From the NCBI GenBank assembly GCA_964187785.1, contig OZ076409.1, positions 5,830,001 through 5,894,000 on the forward strand: 64,000 nt of DNA, given 5' to 3'. Made by a program: the position numbers and the translations under genes. Origin of the DNA: Amphiscolops sp. MND2022. Taxonomy: Eukaryota. Position 1 is the first letter of the stretch; each line of letters opens with the position of its first letter. Below the pieces are notes generated by a model. It was not told the origin of the DNA. It saw only the letters and a program-made list of their open reading frames with translations, and ran no database searches. Positions 1-64,000 of this stretch are shown in pieces.

Positions 1-390
1 TATTGGATAAAAAATCCATCACATATCTCGATTTCTGAGAACACTTGAAATGAATACTATTGTTATTCGGCCCTATTCTCAGTTTAGCTTCCCAAATTCA
101 TCAATGATGAAAGTCTGCTTCATCCGTCATCACATCACAAAGTACGACCAGAGAACATGCTTTCCACTGAGTCCCTCTTCTCACCAGAATGTCAGGATTT
201 TATCACTCCTTTCCGAGTTATTTTCGTGTCCGAGCGAACGCCGAATAACTTCTACTCATTTTGTAAAATTGCTTCATTTTCTCGTGTAAATCGTGTATTT
301 TGAGTAAATCGTGTAAATTGGTACTTCGTGTAACGGTACAAGAAAATTCGTGTATTCTGGTACGGTACATGTACCGACGTCAATTCACTG
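1..390 (-). mobile_element. Partial copy of the hAT-derived element at 54986
   Basis: Terminus cagtgaattgacgtcggtac (reverse) and subterminal sequence match 54986-55150. Confidence 0.55.
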
Positions 391-902
391 CAGACCACCA
401 TAGAGACACACGCAAAATGAGATCAAGGTGGTAACATTTAAAACGAAGGTGGGACAATGCGTCTTATTCAGCCACCAAGGGCCGCGGGAAATAAGACACA
501 AGGTTCAAATTCCGTTCTGTCGACATCGTCGTGTTGAAATTTTGGTCCAGTGAAATAACTGATGTCGACATAATACTATCCATTACATTGACGGTCATTT
601 AGAAGTTGCTCATTAGATTTTATCATGGAGAAAATTTCGTTGAAATAGGGGTCGATTTATACAATTTGTGCTTGTTCCAAGCGTGAATATCTGCTATTTT
701 AGACAATAGTATCGAAAAATTAGGGTCATTTTTTGGTAGAAGTGTCAAAACAGTTGTAGAGACAATCCTCTAAGTATTTACATTCATATAATATTCTCTT
801 ATTGAAATATTTTTATTAACGAACAAAATGTGTTTTCTTGTTGGGGCGAATTCGAAACAAGGTGTACCTGGGGGATAAGACACATGATCCCAAAGGTGTG
901 TT

Positions 903-1008
903 CCCACGAGTCCGAAAATTGATTTTAACTCCCATGAGTCCGAAAATAATTTTAATTCCCACGAGTCCGAAAATTAGTTTTAATTCGCATGAGTCCGAAA
1001 ATTAATCT
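903..1008. repeat. Tandem repeat, about 28-bp unit x4
   Basis: CCCACGAGTCCGAAAATTRATTTTAATT-like units. Confidence 0.85.
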
Positions 1009-3581
1009 TGCAAGAAAAAAAAATCATATAATTATTGGAATGCAATGTCTCATTTGTGCAAAAGTATTTACTTATTATCGACTTTCATTTCATTTTGTGT
1101 TATTTTACTAGTTATTTCAACTAGACTTAATTGAGACTAATAAATTACACAAAAAATGAACACGGCTTAGCCGAGATGAAAATGAAAAGGAACCATAATT
1201 AGGATAACGGAACACAAATAGTATATAGGAATCATAAGGATAACTATTTTGGACGGCTATACCGGCTGAAGAAACTCTTCTTTCCAGTTTCTATATTATT
1301 CCTGCTATCGCAGAAATGATCAGATCGCAGAAAAGATCAAATCATTGAATGAAATTGAAAATTACAAACTTCACAACAGAACTTCTTGAAGAGGTTACAA
1401 GAACGCTATTCGCAGATAACAACTAACTTGGTTTGTTTTCGTCATTGGAGGGCCCTGATTCTGATTGTGCCTGAAAAAAACTACCTTAAGTGAGGTGAAC
1501 AATCCATCCAAAAATCTGGTGCTTCAACTTTGAACCGCAATATCTCCTGAACTGATCAAGTCCGACAAGCGATGTATAGCGCGTTCGAAAGAAGACAATC
1601 AGGGCTTTCAAATTAATTTTTGAACTGCACTGGCTCCGGACAAAACTTTGCACGCCTCGTGTCTCTGACTGCATTTCAGCGTGTTTCAAAACATGCTATG
1701 GCCACTTTGACCAAATCTTGATACCAGGGATAAATTGGCCACAAACGAAAACTTGAAAAACGGAAAAACTGCGCTATTTTTTGATTTGTTGGTCCCGTTT
1801 TCTCACTTTCGGAGACATCAAGTGAATATTCGGTGAAAAGGCGAGCGATACTATGTAAAATTGTCTGAAAATCTTATTCACGAGTTTTCATTACCATACG
1901 GTCAACTGGTGCCTTTAGAATATTGCAGAAAGTAACTGGTACAAAATAGTACCGTCGTCCATTTAGGGTTAACTTTACACCCTGATCTCAATTACTTTAC
2001 CACCGATTCACTTCATAATAACAAATGCAGTTGCACTTTCAATGTTTCAGTCAGCAGTCAGGCAAGCCAAAGATAAAAAATTATATCAAATTACGGCAGT
2101 AGTGGTGGCAGTGGCGATATTGGTATTTTGTGATGACGTATTGTGCTCAGATGTAGCTCGACTTGACAAACGCGTCGAATGCCTCTTCTGTACTGGAGAT
2201 TCTTTGTGTCGATCTGAAATCAAAAAATGCACCAAAATTATCGCTCTCATCAAGCATTATACGACTAGCTGCAAAAATTAACGAAAAAGGTTCAGAAAGC
2301 TACGCCCTACGCCGACGCGATAAGCTACACTAGAACCAAGATAAGTTTTGCTTTTCTACGAAGTTCCGTCCTCTGTCTCAGATGCTGCAGAGCGACACGC
2401 CGCCAACAAGCAATTGCAGTCTTCTATCAGTGCTATAGTTCACGAGGGAGGGCTGTCATAAATCTGACAATCCCCCGGGTGCTTCCCATTAAACCAAATA
2501 CTATCCGACGATCAATAAAATTTGTGATACATCGTCCTTATTGATAAATTACCCTCCATTTCTCGATGTTTTTTCAAATTCATTTTATAGGACCGTTATT
2601 GACATTGTAAGGAGGTTATGCAGCTTGCAGCGTACTGACACTCAAACTCTTTTCACTGACGCGCGCTCCATGTGGTAAGGGCACAAAATCTTTTCTCTCT
2701 ACACCAAATCCCGGCTTTTTCAGTACGCGCGGAGCTTTCTACTTTGAAAAGTAAAAATTGAAAAATCACGCCAAATCAAACTTTTTACCTTGAATTATCA
2801 AAAAACCTGTTGATTTTACATGAACTACATACATACAAATTTTCTACTTCAACGGTGTCTTTTTTTGGAAACAAGCTATGCGACAATCTTTTCAAGGCAA
2901 ACATTTCAAAAATCACGCTACCTATTGTGAAACTCTAAATGACCCTCAATTCCTACTGCGTGAAAACCACGGAATATCACGCGATTTTAAGTCTGGATTT
3001 TCTGTAATACCTGAGACTTGCTGAGAATACCTTTCTGTATTCTACCACTGGAGATATTTGGGTGAAAATAAGCTATAAATAAAGTATCGAAATTATGACA
3101 AGACTTAAGTTTCAAAAACCGTAATTTCAAAAGTTATAGAAAACTATAGCAAAATTCAAGTTTGTCACTTTTCAAGATAAAATACAAATGAAGAAAAGAG
3201 TTGCCGCCTTTTGTTTCACAAATATCGAGAAAATATTCGTCGTCGGATAGATTTCACTTTCACAGACTCAATTGCTCAGCCAAAAAAAGCGGAATATGAC
3301 ATCTATATATTTTTGCAACATTTGACTTCTATATTATTTGTCTAAATTGGAGATGCTACAAAAGCTGCTTGAGCTCATCCTCTGGCGCGACTTGTACATC
3401 TAATTTCTATTCTTCTACAAGATGTCCGCTAAGCACCGGGATATCATTAGAGTGCATAGGCAAGAAACTTTGTCTTGGATTCCACGACTTTTCTCAATTT
3501 TCGTGTCCCGGATTCCACGACAAGCAGCAAAATAGCTTGTCTATGCACTGTAATGATTTTCCGCCATAAAAATTTCAGGCT

Positions 3582-3646
3582 CCAGCCCGGGTTCGAACCC
3601 ATGACCACCTAAGTGCCAGGCGGACGCACTACCGACTGGGCAACGG
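3582..3646 (-). repeat. tRNA-derived (SINE-head-like) sequence
   Basis: A-box-like TTGCCCAGTCGG and B box GGTTCGAACCC, no proper cloverleaf; related segments at about 54645-54712 (-), 49213-49287 (+) and 60324-60394 (-). Confidence 0.5.
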
Positions 3647-6135
3647 TGAGTAAAATATCCAAATACTAAATATAGAGGCGATTAGATAATTTGAAAAAAA
3701 AAACGCTACGAAGATGGTGATTTTCCCTACACATTAAGTATGGTGACGCGGAAAAAAAATTGATGACATGGTTTTCTAGTATCCAGTCGAATAAACTATC
3801 CTTTGCCAGGTCAATGTTCATTGATGCTTGATACTGACCGAAATATCCTTCGTCTATATCCATGGAGTCCACATTGCTGAAGTCTGGACAATCTGGAACA
3901 TCGAAAGTGTATGCATCCATCTTCTGAAAACGAAGATCGAAAAATATTTAAACTGGCAACACCAAAGTCGGCGAGTCCTTAAGGATTAAATGGTATTGTT
4001 TTGCACTCAAGCACTCGGTACCAGAACATATGTATCATTAATAGTTTAATACAAAAAATGTGGAACTTCACTTATCAGGTTGGTTCACTCATCAGTGAAA
4101 AAAGCCGGGATCGGCCCAAGTCGGCACCTGCTAAAGTTTCAAAAAGCCAAGTTTCTCAAATGTGCAAAAGACTGTTAACATTTTATCAATTTCTCAGCGC
4201 CAAAAAATAGTCGAAGGTATACGCATAATACTCGAAAACCACATTCCCACAGCTGGCAACAACCATTTATTGAAAAAAATTCGTATGTTCGTAATATCAT
4301 AGTGCCGAAAAGGGAGCTTTAAGCTCGCAAAACGCTATTTTCAAACCGAGAACACTTATGAAAGTGAAGGGGTACACTTTGACAAACGTTTTTCGAAAAA
4401 AGTCAGTGCCGAAAAATACCATAGGTCCTTTTCACAATTATTCAGTAACCTCACATCCGTTCCACAGGATGAAAAAAAATCAATGAGGTCACCCTTTAGA
4501 CTCCGAAAAGTGTTATCCTCTCAGAAATCCTGATGAAACCAAAACTCTTTGGAAAGATCGCAAAAACGTCGCATAGTGCCGAAAAAATTCATCGGCCTCC
4601 CTACTTTGGCAAACATAAAACAAGTTTGATTAGTGTGAGACTCGAATCCACGTACTCTCACAACCAGGACAAGAAATCCGCCTTGACCGCTAGGCCAAGT
4701 GGCAGTACGAAGTTACTCACTTTGCCGAGATTGAGGAGTTTTTGGTAGAACTATTATGGCTAGTTCAGGTGTATCGAAAAAAAACTGAGGAAAAGTCATG
4801 ACTATAGTTTCTCTTTTCTTAAGAAAAGGGCCACCTAAAAATAGGAAGTTTCAATGGTTCTAAGCACCAATTACGAAAACTAGTTACAAGTACTGCTCTT
4901 AACGAAGCTTCACAGCATTGGGTGACGTGCGTAAAACTAACCACGGAACTTATTTTTTTAAAATCATTTGAATTTCATTGAAACTACGCCTTGTTCATAA
5001 TTTCTCTTCGGTATTTGAGATATCTTATCGTTTCCCCAACAATTTTCAAACAAACTGCCAAGGGGAAAATCTCAACTGGTACAGGTTCTATCGGTACTGC
5101 TCTGTATTGATTTGTCAATTGGATAAGGGGCAGAAACTTTCTCATCCAAAATGAGAAAATTTCGTATCAGACATCAAAATTTAACAAGTTTTGTTGTGAA
5201 TTTTGACCTTTTCAATTTGATTTTAAAACTTGCATGAAGTTTTTCCTGCCAACCGATTATCAAAAATACACATTGGGAACGTGAAACGACTGAAATTCGA
5301 TGCATCTGTAAAAAAATGGGGAAACACTGGGGGTTGTCGGGACTTGTAGATGCAGTAGTTATCGAGGAAAAATTCCCATTTCAGCAATAATTTTTGCGGA
5401 CACAATTACGCTGGTGTAAGAAAATCGAAAGGGAAAGAAACCGAGAAATGGCACGCTGGTGTATGCCGGCGCCTCGTTCAAAGATCAAGAAGCGCAAAAG
5501 TACTTCAAAGCGTCAAGGAATCTTTTTCGAAAAATTCTCAATTCCATGACGCCGAAAAACTTGGAAAATTGAATTTTCTCAAAAGTCGCACAGTTCCAAA
5601 AAACCTCATTCTTCTAAATCCAATTAAGTAGGGGAAAATGCGAATAGGGAGACCCTTCCGACCATTTTGTAGAACTTTTATTATAGATTTCGGCATTTTA
5701 CATGAAATTGTCACTTCGACCGGATTGAAAAAAGCACGGCAAAAAGTGGCTATAATAGTCGCGTTTCGTTTCACAAAGCGCCAACAAAAATACTGGAATG
5801 CAAATACTCCGTGTCGAGATTTTTAGCACCGCGTTCTGAGCCAGGATTACGTAAGACTGACCCAACCTGATGTTGGATTTCCGAGATTGATTTTGGCTAA
5901 TTGTGCCGTGGTTGTAACAAACAATTCTGAGGTTAGCTAGTCTGTTGCATCGCAAAAGGTTAAACGGAAAATGAGCATTTTTTTCGAAAAATAAGTTTCA
6001 TTTTTTGACGGAAATCTCAATGAAAATAATGGAAAACGAACGACTTAAAACTTCACTCTCAAAATTATAAACTGAAGATTCAACTGCCAATAAAGAAACA
6101 GTCGCCGTTCATTTAAGCTTCGGTTGAACGCTAGT

Positions 6136-6521
6136 TTTTTAGTCAGCGCTTTTTTTAAGAGTCGACTATAGTCATGGCTTTTCGTCAGTTTTTTTTCAAT
6201 ACACCTGAAGTAACCAAAATAGTTCTACCAAAAGTTAAAAAATTTTAAAATGTAAGGAACTGAACCAAAAAGGCTTTTTAGTTTTTTTCGGCATTTTGAG
6301 ACCTTTTCCGAAAAACAATTTCCCTAAAGGGCCCCCCTTTCAATTTTTTGAAGTTTTGGGACAGAAAAAATGTTGAAAAATCCCAAAGGGTCCCCCTTTC
6401 AGTTTTTTTGACATTGCCAGACTTTTTTTCAATTATTTTGTCACCAAAGGGTCCCCAATACTTTGACAATTTGAAGTCCTTTTGCTATTTTTGACCATAT
6501 ATGGCGCCGGTCCGGCTTGTT
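6136..6521 (+). mobile_element. Helentron/DINE-like family copy
   Basis: Same internal units and degenerate termini. Confidence 0.55.
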
Positions 6522-9500
6522 ATTCTCTTTGTAAGTTTGCTCTCAATATGTTGATATTGAATTTGACAGGGAAAAATTTTACCGTCTTTTTTTATGGCAT
6601 CTTTTAAAACAGTTTTTTACCATACTGTTTTAAAACAATTTTGAAAACATGACAGCCCTGTCAGCGCCCGAAGATTTTCACAGCCAGAGGAAATCAAAAT
6701 TCTGAGTGGAACCCAATGGATACTTTAGCAAAAGGGGTGTGCGATTAATTGATATTTCATTGAAAACCAATTAATATAATAATACATTTGTTTTATCAGC
6801 GCTGTAAAATTTCAGTCAATGACTCAATCTCAATTCTCATTGGCTGTTTTTAGGAAGCTATGTAATCTTTCCAGCATCGTTTCAGTTGCAAATATCTAAT
6901 AATATCCGGATTTTTAATCACATTATTTCCAGTGGGAAGCAAAGTATTTCTCCAGCAAATTTCAGAATGTTAATATTTCTCAAAGAATTTTTACCCTTTT
7001 CTGAATTCATTGATTTTCACAGACTTTTCAATAATTGAGCTGTCATTGAGTGATCAATGACCCAGTTTATTTTTTTCCTTAACCACACACCCCTATTTAG
7101 CAATCGTTTCGGGGTCAGGAATGCACGGATTTCTAGACGCTGAGATATGAAGCTTCAAATTTTGCTTACTGTGAGAAAGCGGCCATTGATTGGTAGCGTG
7201 AAACTACATTCCATCTACTATTACTGTGACAAGTAAAGCTGGAATACCAGCTTTGACCAAAGTGAAAACCAATCATACACGTTTTGTATTACCGCCTAAT
7301 TCAACAGAGAGCATCAGTTTTTGTCCAATTTTTCAAGGAAGTAGGCCTTTGGCAAATTTTCCGTCGGAAGAAGTTGCCCACACAAAGGTTGAATCGTTCA
7401 TTTAGCTAATGAACTTTAAAACTGTTAATTTAGCACGGCATCAAAAACGTGGGAATTAAATGTATTCATGCTTCGGATAATTTCACCAAACTCGTCCGTT
7501 CTTGCAAAACTGTTTCCGTCCTTTAGGCGTTCTCACTTGACCACTGAAAATTGAATAGGCAGTTTGGAAATTGAATGCACTAGACTCGTAAAATCGTGTA
7601 ATCGCGTGAATTATTGACGAATCAAATTTCACCGTGTCACCGACGATGAAAGCATGAAAAAAATTGTTCAAAATGCGTAAATGGCGTTTAATTGAGGAAA
7701 GAGAATACGAAAATATTTGTCGTTCTATAATTAACACAGAGTAATTTTTTTGCAGCCAACTGAAAATTCTCTCCAATGAGCGTTAAAGTTTGGGTTTCGA
7801 AAACACTGAAGCAGTTTTGTTTTGGCATGTCTATTCCGAACTAAGTTTTTTTTTAAAAAAAAATGCAAGAAATTAGCGTGAAATAGGACCAAATTTGGCG
7901 TGACACGGAAGCGTGAAATTTACTGGTTTTTCAGCGTGATTTTCAGCGGGGCCTAGAATTAGAATTTCGATATCGCTAATCGATAAACAGCTAATTTCAA
8001 AATTCCCATTTTGCTGAAAAACTTTCTTCAAACTATTAAATGTATGAATTCATGTATGTTTCAAAAATCAGGATGTTTCAAAATTAAATGATAACTTAAT
8101 TCAATTTGTGCAAGAAAAAATACTAGAATTTCTCGTACTGAGTGACTTTTAAAAGCGTATAAGTTGGATTTTTCAAAATTCATTTTGAAACTTCGAGTAT
8201 TTTCCGAGGAATTTTTGAATTTGAATCGCGAATAAAATCGACGAAAAATTCTGGGCGGCCGTCTATTCGCTGATTAGCGGGGTCAAAACTCTGCCTAGAA
8301 TACACTTTCAAAATACTCAAAGGACATGGCACATTTGTGACAAAAAGGATAAAGTTTATAACAGGAAGCACGTTTGGACACACTCAAACGAAGTGTCAGT
8401 TTTCTTATCTCTGTTGTAACTTGGCGACCCTGTAACTTCTAATTCAAACGAAGAAACACATTTGAATTGGTTTATAATTTATTGAATATCTGTAAACTAG
8501 TCAAAACAAAATAGATCTGTTATAACAATGAAAACCAAAACCATTGATAGAAAATTAAAATGTAGTTGTGAATGTTATTAAAATACAAGCTTTTAAAACA
8601 AGAAAAACAGATGAGCTTCAGGTCCGAATAAAAACACATTCAGAAAAGCACAATTCCTCTGTGCTAATGGAGGGCTAATGGTTTCAAGGAATACTGAATA
8701 CTGCCCCTTTGATAAGCTGTAATTCTTTGCGAGTGCATTTCATTAACAACTGACCTAACAAGTTTACAATAAAGTTAAATCTGCACTCTTTCTGTGGACC
8801 AGATTCTCATTTGCAGGGAACTGCTGTTTTTATTCAATCATCAGACGACGCTCTAGAATTCGAAAGGCACTCTTTTCTGTCCCAAAACAGGAAGTTAACT
8901 TCTATTCGAATAGTTTTTTGTTTGAACAAAACATTTTTCACACATTTTAAGTGTGTTCGAATTAAGATTTTTGAGACTCAAAACAAGAATCTGTTTATTC
9001 CCTAATCAAAAATGAGTGACTCCATAGGCAAATTAAAATTGAAGGTTTCTGGTTTGTATTCGAGTCTTTGTTATAATATTTTCACTGATTTTCCAAAAAT
9101 TTTGGTGGTGGGGGAACAACAGAGAAGAGCCTCAAAAGCCACATTTTCGAGGGAAATTGTTGTAAAACACTTTGAAAACGCTTTTCATTTTTCCTAGTTC
9201 AGAGCCAAGAAGGAAAAATCTGATATATCTAAATTGAAGAATCCATTAAACAATATTGATGTTCTTCTTCAACAAACGAAATCGTCTGCTGATTGAATAA
9301 ATACAGGAATAAAAAATACGATGACGTAATTAAATTGTGACGTCATCGATTTGTGGTATAAGAAAATGAACAAGAGATAGATTGAACAAAGGCCGCTCGC
9401 TGCCTTCTCACTGCGAGCGAGCAACAAATTCAAAAAAGTAATAAAAACGACGACAACATTTATAGAGAAGGACAACACTTGGTGACTTTTAACACATGTC

Positions 9501-9644
9501 AATATTTGGGTCGCCCATCTAGTTTGTGCCACTTCAAGAACGAGCGGCGACTGTCTTTTTTCTTTCGATATAATTTGCCTTGTGGGTCAATTTCTTCAAC
9601 ATGAGGCTGACCCCAGCTGACCTGACCTTTGACCTCTCTGTAGG

Positions 9645-10124
9645 TTATAGATTGTGATGATGTGAAGGCGTTGAAGACACAGCACTTACATGTGCGGGTG
9701 ACATGGAACTACTGGAAACGTTAGTTGCGTTCATGGCTAAAGTAGCTCTCCTTTCCTGTTCGAGAACAATCAACCTCCTAATCTCGTGTTCTTGTGCCAT
9801 CTGCGCATTGAACTGCGAATGGTTGCTAGCCAAAACAGAAAGGTAGTCCTCGGGAATCGAACCCGCGCCACCGGCACCAGGTCTGCCCGCGCCAGATAAG
9901 GCAGCAGCTGCGGCGGCCGCTGGATAGTTGGATAGGATGTTGGCAGCTCCGGCGGTAGATCCGGATCCCGCGGATCCAGCGCCGCCTGGAATGAGGCCAG
10001 CCAGGGCGACCGCTTGTGCCTGCAGCTCTCGTTCCCTCGTGGCCAGCGCATGTGGTAAGCCCAGAGCGAGAGGGTTGTTGCTATTGGCTACGGACACGGG
10101 CGAATTTTGCTGCTGTTGTTGTTG
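9645..10124 (-). CDS. RERE: RERE-like terminal exon (QQQQQQNSPVS...RERELQAQ...PEDYLSVL...HHHNL*)
   Basis: taacag| acceptor; stop TAA at 9645-9647; EDY and Q/E-rich helix resemble the atrophin C-terminus. Confidence 0.82.
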   Translation of the reverse strand, partial: QQQQQQNSPVSVANSNNPLALGLPHALATRERELQAQAVALAGLIPGGAGSAGSGSTAGAANILSNYPAAAAAAALSGAGRPGAGGAGSIPEDYLSVLASNHSQFNAQMAQEHEIRRLIVLEQERRATLAMNATNVSSSSMSPAHVSAVSSTPSHHHNL

Positions 10125-13100
10125 CTGTTATTAGGCCAGAGATGTTAATACAATCAAATAAGTTAATTTATTTTTGTTAATTGGTGGCTTTTCTGGCTAG
10201 TTGGTCTTTTTGGATAGTTTTCAAAGTATTCAAAACAACGTACATTCCTCTTAAAGTAATCATTGGAATACTCCCAAAGAGGTGCCGTAAATCGAGGTCT
10301 GACTATACAGTGTTTTCCGTTTTTTTTTTCAAAAAAATACACTTTTAATCCTCCTCATTTCAATAATGCCTCCTATCAACATCCCTGTTGGGCGGCGGCA
10401 GCAGCGGCGGCCCCCATGGCAGAGAGGATGTTGTTGGAAGTGTGGTTGTTGTAGTTGCCGGTTGCTGCACCCCCGGCGGCGGCCCCGAACGGGGGCAGTC
10501 CCAGCATGGCCGCCAGGTGTGCGTGGTGCTCGTTAGACGCGGCGGCGGCGGCTGCGGCAGCCGAGTGGTTGGATCCCGAAGAGGCGTTCAGCCCACTGGC
10601 AGCAGCCGCAGCAGCCATCGCAGCGGCCGAGTTGTTCTGAAACACGCATTGCAGTGAAATAGTTGTCAATCAAGGTTGTTAATTAAAAAGTTTTTTTCAC
10701 GAAAAATGTTTCTCTCGAAAAATGTTTTTTTTTCTCAAAAAAACTTGAAAATCTTGTTCTTAACTATGCCGACGATTTCGAAATTGGTGAAAGGATTTCA
10801 ATTTCTCGAAAAGAAAAACATTTTTAAATGGTCAATAAAACACAGTTTCAGACACTTCTTTGCAGTTCTTTTTGGTCTAGTTTCTGACTGTTCGAATTGT
10901 TTGGTACTTTTTACCTTTTTCAGATCAGAATATCTCGTGTGAAAGATGGTTTTTCGGAAATTTTCAGTGAAGTGAATGAATAAATTTTTGTACAATGCAA
11001 TAATTGGAAACACAAAAAAATGTTGTGCATAACACATTGTTTTCCACGGTAGTTTTCCCAAGATGGAAAAAACATTATCAACATTTCGTTGAAAAACTTG
11101 TTCAACACTTGGTTCAAACTTGTACCTGACTCTTTACATTTCCAGTTGAATAAAAAATATCTTTTCAGGCGGAGAAAGATAAACCAGAGCCGCATGTGAG
11201 GTGAAGGAGTCAGAAACGGAATAAAATATTGAAATACAAATTACGTACTTTTTTGTCATTTGGTAAATTTTGGACTATTTTTGGCTATGATTTCTCCCAT
11301 CCCAGTCATACTATTTTGATGTAATAGCACACATAGGACGCCTAATACGGCGTAGAATGACTGTGAAAAAATTCGTTCGAACCGTATGGATAGTTTTTGA
11401 GAAATTTGACATTTTCACTGAAAGGTCGGAAAAAAATAAGCATAAGTAATCGAAAATTTTTTCCGACTCCTAAAAATTCAAGTTTGTTAATTATAGTTTT
11501 TTCCACGGAAATGTTTCAACAAGTTTTTCAACGAAATGTTGATAATGTTTTTTCCATCTTGAGAAAACTACCGTGGAAAACAATGTGTTATACACAACAG
11601 TTTTTTGTTTGTTTCCAATTACTGCATTGTACAAAAATTTTTTCATTCATTTCACTGAAAATTTCCAGATATCATCTTTCACACGAGATTTTCTGATCTG
11701 AAAAAGGTAAAAAGTACCAAACAATTCGAACAGTCAGAAACTAGACCAAAAAGAACTGCAAAGAAGTGTCTGAAAAAAGTGTTTTTTTAAATTGTTTTTT
11801 AAAATGGTTTTATTCACCATTTAAAATTTTTTTCTTGAGTTTCATTAATTAAAAAAAACACCTTAACAACCTTGAAAACATTGGGACATTTTTGCAATTT
11901 TTGTCAATTTCGGTCACAATTTAAGGCAATTTTCGGCTGTAAGACCGCATTTATTTCTTCAAATGATGAATCAAATATGAGCGATTACAACCAGATCACT
12001 TGTCTAATTGTGTGAGAATTGTGTCGGACAGGCACGAGTGTGCAGTATTGCATTTTAACTCATTGTGAAAGGCCACATATTTTGTGTCAAACGGAAAGTA
12101 CTGAAACTTTGCAGAGACACTGATACAAGAGGGATATTTCAAATTATCTTCACATCACTAGTCTAATTCGTTCGTGTTTTCTTCATTGCCACAGCTTTTT
12201 TAATTTTAGCAAAAACTTGACGTTTGAACTGTTTTTGCTTCACTTTCGAATATGCGAAAGTCTCTCAGAAACTGTCATCGGAGTTTTGTCGATGATTCCA
12301 AGTTCCCAGAAGTAGAATAATATGCTTTTCATCATGAAAGTTGAAAACAATGTGAAGCGTTTTTGTTAAATAAGAAAGCCAATACGATGTATCGTTTCTT
12401 TGGTGTAAAGTAGTCAAACTTTGATCACTTTCCCCTTTTGAAATGAATGGTATTTCTAAGTACTCGAAAAGTGGATTCTAGTCAAGCATTGACTAATTTA
12501 CGTGGTAGATAGCTCTAAGTGCTCGAAAAGTGGATTCTAGTCAAACATTGACGAGTTTACGTGGTACATAGCTCTAAGTACTCGAAAAGTGAATTCTGGT
12601 CAAATATTGACTAATTTACGCTTTATACACGTTACGGAATTGAGCCAATTGTAGGTTGAAATTCTTGACTGGTTTCCACTTTTCTCTAATTACGCTCAAT
12701 GACCAAAATCCGCAATTTCTGATTACACTGTGCATCAAAATTCACGATGAACACACTACTCTGTTTGACTAGAATACGGTTCGTTCTCGTTTTACGGAAA
12801 ATACACTTGATGATAAAATCCACTTTTGCGGCATATGTATCGTAATGATCGTCGTTGAATTTCATGCCGTTTGATCAAAGTTTGCGGTTGCAAAGCGGCC
12901 GTTCAACGCAAAAATTTGAACGGAAGTTAAAATTTTGGCGCGAAAATTGAACTTTCTGCCGTGAAAAGAGTTCCATGCTAAATATCCTATCAATGTCTTG
13001 GTTGAATATATCAGAAGGTTTTACAGTAGAAGTCTTAGTTGCTTCAAAACAGCTCTCGAAACTATCACCTTAATTTCTAAAAACCCTGTGTGGACCATGT

Positions 13101-16100
13101 CATCTATTCACCCTCCCCCCTCTCAAACTGCGGAAATAAGACAGAAGGTTCAAATACCATTATGTCGACATCGTTTGCGTTGAAATTTTGGTCCAATACA
13201 ATAATTGATGTCGCCATAATCCTATTGATTACATTGACTGTCAGTTAAAATCTAATGAGCAACTTTTAATTTGCATTTTTTTCTCAATGAGGCTCTGAAA
13301 TAGGGGCCTTTTTATACGATTTTAGCTGGTTTCAAACGTGAATTTCTACTATTTTGGACAATAATATCAAGAAATTATGGTAATTTGTTTTACATGAAGT
13401 GTCCAAACAGTTGTAGAGACAATCCTCTAGGTATATACATTCAAATAACATTATCTTATTAGTGAATTATTTTTATTCAAGAACAAAATGTGCTTTCGTG
13501 TTGGGGGGAATTCCCAACAAGGTGTACCCCAACAAGGGGTAGATGACATGGTCCCCTGTATTTTTTCAACGTAATTTTACGGATCTTTCTGGGCCTAATC
13601 CAAACTTTGAGCAAGTTTGAGCTCATTCGATATAATTCCCGTTTCTATTATTCATAATGTTCTGAAAGCATTCTGTCATGACTTTGTCATGGAAACACAC
13701 TCTAAAGTAACGTTGAGGAGACAAGAAGATTAACCAATCACGATGACCAGCCAATCACAGGATGACACAACATATGCAATCAACCGCGACGAGGAAGGCG
13801 GACGAGACAGAGATACAGAGAGAGAAGACAGCTTAACTCAGTATAAAACGTTTCACTGAATAACTGATGTAACTTGTAATATTTCTCTTCAACTAATAGA
13901 ACAACTTTATCATCAACAATTTACTTTCTTCACTTTGAGCTGAGTTCTACGAAACAGACCCAAAGCTGAAAATCCGAAATACATCTATAACTGAGTTACA
14001 TAAAATGATTGCTGTAATAAATAGTCTTTGCCGCTCGACTAGACTCGCTGACACATTCAGTCGGCCAATAGCGCCGTCGGCCAATTGACCTAGCACCTTG
14101 ATACGAGCATACATATCATGCTACCTACCTGCAAGGACTGGTGCAGCCCGGCGGCGGTGGCGGGGAAGGGGGGCAAGGGCAGCCCGAGAGCGGCCTGTGC
14201 GGCGGCTGCCTGGGCCACTGCCATCTGCTGGTGCATGTGCAGGTGTAGGTGTGAGTGCTGATGGTGCTGTTGCTGCTGCTGTTGTTGCACGGGAGGGGGC
14301 GCCGCCTGCTGTTGCTGCTGTTGGGCCGCAGCCACCGCAGCTGCCGAGTTCAGGTGGTGCGCAATCCGCGCCTGCGTCGCCAGGTGCTCCTGGATCCTTT
14401 GCTCCTCCTGGAACAAAACAAAAATCATTAGGAAGGGGGTCCCTTTGGTGGAAAAAAGTTTTTGAAAAAGTCTCACAATGCCGAAAAAACTGAAACGGGG
14501 GACCCTTTGGGATCTTTAAACATCCTTTGCTGCTCCTAAAACCACCCACTAACCCATAAATACTCATCAACGCTTTCTCGTGATTCACATTCAGAAGCGA
14601 AAAAATAATTGATTATGATACCAAATGTTGGACCAAATTGGCGCGCCAGGTGGGACCCTTTGAGATTTTTCATCCATTCTGTCGCAAATCATCAAAACAT
14701 TGAAGGGGGACCTTTTGGTGGAAAAAAAGTTTTTGAAAAAAGTCGCACACTGCCGAAAAAACCTAAAGGGGGGACACTGTTTAGTCTCGCCCGGTATTGT
14801 ATGTTCCGCGAAAAAAAAAGGAAAAACCACTTGGTTCAGTTCCTTTTTCCAACAGGTACAATTTGAAATTTTGTAAAACTTTTGGTAGAACTATTTTGGT
14901 CATTTCAGGTGTATCGAAAGAAAACACTGACGAAAAGCCATGACTATTGTATAGTCTTTTCTCTAGAAAAACGCCGACTAAAAATGAACACGGCGCAATG
15001 CAGTAAAACTGGTGTACGTCCAACTCAATCATCTAATCAACAGAAAAAGAGGTGCCCCAAAATGGGTGACCCCGGCAGTGGGCGGCGGCAGTAGCAGTAC
15101 CTGCAAATGACGCATGATGAGCGCGGGGTCCAGGCCAGAGACGTTGAAGCCCGCAGCGGCCGCCGCGTGGGACAGGGCAGCGTTGGGGGTAAGTGCGCCC
15201 CCCGGGGGGTTGCCCATGTTCTGCTGGTTGAGCAGGGCTGCTGTGAGGGCTGCTGCGTGGGCGTGCTGCTCGCTCTGGTGCAACTGGTGGTGCAACGACA
15301 TGGCGGCTGCAGTGCTGGTGGGGATCCCGGCTGCCCCTCCCCCGGGGTGCTGTTGCTGGAGGTTCGCCGTCTCCTTCAGACGCGCAAACAACTCTGCATT
15401 CAGCCGGAAATCGCCTGGAAACAAACAACACATTCTGAGAAGACATTCGCAAAAATTGATGGAAATTAATTTTTACAACTTTTAACGCAAAAATGAATAT
15501 ACCATTAATAAAAAACATGAAAATCCATCATCAAATAATGGCAATCAATGGTTTTCAAAAAATTAAGTTTTTTCACCAGGGCGATTTTTTCATTAGTTTT
15601 TTTTCCGTGATAAGTAGGGTAAAACTAGTTTCGATTAAAATGCAGCTATTAGCCATAGCCACGCTATTGCGTAATTTTTCGTTACTGAAAAATCTTTAAA
15701 AATATCCTAGAAATAAACTACTAATTTCGAAGAAAAAGACATGAACTTGACTAAAATGTACAAATATAAATAATGGAAAGTAACGACATCATTAGAGAAA
15801 TTAATTAATGGAATTTTTAGATATGAAAAATCCATTAATGGAAACCCATTATTGGAAATTAATGTCACAACCATTATTTTTGCGGACCATATGTCTTATT
15901 GTAGACCGACTCCATAAAAGTTCTTTCAAACCGTAAAGAGTATTTGCGAAAATCGAAAAAGTCGAAAATGGCTGTTTTTTGGCCATTTTCGAACTAATTT
16001 TGGCTGTTTCTCACATTCCAGTCATACGAGTTTGATGCCTTTGCACACGCAGGGGCCCCTTTGGGTGTAGAATGACTGTGTAAAATTTTATGAAAATCGT

Positions 16101-19100
16101 ATGGACAGTTTTTGAAAAATTTGAAATTTCCATGAAAGGTCGGGAGGAAAAAAACAAAAAAACGACACGATTGCATAAGTAGTGGAAAATTTTTTCCGAC
16201 TCCTAAAAAACGCAGAACATTCAGTTGATATCGCGAGCGGTTAGAATTGCTTTGTAATTGTCGATTACATCTCCGAACTCTGCCTTTTATCAGTCATGAG
16301 ACCATCATGCATGATACCAGCATAAATTTAGTTACACAATATAGATAGGAACTTGATCTTGTAAATTTGTTCATGACATTCGGCGGTAAGAAACTGCAAT
16401 GCTTCAATAATAACTTTTGAAAGCTTTTAGTGCTCCGTTGATGATCCAATTTTCTATTTTTGTTTGCAAAGGTTGATATTTTGTTGGAACTTTACCTTGT
16501 CCAGCGGCAGCGGCTCGTTCCCTCAGCTGTCTCTCCACAGCGGCCGCCTCTTCGGCCCAGGGGGCACCACCGGCCCCTCCTCCCCCCACAGGGGTGGCCG
16601 AGCCCCCCGCCACACTGCGGGGAACGTGCTGCATCCCCGGGTGAGCGCTTCTGTGACTTGAGGGGGGAATTACTGTGAGTGGAGACGGAAGTTGGGAGCC
16701 CCCACCGGCCGCCGGAATGTTGGGACCACCGGGCAGACCACTGCGCAACCCAGACGGAGTCCTGGAAAAACAAACACTGGATGGAAAAAACCAACACATT
16801 ATGAAGATAGATCATCGTTACTATGATTCTATCAAAAAATCTCCTACGCTAAAATCTAAACCAGAGAATTGTGCTTAGCTCCGTTCACATACCGATAGTG
16901 CCCTGAATGCAGGAGCGAAGCGAGACAGAGCGACGTGACTCATAAAACCAATGTTTTGACTCAAGATTTTATTCGAGAGATTTTAACTAGGATTTTGACC
17001 AAGGAGATTCTAACTCATGAGATTTTGACATGTAACCATATCAGAGAGACCAACTTGATTGATGAATCGCACTCTTGAGTAAAAATTCACACCCGGGTTT
17101 TACTTGAGATGGAAGCAACAACCGAAAACTTCTACCAATAAATAAAACTATTTCTAGTGTATAGTCCGAATACCGAGTAATCCAACCCTTTTTGGTTATA
17201 GTAGTTGTTCCGACACAAGTTGAAATGGAACTTATACAAAACTTGACAGTTCAAATTGAGGCAGCTAGAAAAGCTAAATGAACAAAGACAGTCCAAGTTT
17301 GAGCGTGTTTGAAAACGGGTCCAAAGCGGACTAAAATATTGAAAAAACAAATTACCTATTTTGTCATTTGGTCATTTTTAGTCGGCGCTTCATGGAGTGA
17401 AACGCGACTATTTTAGTGACTCCTTATTAGTCGGCGCTTCATGAAGTGAAACGCGACTATTATAGTGGCTTTTCTTTTTTTTCAATCCACACGAACTGAC
17501 CAAAATAGTTCTTAAAAGTTCTACAAAATATTATTGCACCAAATTGCACTATTTGGTCTAGCGAACTGAACCAAAAGGTTTTTCCTGTTTTCCTGCGTAA
17601 CATACCATACCGGGCGAGACCAAAGGCCCCCCTTTCAATTTTTTTCGGCACTGTGGGATTTTTTTTCTAATGTTTTTTCTCTCCAAAGGGTCCCCCCTTC
17701 AATTTCTTTGATATTTTACAACAGATTGGGTGTTTAAAAATCCCAAAGGGTCCCCCTTTCAGTTTTTTTCGGCACTGTGAGATTTTTTTTCTAATTTTTT
17801 TTTCTCTCCAAAGGGTCCCCCCTTCAATTTCTTTAATATTTTACAACAGATTGGGTGTTTAAAAATCCCAAAGGATCCCCCCTTTCAGTTTTTCGGCATT
17901 GAGACTTTTTTCGAAAATTTGTTTTTTCTCCAAAGGGTCCCCCCTTCAACTGCGACAAAAATGTTGACAATTTCGGAAGTGTCCCCCTTTTAACGCGCCA
18001 GGGACTCGCGCTAGCGGGCCCCGGCGCGCCACTCGGTTCATATTTTTTGCTTTTTCGATTTTCGAGTACTGTAAATTGACACTTGGAAGTCCTTTTGCTA
18101 TTTTTTAGCCTTGGATGTGGCGCCGACTTGGGCCGGTCCCGGCTTGTTGGACTAACTTTGGCTATATTTCTCATATCCCAGTCACATACGATTTTGATGT
18201 CATTGCGCACCCAGGAGAACCTTTGGGTGTAGAATAATGGCTGTACTATGTTTTATAAAAACCATATGGACAGTTTTGAGAAATTTGAAATTTTCATTGA
18301 AAAAGAAGTACGAGTGGAAAAGTAGACGAAATTTTTTCCGACTCCTAAAAATTATATGATTAATTGAGATCGATAAGCCAAAAATGTGAACAAAAATCCC
18401 CGAATGGAACCCCTAGAACAGTTTTGAAGCACCATGTTTCAAAACATACTAACTCTGTTTAGTATTGACACCAGGGATGGGTGATATATATCAAGACTAA
18501 CATGTATTGTGTCTTTTAAGGTAGAAAATGGGCAGAAGACCAGCAGAAATTTGGGACAAACTTGAGCCATCTCGCAAAAAGGCAAAGTTGGTACTAGTGC
18601 ATTTTGTAAAATGCGTCGAAGTTAAATTTTGTTTCAAGGCATTAAAAAACTGTGTGATTGAAATCAGAAAATTATTTTGAAAATATTATTGAAACAAAAA
18701 ATAGTTCATTTTTGAAACGAAACACTGTTTTTATCAAGAAAAATATATATCGAAAATATCATAAATATCATGCAAAAAACACAAAAATATCCGATATTTC
18801 TGATATTAAATTTTTCAAAAAATTTTTGCCAAGCTTGAGTGACAGTGCACAGTGGATGATGCAGCAGCAGTTCACTCACCTAGAGAGAGACAAAGACGAA
18901 TGATGATGAGGGGCGGCTTGATTGGAGGAGGCGGGTGACATCACAACAGGCGAGGAGTTGACCATGCCCATGTGAGACGCAGCACTCACACAAGAGGCTG
19001 AGGAGACGAGGCCGCCGAAAGTTCCCGAGGCCGACTGGGAGACAGGGGTGGTCAGACACCGACTACTGACCAGGTGACCAGACGAGGAGGAGGCAGAGGA

Positions 19101-22100
19101 CACCAACCCCCCGTCCTTGGGAGACGCAGGAATTCTGGGTGAGTCGATATTCTGCACATAAACACACACGTACGTACATGTACTCATTTTACGAAAGAGA
19201 GTTCAAGCATTAAAAGTTCTTATAATCAGGGTCAAAATTATTTCAACTCAAATTTCTGAAAGCTGCAAAAGGCCGCCGCAGCAGCTGCTAGAACCTGACA
19301 GGGAGATGCAAAGAACCTGTCTGAAACTGCGAGCCATTTCCTAAACCCCAATTGAGGAGTGTTTGTTGACGTTGCTTATGACTTTGATGACAACTTTCCT
19401 CGAACCAGATCCGCATGTGCGGTAAAAGAGACGAGTTAGGACTTTTCCTTCTGAATAGTTTGAATCTCACTCATGCGATTGCACATATAAATTTCGCATA
19501 TTAAGCCCTTATACGGTGTAGACAGAATCCATAAAAGTTCTTTCCAATCGTAAAGTCCAAAACTGGCTGTTTTTCGGGATTTTTGGACTAATTTTGGCTA
19601 TGTTTCTCAGATCCCAGTCATACGAGTTTGATGCCATTGCGCACGCAGGAAAACCTTTGGGTGTAGACTGACTGTGCTTAATTTTATAACAACTTTTTAC
19701 CAAAGGGGCCCCCTTCCATTTTGTTGATGTTTTGCAACAGAAATGTTAAAAATCTCGAAGAGAATACTTGACACTATGAAATCCTTCTGCTACTTTTGAG
19801 CCTTAGATATGGCACCGACTTGGGCCGTTCCCGGCTTGTCCAAAATATTAGAAACTAACACTAAAGCTGAAAGGATGTGAAAGTTGAATATGCTCATTAC
19901 AAAATGACCTTTCTTTAGGGTATGACAGCTATTCCGACTCGAATAGCTTCATTCGTACAGAAATCAGCTTTGCACTTCTACGGTTTTCAATATTTTTATA
20001 CACCGGGACCGTTACTGACACTGCAAGAAGGCTCTGCAGCTTGCAGCGATTCGGGCACTATCTCATCATTCAGTTATTAAATTGCCAATTTGAACCCTGG
20101 GCCACCATTCCCGTTGCAGACCAACATAGTTTCGCATCGCACGGTCCCTTAAAAAATTTTCAGATTGAGAATTTCTTTAGACATGATTACCTTTTCTTTT
20201 TTGATATGGACGCCGGTAGTGCTGCTGTTGTTGTTGTGAGAAGTACTTGCACTGTTTGAATGACTACTGCTGCTGTTGGGTTTGGAGTGGAAAGAGGCTC
20301 CGAACAGGGGCTGGCACACGATGTCTGTTCTGGCACAGCTGTTGGTGACAAGAGCAGTGCCAGTCGAGTTGGTGCTGTTAGTCTCTTGGTCAGAGGCGGC
20401 GGCGGAACACCCACGCTTGTTGCCACGGCGCCAGTTTCGCACCAGTTTGAACACCCTGAAACAACACATGCATTGTACATGCATTTGGCTTTCAATTGAT
20501 TCTTTACATTTCTAGTCGGCGCTTTTCCTGAAAAGAGCCGACTATAGTCATGACTTTTCGTCAGTGTTTTTTAAATTTTTTTCAAGACCACCTGAAGTGA
20601 CCAAAATAGTTCTACCAAAAGTTCTACAAAATTTCAAATTTCACCTGTTGGCCCAGGGAACTGAACCAAAAAGGTTTCCCGCGTAACATACAATACCGGT
20701 CGAGACCAAAGGGTCCCCCCTTCAGATTTTTTCGGCACTGTGCGACTTTTTTTCAATTTTTCCACCAAAAGGTCCCCCCTGCAATTTTTTTGGAGTTTTG
20801 CAACAATGGATGTTGAAAAATCCCAAAGGGTCCTCCCTTTCAGTTTTTCGGCATTGTGAGACTTTTTTTCAAAAAAAATCATAAAAGGTTCCAAATTCAC
20901 CAAAACTTTGACATTTTGGAGTCCTTTTGCTGTTTTTGAGCCGTAGATATGGCGCCGACTTGGGCCGGTCCCGGCTTGTTTAAATTCTCATAAATGTTAA
21001 ATTGATCATTTCATTCTGGGTTTCCTTTATCACTTTCGAGACACCTCAGATTAAAAAATTAAAGTTGTATAAAAATTATATAAAACTTTACAAGACTGTT
21101 AGATGATAGAACGTTGACAAAGAAAATGGAATATTTTTTTTGTTTTTGGAATCCGCAACGGAATACTACAATCTTTATCCGAATAGCATTACCTTTGAGG
21201 GATGAATAACAAGAAAAAAATCTTTTTCGGAAGATCAATCACGAGTAGTCCTAAGCAAAAGTACCCTGTAAAAGTCATTTGAAGCTCGAAAAGACACAGT
21301 CCAACATTTTTGATCCAAAACATTTTATATGATGAACAGTTTGAAGTAAATAAATTATCACTTTAACTGGTAGGCAGTCTGGGGAAATATTCCGGTAGTC
21401 TGGGGAAACGCCCAGTATAAAAAACTTGCCACTGTAAGAGTTGGACACTTTTTGAACCAAAATAGCTAAAATTTTCGACCAATCAGATAAGCGCAAACTT
21501 CAGTCGTCGCTTTCGCTTTCGGCGCTTATTCCGTCACTTTCGCTTCTTTTGCGCTTTCGCTTACAAGCGACCTAATTCACTGATAATTGGGATACTGCAG
21601 CACTTAACACTTTGCACATATGATACTAGAGTCCTGTGATAAAAGAATGCAACCCCTAATTAATTATGTTTGGAACACCTAATTTTTCTGCTCATATCTC
21701 TGAAACTATTGATATGCAAGAGAAATGATAAAAGTTTCTCGTAATTTATTCTAGTCTACATTCGTGTTTGTTTGAAAATTGTTTGCAAATATGCCTCATA
21801 TTAGTTTTAAGGCTTCCAAAATAAGAGGAATGTAAACTAGACAAAAATCCAAGAAACTTTTGTTTCTAACATTTTTTGGAAAATTTGACAGTTTTTGAGA
21901 AATTCGCAATCTTAGTAGGCGTTCCCAACTTAATTACCAAACAGGGGTTTCATTCTTTTATCACACGCTTTAACTGCAACTATCAATGGCTTGGAACTCG
22001 ACTGAAAAGAGTACAAATTTAACAACCAGTCAAAAAGAAGCCTCAACAAAATAAGCAGCTTTTGTCGACTGGACTTCTGCGCCAAAATAGCAGCCAGCGG

Positions 22101-25100
22101 CTCAAAATCAGGTGCGTTTCAGCTTTCATTTAATCACACAACATTGTTAGTTCGAAGGAGCTGAAGCTAAAAGCAAACGTGGTGTTTTGCTACAACGCAT
22201 TTTAATAATTCAACTCTATCGTTTCATCTGGTCCAAAATACATTATTCACAACACAACTTGGATTATCGCAAAAAGGTTTCCGAAAACATAGTTGGGAAA
22301 ATTGTTTTGGAAACTTCCCGGAAAAGAGAACCGCAGTATGGGCCAAAAGCATCCAGAGCTTTGATAAATCATCAAAAAACTTTCGATCAGAACACTTTTT
22401 TTTCGTCTTTTTTATCCCAAAATATTCTGATGAAATTTATTTTAAAATACAGAACGAATTATTCCCGCTTTTGTGTATCGTTGCTGCAAGGCTAAGCTAG
22501 ATTATCGTAGCAAAATTGAAAAGAATTTTCGAATAAAAACCCGAGGAACCAAAGTATTCAAATGATCACTCAACTATGTTGCAACTACGAGAGACGCAAG
22601 CGCCGACAATGCCAACCACGGCATCTATATCTTGTGCAGTTTGGGGCCGAAAGGGCTACGGCAAAACGTCAATCCGGGAAAACCTGGAAAAACTGTTTGG
22701 GGAGAAGGGAACGGACAAGCCAGTGCACAGTGGACACAGTTCATCTACACACGGAGGTGAGACACGACACGTTCAACGAATGGAGCAAAATTAGCATAAT
22801 TTATTCCTTGTAGCCTTATTTTCATTTCATGACTTTCACTTTGTTGCACTAGACACTATTTTGTGAGGTATTGATTGATATAACAATCGGAACCAATGCT
22901 GATTTTTACTCGGCGCCGCGATTTTCATCGGGTATATTGATTTCATTTCCTTCCTGCCTTTTTTGTCTTCAAAAGTGAAAATTCGCAATTCACTCGTCCA
23001 GTTTCATGCGCTGGCATGCAGTAAGTCCTGTGTTCGAACCTTGCCAACCCAACAATTTTTTTCTTCAAAAATGAACGTTCTTTTTTATTCGGCGCTTCAT
23101 GAAGTGAAACGCGATTATAATAGTGACTGACAAAAATAGTTCTTCAAAAGTTCTACAAAAAATTATGGTGTCAAATTGAACCATTTCGCCTAGCGAACTG
23201 AACCAAAAAGATTTTTCCTGTTTTTCCGCCTAACATACAGTACGGGCGAGACTAAAGTATCCCCCTTTCAGTTTTTTTCGGCATTGTGAGACTTCGAAAA
23301 AAATTTTAATGTCTCCAAAGGGTCCCACTTCAAATTTTTTGATGTTTTGCAGCAGAATGGATGTTAAAAAATCCTAAAGGGTCCCCCTGGTGCGGCAATT
23401 CGGTCCAATTTCTGGGTTTTTCGGGTACTGTGGAAGAGAATACTTGACACTTGGAAGTCCTTGTACTTTAAAGCCTTAGATATGGCGCCGATTATGCCGT
23501 TCCCGGCTTGTTTGGGGATGAATTTACGTTCATTGCATCGCAAAGTTTCGAGGAAAAAACATCTGCTATTTGCAGGACTCCAAAAACCAGTGAAACCCAA
23601 ATTGAAGAACAAAGTCATGGTGACCTCTAGAGCGTGGTTTGGGCTGACGGCAGACACGATCACCTCATTGGCTAATTCTTATCCAATCACAGTGGAGATG
23701 AAAGAAATGAAGAACAGCTGGTACAGTTTAGAGTCCGAGTACTACTTGAAACAGCTGAAAACAGCGACAGTCATTCTTTACGTCATCGATTCGACTGCTA
23801 GATGGGAACTGCACGAAGAGAGGCCTTTGTTTGAGAAATTTTTGAATATCATTTACGGAAATCAGGTGAGCAATGATTTACCCTGTCTGAGCAAGAGTTT
23901 TGACGAGTCAGTACAGTAAACCCTCGATTATCCGCCACCATCGGTCCAGCGCGAATTATAGCGGATAAGCGAGAGATTTTACTGAAAATAGAAGCCAAAC
24001 ACATGGCGGAGGCGGATAATCGAGGATGGCGGATAATAAAGCGGGACATTTTTTGTCCCGGAAGATTTGTGGCGGATGACCAGTTGGCGGATAATAGAGG
24101 TTTTACTGTACATTTCATCCTATGCAATTTCAACCGTTGCCATTTCAACCGCTCACCATTTCAACCAATAGCATTTTCAACCTTCCGCAATTTCGACCTA
24201 AACTAATTTTGGCTAATGGATCTTAATTAGTTATATAATTATTATAAGCGTTGATACTTCATACATGTATTCAAGAGCGTTTCACTTTGTTCTCCCTTTT
24301 TGCTATAGGGGGGGGGGGGTAGGTATAGTGAAAGAGACCCCAAACTTATACTAAAAGACAGGCCCCATCTTTTCAGACAGGTCCCCCTCTAGCGGTGATT
24401 TTCACCAAGTGCGACGAGGCCCACGCAGAAGCCGACTTCATGGAGGAGTGTTTGGGGCTGACAGAGCGGTCGTGGAAATGCTGGGGCAACATCCCCGACT
24501 ACAGGGTGCTCAAGGTCAGTGATGGTCATTGGACCATGTGTTCTATTCCCCCCTTGTCCCTATCCCCCCCCCAACACGAAAGCACATTTTGTTCTAGAAT
24601 AAAAATATTTCACTGACAAAAGAATGTAATTTTGAAGCACATTTTGTTCTTGAATAAAAATAATTCACTAATAAGAGAATGTTATTTGAATGAATATACT
24701 TAGAGGATTGTCTCGACAACTGTTTTCATGTAAAACAAATTACCATAATTTCTTGATATTATTGTCCAAAATAGCAGAAATTCACGTTTGAAACCAGCTA
24801 AAATCGTATAAAGAGGCCCCTATTTCAGAGCCTCATTGAGAACAAAATGCAAATTAAAAGTTGCTCATTAGATTTTAGCTGACAGTCAATGTAATCAATA
24901 GGATTATGTCGATATCAATAATTGTATTGGACCAAAATTTCAACGCAAACGATGTCGACATAATGGTATTTGAACCTTCTGTCTTATTTCCGCAGTTTGG
25001 GGGGGGGAGGGATGGAATACCCTGTATGGACCATGTCATCTATTCCATCCATACAGTCCATACAGGGTGTTTAGAAATTAAGGTGATACTTTCGAGAGCT

Positions 25101-28100
25101 GTTTTGAATTTACATGAATATAAATACTTGGAGGATTGTCTCTTACAACCCTTTTGACACTTCAGGCAAAAAATTACACTGCTTTTTGATATTATTGTCC
25201 AAAATAGCTAAAATTCACGGTTGGAACACGATGAAATAGTATCAAAGGGCCCCTATTTCAACGCAAATTTTCTCCGCCGTTTCTAAATCTAATGAGCAAC
25301 TTCTAACTTAATAATTCCAAACCAGTTACGTCTCACTCTAAATTGCGTGTGCAGAACCTTCAATCACTCATCCATATGTGTTTTCTACAACTTTGAGGAA
25401 ATGACCATTACGAGTACGCGATTAAATGAAAATTGGTTTAAAAATTGGTTATATGTCGTTTCATCTCCAAAATTAACTCCGGTTAAATCATTTCGGTTGA
25501 ATTAATTTTCAGTGCTCAATAGTTAAAAAGTGTTTTAAAAATTTATCACATTTTCACTGCTCAAGGTCCAGTGCGAAGATCGGATCTCTGATGACATTCA
25601 CATCCCCACCACGCCCGTGTGCAAGAAAGCGTACGACATGCGAAACATCATGGCTACCATTCTCATACTGGCCCAAAACAACGCCCCTCTGGGGTACATT
25701 GGGCACAACGAAGCTACCCATTGAGAAACTACATTGAAACCCATTGAAACTACATATGCAGGGAGCGGATTTTATTGCGTAAAAAAACTCTCAAAATTGC
25801 GCAATTGTGTGCGTAAACATTGGCTCAGATTGCGCATAAAAACTGCATTAAAAGCAAAGGTTTGAGAAGAATTTATTCTGAAATGCGGTTACACCAGGCA
25901 TTAACTGAGTGCATTTTTAGGAGTCAATTTTGCGTATCTGCAATGAAAATTGCGTGGAAATGAAAAAGAGCAAATATTGCGTCATCCTGTGCGTCATTGC
26001 GTGACGCAATCAAATCCGACCTCTGCTACATATTCTGCTACAGTTGAATCCGCCCGCCTACAGTCAACTCCGATCAATTCGTATGCGGATAGTTCGAATC
26101 TTCGTTTAATTCGTATCATGTATCAGAGACCCCCATTTCGCGACGAGCAAAGTAATATCATCCGGAAAATTCGTATTTCTCATTCGTACTAATTTATTCC
26201 GTTCCTAACCATACGAATTAGGCGGATTCGACTGAAATTCGTATAGCTAGTGGCCGAATAGAATAGTACGAATAATGAGAAATACGAATTAACCGGCTGA
26301 TAGTACCGCCGTAGTCGTCGCGAAATGGGGTCTCAGATACATGATACGAATTAAACGAAGATTCGAACTAACCGGAGTTGGCTGAATGCTAGTTGAACCT
26401 TTAAAGGGGTAGCATATTTGAGGCCCGAAAAATTGAGGCCCGAAGCTGTTGTAATTTGAGGCCCGATCATTTCAGTGACTATTAGCGTCAGATAATATTA
26501 TATCAGCCAATATGTATTTAACTTGATTTATTTGAAGAGGTTAGCATATTTGTTGTATGGCTCGGTCGCTTCGCTCCCTTCGCCAAGTAACAACATTGAG
26601 GCATGGCCATACGGCACGTCGCTCCGCTTCGCTTCGCTCCTGCATTTAGGGCACTAGGGGTATGTGATTATAGCTGACTACGTTATCGTAATTAGTTCGC
26701 CGTTGTGTATCACACACAATATTTCGGGCCTCAGATAACATTTCATTATCGGGCCTCAGTTTTTCGGGCCTAAATAAACGTTCCCCTTTAAAGTACTGCT
26801 CGTTATCATCTTAACTTCTCTATTTGAACTTCTCTAGTTTTCTTAACGAGATATTAATTGAAAATTCAAAAGATGTTTTCAAATTTCAACGAGTGGCAAA
26901 TCTGACAAATCTGATAGCTTCAGACAGTGGAATAGGCAGTATTTGTGGACGATAAATCTATACTCTAAGCAGAAATCAGTGGAGAAAACCGCCGAAAAAT
27001 CACAGCAAGAATTTCCGAGGGGTCGAACATACAGACCCGTTGGTCGCTAGACAATAAAACTGAGGAATCATGGACTCGAAAAGAATCGATCAATGGTAAA
27101 TTAGTGGGAAGAATTTGTCGAAACAGATCCATCTGAAGCAAAGCATGGAAAGCGGTATCGAGGAGTAGGGATTAAAAGGAGCGATTCGCTCCCAGCGACC
27201 AAATAGTCGAAAGGCTATTTTCAAGAGCAGGTGATATTTAGCTTCCGAAACGTGCAACTTTACAAAGTGGTACATTGCGTGATTTACTCATACTATAATG
27301 AAGATAATTGAAATTCACTTTTGTTACAAAAGTTTTGCCCGAAAGTAGCGAAAAGGAAAAAGCGAGAGTAGCGACAATTTTCACTTCAGGTAGCGAATCG
27401 CGATCAAAAGTAGCTATTCCATGCTCTGATGTGAAGAAAGGCTGACTGAAGCAAACATGAAATACCGACAACTACACTGAAAATTTGTACACCCTGATAA
27501 ATTCAATTATTATTCTCGCTATCCCGGGATTCCGAGTTCCGTTATCCCGGGAAACCATATTTAATTTCACAATTTTTGCAGATTATATGCTATATATAAC
27601 GATATATAATAACATATAAACAAAAACATTACAGTAGTTTACCTTAGCCCCTGAAAAGGCTTCCTTTGTTTTTCCCCACCACCAACTTTTTAAAGGAAAA
27701 TTTGTGAAAATTTTATAAAAAAAGACTTGAATACAAACCAGAAATCTTCAATTTTATTTCATTTCCAGTGTGACAATTTGGAATTGAGATGCAAACTTTG
27801 TTCACACTATTTTTTTGCGTATGAATTCACGCATTCTTGGGTTGGCCAGAAAGAGTACGTACCGTTTGTTGGGAGACTGTTGGGCGACGATTCTGGAGTT
27901 TGGTATTTGCACTTGATCACTGCACGTGACTGGGGTCGGCGAGGAGGGAGGGGTCAATCCGGAGCGCCCCACGATCACAATCACCCCCGCCGCCGCACTG
28001 GACTCCCCTGAAGCAGCACTACTCATCTGCTCCTCTACACTCATCGGCTTCAATTTTGACGACTCGACCTTATCTTTCACCGATGACGTCACAGCCTTGC

Positions 28101-31100
28101 CGCCGTCCATTGGTTCCATCTTCAGATGCAGACCCGGCTCTTTCTTGACTGAGGAGACACCTTTGTCTGTAAGCATATGAAAGATAAAGATAGACAGACG
28201 CCCAAGGAAAGAAAACCCGAATACACCCGATTACGGTTGAACAAGCCGGAAACGGCCGGAAGTCGGCGCCATATCTAAGGCTCAAAAATAGCAAAAGGAC
28301 TTCCAAGTATTCTCTTCTACGGAAAAACCCAAAAGTTGAACCGAATTGGCACACCAGAGGCGACACTTTGAAATTTTTCATCCATTCTGTCGCAAATCAT
28401 CAAAAAAAATTGAAGGAGGGGCACTTTTGGTGAAAAAAAATTTTTTTTAAAGTCTCACAATGCCGAAAAAACTGAAAGGGGGGACCCTTTGGGATTTTTC
28501 AACATCCGTTCTGTCGGAAAACTTCAAAAAATTGAAGGGGGGACCCTTTGGGAAAAAAAAATTTTCGAAAAAAAGTCTCACAGAGCCGAAAAAAATGAAA
28601 GGGGGGTCCCTTTGAGTTTCTTAGATGATGTAAAAATACTACTTCGCAAGCATCCGTTCTGTCGGAAAACTCCAAAAAATTGAAGGGGGGACCCTTTGGG
28701 AAAAAAAAATTTTCGAAAAAAAGTCTCACAGAGCCGAAAAAAATGAAAGGGGGGGTCCCTTTGAGTTTCTTAGATGATGTAAAAATACTACTTCGCAAGC
28801 TTTTAAAGTATTTTATTTAAATTTGCTAAGTAAGAATTGTAAGATTTTAAGATAGTAAGAATTGTAAGAAAAGTGGACCGATCAGTGTGAGGATTGTAGT
28901 CTGAAGAAAAAACAAGACGAGAACGTCTAAAGTCGGCGCCATATCTAAGGCTCAAAAAGCGTAAAACCATTTTTTTGGAAAAAAATTGAAATTTTTGAAA
29001 AAATTTTTCTTTCAAAAGAAGTCGCATAGTGCCGAAAAATGTAAAAGGGGGGACCCTTCTGGATTTATTAACAAACATTCCGTTGGAAAATATCAAAAAA
29101 CTCAAAGGGGGGACCCTTTGGGGACATTAAAAAATTTTCGAAAAGTCGCACAGTTCCGAAAAAAATCCAAAGGGGGGACCCTTTGGGCACGTCCGGTTTT
29201 GTATGTTTCCTTGAAAAAGTAAAATATGAAAGGGGGAACCCTTTGGAGTAAAGTTTGCCTTGGGCGGACTTGGCCTCAGGTGCTCTGCGCAGAATTGTAA
29301 AAAGTGGACCGATCAGTGTGAGGATTGTAGTCTGAAGAAAAAAAAAGGTCACTGCTATAGTCGGGCATTTTTCCTTAAAAGGAAAACGCGCCGACTAAAA
29401 AGGTCACTGCTATAGTCGGGCATTTTTCCTTAAAAGAAAAACGCGCCGACTAAAAAATGAAAAGAAAATATTGGAGATATTATCAATTTAGATGGTGTTT
29501 TTAGTCGGCGCATTTTCCTTTAAGGAAAAAAGCCCGACTATTACAGTGGCTAGTTTTTTTTTTTTCGTCAGACCACAGAGCTCATCGCGTATGTACCACT
29601 TTTTACAGAAACTGATAAGTTCACTCAGGTTAGTTCGACCAATGCAAACTTACTGCAAAGGGTCCCCCCTTTCGTTTTTTACCTTTTTTACGTAACCTAC
29701 AAAACCGGAAGACTCCAAAGGGTCCCCCCTTTCAATTTTTTTTTCGGCACTGTGCGAATTTTTTTTTCGAAAATTTTTAATTTTTCAAATAAGTCCCCCC
29801 TTCGGATTTTTTGATATTTTGCAACAAAAAGTATGTTAATGAATCCCAAAGGGTCCCCCCTTTTCATTTTTCGGCACTATGCGACGTTTCCGAAGTTTTT
29901 TCAAAAAAAATTTTTCAAAAAAAATTTTTTCAAAAAAATTTTCAAAATTATTTTTGTTTCCAGTCGAGTCGGGAAAAATGATTTTCCAGTCATATCGAGC
30001 ATGCAAGGCACACTTTGGGTGTCTCGAAAGTGTTTTCAAAGCTTTTCATGAATACATCCTGGGCATATTTAGAAAACTCTGAGCTTTTTGAGCCTTAGAT
30101 ATAGCGCCGACTTTAGACGTTCCCGTCTTGTTTAAATTTCAAGCTCAATATTATTTATTTATTGTATTTGTACACTACTTTTTTTACGGAATCTATCATG
30201 GTTTTAGTTAAAAAAAGGTCAATACAGTGTTTTTTGAGGCGCAAAAGACTTTGGAAAAATTTCTTACCTTGTTTCATCGAAATGGATAAAACTTTCACGT
30301 GATACAATGAAATCACAACACTTTTTGGAGCGAGTGGTTTCTGCTTACTCCAAAGGATCCCCCTTTGCCCCTATGCTAGCTTGGCTCTGGTTTAAAACGA
30401 ATGAAGTTGGGCAATTTTGCATCACCTAGTGCTAGTTGTCAAGTTGTTGCACGGCCTGGCCTCTATAGTTAGGGCAAAGGAAGCAAGTCCCAATGCTAAA
30501 CTCTTACAGGCCAGACTGTATGTGAAATATACATATATCCCTAGAATGTCCGGACCTGCGTTATTTTCCTAAAAGGATTGAACGAAGTATTCATTTTTGT
30601 ATACCGATTTTCAGTTTACAGATTTTCTATTTTAAATGTAAGGAAATTCCTTATATACCGACTCCTGATGTACATGTTTTCCTATTTGAGGAAAATTGTT
30701 CACAGCAAACGGTTGACACCGCTAATTAGCGAATCAGCGGCCGCTTAGGAATTTTTCAGCGATTTCATATCGGTTCAAAAATGCGGTAACTAAACAGAAT
30801 AGTGTTCAAAACTGAAATTAAATTTCTAATAATCCAGTTTCAGTTTTGTTTCAGTTTTTATAGTCGGCGCTTTTCTTAAGAAAAGAGTAGACTAGCCATT
30901 ACTTTTCGTCAGTGTTTTTGTTTCGATACACCTGAAGTGACCAAAATAGTTCTACCAAAAGTTCTACAAAATTTTAAGGCGCCAAATTGTACCTTTTGGC
31001 CCAGTGAACTGGACTATAACATTTGTTCCTTTTATAGCATAACATACAAAACTCGACGAGGCTAAAGGGTCCCCCCATTGGCAATAGACAAAAACCTGCT

Positions 31101-34100
31101 GAAATAACTTTGTGTTTCAATTCTAGTTTCAGTTTTAGTTTTACTTATTTTGGCAATTCAGTTTTAGTTCCAGTTTCAGTTTTTTCAAAAATCGTTTCAG
31201 TACCTAGAGTTTCAGTTTCGGTTTTAAATTCAGTTTCAGTATTGAACACTAAACAGATGTCCAAATTCAAAATTTCCTCTGAGTAAACCCGGATTTACAA
31301 AATAAATTTGAAAAATTCCAACTCTTAACCCTCGTAAAACCCACACAGTATAAAAATTCTTAGCAAATCTAATTTAGATTACAATTCAATTTTGAAAGTT
31401 ACTTTCAGTTAAGCATTCAAACTGTTTGGAAAAAACCCTTTTCAGCGAAATAGCGATTCTTAAATTAGCGATTTAGCGGGGAAAATGAACGATGTCAAAT
31501 CCTGGTTAACAGTACACTCCACTGCGTTTATAACGATTACGCGTATAACTATATTCCGGTTATAGTGGTCCCGGCCACGATGCTAGTATATAACGATTTT
31601 CGCCTATAACGATATTCGGATATAACAATTAAAAAACGCTGGTCCCTGGGCAATCGTTATAAGCTGAGTTGAGTGTAATACGAAAACGTGATAACATACC
31701 AAGCGAAGAGTCTTGCGTGTCGGGGGGAGCCAGCCCCAGCCCATTGACTTGCTGCTGTTTGGAGTCCTCCTTCTTCACAGCAGAGCTGCTGCAGGAAAGA
31801 GAAGCCGCGGCTTCTGCTGCACTTTGGTCCATGCTGTCTTGATCACTAGAAGAGTTGGTCGTCTGTTGCTGCCTGTCCTCCTTCTCTTCACAGGTTGAGG
31901 AGGCAGAACAAGCCACTGCCGAAGATTCTTCCATCGACACCGGCTCCGATTTGATCTTCACCGCTTTCGCCTAAAAACAACACACCAAACTTCTCATCTC
32001 CTCTTTGAATAATCAATTAAATAACATGGGCGTCTCAGGCGCAAAGGACTTCGAAATGGGTAAAACTTTCACGTGATACCATGAAACCACGACACTTTTT
32101 TGGCCACCATGAAACCACTTGTAGTAACAACAGAATACTATAAGGATTTGTTGCACCAGGACTTGTTGTGGAAGGATATGTGGTTGGTTTTTTCTATTGA
32201 TCTAAGACTTTCGAGAAAACTGGATTTCGTCAAAAACTGAATTTTGAGAAAATATATATCTTTTTTGTGCAAAAAATCCCAATTTTCTCAGCTTTGGAGA
32301 CATATTCCCTTTTTCTAATGCTTGTGCCATTCAAATCAATCTAGGTACCAATTACGTGTTGAAAAATCTGTGCTAGAGAAAATGGGCTACTGGCAAATGG
32401 AATCAGAATTTGGAGAAAAGGAAGGCTGCTTTAAAGCACCGATATGTTCATTGGGGTTAAATAAGAAGAAACTGTACTATCAATGTGAATCAAACCTCGG
32501 GTATAGAGACGGGAGTCAACTCGGTCGTTTTTTGGGAAGTTTTAATATCTATTATTCAGAATTTTCAAGTTAAAGTATTCAATAATAAAAAAAACAGGGC
32601 ATTTCCAAGGGCTCAATACTTCACGGAAAATCGGAAAAAAACGACTGTCCATGAATAACATTAAGCTTAGATCTTGAAGTATGCAATAATTTAAATGATC
32701 CTTTATAAATAAAAAAAAAACTTTTTTCCTTTAAAAATCCTTTTAAAAAATGGAAATGCACAACACTGACCTCAGTTGAGGACATGGATGCGGCGGAAGA
32801 GATGGCGGAATCCACACTGGAGGAAGAAGTGCAACCAGCTGCAGAGACGCCCCCTTCGGCTGCTGCTGCTGCTGTCTTACCGACCTGTGACGTAATCTCT
32901 GCCCCCCCGCAGAAGGACCCGGAGGCGGCAGTCACGGCGGCCTCCCCCCCTTCAAACAACTCGGGCGTGGTGCTCGCAGTCTCCTCGGTGGTCTGTCTGC
33001 CCGAAGACGAGGTCTCGTTGCTCTCCGTGCTCTCCGAGCTGGGGGTATCCGAGCGACTCGTGTTGTCCTGAAACGACCCCAACACCTGTGTTCATTCCAA
33101 GGCTGTCTGTCATGTTGATAACAAACTCTTATTAACCCTAATTAACCTAGTGGTACTTTAAAGCAGCCTACCGTTTTTTAAATTTTTGTTTTGTTTTGCC
33201 AACACCCCATATTCTCTAGCACATTTTTCTTTCAGCCATTCATTGCTACCTGAATAGATTGATTTGAATGGCACAAGCACTAGAAAAAGTGAATATGTCT
33301 CCAAATCTGGGAAAAATGATTTCTTTTGCACAAAAAATGGTTATACTTTTCCAAAATTCAGTTTTTGGCGAATTCCAGTTTTCTCAAAAGTCTTTGATCA
33401 ATAGAAAAAACCAACCACATACCCTTCCACAACAACTCCTGGTGCAACAAACCCTTATATATTCTGTTGTTACTACAAGCCCCCGCGCAGCGGGCCGCAC
33501 GAAGTGCGGAACTGCCTCGAAGCGGCGGTACCGGAAAAAGAAGCTAAAATTCTGGAGAAAGGGGCGCGCGGCGACAGGGGCTCACCTGAGCAAAATGAAA
33601 GCTCAATACCAGACCTTTCAAACGCGCTATAGTTTGTTTCTCTGGTACGCGTAGTTGTGGTGATATATTTTTTTAAATTTTCATTCAAATTTTTTGAGAA
33701 TTTGCAAAAACGCCCAGGTCAATTAGGGTTAAAAACGATGTTTTTACATGTTTTTAGTCGGCGCTTTCATTAATAAAAGAGCCAGACTATTACAGTCACT
33801 CGTTTTTAAAGACAGACTCGAAGCGACGAACGTTAACGTTCAGTTTGTTCACCTAAAGGAAACTAAACGAATACCCGGCAAACGCACCTAAGTTATTCCA
33901 ACGGGTCCACCATTGGTTTTTTACTTTTTAAAAGTAGCCAACAAGACAGGAAGAGTGTAAAGGGACCCCATTTTGTTTTTTTTGGGCACTGTGCGACATT
34001 TTCTGTAAATTTGTTTTGTCTCCAAAGGGTTCCCCCTTCGATTTTATTTGAGCCTTGTAGCGATATAGCGCCGACTTGAGACGTTCCCGTCGTGTTAATA

Positions 34101-37100
34101 GATAACAGAGAATGTGTTGTTTCAAGACAATTGATATGCCTCGAGAAAAAACCGTGTGGCTCCGGGTGGGTTTCGCCCTAATCTTTGTCGATATTGCATG
34201 TTCTATTTAAGATGATGCGGTTCCATTTTCGGCGGGTTTAGAGAGGTTTTTATCGACAATGGGCCTCGCATATGGAAAACTGAGAAGTTCTCTGGAAGTT
34301 GAGAAGATGTCATTTCTGTTCCGCCAGCTGAACCGTTCAAGCTTCAACATTGAATTTTATAATTTTGACATTTTAACACGTTAATTGCGAATTTTAACAT
34401 GTCAAAAAAGTTTTAAAAAATGTGTGAAATCCAATTAATGTTTTTGACAGTTAAAAATGACAGCCCTGGGTCATTCATATTTAATACATTCAAGGAGGCT
34501 CTTCAGATCTTTTTATCTTTTAATCATTATCTTTACCCAACAAACCCGATTCATATCGTCGAAAGAATTCCATAGTAGTGATTATTTTAAGGTTATTATT
34601 CGAAGAAGTTAGCATATTTGTTTTAAGGCTCGGTCGCTTCGCTCCCGTCGCCAAGCAGCAACATTGAGGCATGCCTATATGGCACGTCGCTCTGCTTCGC
34701 TTCGCTCCTGCTTTTAGGACACTAGGGGTATATGTATGTGCACATAGCTGATTAGATTATGGTAATTAGTTCGCCGCTTGTGCCGTTTTCATTTTACTGG
34801 AATTTGATTAGCTCATACCTTTTGTTTAGCACGCTTGTAAACTTCAGCATTATTGTCGAAACTGCTTCGAGACTTTCGTTTCTTCTTCTGGGTCGACGGA
34901 CTCTGCACCGGAGACTCCTGAAAACAACAAAACTTTCTTTATTCTCCCATAAAACTTTCGGACACAGAGTTGAAAGCTAGACTAGCAAAATTCTCCAACC
35001 CTCGGCCCAAAAATTGAACTCGCCGGGAACGGCCCAAGTCGGGGCTCCGCTCAAGGTTTTCTAAAAAGTTTTTTTAATATGCAAAAAGACACTGTCAATT
35101 TTACAGTGTCGAAAAATACCCGAACGCATAAGACTCGAAACTCACTTTTTCCCAACTGCAAAAAAGTCTCATAGTGCCGAAAAAGGAGCGATAAGCTCAC
35201 CAAACGCTTTTTTTCTAACTGAAAACATTTTTAAAGTGAACTTTTCAAAGTACACCTTGATGAAAGTCTCTACTATAATCCGAAAAATCTATGAAAGCGC
35301 CCCTTTCTATTAAAACCCAATTTTAGCTTTCGTTTCCAGTTTCATACGTATACGGTTTCCGAGTCTTATACGTATCCTTTGAAGTATTTTTCAGCACTAA
35401 GAAAGTGATATTTTTTTTAAAAAAAAAGTGTCCTTTGCATATTCGAGAAACTTGAGCGGGGCGTCGACTTGGGCCGGTCCCGGCTTGTGAAAATATTGTT
35501 CGAGTCAAACCTCAAAAAATATGAAACTAGAAGCAGAATGCTTTTGCACACAACCGACAGAACTGTTTTCTTGACAATTAGGTTCTCGTCAAACTGACTA
35601 CTAGCAAGAATACTATACTCAACTCCGCTTATAACGATTGCCTGGGGACCGGCGTTTTTCAATAGTTATATCCGAACATCGTTATAGGCGAAAATCGTTA
35701 TATACTAGCATCGTGGCCCGGACCATGAAACTATCGCTATAACCGGAATATCGTTATAAACGTAATCGTTATAAACGGAGTTGAGTGTACTAATACAACT
35801 CACAGGCAACGAATTGGCACTGTTTGCCCGTGCAGCGGCAGAGACTGAGTTGGTTCCACTGGGGGCGCCGGTTTTGGCGGCCTCCACCGGCTTGAAGAGG
35901 TAGGGCGAGGGGGCCTCGGCGGTCTTGGGTAGGCGCCCGTACTTCTGGTAGTCGAGGCGGCACTCGAAGCACAGCAGCAGTTTCTCCTGACCCCAGTGCA
36001 CGAAGCTCTTGGAGGCCGTGGTGCCACAGTGCTTGCAGCTGAAGGCAGACTCCGAGGGGTCCACGATACTGTCGTCAGACTCCACGTCTGTTCCTGAGTT
36101 GCCAACTTCTGCAACAAACAAACAAACACGGTAATGGGTGATGATTAGGCTTAGGATTTATATGTATATCCATATTCCATGTTTTTCCATATTTCGCCTT
36201 ACATAATTTTATTTCCACAATGATAAAAACTAATCCATATTTAGCTGAATTGATACATTTCTGAGAAGATATTATGCTATTCATGAACGCCCCAATGGTC
36301 AGTGTCGACGTGGAGCGAATTGTTTCGCAATACGGAACCATATTGGAACCTCAGAGACAGCGACTGACTGTTGAGAATATCAAAAATGATGCGCTGGTGC
36401 TATTTAATAATTTCAGTTAAATGCTGATTGTTTGAATTCGCATATTATGGGGCATAAGTTTTTGTTTCGAAGATTTAGTCAGTTAAAAATGGTAATTTTT
36501 GTCCAAATTTTGGCCAAATTTTGTATCGCTGTATATTTCGCTGTTTTGTTCTCCATATTTTATTGCATATAAATCCTAATGCTAGTGATGATCATCAGTC
36601 GGGGAAGAAGTGGGTTGGTTTCTTTCATCACTTTGTGGGTTGGTTTTTTCGGCACTGTGCGACTTCGAAAAATTTTAATTAACTCAAATTAAATTGCAAT
36701 TTTTTCAACCTTGAGGGTTCTGACATCGTTAATTTTTTCCCGCTAAACACTACACCCCTAATATCAAAATCGCTATTTCGCTGAAAAACTTTTTCTTCGA
36801 ACTATTAAATGTTTGGATTCAAGTATATTTCAAAATTCAATCATAACTTAATTCAATTTTTGCTAGAAAAACGAATAGAATTCTCATTTTGTGTGAGTTT
36901 TGCGAATATAAGAGTTGGAATTTTCGGAAATTCGTTTTAAAAATAGTTGTCACTAATAGAATCACTGAAAAAAAGTCTTGCACGGCCGCTAATTTGCTGA
37001 TTAGCGATGTCAAAACTCTGCTGTTGATAACTACAACTTGAAGGACTAGTATTTGCAAAGCTTTCAAGCCTACAGTGCTATCCCCAAAAGTCAACATAAA

Positions 37101-40100
37101 TTTTTTCAAGCTTCTTTGGAAAGCTGCTTCTAGTTTTCTGCATTGAAATGCTTCATTTCGAAATTTTGTCTTTAGTGATTTTATTTTTGATTTGAGAATG
37201 AGGAGCTAGCAAGCAGCTTTAAACCTATTATTGACAGAAGCGGTGAAAAAGATAGGCAAATTTCGCAAGTTCCATTAGAAAACGGGAAACGTTTCTGTTC
37301 ATATTTCTGATGGGAGAGGGAAACAAGCCGGGAACGGCATAAGTGGGCGCCATATCTAAGGTTCAAAAATAGCAAAAGGACTTCAAAGTGTCGAAGTATT
37401 CTCTTCTACAGTACCTGAAAAACCCAAAAAGTTGGACCGAATTGGCGGGCCGGGGGCCTGCTAGCGGACCCCCAGCGCGTTAAAGATGGGAACAGTTTCG
37501 CATTTTTTAGTCGGCGCTTCATGAAGTGAAACGCGACTATTATAGTGACTTTTTTTTCTATCCACACGAACTGACCAAAATAGTTCTGCAAGTTCTACAA
37601 AATATTATTGCATCAAAATGCACTATTTGGTCTAGCGAACTGAACCAAAAAGGTTTTTCCTGTTTTTCCGCGTAACATACCATACCGGGCGAGACCAAAG
37701 ACTCCCCCCTTTCATTTTTTTCGGCGACTTTTTTTTCGAAAAAAATTTTTCCCCAAAGGGTCCCCCCTGCTTTTTTTTGATGTTTTGCGACAGAATGGAT
37801 GTTAAAAAATCCCAAAGGATCCCCCCTTTCAGTTTTTTTCGGCATTGTGAGATTTTTTCCCGGAAATGAAAATTTTTGTTTTCTTCAATTTTTTCATGTT
37901 TTGCGACAGAATGGATGTTGAAAAACCTCAAAGGGTCCACCCTTTCAGTTTTTCGGCATTGTGAGACTTTAGCGCGCCAGGGGCTCGCGCTAGCGAGCCC
38001 CGGCGCGCCACTCGGTCCATTTTTTTTGAGTATGTAATTTTTTCGAAAATTTTTTTCAAAAAATTTCGATTTTCGAGTACTGTAAAAGAGTACTTGACAC
38101 TTGGAAGTCTTTTTGCTATTTTTGAGCCTTGGATATGGCGCCGACTTGGGCCGGTCCCGGCTTGTTATCATCCATTGTTGCAAAACATCAAAAAATTGAA
38201 TGGGAGACCCTTTGGTGAAAAAAAAAATATTTCGAAAAAAGTTTGACAATGCCGAAAAAATCTGAAAGGGGGACTCTTTAGTTTCTCCCTGTATTGTATG
38301 CTACGCGGAAAAAGAGGAAAAACCTTTTTGGTTCAGTTCGCTAGGCCAAATGGTTCAATTTGACACCATAAAATTTTGTAGACCTTTTGGTAGAACTATT
38401 TTGGTCACTTCAGGTGTATCAAAAAAAACTGACGAAAAGCCACAACTATAGTCGGCTCTATTCAACAAAAGCGCCGACTAAAAGAGAAAACAGTTATTGT
38501 ACAATGTGTATGTGTAGTGAGTAGTGGTGGTATGTAACAGTAAATGACTACAATACTGACGTGAGGAGAGTATCTTGGAGATCCTGGCGACTCCGTTGTT
38601 GCCGTTGTTCTTCTTCTTCCCGCTGAAGGGCTTGGGAGTGGAGGCGGTCTTGGCGGCCGGGCGGCTGTTCTGCACGCGGGTCGCCGCCCCGAACGAGGAG
38701 CTGCTCTGCGCACCCGGCGTCTTCTTCCACACGTAGTAGAACTCCACCAACTCCGCCTGCCAAACGAAACGACATTGTCATCATTGCATTGTATTCAACA
38801 TTTCCTCGGTAAATACACTGAGTTTGGAAATGAATTTCGGAAAATTCCAATTTTTACACTTGTAAAACTCACACAGCATGAGAAATTCTAGTCTTTTTCT
38901 CTTGCAAAAATTGAATCATTGGATTTTGAAACATACTTGAATTCGAACATTTAATAGTTCTTCCCAAGAGTAGGGTTTTTGAGACGCCACGCTAATTGTT
39001 TTGGGCTGTAGCAATGCGCTATTTCTAATTTAGTTCATTTTCCCAACAGAGGAAATTGACTCAGAGACATATAAATTTCCAAAGCGGAATTATTAGAGCA
39101 TTTCAATTTCTAAGCGAATAGCAACGCGCTAAAAGGAAATTGCAATTCCCAAATTCCTTTAATGCTCAGCCAATAGGAAAAAGCCACGCGACAGTAGAGC
39201 TGTCCTGAGCTGGAAAGAGAAATACAGGTACCCATTCCAACGCGGAACACTGAGAATTCACTCGCTCTCTTCTCTTCTCTTTCTTTCCTTACTTTGCTCT
39301 CTGACTTAAAACTCTCCCTTAAATTCAGCTGACAAAGAGTCCTGATTTTAACTTAGAAATATTCTAAAGTCTGAAATGCTCGACTTAGAAAATTATTCTA
39401 TCTTATAAACACCCTATTCTATCTTATAAACACTTCTAATTTACCTTCACTTTATAACAATTTTTTGAGACTTATTGCAAAGTTAGAAAGCGAGTCCTAA
39501 GTAACTAAAATCACCGGTTTACAACATCTGGTGCGACCAGAGCAAAGAACAAAATCACTCCGCAATTTGTACGACCATAAAACCGAGCGTACAAAATAAA
39601 TCTCTTTTCCCTGTGGTGGGTCCTATTTTGCAAAACTGAAATATTTAAAGCAAATATTTCTGAGAAAATTCAAATTCTTGTTTTTGCAACACTTAGTATC
39701 TAAAGCAGATACTAAACAAAATTTCAATTTTTGCAACATTTAGTAATCTAAAGCAGATACTAAACAAAATTCATACTCTTGGTACTGAGTCTAAACAGTA
39801 TCCACTAACGCTAGCTTCGGTATTAGCGTGTGCGGGTTCCGTGGAAGAAATTTATTTCTGACACACGAGTGTTCCTTAAATTGCACGATCCCAGCGAGGT
39901 TTCGCAAGAAATTGGAAAGTCCATATTTCACCTCGCCTGCTGCCTTGGAATCTAGTATTCCGTGTTAAGGCTTAAATACGCAGAAACTGTCCGTTTCAAA
40001 GGAGCAACAAAACTCCAAAAATATATATTTGCGAAAGGATCAAAGAGATTCCTTTGTGAACAATTTCTATATGTGCATTGGAGCAAAGAAACTTCTACAC

Positions 40101-43100
40101 AAAAAACCAGTCTGTTATTGCCAGAAATAATAACAAAATTGTAAATTGTGAAAAAAAGGAGCAAATGGCAAACACTGTAGCGTACCCTGACTTAGCATTA
40201 GAAAAATTCATTGGAATTGACACAAGTGAAGATCCAACTGCCTTTATTCGTTTGTTAGAAAAGAAAATCAGCTTCTCGCTAGGAAGTAGACCTACGGCAA
40301 ATGAGAACGGCCAACAAACCGTTTATGACGACCGTAGAAAAACACTTTTTGGATCAGTCCTACGCGGACCTGCGGCTGAGTGGTTTGATTCACTAGACGC
40401 TGCGTTAACATGGGAAGAAATGAAAACACAGTTCATAAACAGGTTCACGGACGGAAAAATGCAATATAGATTCCGAATTGAGGCCGAGAATCTGAAAAGA
40501 CAGCCTGATGAAAATATAAAAAGTTACATCCACAGAATAAAAACGTTGGTAGACAAAGGCTGGCCAACACCGTCAAATGCGAATCAAGAGGCTATCACAG
40601 CATGCGAAAATCAGAGAATTGGGAAGTACAAAGACTACTTCATAAGAGGCTCAATGCCCCCGGGTCTTAAACAGAAAGCCCATCAAGCAATGATTGAAGA
40701 TCCCAACAAATCATGGGACGCTTTACAGGCTCTTATCATAAATAAAGATATGAGTTTAGTTGTGAGTGCCGAAATGTCCGGCTTGCAACCTTCAAGTTCC
40801 CAAACTTCAACAGGGACAATGGACGCCCGTTTCACTAACATAGAGAAAACATTGAATGAATCACCAACATGGTGAAAAATCATCAAATCAATGCTACCTA
40901 TGACCCGAACAACCCAAAAATGAAACAAGACTTTACTAGATTTTGCAACTATTGCAAAAAATCCGGACACACAATCAAGTACTGTTGGACATTGAAAAAG
41001 AAGAAAGAAAACGAGGAAAAACCTCCTCCCCAACCAAAAGAAACATATGCGCAAAACTATCCAAGTCGACCCAAGTCTCCGAATAATAACACATCACAAT
41101 CGGACAATCGGTCCAACGGCCAAAGAGGCAGAAGTAATAGTCCTTATGTTTCAAATGGCTATCGAAGCAGAAGTAACAGCTACTCTGGAGCTGTTCGGTT
41201 CGAAGCAAGGCCTGACAAGGTGAATTCTTTGTATGACACTCTGCAGTCATGCAATCCTTTAAACTAATCAAGTCTCCGAACCAACAAAGTGAGGAATCAA
41301 ATGAAACCCCTCACATTCCAACTGCTGGAACGTCCGGCCAACATTTTTATATAGAATTATTTCAATACGCCGTCGGAGACAAAAATAAAAATAATGGCCT
41401 TAGCACCCAATTTCTCATAGATACTGGCGCAACGTGCTCCATTATCAACCGTGAGACATTCACTGAGATTAACAAAATTCAGCCTTTAGTTGTAACGCCT
41501 CTCGAGAAATCGCCTTTAGCTGCTAATGGACACGCAATACCCATGAAAGGGAAAACTATTATTCAGTCTGCGTTTGACGTAGAATATTCTTGTGTGATCG
41601 AACACACTGTTTATGTGTCTGATTCCCCCGAGGCGAGAATGAACATTCTTGGAATGGATTTTTTGGCAAATTTTGGTGAATTCATTAACTTGAGAAATCC
41701 AATGCTAATTTTAACGGTCTTCCCCGGCAAATGTGTTAAACTGTCACCTTATTTAGACAAGCCTTTTCCCTACTTCTCCCAGGTTAATTCAGTAGAATTG
41801 ACTCAAGACATTACAATTGCACCGTATTCGACCCGAGTTTTGAGTTTAATTGCTAGAGATGAAGATAAACATTTGTTCAAACAGGGAACAAGTTTCCGTT
41901 TACACCAAGACATTTTAGATACTGGCATTTACACGTATCACGTGTATTGCTCACAAGACGAGTCGAAATATCCTTTAATGCTGAACAATCCGAACCCGAA
42001 CAGTATTACTATTCGTAAAGGAATTCTTGGATACACATTGCTCGACAGCGTCCAAGAGACCTCGCAATTGATGAGTGTCGTTGACAATGTCGCTTTCATT
42101 GAGTATCTCAAAACTTCTGAGTCTCAATGGAACAAGGATTTACACGTTTGTTCGACCGAACCGTATATTTATTCCTTAACGGAAATTGATTCACGGAAAC
42201 AAATGGCCGAAAGCGCTATTTCGCAAAATGAACTGGCTACTGATTTCTCCAATGAGGTGAAATCATTACAACCGAAAATGCCCAAAATTGCTTCCGATAT
42301 TAAAAGGAAACAACTCGACGATGAATTTTACGCCGAGTTTAGTCCCGGCGAACGCAACTTTTTAGAAAAGTTCGACTTTTCTGAATCTGATATAAATGAC
42401 CGTGAATTGCAACATCTTCTCCGAGTTTTAGTTGAAAACAATGACGTGTTTTCAAAATTTACTTATGATGTTGGAAAAATCACACAAGCATTTCATGTAC
42501 AATTGAAGAAAAACGCCGAATTACGAAAACAAAGGCCCTCAAAAGTCCCTCTACACTACAGAGACCGACTTGAAATTCTTCTGAATGAACTGCAACGAGC
42601 TAGAATCATTCGAGAAACGGGAAATGATGTGGAAATGGGTTCCCTATTCACAAACCCTATCATCATTTTACCAAAAGGAGATACCGTGAAGCTTGTGATT
42701 GACGCACGTTATCTTAACTCAATCACTGACTTGACTAACTACTCATGGCCCCTTGAACCAGTACAAATGTTACTGACACGACTTGATGGAGTTTATTACA
42801 CAACGAGTGATTTAGCTTCCGCCTATAACCAAGTACCCCTCACCGAGGATACGAAGAAGTTGACAAGCTTTATTGTTGGTGGAAAACAGTACATGTTCGA
42901 ACGAGGATTCTATGGTCTTTGCGGACTACCAAACTTCTTCAGTCGGATAATGACTATTCATTTCGCTGAAATGATAGCCAAGAAACAAGTGATAACATAT
43001 ATTGATGATGTTATCTTACAGGCAAAAACCAAACAAGAAATGTGGAATAATTTGGATTCATACTTCAAGTGCTTGAGATCATCAGGTCTGAAAGCTGCAC

Positions 43101-46100
43101 CGAACAAAACAAAACTGTTCTTGAGGAAAGTTCAGTTTCTTGGACACATTGTCTCCGACAAAGGAATCCAGCCAGTAGCCAAAATGGTACAAGATTTGAA
43201 AAACCTGAAAAGCCCTGAGAACAAAAGAGATGTAATGCGCATCTTAGGAAGTTTAGGTTTCTACAGCACCTTCATCAAAAATCTACATGTAGATTCGAAA
43301 CCTTTCTACGAACTTCTGAGAGATGACACTCCATTCAAATGGACAAAAGAGCATGAGAACTTGTTCCAAGACATAAAAAATAGAATCAGCGAAGAAACCA
43401 TCTTAGCTGTACCAAACCCAAAGTATCCGTTCCACATCCATGTCGACTCCTCCAGTATTGGTACGGGATCAATCTTAATTCAAGATTTTCCTTCCGGGAA
43501 ACGTATAGTTTCCTTCAATTCGCGAGTCTTTACAAAGGATGAACAAAAGATGTCAACGCTACATCGAGAACTGTGCGGAATCATTTCTGCTCTACAAACG
43601 TATGAGCATTTCATAATTGGATCTCGACATCAAGGTATTCTGTGATCACAAGCCCCTCCTGTATCTATGGGCACGCAAAGGAAGATTATCTCATAGATTC
43701 TTCCGCTACCAAGTGATTATCACTCAGTTCACTAATTTGCAAATCATTTGGACCCCTGGAAAGAATTTAGCGTTTCCAGATTTGCTGAGCAGGAATGTGT
43801 CGTTGAAAGATCTCAACGGTCACCAATTACTTCACAAAGAAACTCCAAAAGATATAAAGTTCTTCAGCCAAAGTGGACACGAAGTTCAGTATCTGATAGA
43901 CCACAACAGCCCTGCTGAAAGCGCCAATGATGATTTTTACCCAATTGTTTGCACTCACCTGGGTGAAACCAAGAAACTTCACCTGAAAAATGATGGTACA
44001 GATCTTATTTGTACGGTATACGATCCAAACTCTCCGAAAGCGCTCTTTGATGTTTCTGACTCCTTCCGTGAAGGTAAGGACATCAACATTCGACGTAAAT
44101 GGCAAACCCCACCAATGGTTGTGGAAGCCGAAGTTCATGAAAATCATTATTCCGAAATTGACTCCGAAACCGACAATAGTGACAATGAGGCTTCTGACAA
44201 AGATCCTCTATTGAACACAGAGGTTGTAAATGCATCTAAAGAAGATGTTCCTTTCATCCTCTCCATTTTCACCATTCAAGACTCACTACAACCATTGAAA
44301 CTCGTTACCGATAATCTAGATTTAAACAATATTTTGGCAAACCAACAGGATGACCCAGTCCTGAACACTGTTAAATCATGGATAATTAAAGGCAAAGTGC
44401 CGTCAAAAGATGTTGAGTCCCGACAATGCAAAGGATTACTCGGTTATTCAAATCAATTTGAAAAATTGTTCATTGACGAAGAAACACACCTTGTTTGTAA
44501 AACTAGCAAGCATTCATCACGACAAATATGTCTGCCCCGCAACTAAAATTTCTCTTACTTAAAAGTGATAAGGCTTCTTGGAATAGATACCACTGTGATT
44601 GTTGATGTTTTTCTTCTGGTCACAAACATAATGACACAAGCACAAATTGACTTACAAACCCTAAATAACTCGCTTTCTAAAACTTAGTACAGTTGCCAAC
44701 TACTTAACCTCAAGCCTAATACCAACTATTTATTCTCCAGTTACTCCACTTATCCAGTTCTCTTGCTTTTGATATTCACTTTTCATATTCAACTACAAAT
44801 ATAATTTATAATGTCGGATGCTATTGACTTGTTCGAACCTGAAGGTTTTATCCCCAACGACTTACGCCCTCCTAATGTCAACTTCCGATCACGAAAAACT
44901 AAGCGGGTAAAGCCCTGCTTCCCCAAACCCTTCAGGCAGGCTAACAAAAGAATAGCCTCTGAAGCTCCTGAGCCAAATTGGCAGAAAAAGACATCCAAAT
45001 TGGAAAATGATATGAACTTAGACCCTAACCGTCTGTCAAAGAGACTCGGTGATGGGAAAATTAAAGGCCCCTCGTGCGTGTCAATGAGACTCGACGACGG
45101 GTTACCCAAAGAAAAAAATTGGTTTCCAAGCCTTAAAGAAAGACTTGATATCCAAAAGTCCCGAGAGACAAATATAGATACAGACGACCCAAAATTCATT
45201 AAATTCCTGAAGTATGGTATAAGGAAGGACCATAATGAATGGTTCCTTGCCACACCTAAACAAGGAATTGAACTTGTTAACAAGAAGTTGAATTGTTCCA
45301 TTGTCATTCCCCCTGAACGCTGCCCCGCTATAAACATTAATCTACCAAAGGAAATGAATCAATGGAGACTAAAAGATCGTCTTCCCGAAGAAAGGAAGTA
45401 CGTAATCTACAACCATCAAATTGATTCTCTAATTAAAGCCCCCTTTGGTGTAATCACCGCGTTTCCTGACGACCCAAACCCCCTGTTTAACGACAACGCC
45501 AGTACTTGTAGCTCGTCAATCAGTACACCAGCTTCCAAGGAATCACATCATGATAATTCCCAAATCTCACACAACAAACAACCAACAGTCAATGCGACTA
45601 CACAAACAAAAAATGAAGAGTGGATAGACACACCTGATACCAATCTTACCGCTGCACTCTGGAAAACTGAATTCGCAATTGCCGAATTTGAACAGCAAAA
45701 CCGTAGTCTGAATATCGAACTAGCCAACTTAAAGAATGCCCTCTGCTCTGCCAATCGATCACGAGCAATGGCTAAAGAGAATGCAACTCGAGCAGAATTT
45801 AAGTTAGAGATCTCCGAAAGAGTAACATCAGACCTTTTCGTTGAGAACAAGGAACTGAAGAGCCAAATTGAGGAAGCGACCTCCAAAGCGGAGTCACTTC
45901 AAAGTCAACTCTTGGAGTCCAACAAAACAAACATTCTTCTCAAAGAAAAACTTGATGCCTTCGATGAGGCAAATAAACAGTTCAAGGAGATCCTTGATAA
46001 AAAGGACACAAGGATCAAAGACCAAGCTAACATCGACAAATTGATCAAACAACTGCAAATAATGAGAGTCGAGATTGACATTCAACGTGCAGAGGCTATC

Positions 46101-49100
46101 CAGTTAATCCAAGCAGTAGATGGGAAACAATATGAAAAATTAGAAAAATGCCTACACGCCCTGTTAACCCATGCAGACCACTGGGATTGGCAACAGTATG
46201 AGAAGTATTCCATATTTAACCTAAAACGAGGAAATGTAAAAGCCAGACTATCAACTGTATACTACCCCATCGCCTATAACTTCGACAAGGATCCAGAATG
46301 GAAAACCAAATGCAGTAGACTACCCTGGCCTGTCAACACGAAACAAGTCCCAACCGGAAAGAATCATTAAAAGCCCCTATAAACTGCTCTTCAACAAAAA
46401 CTGAAACTCTTTTAACATGATAATTTGCTTAAACATATTTAACTTTTAAAATTTCTTTACCTTAACGTAAACTTTACATAAAGCTTTACCCATTATTCAT
46501 TATATCCATTTTATAACCATTATACCCATTAATTGATTTTGGTATTACGACTAATGCAGTCTTCTCTGTCAACTGGGGTGAGTTGTAGCAATGCGCTATT
46601 TCTAATTTAGTTCATTTTCCCAACAGAGGAAATTGACTCAGAGACATAATAATTTCCAAAGCGGAATTATTAGAGCATTTTAATTTCTAAGCGAATAGCA
46701 ACGCGCTAAAAGGAAATTGCAATTCCCAAATTCCTTTAATGCTCAGCCAATAGGAAAAAGCCACGCGACAGTAGAGCTGTCCTGAGCTGGAAAGAGAAAT
46801 ACAGGTACCCATTCCAACGCGGAACACTGAGAATTCACTCGCTCTCTTCTCTTCTCTTTCTTTCCTTACTTTGCTCTCTGACTTAAAACTCTCCCTTAAA
46901 TTCAGCTGACAAAGAGTCCTGAATTTTAACTTAGAAATATTCTAAAGTCTGAAATGCTCGACTTACAAAATTATTCTATCTTATAAACACCCCACTTCTA
47001 ATTTACCTTCACTTTATAACAATTTTTTGAGACTTATTGCAAAGTTAGAAAGCGAGTCCTAAGTAACTAAAATCACCGGTTTACAACAGGGCTTTACTCA
47101 TAGGTCGTGCCAGCTGTGTCTTCGCTTAATTTGATTGTTGTTGAAGACAATTTTGAAGGTCGCCGGTATTGAGTACCTTCATGGAAGGTATGTTTGAGTT
47201 ACGTTATACTGAGACCTACTCTGTAAAAAACTGAAAAATTCGAGAAATGAATTTCATTCATTTGAAGAAATCAGTAAAAGAACATTGAGTTAAACAAAGT
47301 CTTGCATCAAAGTCTTCAACAAAGTCTTCAACATGTCGAGCTAATCTTCGGATCCATATGCGATAAAAAACGAATGAACTTTTTTCGTCATTTCGAATGC
47401 TTCTTTATAATGATTTTCACGTAATAGCGAGCGTACGTAATAACCAAATATTATTGGCTAGTTTTGTCTGTTACGGAGTAGGGAAATTAGTAGTGCTACG
47501 AAGTTATGAGTTTTACGCAACAGTGCAGGTACTTAATTGTAAGATTCAACTGTATGAACAACTATTGGGCGTAATGGGCACCGGGAGGAACTATTAAATG
47601 TTTGAATTCAAGTATGTTTCAAAACCCAATAACTTAATTCAATTTTTGTAAGACAAAAAGACTAAAATTCCTCATACGAGTGCAAAAGTTGGAATTCTTC
47701 GAAATTCATTTCGAAACTCAGTGTATTTTCCGAGCAAATGTTGAATTTGGACAATCTATTAGTTGGCGCTAATTTGAATCGTTAATAAAATTGCTGAAAA
47801 AGTTCTGAGCGACCGCCAATTCGCTAAATTGCTTACTAGCAGCGGTGTTAAAACTCTGATGATATGTATGCTCGTATCAAAGTGCTAGGTCAATTGGCCG
47901 ACGGAGCTATTGGCCGACTCTAAGTTTGAATTAAGCCCCAAACGATCCGTAATATACAGAGTGTTCAGTAATTAAGATGACAGTTCTGCGAGCGAGCTCC
48001 TTCGATATCAGTTGATGCTAACCGTGGTGCGATGAGGCAAGTAGTCGATTCTGATGCTGTTGAAGTTCTTGCCCAGTTGTCTCAGTCCCTTCACAAACAG
48101 TCTCTGCAAACAACACAATGACGTCATCACGACATACATTTCCATAGCAGCATCACTTATTGGATGCAATCCTTGGCAGCATGGAAGCAAATGCAGCTGA
48201 TCTATTGGATTCAGGGTTTTTTGAAAAAAAATTGTGTACAATCAATCAATTGGAATCAATAATTGCAACTTGGCTGTTGGGCTGTTTTTCCATCAAAAAC
48301 GTAAGTTTTCCACAAAAATTACATCGATCAATGATTTTGTGTTAAAATTTTCAGTTGATTCAAACAAATGTCTGAATTTCGAAGTTGATAGCAGTTTGTA
48401 GTCAAAAAATCATTTATTGCATATCCAAGGAATGAAAAAATTTTAAGAAGTCGCAAAAATTAGTTTCTTTTTTGGCGTACTGGACTGGGGACACCATTGA
48501 TATCTAGTTAATTTCAGTTAACTGGAATTTTTTCAAAAAATGAATCAAGTAATTTAAAGTCAGAGATCAATCAATTCATTAAGCCTATTAATTGATAGTC
48601 TAAATAATTTTTGAAGACCTCTGATTGGAAATGACACAGAAAAAAAACATGTTTCATGTCCTACTACTTCCCCTGACATTTGATTGATTTTAATTGTATT
48701 TTTATGCGAAGCATTAGTTTGTGCAGCATATTTTCATGTTTTGTTTGATTCTCCTGTCTTTCATTTTTTGGTTGTTGAACATTGGTTAAACCTTCGGATC
48801 TTTTCTCTTTCTGTTAATCCCCCCTCAAGGTAAGCGGGAAAATTTTAATCACAAACAACCCCCCCTCCAAGTGTCAGCGATGAGTTTCAATTGCAGTTAG
48901 AGTTATAAAATACTGCAATTTGATTGGTTGTTACTATTAATTCACAATGATAATTTCACTTGACCGCTCAACTAGGGGTTAAACAGAAAGATGCAAACCT
49001 TGTCTTCTGAGTTCCAGTGGTCCATCGGAGCCTTCGGTGCAGGGTCGTTGAGCAGTAGATGGATGGCCTTGTCTCTGTCATAGTCTGCCTGGTGCAGCTA

Positions 49101-52100
49101 GAACATCAAAACCACGTGACAACACTATTACGTAACAATACAACCAATTACCATTTCACAATTTCCACCCGACTATTACGGTGCCTAGTTTTTCTGTCAG
49201 ATGCGTGTTTGGTTCGCCACTTAGCCTAGTGGTTACAGTGCGTGGCGCGGAAACAAGGGTTCGTGGGTTCGAATCCCGTGCTGATCTAAAATTTTTACGT
49301 TTTTAGGTTTTTTGCCCTTTCAAAAGCATTATCGAGCTCGAAGGGGTCTGTTCTGATATTTGCCGCACTGAAATTTTCCAAAACGTTTTTGGAAGCCATC
49401 CTGGTCATATCGAAAGACTTACTGCTTTTAGAGCCTTAAGCGGGACGCGAATCAACGCAATGGTTATCTTTACTACAATCTACTGCACATGCGCCGTTCA
49501 ATTGGCTGAAAAACTTCCGTGGATTTCTACAATCCGTGTTAGCAGGCCTTGAAAAACTCAATGTTGAATAGCGGCAATAAATTATGGAATATTTTTTGCA
49601 ATTGACATGATTTCTTGGAATCCATTATTACTTACATAATTACATAACAATGCTCAATATTACATCATCTTGGCGAAGTCTCACTCAATTCAAACCCAGT
49701 AACCTCATTTGCAAGTCCGCCCCGCCCACCTTACTTCTGGCACTTCCATATAAGGAAGGGAATCAAATAATTTTCCGCTGATTATCCCAATTGATTATAC
49801 TTCATTGGTTGAATTGGAGTCAATTACACAATATCATTCACAGTGATCTTGAAAAATTCAGACATGGGTGTATTTCAGCACTTGATACTTAAAATCAGCG
49901 CCACGTGTGAGTTAAAGGAGTCAGAAACTGATTGAAATGTTGGAAAACAAATTACGTACTTCTTGGTCATTTTTGGACTAATTTTGGCTATCTATCTTTT
50001 CACATCCAGTCGTACGATTTTGATGCCATTGCGCACGCAGGAGCACCTTTGGGTGTACAATTACTGTTCTGAATTTTATAAAAATCGTATGCGCAATTTT
50101 TGAGAAACTTGAAAATTTCATTGAACGGTCAGGAAAAAAACGTCGATTGCATAAGTAGTTGAAAATTTTTTCCGACTCCTAAAAATCACAAACTTCTCTG
50201 AAAATTGAAAAACTTTCGAAGCCAAAAGCAGAGCGCTTCAACAGAGTGAAATTTGGTAAAACTCAACAGAGTTCGTTTCTAACAGGGTGGAATTTGTTTT
50301 TGTTTTTTGTGTGTTTTTCAAGCCAAGCGATGACTACAAACAACACTACTAACAGCGTCGATTGCCTTGATAATGACGATGTCTTTGGATAAAGCTTTCT
50401 TGGCATGCTCCACTCCCCCGTAGCGCATGTTGGCAAAGGTGGCTGCCAGAGACCTGAAACAAGCCATCATCATTCATACATACCTACCGTCCGTGTTTCT
50501 TCGAATACAGGCCGCGGCTTGTAAGTTTTTCCTGTAGTGATTTCGCGGCCTATATTCGAAGAAATATGGCAAGTTTCGGCTTGTAAGATGAAATTTTCAG
50601 GCTTATTGCGGCTTCTAATCGGGCGCGGCCTATATTATGGGGAAACGTTTTTGGAAGAAATATGGTATATCCAAAGGGCAGCTTCTTGTTAGCAAACGCA
50701 CGCATTGTCTCCAATAATTCAACATACACACAGATAAAACATTCAAATGTATCAACACGTCTCAAGTTTGGGAACGTTTCGAATGGGCTCAAGTTTCCAT
50801 GGGTCGAAAGCTTTCAACTATAACGGACTCTTTTCTTTGAAGTAATTTCAAAGACTGAGTATGGGGTATTCAATTCCACACCAGGCAAAGTTGGTAACTT
50901 TTTGGTAGGAGCAACTTCAAGTCATTCTGTACACATCGCAGACACTTTCTACCTATGATAGAACCGTCTTAGAACTTCTCCAATGCCTGAGTTCTTGTCA
51001 AGTGGTATTAGGCGACATGCATTGTACGATATCAGTGCTCCGCTATCCATTTCAGGGTAGGTTCGAGATTGATCACTGCTGTTACTAGTACTACTACTGC
51101 GCGAACCAAAAAAACGGAACCAAAAAACAAAAAAATGCAATTCTTGTAAACAAGGCGCTGAAAAGTTTTCACTTTTTCCATCAAGTATTCAAAATGAAGC
51201 TTTCATTACATAATAATCACATCTTCAACTAAGCACGTTTTAAACCTTCCAAGAAAGTCTAGATGCCTTTGTCAGTCACTTTGTTCGCACTTCTGATATG
51301 TGAAAGTTCTATGACACTCGAACGTGTGAAAGCAATGCTGTCAAATTGGATGATTGACAGGCCGAATTTCAGCGTTCAAAGTTGTTCTGAAATGTTTGTT
51401 GACAAATAATTGACATTTTGAGAGCACAAAAATTTTCATTCGTTCCGTTTTTTAGACGGCGCTTTTCTTGAAAAGAGTCGACTATAGTCATGACTTTTCA
51501 TCAGTGTTTTTTTTTCGATACACCTGAAGTGACCAAAATACCAAAATAGTTCTACCAAAAGTTCTATGAAATTTTAAATTGCACCTGTTGGCCTAGCGAA
51601 CAGAATCAAAATGGTTTTTACTTTTTTTCCTTGTAACACAATACCAGGCGAGACTAAAAGGTCCCTCTTCCAGCTTTTTTCGGCATTGTGCGACATTTGT
51701 TTCGAAAATTTTTCCCACCAAAGGGCCCCTTCAATTTCTATGGAGTTTTGCGACAGAATGGATGTTGAAAAATCCCAAAGGGTCGTCACTTTCAGTTTTT
51801 TCGGCATTGAGACTTTTAAATTTTTTTCACCAAAGGGTCCGTAATTCACCAATACTTTGACACTTTGAAGTCCTTTTGCTATTTTTGAGCCTTAGATATG
51901 GCGCCGACTTGGGCGGGTCCCGGCTTGTTTCAATCACCTAGTGCTCCTACTACTACAGACCTGGCAGCGTTGAGGAAGACGTGTAGGTCGTTGTCGTGGA
52001 TGCGATCGGGGACGAAGGCCGACTCCTCTCGGGACTCGTCATTCTCTGCCAACGCCGCATCTCTCAATTCCGGCAACACCGCCTGGGCAAACGAGAGGAA

Positions 52101-53015
52101 AAACTTTTCATCGCCACCAAGAAAGCTTATGTATTGAAATCAAGCTTTTGACATCGCTAAGCGCTAAACCGTCAATTTCTCAAAATCGCTATTTTGCTGA
52201 GAAGCATCTTATTTCAAGTATCTTTTCAGTCGGCGCCTTTTCCCTTAAGGAAAAAAGCCCGACTATTACAGTGAGTAGTTTTTTTCAGTTGACAATCTCA
52301 CTCTGAGTGGTCCACTTTTCTTTCAATTTGTTCATTTGTTCAACTTCGACCAATTTTCTTCGACCAAGCCGGAGAGCGTGGGTTCGATTCTCGCACTAAA
52401 CCATAAATTTTTTATGCTTCCAAAAGTACAGGTGAGACCAAAGGGTGCCCCCTTTGGGTTTTTTTCCGGCACTATGCGACTTTTTTCTAAAATTTTCGAA
52501 TTTTATTAAAGGGTACCCCCTTGCATTTTTTTGAAGTTTTCAAATTGTAAAAAACGTTTAATGAGCCTAAATGACATCTTTTTGGGTTTTTCGGCATTGT
52601 GCGACTTTTTTTACCAAATACTTTTGAAAAAAATTTTCCAAATGGTTCCAATAGTTGTTCCTTGAATATTTTTGAGCCTTAGATATGGCGGCGACTTGGG
52701 ACGTTCCCGTCTTGTTAAGCTAAACGATACTTCAATTCAGTTTTTTTGCGAGAAAAATTACAAAATTTTCATACCATGTGGATTTTACTAGGGTAAGAGT
52801 CGGATTTCTTCGAAATTCATTATGAAACATGTGTATACTCGAAGGGTTTGGACAATCTATTCGTTGGCGCTAACTTGAATCGTTAAAATAATTGTTGAAA
52901 AGTTGCGCGTGGTCGCTAATCGTGAGTTCCTGAAACGAACGTCGTTTGAAGTTATTGATTACTCACCTGATACGCGACACCAACTTTCACTTCTCCTTTG
53001 AAGTTCGCCAGTCTT
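9645..53015 (-). CDS. RERE: RERE/atrophin-family transcriptional co-repressor, multi-exon gene (5'-partial; 18 coding exons reconstructed, about 1350 codons)
   Basis: Spliced translation gives ELM2 (RLANFKGEVKVGVAYQAVLPEL...DNDLHVFLNAARSLAA...LHQADYDRDKAI), SANT (HWNSEDKRLFVKGLRQLGKNFNSIRIDYLPHRTTAELVEFYYVWKKTP), GATA finger C-x2-C-x18-C-x2-C followed by PSPYLFKPV, the atrophin NSCARTD motif and HSHLHLH. All junction phases are compatible, and 16 of 17 introns are GT-AG. Confidence 0.93.
10385..10636 (-). CDS. RERE: RERE-like penultimate exon (poly-Ala rich)
   Basis: tttcag| acceptor; the in-frame donor reads CAG|GGATGT (non-canonical), so the 3' boundary is inferred. Confidence 0.72.
10670..11875. 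mobile_element. Foldback-like element with long inverted arms (about 10845-11107 / 11511-11775)
   Basis: Termini TCAAGGTTGTTAA / TTAACAACCTTGA; near-identical inverted arms of about 260 bp. Confidence 0.75.
12455..12620. repeat. Tandem repeat, 59-bp unit x about 2.8
   Basis: TCTAAGT(A/G)CTCGAAAAGTG recurs at 12455, 12514 and 12573. Confidence 0.88.
13092..13554. mobile_element. MITE family with GGACCATGTCATCTA TIRs (related copies about 451-890 and 24530-25300)
   Basis: TIRs at both ends; internal sequence similar to 490-880 and, inverted, to 24640-25000. Confidence 0.7.
13707..14000 (+). mobile_element. Possible solo LTR
   Basis: GTAAC...GTTACA termini flanked by TAAA on both sides; two CCAAT boxes and TATAAAA; the initial T of TG is missing. 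Confidence 0.42.
14129..14407 (-). CDS. RERE: RERE-like exon with polyQ and the HSHLHLH atrophin motif
   Basis: ttccag| ... |gtaggt; HHQHSHLHLHMHQQ. Confidence 0.9.
15101..15414 (-). CDS. RERE: RERE-like exon (DFRLNAELFARLKE...LDPALIMRHLQ)
   Basis: ttccag| ... |gtactg; phase 1 to 0. Confidence 0.82.
16496..16761 (-). CDS. RERE: RERE-like exon (TPSGLRSGLPGG...VERQLRERAAAAGQ)
   Basis: ttccag| ... |gtaaag; phase 2 to 1. Confidence 0.85.
17376..18148 (+). mobile_element. Helentron/DINE-like non-autonomous element (dominant family)
   Basis: 5' TTTTAGTCGGCGC plus palindrome, central AAAGGGTCCCCC tandem units, 3' GGCGCCGACTT plus GCCGG-TC-CCGGC hairpin, ends CTTGTT. Confidence 0.65.
18880..19151 (-). 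CDS. RERE: RERE-like exon (NIDSPRIPASPK...)
   Basis: gtgcag| ... |gtgagt; phase 0 to 2. Confidence 0.83.
20191..20455 (-). CDS. RERE: RERE-like exon with atrophin motif (VFKLVRNWRRG...NSCARTDIVCQPL)
   Basis: tttcag| ... |gtaatc; NSCARTD is the conserved atrophin motif. Confidence 0.9.
20511..20980 (+). mobile_element. Helentron/DINE-like family copy
   Basis: Same terminal motifs as the 17376 copy. Confidence 0.65.
22576..25724 (+). CDS. Nested antisense 4-exon gene: divergent Arf/Arl-like small GTPase (about 255 aa); exons 22576-22756, 23576-23865, 24377-24514, 25566-25724
   Basis: P-loop GRKGYGKT, Arf-type VILYVIDS strand, and PLAVIFTKCD (G4 N/TKxD). All three introns are GT-AG with compatible phases (1, 0, 0); ends at TGA 25722-25724. 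Confidence 0.8.
23083..23512 (+). mobile_element. Helentron/DINE-like family copy in intron 1 of the nested GTPase gene
   Basis: Same terminal motifs. Confidence 0.6.
23914..24108. mobile_element. Tc1/mariner/pogo-type MITE (TA TSD)
   Basis: TA|CAGTAAACCCTCGATTATCCGCC ... GGCGGATAATAGAGGTTTTACTG|TA. Confidence 0.85.
26041..26384. mobile_element. Palindromic MITE or nested MITE arms
   Basis: CAGTCAACTCCG ... CGGAGTTGGCTG with long internal inverted repeats. Confidence 0.65.
26405..26787. mobile_element. TTAA-flanked MITE (Kolobok-like, AGGGG termini)
   Basis: TTAA|AGGGG...GAGGCCCGAAA ... TTTCGGGCC...CCCCT|TTAA; internal segment shared with about 34600-34780. Confidence 0.6.
27863..28166 (-). 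CDS. RERE: RERE-like exon (DKGVSSVKKEP...LTPPSSPTP...QQSPNKR)
   Basis: ttacag| ... |gtacgt; phase 1 to 2. Confidence 0.85.
28240..30132. mobile_element. Cluster of three Helentron/DINE-like copies (two minus, one plus) with internal tandem duplications
   Basis: Terminal motifs at 28240, 28910, 29456, 29498 and 30132; about 148-bp duplication at 28503-28799. Confidence 0.65.
31515..31675. mobile_element. TA-TSD MITE (same family as 35616-35787)
   Basis: TA|CACTCCACTGCG ... GCTGAGTTGAGTG|TA with internal TATAACGAT repeats. Confidence 0.75.
31700..31970 (-). CDS. RERE: RERE-like exon (AKAVKIKSEP...)
   Basis: ttttag| ... |gtatgt; IKSE SUMO-type motif; phase 0 to 1. Confidence 0.85.
32118..32466. 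repeat. Inverted partial copy of the 33136 MITE
   Basis: Reverse-complement similarity to 33128-33479 over about 350 bp. Confidence 0.75.
32771..33067 (-). CDS. RERE: RERE-like exon: Ser/Thr/Glu/Ala-rich low-complexity region
   Basis: tttcag| ... |gtcagt; GC-rich, 297 nt, phase 0-0. Confidence 0.85.
33136..33728. mobile_element. piggyBac-like MITE (TTAA TSD)
   Basis: TTAA|CCCTAATTAACCT ... AGGTCAATTAGGG|TTAA. Confidence 0.72.
34819..34917 (-). CDS. RERE: RERE-like exon: basic NLS-like segment (ESPVQSPSTQKKKRKSR...KRAKQK)
   Basis: tttcag| ... |gtatga; 99 nt, phase 0-0. Confidence 0.82.
35616..35787. mobile_element. TA-TSD MITE, inverted relative to the 31515 copy
   Basis: TA|TACTCAACTCCGCTTATAACG ... 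CGTTATAAACGGAGTTGAGTG|TA. Confidence 0.8.
35804..36108 (-). CDS. RERE: RERE-like exon: GATA-type zinc finger (CKHC...CFEC)
   Basis: ttgcag| ... |gtgagt; C-x2-C-x18-C-x2-C, then KYGRLP and PSPYLFKPV. Confidence 0.93.
36146..36584 (+). mobile_element. Non-autonomous hAT DNA transposon with a transposase C-terminal remnant
   Basis: TIRs TAGGCTTAGGATTTATATG / CATATAAATCCTAATGCTA; perfect 8-bp TSD GTGATGAT; internal PMVSVDVERIVSQYGTILEPQRQRLTVENIK resembles the hAT dimerisation domain. Confidence 0.88.
37322..38482. mobile_element. Nested Helentron/DINE-like copies (plus copy 37503-38166 inside a minus copy)
   Basis: Minus-copy ends at 37322 and about 38482 flank a complete plus copy. Confidence 0.6.
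38561..38756 (-). CDS. RERE: RERE-like exon: SANT end (AELVEFYYVWKKTPGA...)
   Basis: tggcag| ... |gtcagt; FYYxWKKTP motif. Confidence 0.92.
39007..39526 (+). repeat. 5' LTR (520 bp)
   Basis: TGTAGCAATG...TTACAACA; direct repeat of 46584-47088; contains a CCAAT box. Confidence 0.95.
39529..39542 (+). promoter_or_regulatory. Primer binding site (TGGTGCGACCAG...)
   Basis: TGG 2 nt after the 5' LTR, complementary to a tRNA CCA end; primer tRNA not identified. Confidence 0.7.
40165..41267 (+). pseudogene. gag: gag with CCHC zinc knuckle; one frameshift near 40860
   Basis: Capsid-like segment LRGPAAEWFDSL...TWEEMKTQFINRF; CNYCKKSGHTIKYC knuckle in the next frame. Confidence 0.88.
41249..44546 (+). 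pseudogene. pol: pol: aspartic protease, RT and RNase H; frameshift near 43625; truncated at the integrase N-terminus
   Basis: LIDTGAT protease, VITYIDDVIL RT, HIHVDSS...RELCGII...VFCDHKPL RNase H; the ORF ends at RQICLPRN* with no HHCC or DDE core. Confidence 0.92.
41258..41264 (+). promoter_or_regulatory. -1 programmed ribosomal frameshift slippery heptamer T TTA AAC (gag to pol)
   Basis: X XXY YYZ in the gag frame immediately before the gag TAA; pol is in the -1 frame. Confidence 0.8.
44811..46370 (+). CDS. Retrotransposon ORF3, 519 aa, unknown function (basic N-terminus, long C-terminal coiled coil, no signal peptide or TM segment)
   Basis: Uninterrupted ATG-to-TAA ORF between pol and the PPT; heptad-rich region at about aa 285-440. 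Confidence 0.85.
   Translation: MSDAIDLFEPEGFIPNDLRPPNVNFRSRKTKRVKPCFPKPFRQANKRIASEAPEPNWQKKTSKLENDMNLDPNRLSKRLGDGKIKGPSCVSMRLDDGLPKEKNWFPSLKERLDIQKSRETNIDTDDPKFIKFLKYGIRKDHNEWFLATPKQGIELVNKKLNCSIVIPPERCPAININLPKEMNQWRLKDRLPEERKYVIYNHQIDSLIKAPFGVITAFPDDPNPLFNDNASTCSSSISTPASKESHHDNSQISHNKQPTVNATTQTKNEEWIDTPDTNLTAALWKTEFAIAEFEQQNRSLNIELANLKNALCSANRSRAMAKENATRAEFKLEISERVTSDLFVENKELKSQIEEATSKAESLQSQLLESNKTNILLKEKLDAFDEANKQFKEILDKKDTRIKDQANIDKLIKQLQIMRVEIDIQRAEAIQLIQAVDGKQYEKLEKCLHALLTHADHWDWQQYEKYSIFNLKRGNVKARLSTVYYPIAYNFDKDPEWKTKCSRLPWPVNTKQVPTGKNH
46571..46583 (+). promoter_or_regulatory. Polypurine-tract position (AACTGGGGTGAGT)
   Basis: G-rich tract immediately 5' of the 3' LTR. Confidence 0.6.
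46584..47088 (+). repeat. 3' LTR (505 bp)
   Basis: TGTAGCAATG...TTACAACA followed by TSD GGGC. Confidence 0.95.
48023..48103 (-). CDS. RERE: RERE-like exon: SANT (RLFVKGLRQLGKNFNSIRIDYLPHRTT)
   Basis: ttgcag| ... |gttagc; SANT consensus. Confidence 0.92.
48999..49097 (-). CDS. RERE: RERE-like exon: ELM2 end / SANT start (LHQADYDRDKAIHLL...HWNSEDK)
   Basis: ttctag| ... |gtttgc; 99 nt in frame. Confidence 0.9.
50354..50453 (-). CDS. RERE: RERE-like exon: ELM2 (SLAATFANMRYGG...KAIDA)
   Basis: tttcag| ... |gttagt; phase 2 to 0. Confidence 0.88.
50645..51060 (-). pseudogene. Degraded non-LTR retrotransposon RT fragment (CRE-like)
   Basis: ACRLIPLDKNSGIGEVLRR / IIGRKCLRCVQNDL...YQLCLG / CGIEYPI across frameshifts resembles the RLIPLDK-PG-RPIG-GE-LRRIIG RT motif. 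Confidence 0.6.
51448..51929 (+). mobile_element. Helentron/DINE-like family copy
   Basis: Same terminal motifs. Confidence 0.6.
51961..52082 (-). CDS. RERE: RERE-like exon: ELM2 (AVLPELRD...IHDNDLHVFLNAAR)
   Basis: cccag| ... |gtctgt; phase 0 to 2; ELM2 similarity. Confidence 0.9.
52225..52716 (+). mobile_element. Helentron/DINE-like family copy (GACG/CGTC hairpin subfamily)
   Basis: AGTCGGCGCC ... GGCGACTTGGGACGTTCCCGTCTTGTT. Confidence 0.6.
52967..53015 (-). CDS. RERE: RERE-like exon: start of ELM2 (RLANFKGEVKVGVAYQ)
   Basis: tacag| acceptor and |gtgagt donor; resembles RERE RRLNSTQGEIRVGPSHQ. Confidence 0.88.
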
Positions 53016-54985
53016 CTGTAACACAAAGTGCACTTTTAGAGCAACATCGCAGTGGTTGAAAATCTCGAGAACTAAACTTGTACGGTTGTACCCAGAGTTG
53101 GAACCGGGCCGGGCTTGAAAACCGAATTAATAAATTCATTTCACAAAAATGAGCAGTAAATTAAGTAACATTGAGTAGGAGTTTCAAAACCATTGACCGG
53201 GCTTGAATGTGACCGGGCCCGGCGCGGGGACTGGATTTTCGGACCGGTTTCAACTTTGGTTGCACCATTTTTATCAAAAACTATTCGTATGTTAAAAACA
53301 TTGATGACCAATACAATGGATCCATTTATAACCCACTCATGGCGTAGCATGACTATAGAAAATTTCGTTCGAATCGTATATGCAGTTTTGCGAGAATCAA
53401 AAAAGTCCAAAAATGACCTTCTTTTGGGAGAAATTTTTTTTTAGAAATTTCAATCTTCTTTAAAAGATCGGGAGAAAAAAGGAACAAGTGCATCAAGAGT
53501 CAGACATTCTTTCCGACTCCTAAAAATTTTCAGAGATTTCACTAACAGAAACTGTCTTGTACCCTTTGCCTAAGAACGGAATCTGTTCAAAATGCAATAA
53601 GGAAGGAATTACAAAGTCACCCATTGAATCCAATCAAGGTTTATATTTGAAAAGTTAATTGGTCATTACTAGGAGAAAATCACAACATTGACTCCTAGTC
53701 GGACTATCTGCTTCCACGCGGAGAGATCTTATTTTCTAAAAATATTATTTCAAAACGACGACGCATATAAGCCACCCTCTTCAATCAACCATTTGATCTC
53801 AATAATTCTTTTTCCAAGAAAGAATAAAAAAACGAAATCAGGAAGAAACCGGGAATCATATCAAAGTGCGAATCTTAGAATCAAGATTGAACAGTTGTTT
53901 CGTCAAGTTGATCGTTGTATGGACTATGTTCCACATCGTCAGATGGTCTCGGCTTGTCCATACGTGTCGACAATTGTATTATATCCATAGTATCTAGTCT
54001 AGACTATTCGAAAGCCAGTTTTCTCAAAGCTTTGCGTAACGGTCCTGTCAATTTTTTCACATCTATAGCCATAGATAATAACGCGTTTTCATACAAGTCC
54101 AGGATGGCCAGTTTTTTTCAACAAAAAAGCGACCCAATTAAAATTACAGAAATTTACGTTTTTAACTGAAAAAAGTTACCTTACGTGTCTTCAAAAAACA
54201 TGTTTCAATAACCATAAATTATAAAAGGAACAAAATGTTGAACAGAATATCTGAGATAGGTATATACATAAGCATTCAAAACTTATTGCGTAACGAAAGA
54301 GTCAATGATATTTCCAGATATGACGTTGCTGTGTTCACTTTGGCCACTTACCTCAGCACTTAATCTCTTATAGTGTATAAAAGCGACCTTAGGCAGGAAG
54401 TCTGTAAAGCAAGCCGGAGAGGTCCAAGTCGACGCCCGGCTTAAGGCTCAAAAAAGGAGCACTTTTAAAGAATGCACGAAAATAATCATTGAGAAAACTC
54501 TTACCAAAAACGTTTTTGACGTTACTTATTTGGACCAACTCTATATACTTATATCAGAAAGGAGTTAATACAATAAGTGTGATAAAATTTCAAAACAAGA
54601 CGCCCGCTAATACGGGATATTTTCCGTCTTGTCAAAAAAAATCTGGCGGAGGCCAGATTCGAACCCATCATCTACTGATCGATAGGCGGATGCTCTACCA
54701 ACTGAGCCATCGTACCTCAATAGCACCTAACAGAGAGCAACTAATATGGAGATTATGGAAATTTGGCAGACTTTAGGAAAAAACGCAACACAGATAATAA
54801 TTTTCCTCCCCTACACAATAAATTGTGGGGCGGAAAATAAAAACACCTCTGCATTAACTAGTTTCGAAACCACAAGTTCTGACTGACATCAGACAAAATG
54901 AATGATGAAAATTGGTATTTTTGACGCTATATTCTTATTATACCACTTTATTCATGTTATACCCGCAAACGGTATTCCCATAATT

Positions 54986-55434
54986 CAGTGAATTGACATC
55001 GGTTCGTTTACCGTACCAGAAAACACGATTTTGTTGTACTGTTACAAGAATACCGATTTACTCAATACACGATTTATACGAGAAAGGGAAGCAATTTCAT
55101 TGGCTTCAGAACTGGGTATCAAATTGATTCGGCGTTCACTCGGACACATAATAACTCGGAAAATATTGAAATGATCGACATTCTGGCGAGAAAAGGAACT
55201 CAAACAATCAAGAATCTGGTTCTGGAGATCTTGACGACTCCAACCAGTTCTCGATCTGTGGAAATGATGTTCTCTTTTCGTGATTTGAGATGTACTGACA
55301 GACGAAACAGAAGATCTAGCATAAATTTGGAAAAGATTGTTAAAACTGCGTTTTCCGAAAGAACTTTAATAATTTTCGGAAACTTTTTCCAGTTCCAGTC
55401 GATACACGGAACGGCACACGATACCGATGCACTA
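54986..55434 (+). mobile_element. hAT-derived non-autonomous element (related inverted copy at 1-390)
   Basis: CAGTG-type terminus; LEILTTPTSSRSVEMMFS...RRNR is similar to the hAT dimerisation motif; similar to the reverse complement of about 200-390. Confidence 0.65.
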
Positions 55435-58400
55435 TATTGAAACCTCTCACTGTATTGGTTTTGCAAGCAGGGACTCGAACCCGTGACCACTGGGTTCCCC
55501 CTATTCCGATTGGTAAAAGTTAGCAAGCAACAGCTAATGAAGCTCAAAAAATCTGTCAGTTCGTTCGTCTTGAAAAAAAAGAAAAGTCACAACTATAGTC
55601 TGCTCGTTCTACGAAAGCGCCAACTAAAAATTGACTTCCAGCTATATTCGAACCCCGTCTATTCACCACGTGAACGTTACAGCTTATAGACAGTGGCCAC
55701 TACATTATCCCTAACTCGAAACGTCGAAAACGCTTTTTCCGAGCATTCAAAAGTGAAATGGTACTCTTTGATCAAATGAAATGTCGCACAGCACCAAAAA
55801 ACCCAAATGAAGACCCTTCACGATCGCAAAAGGATCAATCCCAGACGAAAACGTTTTCAAAATTGAAGGGATACCATTTTTACCGAGAGTTGTTTCAAAT
55901 AAAAGTCGCACAGTGCCGGAGGAAAAAGCCGTAGGTCTTGTTCACAATTGCTGAGAAAAGCCCCATTTGACCAAAAAATAACCATCGGTTATGCCTGACA
56001 AAAAAGTACAAAAAACCAGAAAAGTATGAAAAAATCGGTAGGTCGTATTGCGCCAAGAAAAACCTAAGGCGTGCCACTATGCTCGCAAAAGGCTTTGTTT
56101 TTGCGGAAAATCAAGGTGCACAAGAAACTTCGGGGAAAAGTCTGATGGTGCCGAATAAAAATGAAAGGGGGACCCTTGGGTCTGACCTCTTTTTTCAAGC
56201 ATTAAAAAATTGGTTTAGTGGGCGACTGGAACCCACGTACTCCTCATGCTTCTCAGATCTCGTCTTGGGAAAATCCGAGTTAACCTCTAGGTAGTGAGAT
56301 TGTAGAAACTTTAAATAAAACTGGTCTTACGAAAAACTTGCCACTGTAAAAAAGTGTTGGCTGAAAAAAAGTCTACTTTGCCCCAAAAAATTTAGGGAGA
56401 AACTAGGGATAAATTTGTTACACAGAACAGTGAAGGGGAAACTAGTTATCAACAGCTAAGTAATGAAGCGACTCGGGGTTAAAATAGTTCTCTCTGGGAT
56501 ACAAAATTTTAAGGAAAGAAGAATGAGAAAATGCACCATGAAAAGCGGCCTCAATGCGATTAAAGGCTAAAAAGTGAGCATTTAGTGATAATAAACGAAA
56601 CAATAAATTGCAATTTATGCGTCATCAATAAATGAGTTTTTCAGATGAAAAATGTCAACAACCAATTGGTTGCGCGGAAAATACGAGTTAACAGTCAGTT
56701 GAAAATTCTACTTCGTAAACGCTTCACAATATATGAAGTGAACGTCTATCATATCTTTCATTTCTTCAAAGAAAAATTCGCAAAAACATGGGACTTCAAA
56801 AAGAATTCATCCATGGCTCTGCTGCTGACAATTTGTTGAAATTATTGATTAGGAAGAAATCTTGCCTGATATCTAGTCAATCGACGTCAGTAAATGGTAC
56901 TAACACGAAATGAGCGAGCAAATTGAAACAGCAAAGGAAGGAATCGCTTTGTAAATTTTATTGCGACTTTCGCTGCACGTAAAGACGTAAAACCCGGAAC
57001 TGCAAATATGAACGTATATGTAGCATTGCTAGCTATCAATGAGATCTTGACGAATAATTGGGTTGAACTGCAGTTAAACGTTTAGGGGTAAAAAATGGGA
57101 ATTAGAATGGATGGATAGCATTATATATTGATTACGGATGGAAACGCCACCGCCGCCGCCGCAAAAGATAATGATAAAGCTGATTATATAATTTTGATAA
57201 ATGATCCATGTTTAAATACTCCTCGTTTCGCGCTGTCGCTTGGGGGGATAAATAAATTCAAAAGGAGGAAAATTGAGAAGGAACAAGAATAAAAACGGTT
57301 CTAGCCTTTCTAGTCCTTTCACAGCGGTTCAGTTCTTATCCCGGCACGGTTGTGGTGCTAGCGAATAGTAAAAATATGGATTGAGTGAATGAATAAATTA
57401 AAGAATAAATGAATGAATATATTTACATGACACGCTATTGGTGTTATGTTATACCATGTCTTGACTGTTATGCCAGCGCCGCCGCCGCCGCCGCTGTTTT
57501 TCTACACCGTATGGCGATTATCGATGAATTGCGTAGACAGAGCTGGAACGAATATAATACAACTAAAAAAGGAGAGAAAAATGAAGCAATGACAAAAAGT
57601 TTAGGAGCCAGAATGTTCCGCCGTTACTGGATGTTTGCTGTTCGGGTTATCGGTGCTACATGACGCTGCTATATAACAACAAAAATGGTGTGATAAAAAA
57701 GAGGAATTTTAAGGCTTGACGTGATATGGCGCTGGTGGTATTTGAATGGTGCGGTTGGGAACAGTGGTGATAAAATTATCAAATCTAGACAGAAGACAGA
57801 CGTGAGGAATGAAAAAGAAATCGAATTGAATTACTACAAATACAACCAACTACTATCAATCGTTGGCTGTCTTTTTTACTCGTCGCTTTTCCCGCTTTTC
57901 CATCAAATTTCATCATTTCAGCACAGTAGCAGCAGTTATTACTACATACTGACTGTGTAATTCTGCTATACTGTGAAATGCATCGGCGAACTACTTTTAG
58001 TCGCTCTACACCAGAAAATTCACAACACGACTTGAAAATTTCACAATTTCACCACCACCGCATTCATTCGAATCAACTGCTGGCTTGTGTCCTAACAGTC
58101 CTAACAGCACATTCCTAAAAATCCCTCACTCTTTCTCTTTTCTCTCTTTCTCCTCACTTTTCAATCAGGCGCGTTGTTCCGGCAAACAGACAAGCTCTGG
58201 TGTTTTCTTAGGAACACAACAACTTGGGAGCTGCACTAGCTAGTGCTTAGCGAGAATGAAAGAGTGAAAAAAAAAGAAGGAAAGAAATGGAACAAAGACT
58301 TTCAGCTAAGCGCAATAACACCACCGTGAAGTCGCTTTTAAGGGGACTGTTAATGCTTCTTGTCGCCACAACCGCCGACTGTAGCAATTTCCTTTCTGAG

Positions 58401-61400
58401 GGGCGTGAAGGAAAATATATAAATGCATGTATGTAAGTAGAAAAACTAGCTAGCACTAGCGTCTATAAAAACAACAGTCAATGTAACTTGCGTTCAAGAA
58501 GTACTTAATTTCAAACAAGAAATGTTTGTGAAATTTGTAACAAAAAATAGCAGTAAAAATAATAGTACTTGAGAGCGCAATTGCATTTGCTTTATAGCTG
58601 CGACTGATTGTGACATTGTGAAAGTTGGATGGCCGTGACAGGAACAGTCAAGACAAAAAGCGAAGGAAAGGACTTTGAAAAAAATGATACCGAGTAAAAG
58701 CAGCAGTGATGGATAAAACATGGTTGAAAGATTTATTTATTATTTATAGCGGCCTATAGGATCAGACAAAGTGGGAACCACTTAATACAACACGTCAATA
58801 GTATGTATTTTTACATTCTTCTGATAATAAATATAAAATATTGAATGAATAAAAACAATGACTGATAAACAAATAATGGAACAAATCACTAATAAGAGTA
58901 AAAAAAAAACAGAATAAAGCGCAACACAAACCAATAAAACAATTAATTCAAAGCGGTAACAAAAGTATTGGATAGCGTTTGGAAAAAGCGGTCTCACAGC
59001 TTGCAAAAAGGAACGAACAATGACAGCCACGAAATGATGAAGATGGAAAAATGCAGTAAACCGCTTTTCTGATTTTCAAAGCAAGTAAACAAAAATTGTA
59101 TTCAATGCTGACGAAAAAAAAAGAGATATATATTCGCCAATGGTCGTCTAGCGGCGAGAGAAATGACGCACACAAAAACAGTGCATGTAGATACAACAAA
59201 AGTATAAAATCTGAGTTTTTACATATTTTAAAATATAATTTACAAGGCCGAGTGATGCCAAAAGCACATTTGCCAGCTAGACTGGATCCGATAAAGCACC
59301 GTCAGCCGATCCTAATAAACATGCAGATGCCGGTTAAGCCAGCCCCTGTGTATATATTAGCCGCCGTCTTTGTCTGTTCCCATTTCAGCCATTCCCTCTT
59401 CTTATCCCTAAACAAGCTCCGCCTCTTGCCTTCTAATTTCATGTCACGAAAATTGCGGCACAATTGCCAGCCAAAAGACTGCGTTTGACAGCAGCAGCAG
59501 CAAAACGGGAAGAAATATGCTGTTCTTCCATAATCGGCTTCCCCGAAAAATTAATGAATAAATTTGGATTGTGAATGTAAAACTGAATTCCAATTCGAAA
59601 CTTTGCTTCTCGATTCGAAACATGTGAAAACAGTTTTGGAGGCGCTATGAAATTTATTGCGTCTTTCCAAAGGCAATCCCAGTGTGTTGTTCGATACTGA
59701 AACGACCGTGTATCGTGTATACAAATGATTTTCACATTGTTACCATGTACGGTATTATTCAGGTATCGCCTTAGTTTTTGGTATCCTGTATTTTTGTCTT
59801 GAAAATGATTGAAAATTCTTGAAATGGGATCATTTTGCGTTTTATAATCAACTTGCCATCAAAGCCATGTTCTCATTTTTGTCGCCTGAGGCTGAAAAAC
59901 TTCTGTCAAAAACGTTCTTGTCAACTTTTACTTCACTAAAACTTGCTAGTGAATCAGTGACAGAATCAATGGTGGTGAGAAGCCTTTGAGTCATTTTATG
60001 GTAACCTGATGATTTTATCATGAAAGAAAGTTAATTTTCCCATTACCCAGGGGTGGACGCCGGATAAGCACTTCTACTTTTCTAAGTCGGGCCCTTTCGG
60101 ATACTATCTCCTCATAGCAACCTATGGTACCATGTCATGTTTGCAGCCAAATGGCCAAGCAATGACCGGCATGTAGTTTCAAAGTGACTTGATCGAGGTC
60201 ACAACAGTCTGAATGCTCACTTTTGTGCTTTTTGTTTTTGCTTTTCTCAGCAAAATGCAATATTTTGTGCCATTTACCATACCACTAAGCTAGGGATGAA
60301 GGACTTGCTTACGGCCCAACAAGGATGGGTTGAGAGAGAATCGAACCTGATACCGCTCCGACCCATGCTGGATGCTGTTACCACTACACCATGCTTCCCA
60401 TATCATGTATTGCGTGTATCACAAGACACTATTACGGTAATCATGTACGGTACTTTTCCCCATCAAACGTGTATCGGTGCAATGCACTATGCTATCACTT
60501 GAAGAAAATAGGCACCTGAGGGGGACAGTATTATTTCTGCTTTTAGTCTTTCATGCTCAATAACAGAAGAATCTTATTCATTTTCATAGCGCAAAATAAA
60601 TCACTCTACCCGTCTATACCGCCTTTAAATCTCGACTAAAGCAAATATAACTACTAAGCGTATACAAAATTTCGCATTATTTCGCATTCGCATTTGAATG
60701 CAGGCGAAGCTCTTGGCGAACGAATAATTTACACTCGTTCGCTTCATCGCAATGACTCGGCGTACGAATGGATAATTCTTACTCGCTCGTTCCATCGCAC
60801 GAAAAACGAAATGCTGTCAGCAGCTTGAGAAATTTAAATCTCCCGCCTATACTCACTGCCGAACAAAATATCTGAATTTTGCAGTAGTTACCCAATATCA
60901 CAATAATTGTACTGAAAAAAGTTGAATTTATGAGACTTCAATAGCGATCCTGCTATCGCAGAAATAATAAAAACCATTAAGATAGGAAATCAAAGCATAC
61001 CCTATTTTAATAGATTCAATTCAAGTTTCTTCATCTGAAAGAATGAATGAAATGGACCACCGATTGTGAAACAAAATGATTCGGACTGAATTTAAATTAG
61101 CTCGAAACCCCAGTTATTTTGTAAGTGATTAAAAATGCGCAATCAAATATCATTAAATTCGTGAAAACACTGCAGAATCAGTTTTGCGAACAATTTTATA
61201 GCTTTGTAATATCACTTTCAACAACTTGTATTTACTATTAAATCCTGATCTAGGAGCAAATTTTTGCAAATTTACACGTCTCACAGACCCAGTTTTGCAA
61301 TTTTGTATTATTGACAGAAACTAATTCATCCACTAATGACGATAATTTTTGCTTACAAAAAAATCGAAGAAAAACTATAGCTATATGGGGGTCTCTGAAA

Positions 61401-61885
61401 ACTGAATTCTACGCCCTATCTTGATACATTGCATTCAAGTTTCTTTCTCTTTTCGAAACAAAACAAAAAAAATTATCAGAGCGGACACTTTGTTGAAAGA
61501 GCGTCTGAACAATTTAAAATGACTTTTTGAACTCTCAAGGCTTTCGAAATTCAAACCGAAATAAGTTAGAAACGAAATCAGTTTTAAAATGCATTGTTTC
61601 TCAGTTTTTGCATATTGATCGCGGATTTTTCAAACAAAAATGTTTGTAATCAACCTTAAAATCAACCTTAACTATTGAATTTTTAGTTTTATAGATTTAG
61701 ATGATACTTTTCGTTCAGATTTTGATATCCTTTATTCGAGTCCATATCAATTTTTACAATCACAGATCCAATTCATTACAGTATGGTACTTGCTTAACTC
61801 ATGACCCGCGAAGAGTGACTTTGATAAGGGCTGAGGGCTTCTGTCCAAAGAGGTTACGTAAAGGTAACGTAAATTAGTTTCTTCA

Positions 61886-62339
61886 AACAAGTCGGGAACG
61901 CCATAAGTCGACGTCATATCTAAGGCTCAAAAATAGCAAAAAGACTTCAAAGTGTCAAGTATTCTCGTTTACAATACTCGAAAAACCCAATAGTTGGACC
62001 GCATATGCGCGCTAAAAGGGGGACCCTTTCGGATTTTTCATTATCCATTGTTGCAAAACATCAATAAAAATGAAGGGGGACCCTTTGGTGGATAAAAAAT
62101 TTCGAAAAAGTCGCACAATGTCGAAAAAACTGGAAGCGGGCGGACCCTTTAGTCTCGCCCGGCATTGTGTCCCGCGAAAAAAGGAAAAACCTTTCTGGTT
62201 CAGTTCGCTAGGCCAACAGGTACAATTTGACACCTTAAAGTTTCGTAGAACTTTCTAGAACTATTTTGGTCAGTTCGTGTGGATTGGAAAAAAGTCACTA
62301 GTATAGTCGCGTTTCACTTCATGAAGCGCCGACTAAAAA
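61886..62339 (-). mobile_element. Helentron/DINE-like family copy
   Basis: Reverse-orientation terminal motifs. Confidence 0.6.
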
Positions 62340-63355
62340 GAACGTTTAATTTTGACAGAACAAAAATGTGGAGCTGGCAAGGTTCGAACACAGCACCTAC
62401 TGCATGCCAGCGCATAAAACTGGACGAGTGAATAGTGATTTGAGAGAAACTTAATTTTCACTTTTGAAGACAAAAAAGGCAAGAAGCAAATGAATTTCTC
62501 AGAAACTTCATGACCCAAAATACCCGATGAAAAAAGGGGATGGCAAAAAAACGTTTAAAAATTTCATTTTAAAAAAAGCAACATCCAAAAAATGAAGCAT
62601 GGCATACCAGTTGGATGAATATACGTATAAAACCATCTAACTCAATTCAAATACCAACTTGAAGTGCAAAGCGCATTTTCATTAAAGTGGTCGTCGACCG
62701 AGCCATCTAACTAAGTTCAAAAAACGCGGAATTCAAAGCTTGCATCTCCGAAGCGATACATTAGCCAGCTCAAAGATAGGAGCCCGATGCCACTCAAAGA
62801 GTAGATAAGATGAAATTATCAAACGCTCATTCAACGGCGCTCTTGAGATCTTTCGTTTTTTCAGCGCCACAGTTATTTTTTTTCGGGAGGAAGGGGGGGG
62901 GGTATTGTTTTTTGAAATATTTTCAAGTCAGTGGCTATCAAAGCGACCAAAATCTTGTCTGTCATTGACTGAAACGACAGCATTCAATTTCAATAGAACA
63001 CTTCTAATATTCCATTTCATTTTTAGTCAGCGCTTTTGAAGAAAAGTGCCCGATTCTTACAGTGGGTAGTTTTTTAGACGCGTAAGGTCCACTTTTTTGT
63101 TCATTTGTTCAACAAATTGAACTACTGAGGTTCAAAACATTCGAAGCCTCAGAACCTCGTTAAAAAAACCGACGTCCGGAACTTCGAAAACATACTAAGG
63201 ATCCCCCTTTGGCTATCTTGGTGTTTTTACAGCATGTATCGGAAGTGAAAACGAAAATTTGCTATTTTCTTTTCAACCATTAATTGCTGAGAAAGAACGC
63301 TCTAGTGATCAAGGTCAAAACGACGCAAAGTGATTCAAGTTCCTTTGAGAATAGT

Positions 63356-63388
63356 AAACAAACAAACAAACAAACAAACAAACAAACA
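63356..63388. repeat. (AAAC)n microsatellite
   Basis: About 8 AAAC units. Confidence 0.9.
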
Positions 63389-64000
63389 GAGCTAGGATGA
63401 ATTGGAAAACAAGAGACGCGGAAACAATCATCATAAATTTGCATAAGAAATCTTCAAGCTCTTGTAGAAATTTTAAACCGGTTGGTCGGCGAAAATCAAA
63501 AGAGTCATTAAATTAGAAAAAAACCCTGAAACGTTTCAAGAAAATTGGCAAAATGTGCAAAAAAATATCAGCTTTGGTTCAAATCATATTTAGTGACTAC
63601 ACAATGTTTTTGAAGAATTGAAAAAAATGGAAAAAATTCACTCCGCGTTGCAATATTTACATTTTCCCCCAGCATTGCATGCTATTTCCTTATTGGCTTC
63701 AGAACGTCTTACTTCCGACTAACTCGTTAGAAACTCAAAGTTATCAGCTAGCTAACTTCTGACTCTCAAATTGAAAGGTTCAAAGGAAAAGCAACTAACA
63801 ATGATTAAAGAGGGGGGCAATTGAGATTGACGAAGAAATAACGAAGCTCAAATCATGTGCACTTGACATGAAGATAGTAACTTTAGCAAGTAATAGGGTT
63901 GGTTAATATGGGTTTAAGGGTTTACCGAGATTATGCAAAAAGTGGATGATAGAAAATAGAGATAATTCACTTTGAGATTGAAGCCAAGCCGCCCGCCGAC

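Follow-up and report, generated by a model that had tools for sequence, protein, structure and literature searches.

The forward strand of the window, a 64,000-nucleotide stretch of the Amphiscolops sp. MND2022 genome, carries a four-exon gene whose product is, with a probability of about 0.55, a lineage-restricted and very divergent G-domain protein of the Arf/Arl family that would bind nucleotide without canonical switching or hydrolysis. Judged from its sequence, the protein retains the P-loop, the TKCD guanine-specificity motif, the Walker-B acid and an Arf-type block of strand 4, helix 3 and strand 5. The original prediction of a pseudo-GTPase or a GTPase with non-standard switch chemistry finds support as a pair of options, with neither chosen.

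The four GT-AG exons splice in frame into a product of 244-255 aa. Strand 1, the P-loop and helix 1 come from exon 1 (22609..22756, + strand), and exon 2 (23576..23865, +) runs from the end of a variable linker through interswitch-like strands and the degenerate G3 to helix 2 and strand 4. Exon 3 (24377..24514, +) adds strand 5, which carries G4, and then helix 4, and exon 4 (25566..25724, +; stop codon at 25722-25724) contributes the region in which G5 is unrecognisable, a final helix and a tail of variable sequence. The splice signals are read as GT at 22757, AG|G at 23574-23576, GT at 23866, AG at 24375-24376, GT at 24515 and AG at 25564-25565. Counted from the upstream ATG (22576-22578), the length is 60 + 1 split codon + 96 + 46 + 52 = 255 aa. 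All orthologues that reach the N-terminus in the alignment (P0007, P0014 and P0008/P0013) begin with MP..., matching the second Met at 22609; the start is thus better placed there, and the conserved product comprises 244 aa. The in-frame ATG at 22576 would extend exon 1 by 11 non-conserved residues. The acceptor of exon 4, previously given as 25566 or 25572, is settled as 25566 rather than 25572 (AG at 25570-25571) because all orthologues read ...LK|VQ..., with VQ conserved after the junction. With the start and acceptor adjusted, the predicted four-exon model of about 255 aa agrees with the sequence, the translations and the orthologue junctions.

Symsagittifera roscoffensis LOC134853177 (P0007) and Convolutriloba macropyga XP_075262259.1 (P0014) match the gene in each of its four exons and at each of its three junctions. 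Exon and junction matches are also provided by P0006, the product of a 966-nt JGI contig, and by ORFs of a close relative (P0008/P0013 and P0009/P0012); the gene is matched in S. roscoffensis, C. macropyga and two further relatives. A whole-genome search with the Symsagittifera protein returned exactly these four exons and no other locus, and the gene is single-copy in the 1.07-Gb genome. Across three species, 167 core residues align gap-free at 78-84% identity (118 of the columns are invariant), whereas the linker is only 28-38% identical and contains indels. Because the genome search returns these four exons alone and a gap-free core lies beside an indel-bearing linker, the locus is an intact protein-coding gene and not a product of chance. 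When 1.84 billion representative proteins were scanned exhaustively with HMMER, no relatives beyond these acoels emerged, which bears out the lineage-specific character proposed earlier. The gene is recognisable only in convolutid-type acoels.

Which elements of a G domain does the protein keep? The G1 motif or P-loop, GRKGYGKT (22645..22668, +), fits GxxxxGK[ST] and is conserved in all N-terminal rows, with GRKNSGKT as the Convolutriloba version. G4, TKCD (24404..24415, +), is NKxD with N replaced by T and is invariant in all covering rows, and G1 and G4 are both invariant or nearly so across species. The segment FGLTADTI (23638..23661, +), invariant in the four rows printed, is paired by hhalign with the Arf interswitch signature IGFNVETV, the comparison row being ARF1 in the supplement of PMC9250359. 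VILYVIDS in strand 4 (23770..23793, +) is paired with Arf (L/I)I(F/Y)VVDS in the high-confidence part of the hhalign alignment. The G3 equivalent, EMKEM (23695..23709, +), lies in PITVEMKEMKNSWY; the family reads [DE]xKEM in place of DxGGQ, with the acid retained, Gly replaced by Glu and Gln by Met. This correspondence with WDVGGQ comes from visual comparison and from hhalign, whose local confidence is low there, and hhalign places Trp at the G2 threonine position, likewise at low local confidence. Because the alignment has low confidence there, the replacements of Thr by Trp, Gly by Glu and Gln by Met are put forward as plausible. Three sequences have E as the Walker-B acidic residue and two have D, and the segment KEM..SWYSLESEYY, which includes the degenerate G3, is almost invariant. 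Thus, the DxxG motif reported as missing appears to have lost its glycine, together with the catalytic Gln and the G2 Thr, but its acidic residue (E or D) is kept. No hidden exon can restore DxxG because G3 lies in the middle of exon 2, which is read as one continuous stretch in every orthologue. The Gly2 myristoylation site and the N-terminal amphipathic helix are both absent, a variable insert of 30-45 residues follows helix 1, and G5 is not recognisable in the exon 4 region. The predicted expansion of switch I and the lack of Gly2 and of a recognisable G5 stand, and the quoted motifs GRKGYGKT, VILYVIDS and TKCD and the G3-region sequence are all located in the window.

Profile and language-model comparisons support an affinity with the Arf family. 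The hhalign comparison of the acoel family with eight intronless Arf-type ORFs from the same genome gave Prob 93.4% and E 2.5e-7 over 153 collinear columns from the P-loop to helix 5. The corresponding Prob was 29.6% for six Rab-type ORFs, 0.1-0.2% for the reversed family and at most 1.6% for 20 column shuffles. In the ESM Atlas, the top feature match for both P0007 and P0014 was a PF00025 Arf cluster (0.95), and the ten best named matches belong to one family or clan. Furthermore, the aligned part was Arf in nine of the ten rows of the Atlas structure search (TM by query 0.50-0.60). Among 1388 ORFs, the family HMM scored two Arf exons highest, with an E that is only marginal (0.03). Other methods failed to place the protein. 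Pfam Arf (PF00025) gave no match to the exons or to the orthologues in full length, even with E values as high as 10 allowed, and its 66 matches in a six-frame genome search included none in the window; phmmer and the family profile found no GTPase among PDB sequences. Two AlphaFold2 runs produced poor models (pLDDT 43.0 and 41.5) that do not confirm the fold, and the fold evidence is therefore the Atlas's own model, which is of moderate confidence (pTM 0.65, pLDDT 0.63). The Arf/Arl assignment of the original prediction is thus supported by the controlled profile-profile comparison and the Atlas neighbours, and not by Pfam Arf, PDB sequences or AlphaFold2.

We propose that the acoel protein would still bind guanine nucleotide with Mg2+, that its switch I and switch II would not be coupled to the gamma-phosphate, and that GTP hydrolysis by the canonical route would be impossible. 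On this view the protein would serve as an adaptor that is constitutively loaded with nucleotide, a pseudoGTPase of the class II type, and may be controlled through its amount, localisation or partners rather than through a GEF/GAP cycle.

The main reading can be refined by a more tentative proposal that the gene is the acoel orthologue of the fast-evolving, cilium-associated ARL16 and has diverged past the family models. Acoels are ciliated, and ARL16 is expected in them. ARL16 is the neighbour named most often in the ESM Atlas, accounting for 6 of the 30 nearest feature neighbours of P0007 and of P0014, and its clusters top the Atlas structure list in TM by target (0.76), although this normalisation is biased toward short targets. 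ARL16 is associated with cilia and is the most divergent ancestral Arf-family paralogue; PMC9250359 describes it as evolving rapidly, with G motifs abrogated in several taxa. It resembles the acoel protein in its small G domain without an amphipathic N-terminal helix or Gly2, its variable insert after helix 1, its Cys four residues ahead of the first P-loop Gly, its Walker-B Glu (in place of Asp in three of the five acoel-family sequences) and its non-canonical G3 without the catalytic Gln, which reads RELGGC in place of WDxGGQ and HELNCQ in the leech orthologue (PMC9250359, Supplementary Figure S1). However, both glycines (RELGGC) are kept in ARL16, as are the PTxG threonine and a G5 that can be recognised, and Pfam Arf finds it, whereas the acoel protein shows [DE]xKEM, has Trp at G2, no G5 and an insert that is three to four times longer, and is missed by Pfam Arf. 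The comparison was made by eye and through automatic cluster names, and the region after G4 (...LGLTERSW) resembles ordinary Arfs more than ARL16. Elsewhere in the genome, no ELGG-type G3 was present among the 50 of the 66 Arf matches that were inspected, and a degenerate DNA motif for ELGGCMGPIW matched only once, with three mismatches and in a non-GTPase context; a six-frame, exon-by-exon search is weak evidence that a canonical ARL16 is missing. An equally possible source is the group of lineage-specific Arf paralogues without introns in this genome (cluster G000:C6:27-29 Mb; L003, L006, L015, L020, L025 and L029). They are divergent, and some have degenerate motifs (L025 lacks both GxxxxGK[ST] and DxxG), but Pfam Arf still matches them (E 1e-12 to 1e-42), and they keep NKQD/NKED and an Arf-type C-terminus and lack introns, unlike the window gene. 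An ARL16 origin is possible.

Could the protein still operate as a switch? The G2 Thr and the G3 Gly together constitute the universal gamma-phosphate sensor of the Ras superfamily, and we know of no switch that functions without both. Their apparent joint loss makes it unlikely that a working GTPase switch persists through non-standard chemistry, in which the Glu of [DE]xKE or a residue of a partner or GAP, for example, would activate water and residues other than the canonical ones could sense the gamma-phosphate. Such a switch would nonetheless suit the strong conservation of G1, G4 and the Walker-B acid, the near-invariant KEM..SWYSLESEYY, which fits a functional rather than a decayed switch II, and the alternative hydrolysis mechanism suggested for ARL16 (PMC9250359). 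A nucleotide-free scaffold that retains the G-domain shape alone, as in the class I pseudoGTPases that are known to exist (PMC12722892), would explain why G2, G3 and G5 are unrecognisable; it is improbable given that GxxxxGKT and TKCD are (near-)invariant in all species, which is unexpected if nucleotide binding had been abandoned. Still less probable is a P-loop NTPase outside the Arf family whose resemblance reflects generic Rossmann-like and P-loop features. The Pfam matches are limited to weak P-loop hits (AAA_22, E 0.02; MMR_HSR1, E 0.083), PDB sequences gave no match, Foldseek returned methyltransferases for the AlphaFold2 model, and a Gtr1/RagA-labelled cluster stands at Atlas rank 2. 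However, that Foldseek input was too poor for use, the Gtr1_RagA model matched only the RagA and RagC genes of the genome (E <= 1e-5), and the gap between the Arf and the Rab or control scores, the collinear alignment with TKCD at the NKxD position and the agreement among the Atlas matches all argue for Arf. A decaying pseudogene or a chance chain of ORFs, as the fragmentary ORF track and two repeat-filled introns might suggest, is contradicted by reading frames that four or more species keep intact with every junction in phase, by the conserved, indel-free core beside a freely varying linker and by similarity to relatives that ends at exon boundaries, and is extremely improbable.

In RGK proteins, long extensions at both termini bind calmodulin, 14-3-3 and the beta subunits of calcium channels. 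These GTPases (Rad, Gem/Kir and Rem) read DxWE where DxxG is expected and depart from canonical switching (PMC4081519); their Gly to Glu replacement in G3 is identical to that of the acoel protein, and their switch I is disordered or non-conserved. They belong to the Ras rather than the Arf family, and the resemblance is confined to function, with nothing to suggest that the motif shares descent. Among the pseudoGTPase classes and the ARLs without the switch-II Gln described in PMC12722892, the class II members Rnd1-3 and RhoH as well as ARL10, ARL13A/B and ARL15 bind nucleotide with hydrolysis residues missing. They retain both DxxG and the G2 threonine, and their family models detect them, whereas the acoel protein appears to have lost both gamma-phosphate sensors.

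The gene had been placed antisense within an intron of RERE. On one side, the minus strand carries host exons for a GATA zinc finger (35705..36157, -; PF00320, E 8e-6, 25.8 bits, just below the 26.8-bit cut-off), the start of a SANT/Myb domain (48011..48241, -; PF00249, E 0.0098, under the cut-off), which by eye continues in the ORF 38481-38777 (-; ...FYYVWKKT), and ELM2 (51933..52139, -; PF01448, E 6.7e-5, 24.1 bits, above the 21.7-bit cut-off). On the other side lies a series of GC-rich, Q/A/H/S-rich minus-strand ORFs (9645..20570, -; GC 0.48-0.64 vs a background of 0.30-0.40) in which no Pfam family was found. We infer that these ORFs are 3' exons of the ELM2-SANT-GATA host gene; the GTPase gene would then lie inside a host intron of ~20.6-27.8 kb. 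The nested antisense arrangement is upheld through this probable link. ELM2, SANT and GATA exons were found in the host gene but an Atrophin-1 domain was not, and the name RERE is not confirmed.

The introns of the GTPase gene differ among relatives. Intron 1 (22757..23575, +; GT...AG) is without a counterpart in two relatives, in which P0008/P0013 and P0005 cross the junction as a single ORF, and more than half of it is a high-copy repeat (~23078-23513; 7437 first-look candidates at 79-85% identity). Intron 2 (23866..24376, +) is common to relatives, the genomic ORFs P0005, P0008 and P0013 running into it after YG.., and holds a MITE-like element whose inverted ends are 27 nt long (23911-23937 and 24085-24111). 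Intron 3 (24515..25565, +) is missing in a close relative, in which P0009/P0012 cross the junction. It is filled by a high-copy repeat of family D20 (~24635-25015 and a partial second copy; 3749 first-look candidates at 82-84% identity). At its two ends, the 11-nt sequence TGCTCAAGGTC recurs as an exact direct repeat (24507-24517 and 25558-25568), which is the source of both splice sites.

The gene at 22576-25724 of the window (+ strand) very probably encodes a strongly derived G domain of the Arf family whose G3 reads D/E-x-x-E, and the original prediction of an atypical Arf/Arl-like GTPase is supported in the main. Its four exons with GT-AG borders are present in the sequence as predicted, at 22576-22756 (exon 1, beginning with ATG at 22576), 23576-23865 (exon 2), 24377-24514 (exon 3) and 25566-25724 (exon 4), all on the + strand. 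The exon translations agree in phase, and 181 + 290 + 138 + 159 nt yield 255 codons and a stop. All of the motifs named in the original prediction are located on the same strand: GRKGYGKT at 22645-22668, the EMKEM region at 23695-23709 within PITVEMKEMKNSWY, VILYVIDS at 23770-23793 and TKCD at 24404-24415.

Three longer proteins were retrieved when the exon-2 peptide was used in a word-indexed search, and further searches and cluster look-ups supplied more relatives. The relatives comprise Symsagittifera roscoffensis LOC134853177 (P0007, 277 aa), Convolutriloba macropyga XP_075262259.1 (P0014, 248 aa), a protein encoded by a 966-nt JGI contig (P0006), and ORFs on large ENA contigs from a close relative (P0008/P0013 and P0009/P0012); P0010/P0015 correspond to the exon-2 ORF of the window itself. 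The proteins of the relatives run through all three predicted splice junctions, which are thus confirmed on the basis of orthologous proteins only. Of the two acceptors considered for exon 4, the relatives favor 25566 (they read ...LK|VQ...) over 25572. The predicted length of about 255 aa holds for translation from 22576, but the conserved product has 244 aa because the relatives begin at the second Met of the window protein (22609). Translation from the upstream in-frame ATG (22576-22608) would add 11 residues (MLQLRETQAPT), and none of the orthologues whose sequence covers the N-terminus has them.

When P0007 was compared with the 1.07-Gb genome to which the window belongs, these four exons were the sole matches. 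The gene thus exists as a single copy, and DxxG cannot be supplied by an extra exon; the G3 position itself lies inside exon 2, and the genome search provided no unrecognized exon that would restore the motif. Conservation across three species is mosaic. The core of 167 residues exhibits 78-84% identity without gaps (118 invariant columns), the linker that follows helix 1 is 28-38% identical and contains indels, and the C-terminal tail is 33-47% identical. Moreover, in the unspliced ORFs of the relatives, similarity stops exactly at the exon borders. This mosaic conservation and the coincidence of similarity ends with exon borders are good evidence that the gene is functional.

Which of the canonical motifs does the acoel protein retain? 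Five motifs define the small GTPases and underlie the family models. We assigned the motifs using family alignments and hhalign, with ARF1 and ARL16 rows taken from the supplement of PMC9250359; the residue correspondences in G2 and G3 fall in a low-confidence part of the alignment. G1 is kept in every N-terminal row, as either GRKGYGKT or GRKNSGKT, and fits GxxxxGK[ST]. Switch I is expanded, as predicted, by a variable insert of 30-45 residues after helix 1. The Arf interswitch signature IGFNVETV is recognizable as FGLTADTI, and the G2 threonine of PTxGF(N) is missing from the aligned segment RAWFGLTAD, where a Trp stands opposite the Thr at low local alignment confidence. At the end of strand 3, G3 reads V-E-M/L-K-E-M or V/I-D-F-K-E-M. 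Relative to WDxGGQ, the acidic Walker-B residue persists, and Glu stands in for the G3 glycine and Met for the catalytic Gln, again at low local alignment confidence. The predicted loss of DxxG is thus borne out in all five sequences, each of which contains [DE]xKEM and retains the acid alone. G3 is followed by an Arf-like W..(E)YY and then by ...ILYVIDS. G4 is represented by an invariant TKCD that aligns with NKQD, keeping Lys and Asp and replacing Asn with Thr, and G5 is not recognizable in the acoel alignment. The short N-terminus (MPTTASIS..., 12 residues ahead of the first P-loop Gly) contains no Gly2 myristoylation site, in agreement with the prediction, and the N-terminal amphipathic helix with Gly2 that Arfs and many Arls have is absent from the acoel protein.

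With a probability of roughly 80%, we assign the acoel protein to the Arf family as a derived G domain, on the basis of profile comparison and modeled features. In an hhalign comparison with eight intronless Arf-type ORFs of the same genome, the acoel family scored a probability of 93.4% (E 2.5e-7) from strand 4 to helix 4, and at a lower alignment threshold the two profiles stay collinear from the P-loop through the last helix, a span of 153 columns. The corresponding value against six Rab-type ORFs is 29.6%, and the controls reached 0.1-0.2% (reversed family) and at most 1.6% (20 column shuffles). The profile-profile similarity to Arf proteins is thus above that to Rab, the other small-GTPase family compared. 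In the feature space of the ESM Atlas, P0007 and P0014 both adjoin Arf clusters with a score of 0.95, and the top ten named matches all belong to one family or clan according to the tool's note. In the Atlas structure comparison, nine of ten rows pair its own model of P0007 (pTM 0.65) with Arf-family models, at TM values of 0.50-0.60.

The Arf/Arl-like assignment is, however, not reproduced by direct family and sequence searches. Pfam Arf (PF00025) gave no match at E <= 10 to the four exon peptides or to P0005 (a C. macropyga genomic ORF), P0006 and P0007, for which Pfam returned weak P-loop hits only, and the window contains none of the 66 matches obtained when all six frames of the genome were searched with PF00025. 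Searches of PDB sequences with P0007 (phmmer) and with a family profile found no GTPase (best match, Nup160, E 0.37). The Atlas model hints at a small-GTPase fold with the Arf-type interswitch; the AlphaFold2 models are too poor to use (pLDDT 43.0 and pTM 0.44 with a 9-row alignment; pLDDT 41.5 and pTM 0.40 for P0014 alone). A Foldseek search of PDB with the first of these poor models gave no match at E <= 0.001, and the methyltransferases in its top rows (TM 0.2-0.3) were discarded as meaningless given the quality of the model. The Gtr1_RagA model detected RagA and RagC genes only, at E <= 1e-5, in the genome. The family HMM reached a best E of 0.028 among 1388 ORFs of GTPase loci, which is too weak to name the closest paralogue.

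The predicted lineage specificity agrees with an exhaustive phmmer search of 1.84 billion representatives with P0007, which returned five proteins at E <= 0.001. Four of them are acoel relatives or the ORF of the window itself, and the fifth (P0011, E 6e-4), a protein with Calx-beta-like repeats, matches by chance on WYSLD. A metagenome scan with P0006 returned one contig (L065), which has ARWELHEERP in common with the query in a non-GTPase context and was treated as a chance pattern. Among the matches listed in a literature search, no paper joins acoels with the ARF family or with pseudoGTPases.

Could the acoel gene descend from ARL16? Dewees et al. (PMC9250359) describe ARL16 as the most divergent ancestral Arf paralogue, cilia-linked and rapidly evolving, with RELGGC at G3, no N-terminal helix, a frequent N-terminal Cys and an insert of variable sequence behind helix 1. 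In some taxa its motifs are lost, and the leech protein reads HELNCQ and has lost GG (PMC9250359). The acoel protein resembles this description in its short N-terminus without a Gly2 helix, its insert after helix 1, its missing catalytic Gln and the Walker-B Glu of three of the five sequences. By eye, it also has the truncated N-terminus with a nearby Cys that is often seen in ARL16: four residues ahead of the first P-loop Gly stands a conserved Cys, which human ARL16S also has in MCLLLGATGVGKT. In addition, clusters named ARL16 account for 6 of the 30 nearest Atlas neighbors of P0007 and, equally, of P0014. In contrast, G3 is not of the RELGGC type, since the acoel sequences read VEMKEM, VELKEM or [VI]DFKEM and lack GG. 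An ELGG-type Arf ORF was not present among the 50 inspected of the 66 PF00025 matches in the genome, in an exon-by-exon search that can miss one. A genome scan with a degenerate ARL16 G3 DNA motif gave one chance-like match with 3 mismatches in a non-GTPase ORF. The likeness by eye and the Atlas cluster names are suggestive, and on these grounds orthology to ARL16 is a tentative, rather doubtful reading. Slightly less probable still is the fuller proposal that the gene is a cilium-associated ARL16 descendant that would have lost the G2 Thr and exchanged the G3 Gly for an RGK-like D/E-x-x-E while keeping guanine-nucleotide binding. If true, it would constitute a natural experiment in which the ancestral ciliary-traffic role of ARL16 is performed by a non-switching, constitutively loaded G domain.

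The derived Arf-family G domain would still hold a guanine nucleotide and Mg2+, because G1, G4 and the acid are under strong constraint. In small GTPases, the gamma-phosphate is universally sensed by the G2 Thr and G3 Gly, and catalysis falls to the Gln. Because all three are lost, the motif pattern argues against a canonical switch and canonical hydrolysis in the acoel protein. The replaced switch-II segment is nearly invariant and may therefore serve as a fixed binding surface. Because G1, G4 and the Walker-B acid are retained and the G2 Thr, G3 Gly and catalytic Gln are missing, we infer a class II pseudoGTPase, a class defined in PMC12722892 by nucleotide binding without hydrolysis. Atypical ARLs without the switch-II Gln are treated there with pseudoGTPases (PMC12722892), and both groups are among the nearest functional parallels. 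Another is provided by the RGK GTPases, which PMC4081519 describes as departing from the classical switch with DxWE in place of DxxG and which the acoel D/E-x-x-E resembles.

The acoel gene illustrates the extent to which a G domain of the Arf type is able to diverge: the G2 Thr, G3 Gly, Gln and G5 are lost and the protein is invisible to Pfam, and it is nevertheless under strong constraint with the P-loop and guanine-specificity motif intact. It provides a natural, conserved D/E-x-x-E G3 beyond the RGK proteins and a useful test case for Arf-like proteins as nucleotide-loaded adaptors versus switches. For annotation, proteins labeled 'uncharacterized' in two acoel genomes gain a name and a probable fold. 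The significance is bounded by the restriction to one small lineage, by a protein known from sequence alone and by the fact that divergent, unclassifiable Arf-like genes are common in eukaryotes according to PMC9250359. Interest would rise if biochemistry identified a nucleotide-loaded non-switch or if the protein were an acoel ARL16, which would bear directly on the mode of action of ARL16. The Arf family of the Amphiscolops genome has itself been expanded and relaxed more than once. A cluster of intronless, divergent Arf-like genes occupies G000:C6:27.0-29.2 Mb (L003, L006, L015, L020, L025 and L029), in which L025 lacks GxxxxGK[ST] and DxxG and L029 lacks DxxG.

The gene was also predicted to be nested antisense in an intron of RERE. 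The nesting most likely holds, because minus-strand sequences that probably belong to the host gene lie on both sides. Exons encoding ELM2 (51933-52139, Pfam E 6.7e-5), SANT (48011-48241, E 0.0098, continued at 38481-38777) and a GATA finger (35705-36157, E 8e-6) all lie on the minus strand at higher coordinates than the GTPase gene, and minus-strand GC-rich, Q/A/H-rich ORFs flank it at 27.8-33.1 kb and 9.6-20.6 kb. The GTPase gene thus most likely resides antisense within an intron, at approximately 20.6-27.8 kb, of an ELM2-SANT-GATA-type co-repressor gene. The identity of the host as RERE is tentative: the three domains were found, but the Atrophin-1 model had no match in the window and low-complexity matches only elsewhere in the genome. 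MTA-type genes have the same ELM2-SANT-GATA order, and no homologue came up when the GATA exon was used as a query. RERE is plausible because of the long Q/H-rich tail, which we take to be atrophin-like. One minus-strand ORF of the host gene (14090-14515) contains poly-Q and then a histidine-rich run, HHQHSHLHLHMHQQ, which presumably resembles a motif of atrophin/RERE proteins; Pfam Atrophin-1 did not match this ORF.

Introns 1 (22757-23575) and 3 of the GTPase gene are, on genomic comparison, specific to the lineage of the window because the genomic ORFs of relatives cross the corresponding junctions. Those of the close relative (P0008/P0013 and P0009/P0012) read over the exon-1/2 and exon-3/4 junctions without interruption, the C. 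macropyga ORF P0005 reads over the exon-1/2 junction, and all are broken at intron 2. Intron 3 (1051 nt; repeat span 24507-25568) carries an exact 11-nt direct repeat, TGCTCAAGGTC, at both ends, and the AG|GT of this repeat forms both splice sites. Introns 3 and 1 consist mostly of high-copy repeats, for which the genome yielded 3749 and 7437 first-look candidates, respectively, at 79-85% identity. Introns 1 and 3 look like recent gains in which repeat-rich DNA was inserted with target duplication, the pattern being as expected for such an event.

Other repeats were observed in and around the gene. In intron 2, an element at 23911-24111 that looks like a MITE has terminal inverted repeats of 27 nt, which are 93% complementary and stand 147 nt apart, and contains GGCGGATAA repeats internally. 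On the + strand, 40060-46370 is probably a Ty3/gypsy-type retroelement inside a host-gene intron, with open frames of 271, 135, 802, 309 and 521 aa and, by eye, protease-like (DTGA) and reverse-transcriptase-like (YIDD) motifs. A dispersed repeat with many ORF-like copies on the minus strand (17.4-18.3, 20.6-21.0, 28.4-29.4, 37.5-38.3 and 51.6-51.9 kb) occurs throughout the host-gene introns, where the peptide words KGGPFGEK, LWDFSTSI and KLKGG recur, and a portion of the first intron of the GTPase gene is similar to it.
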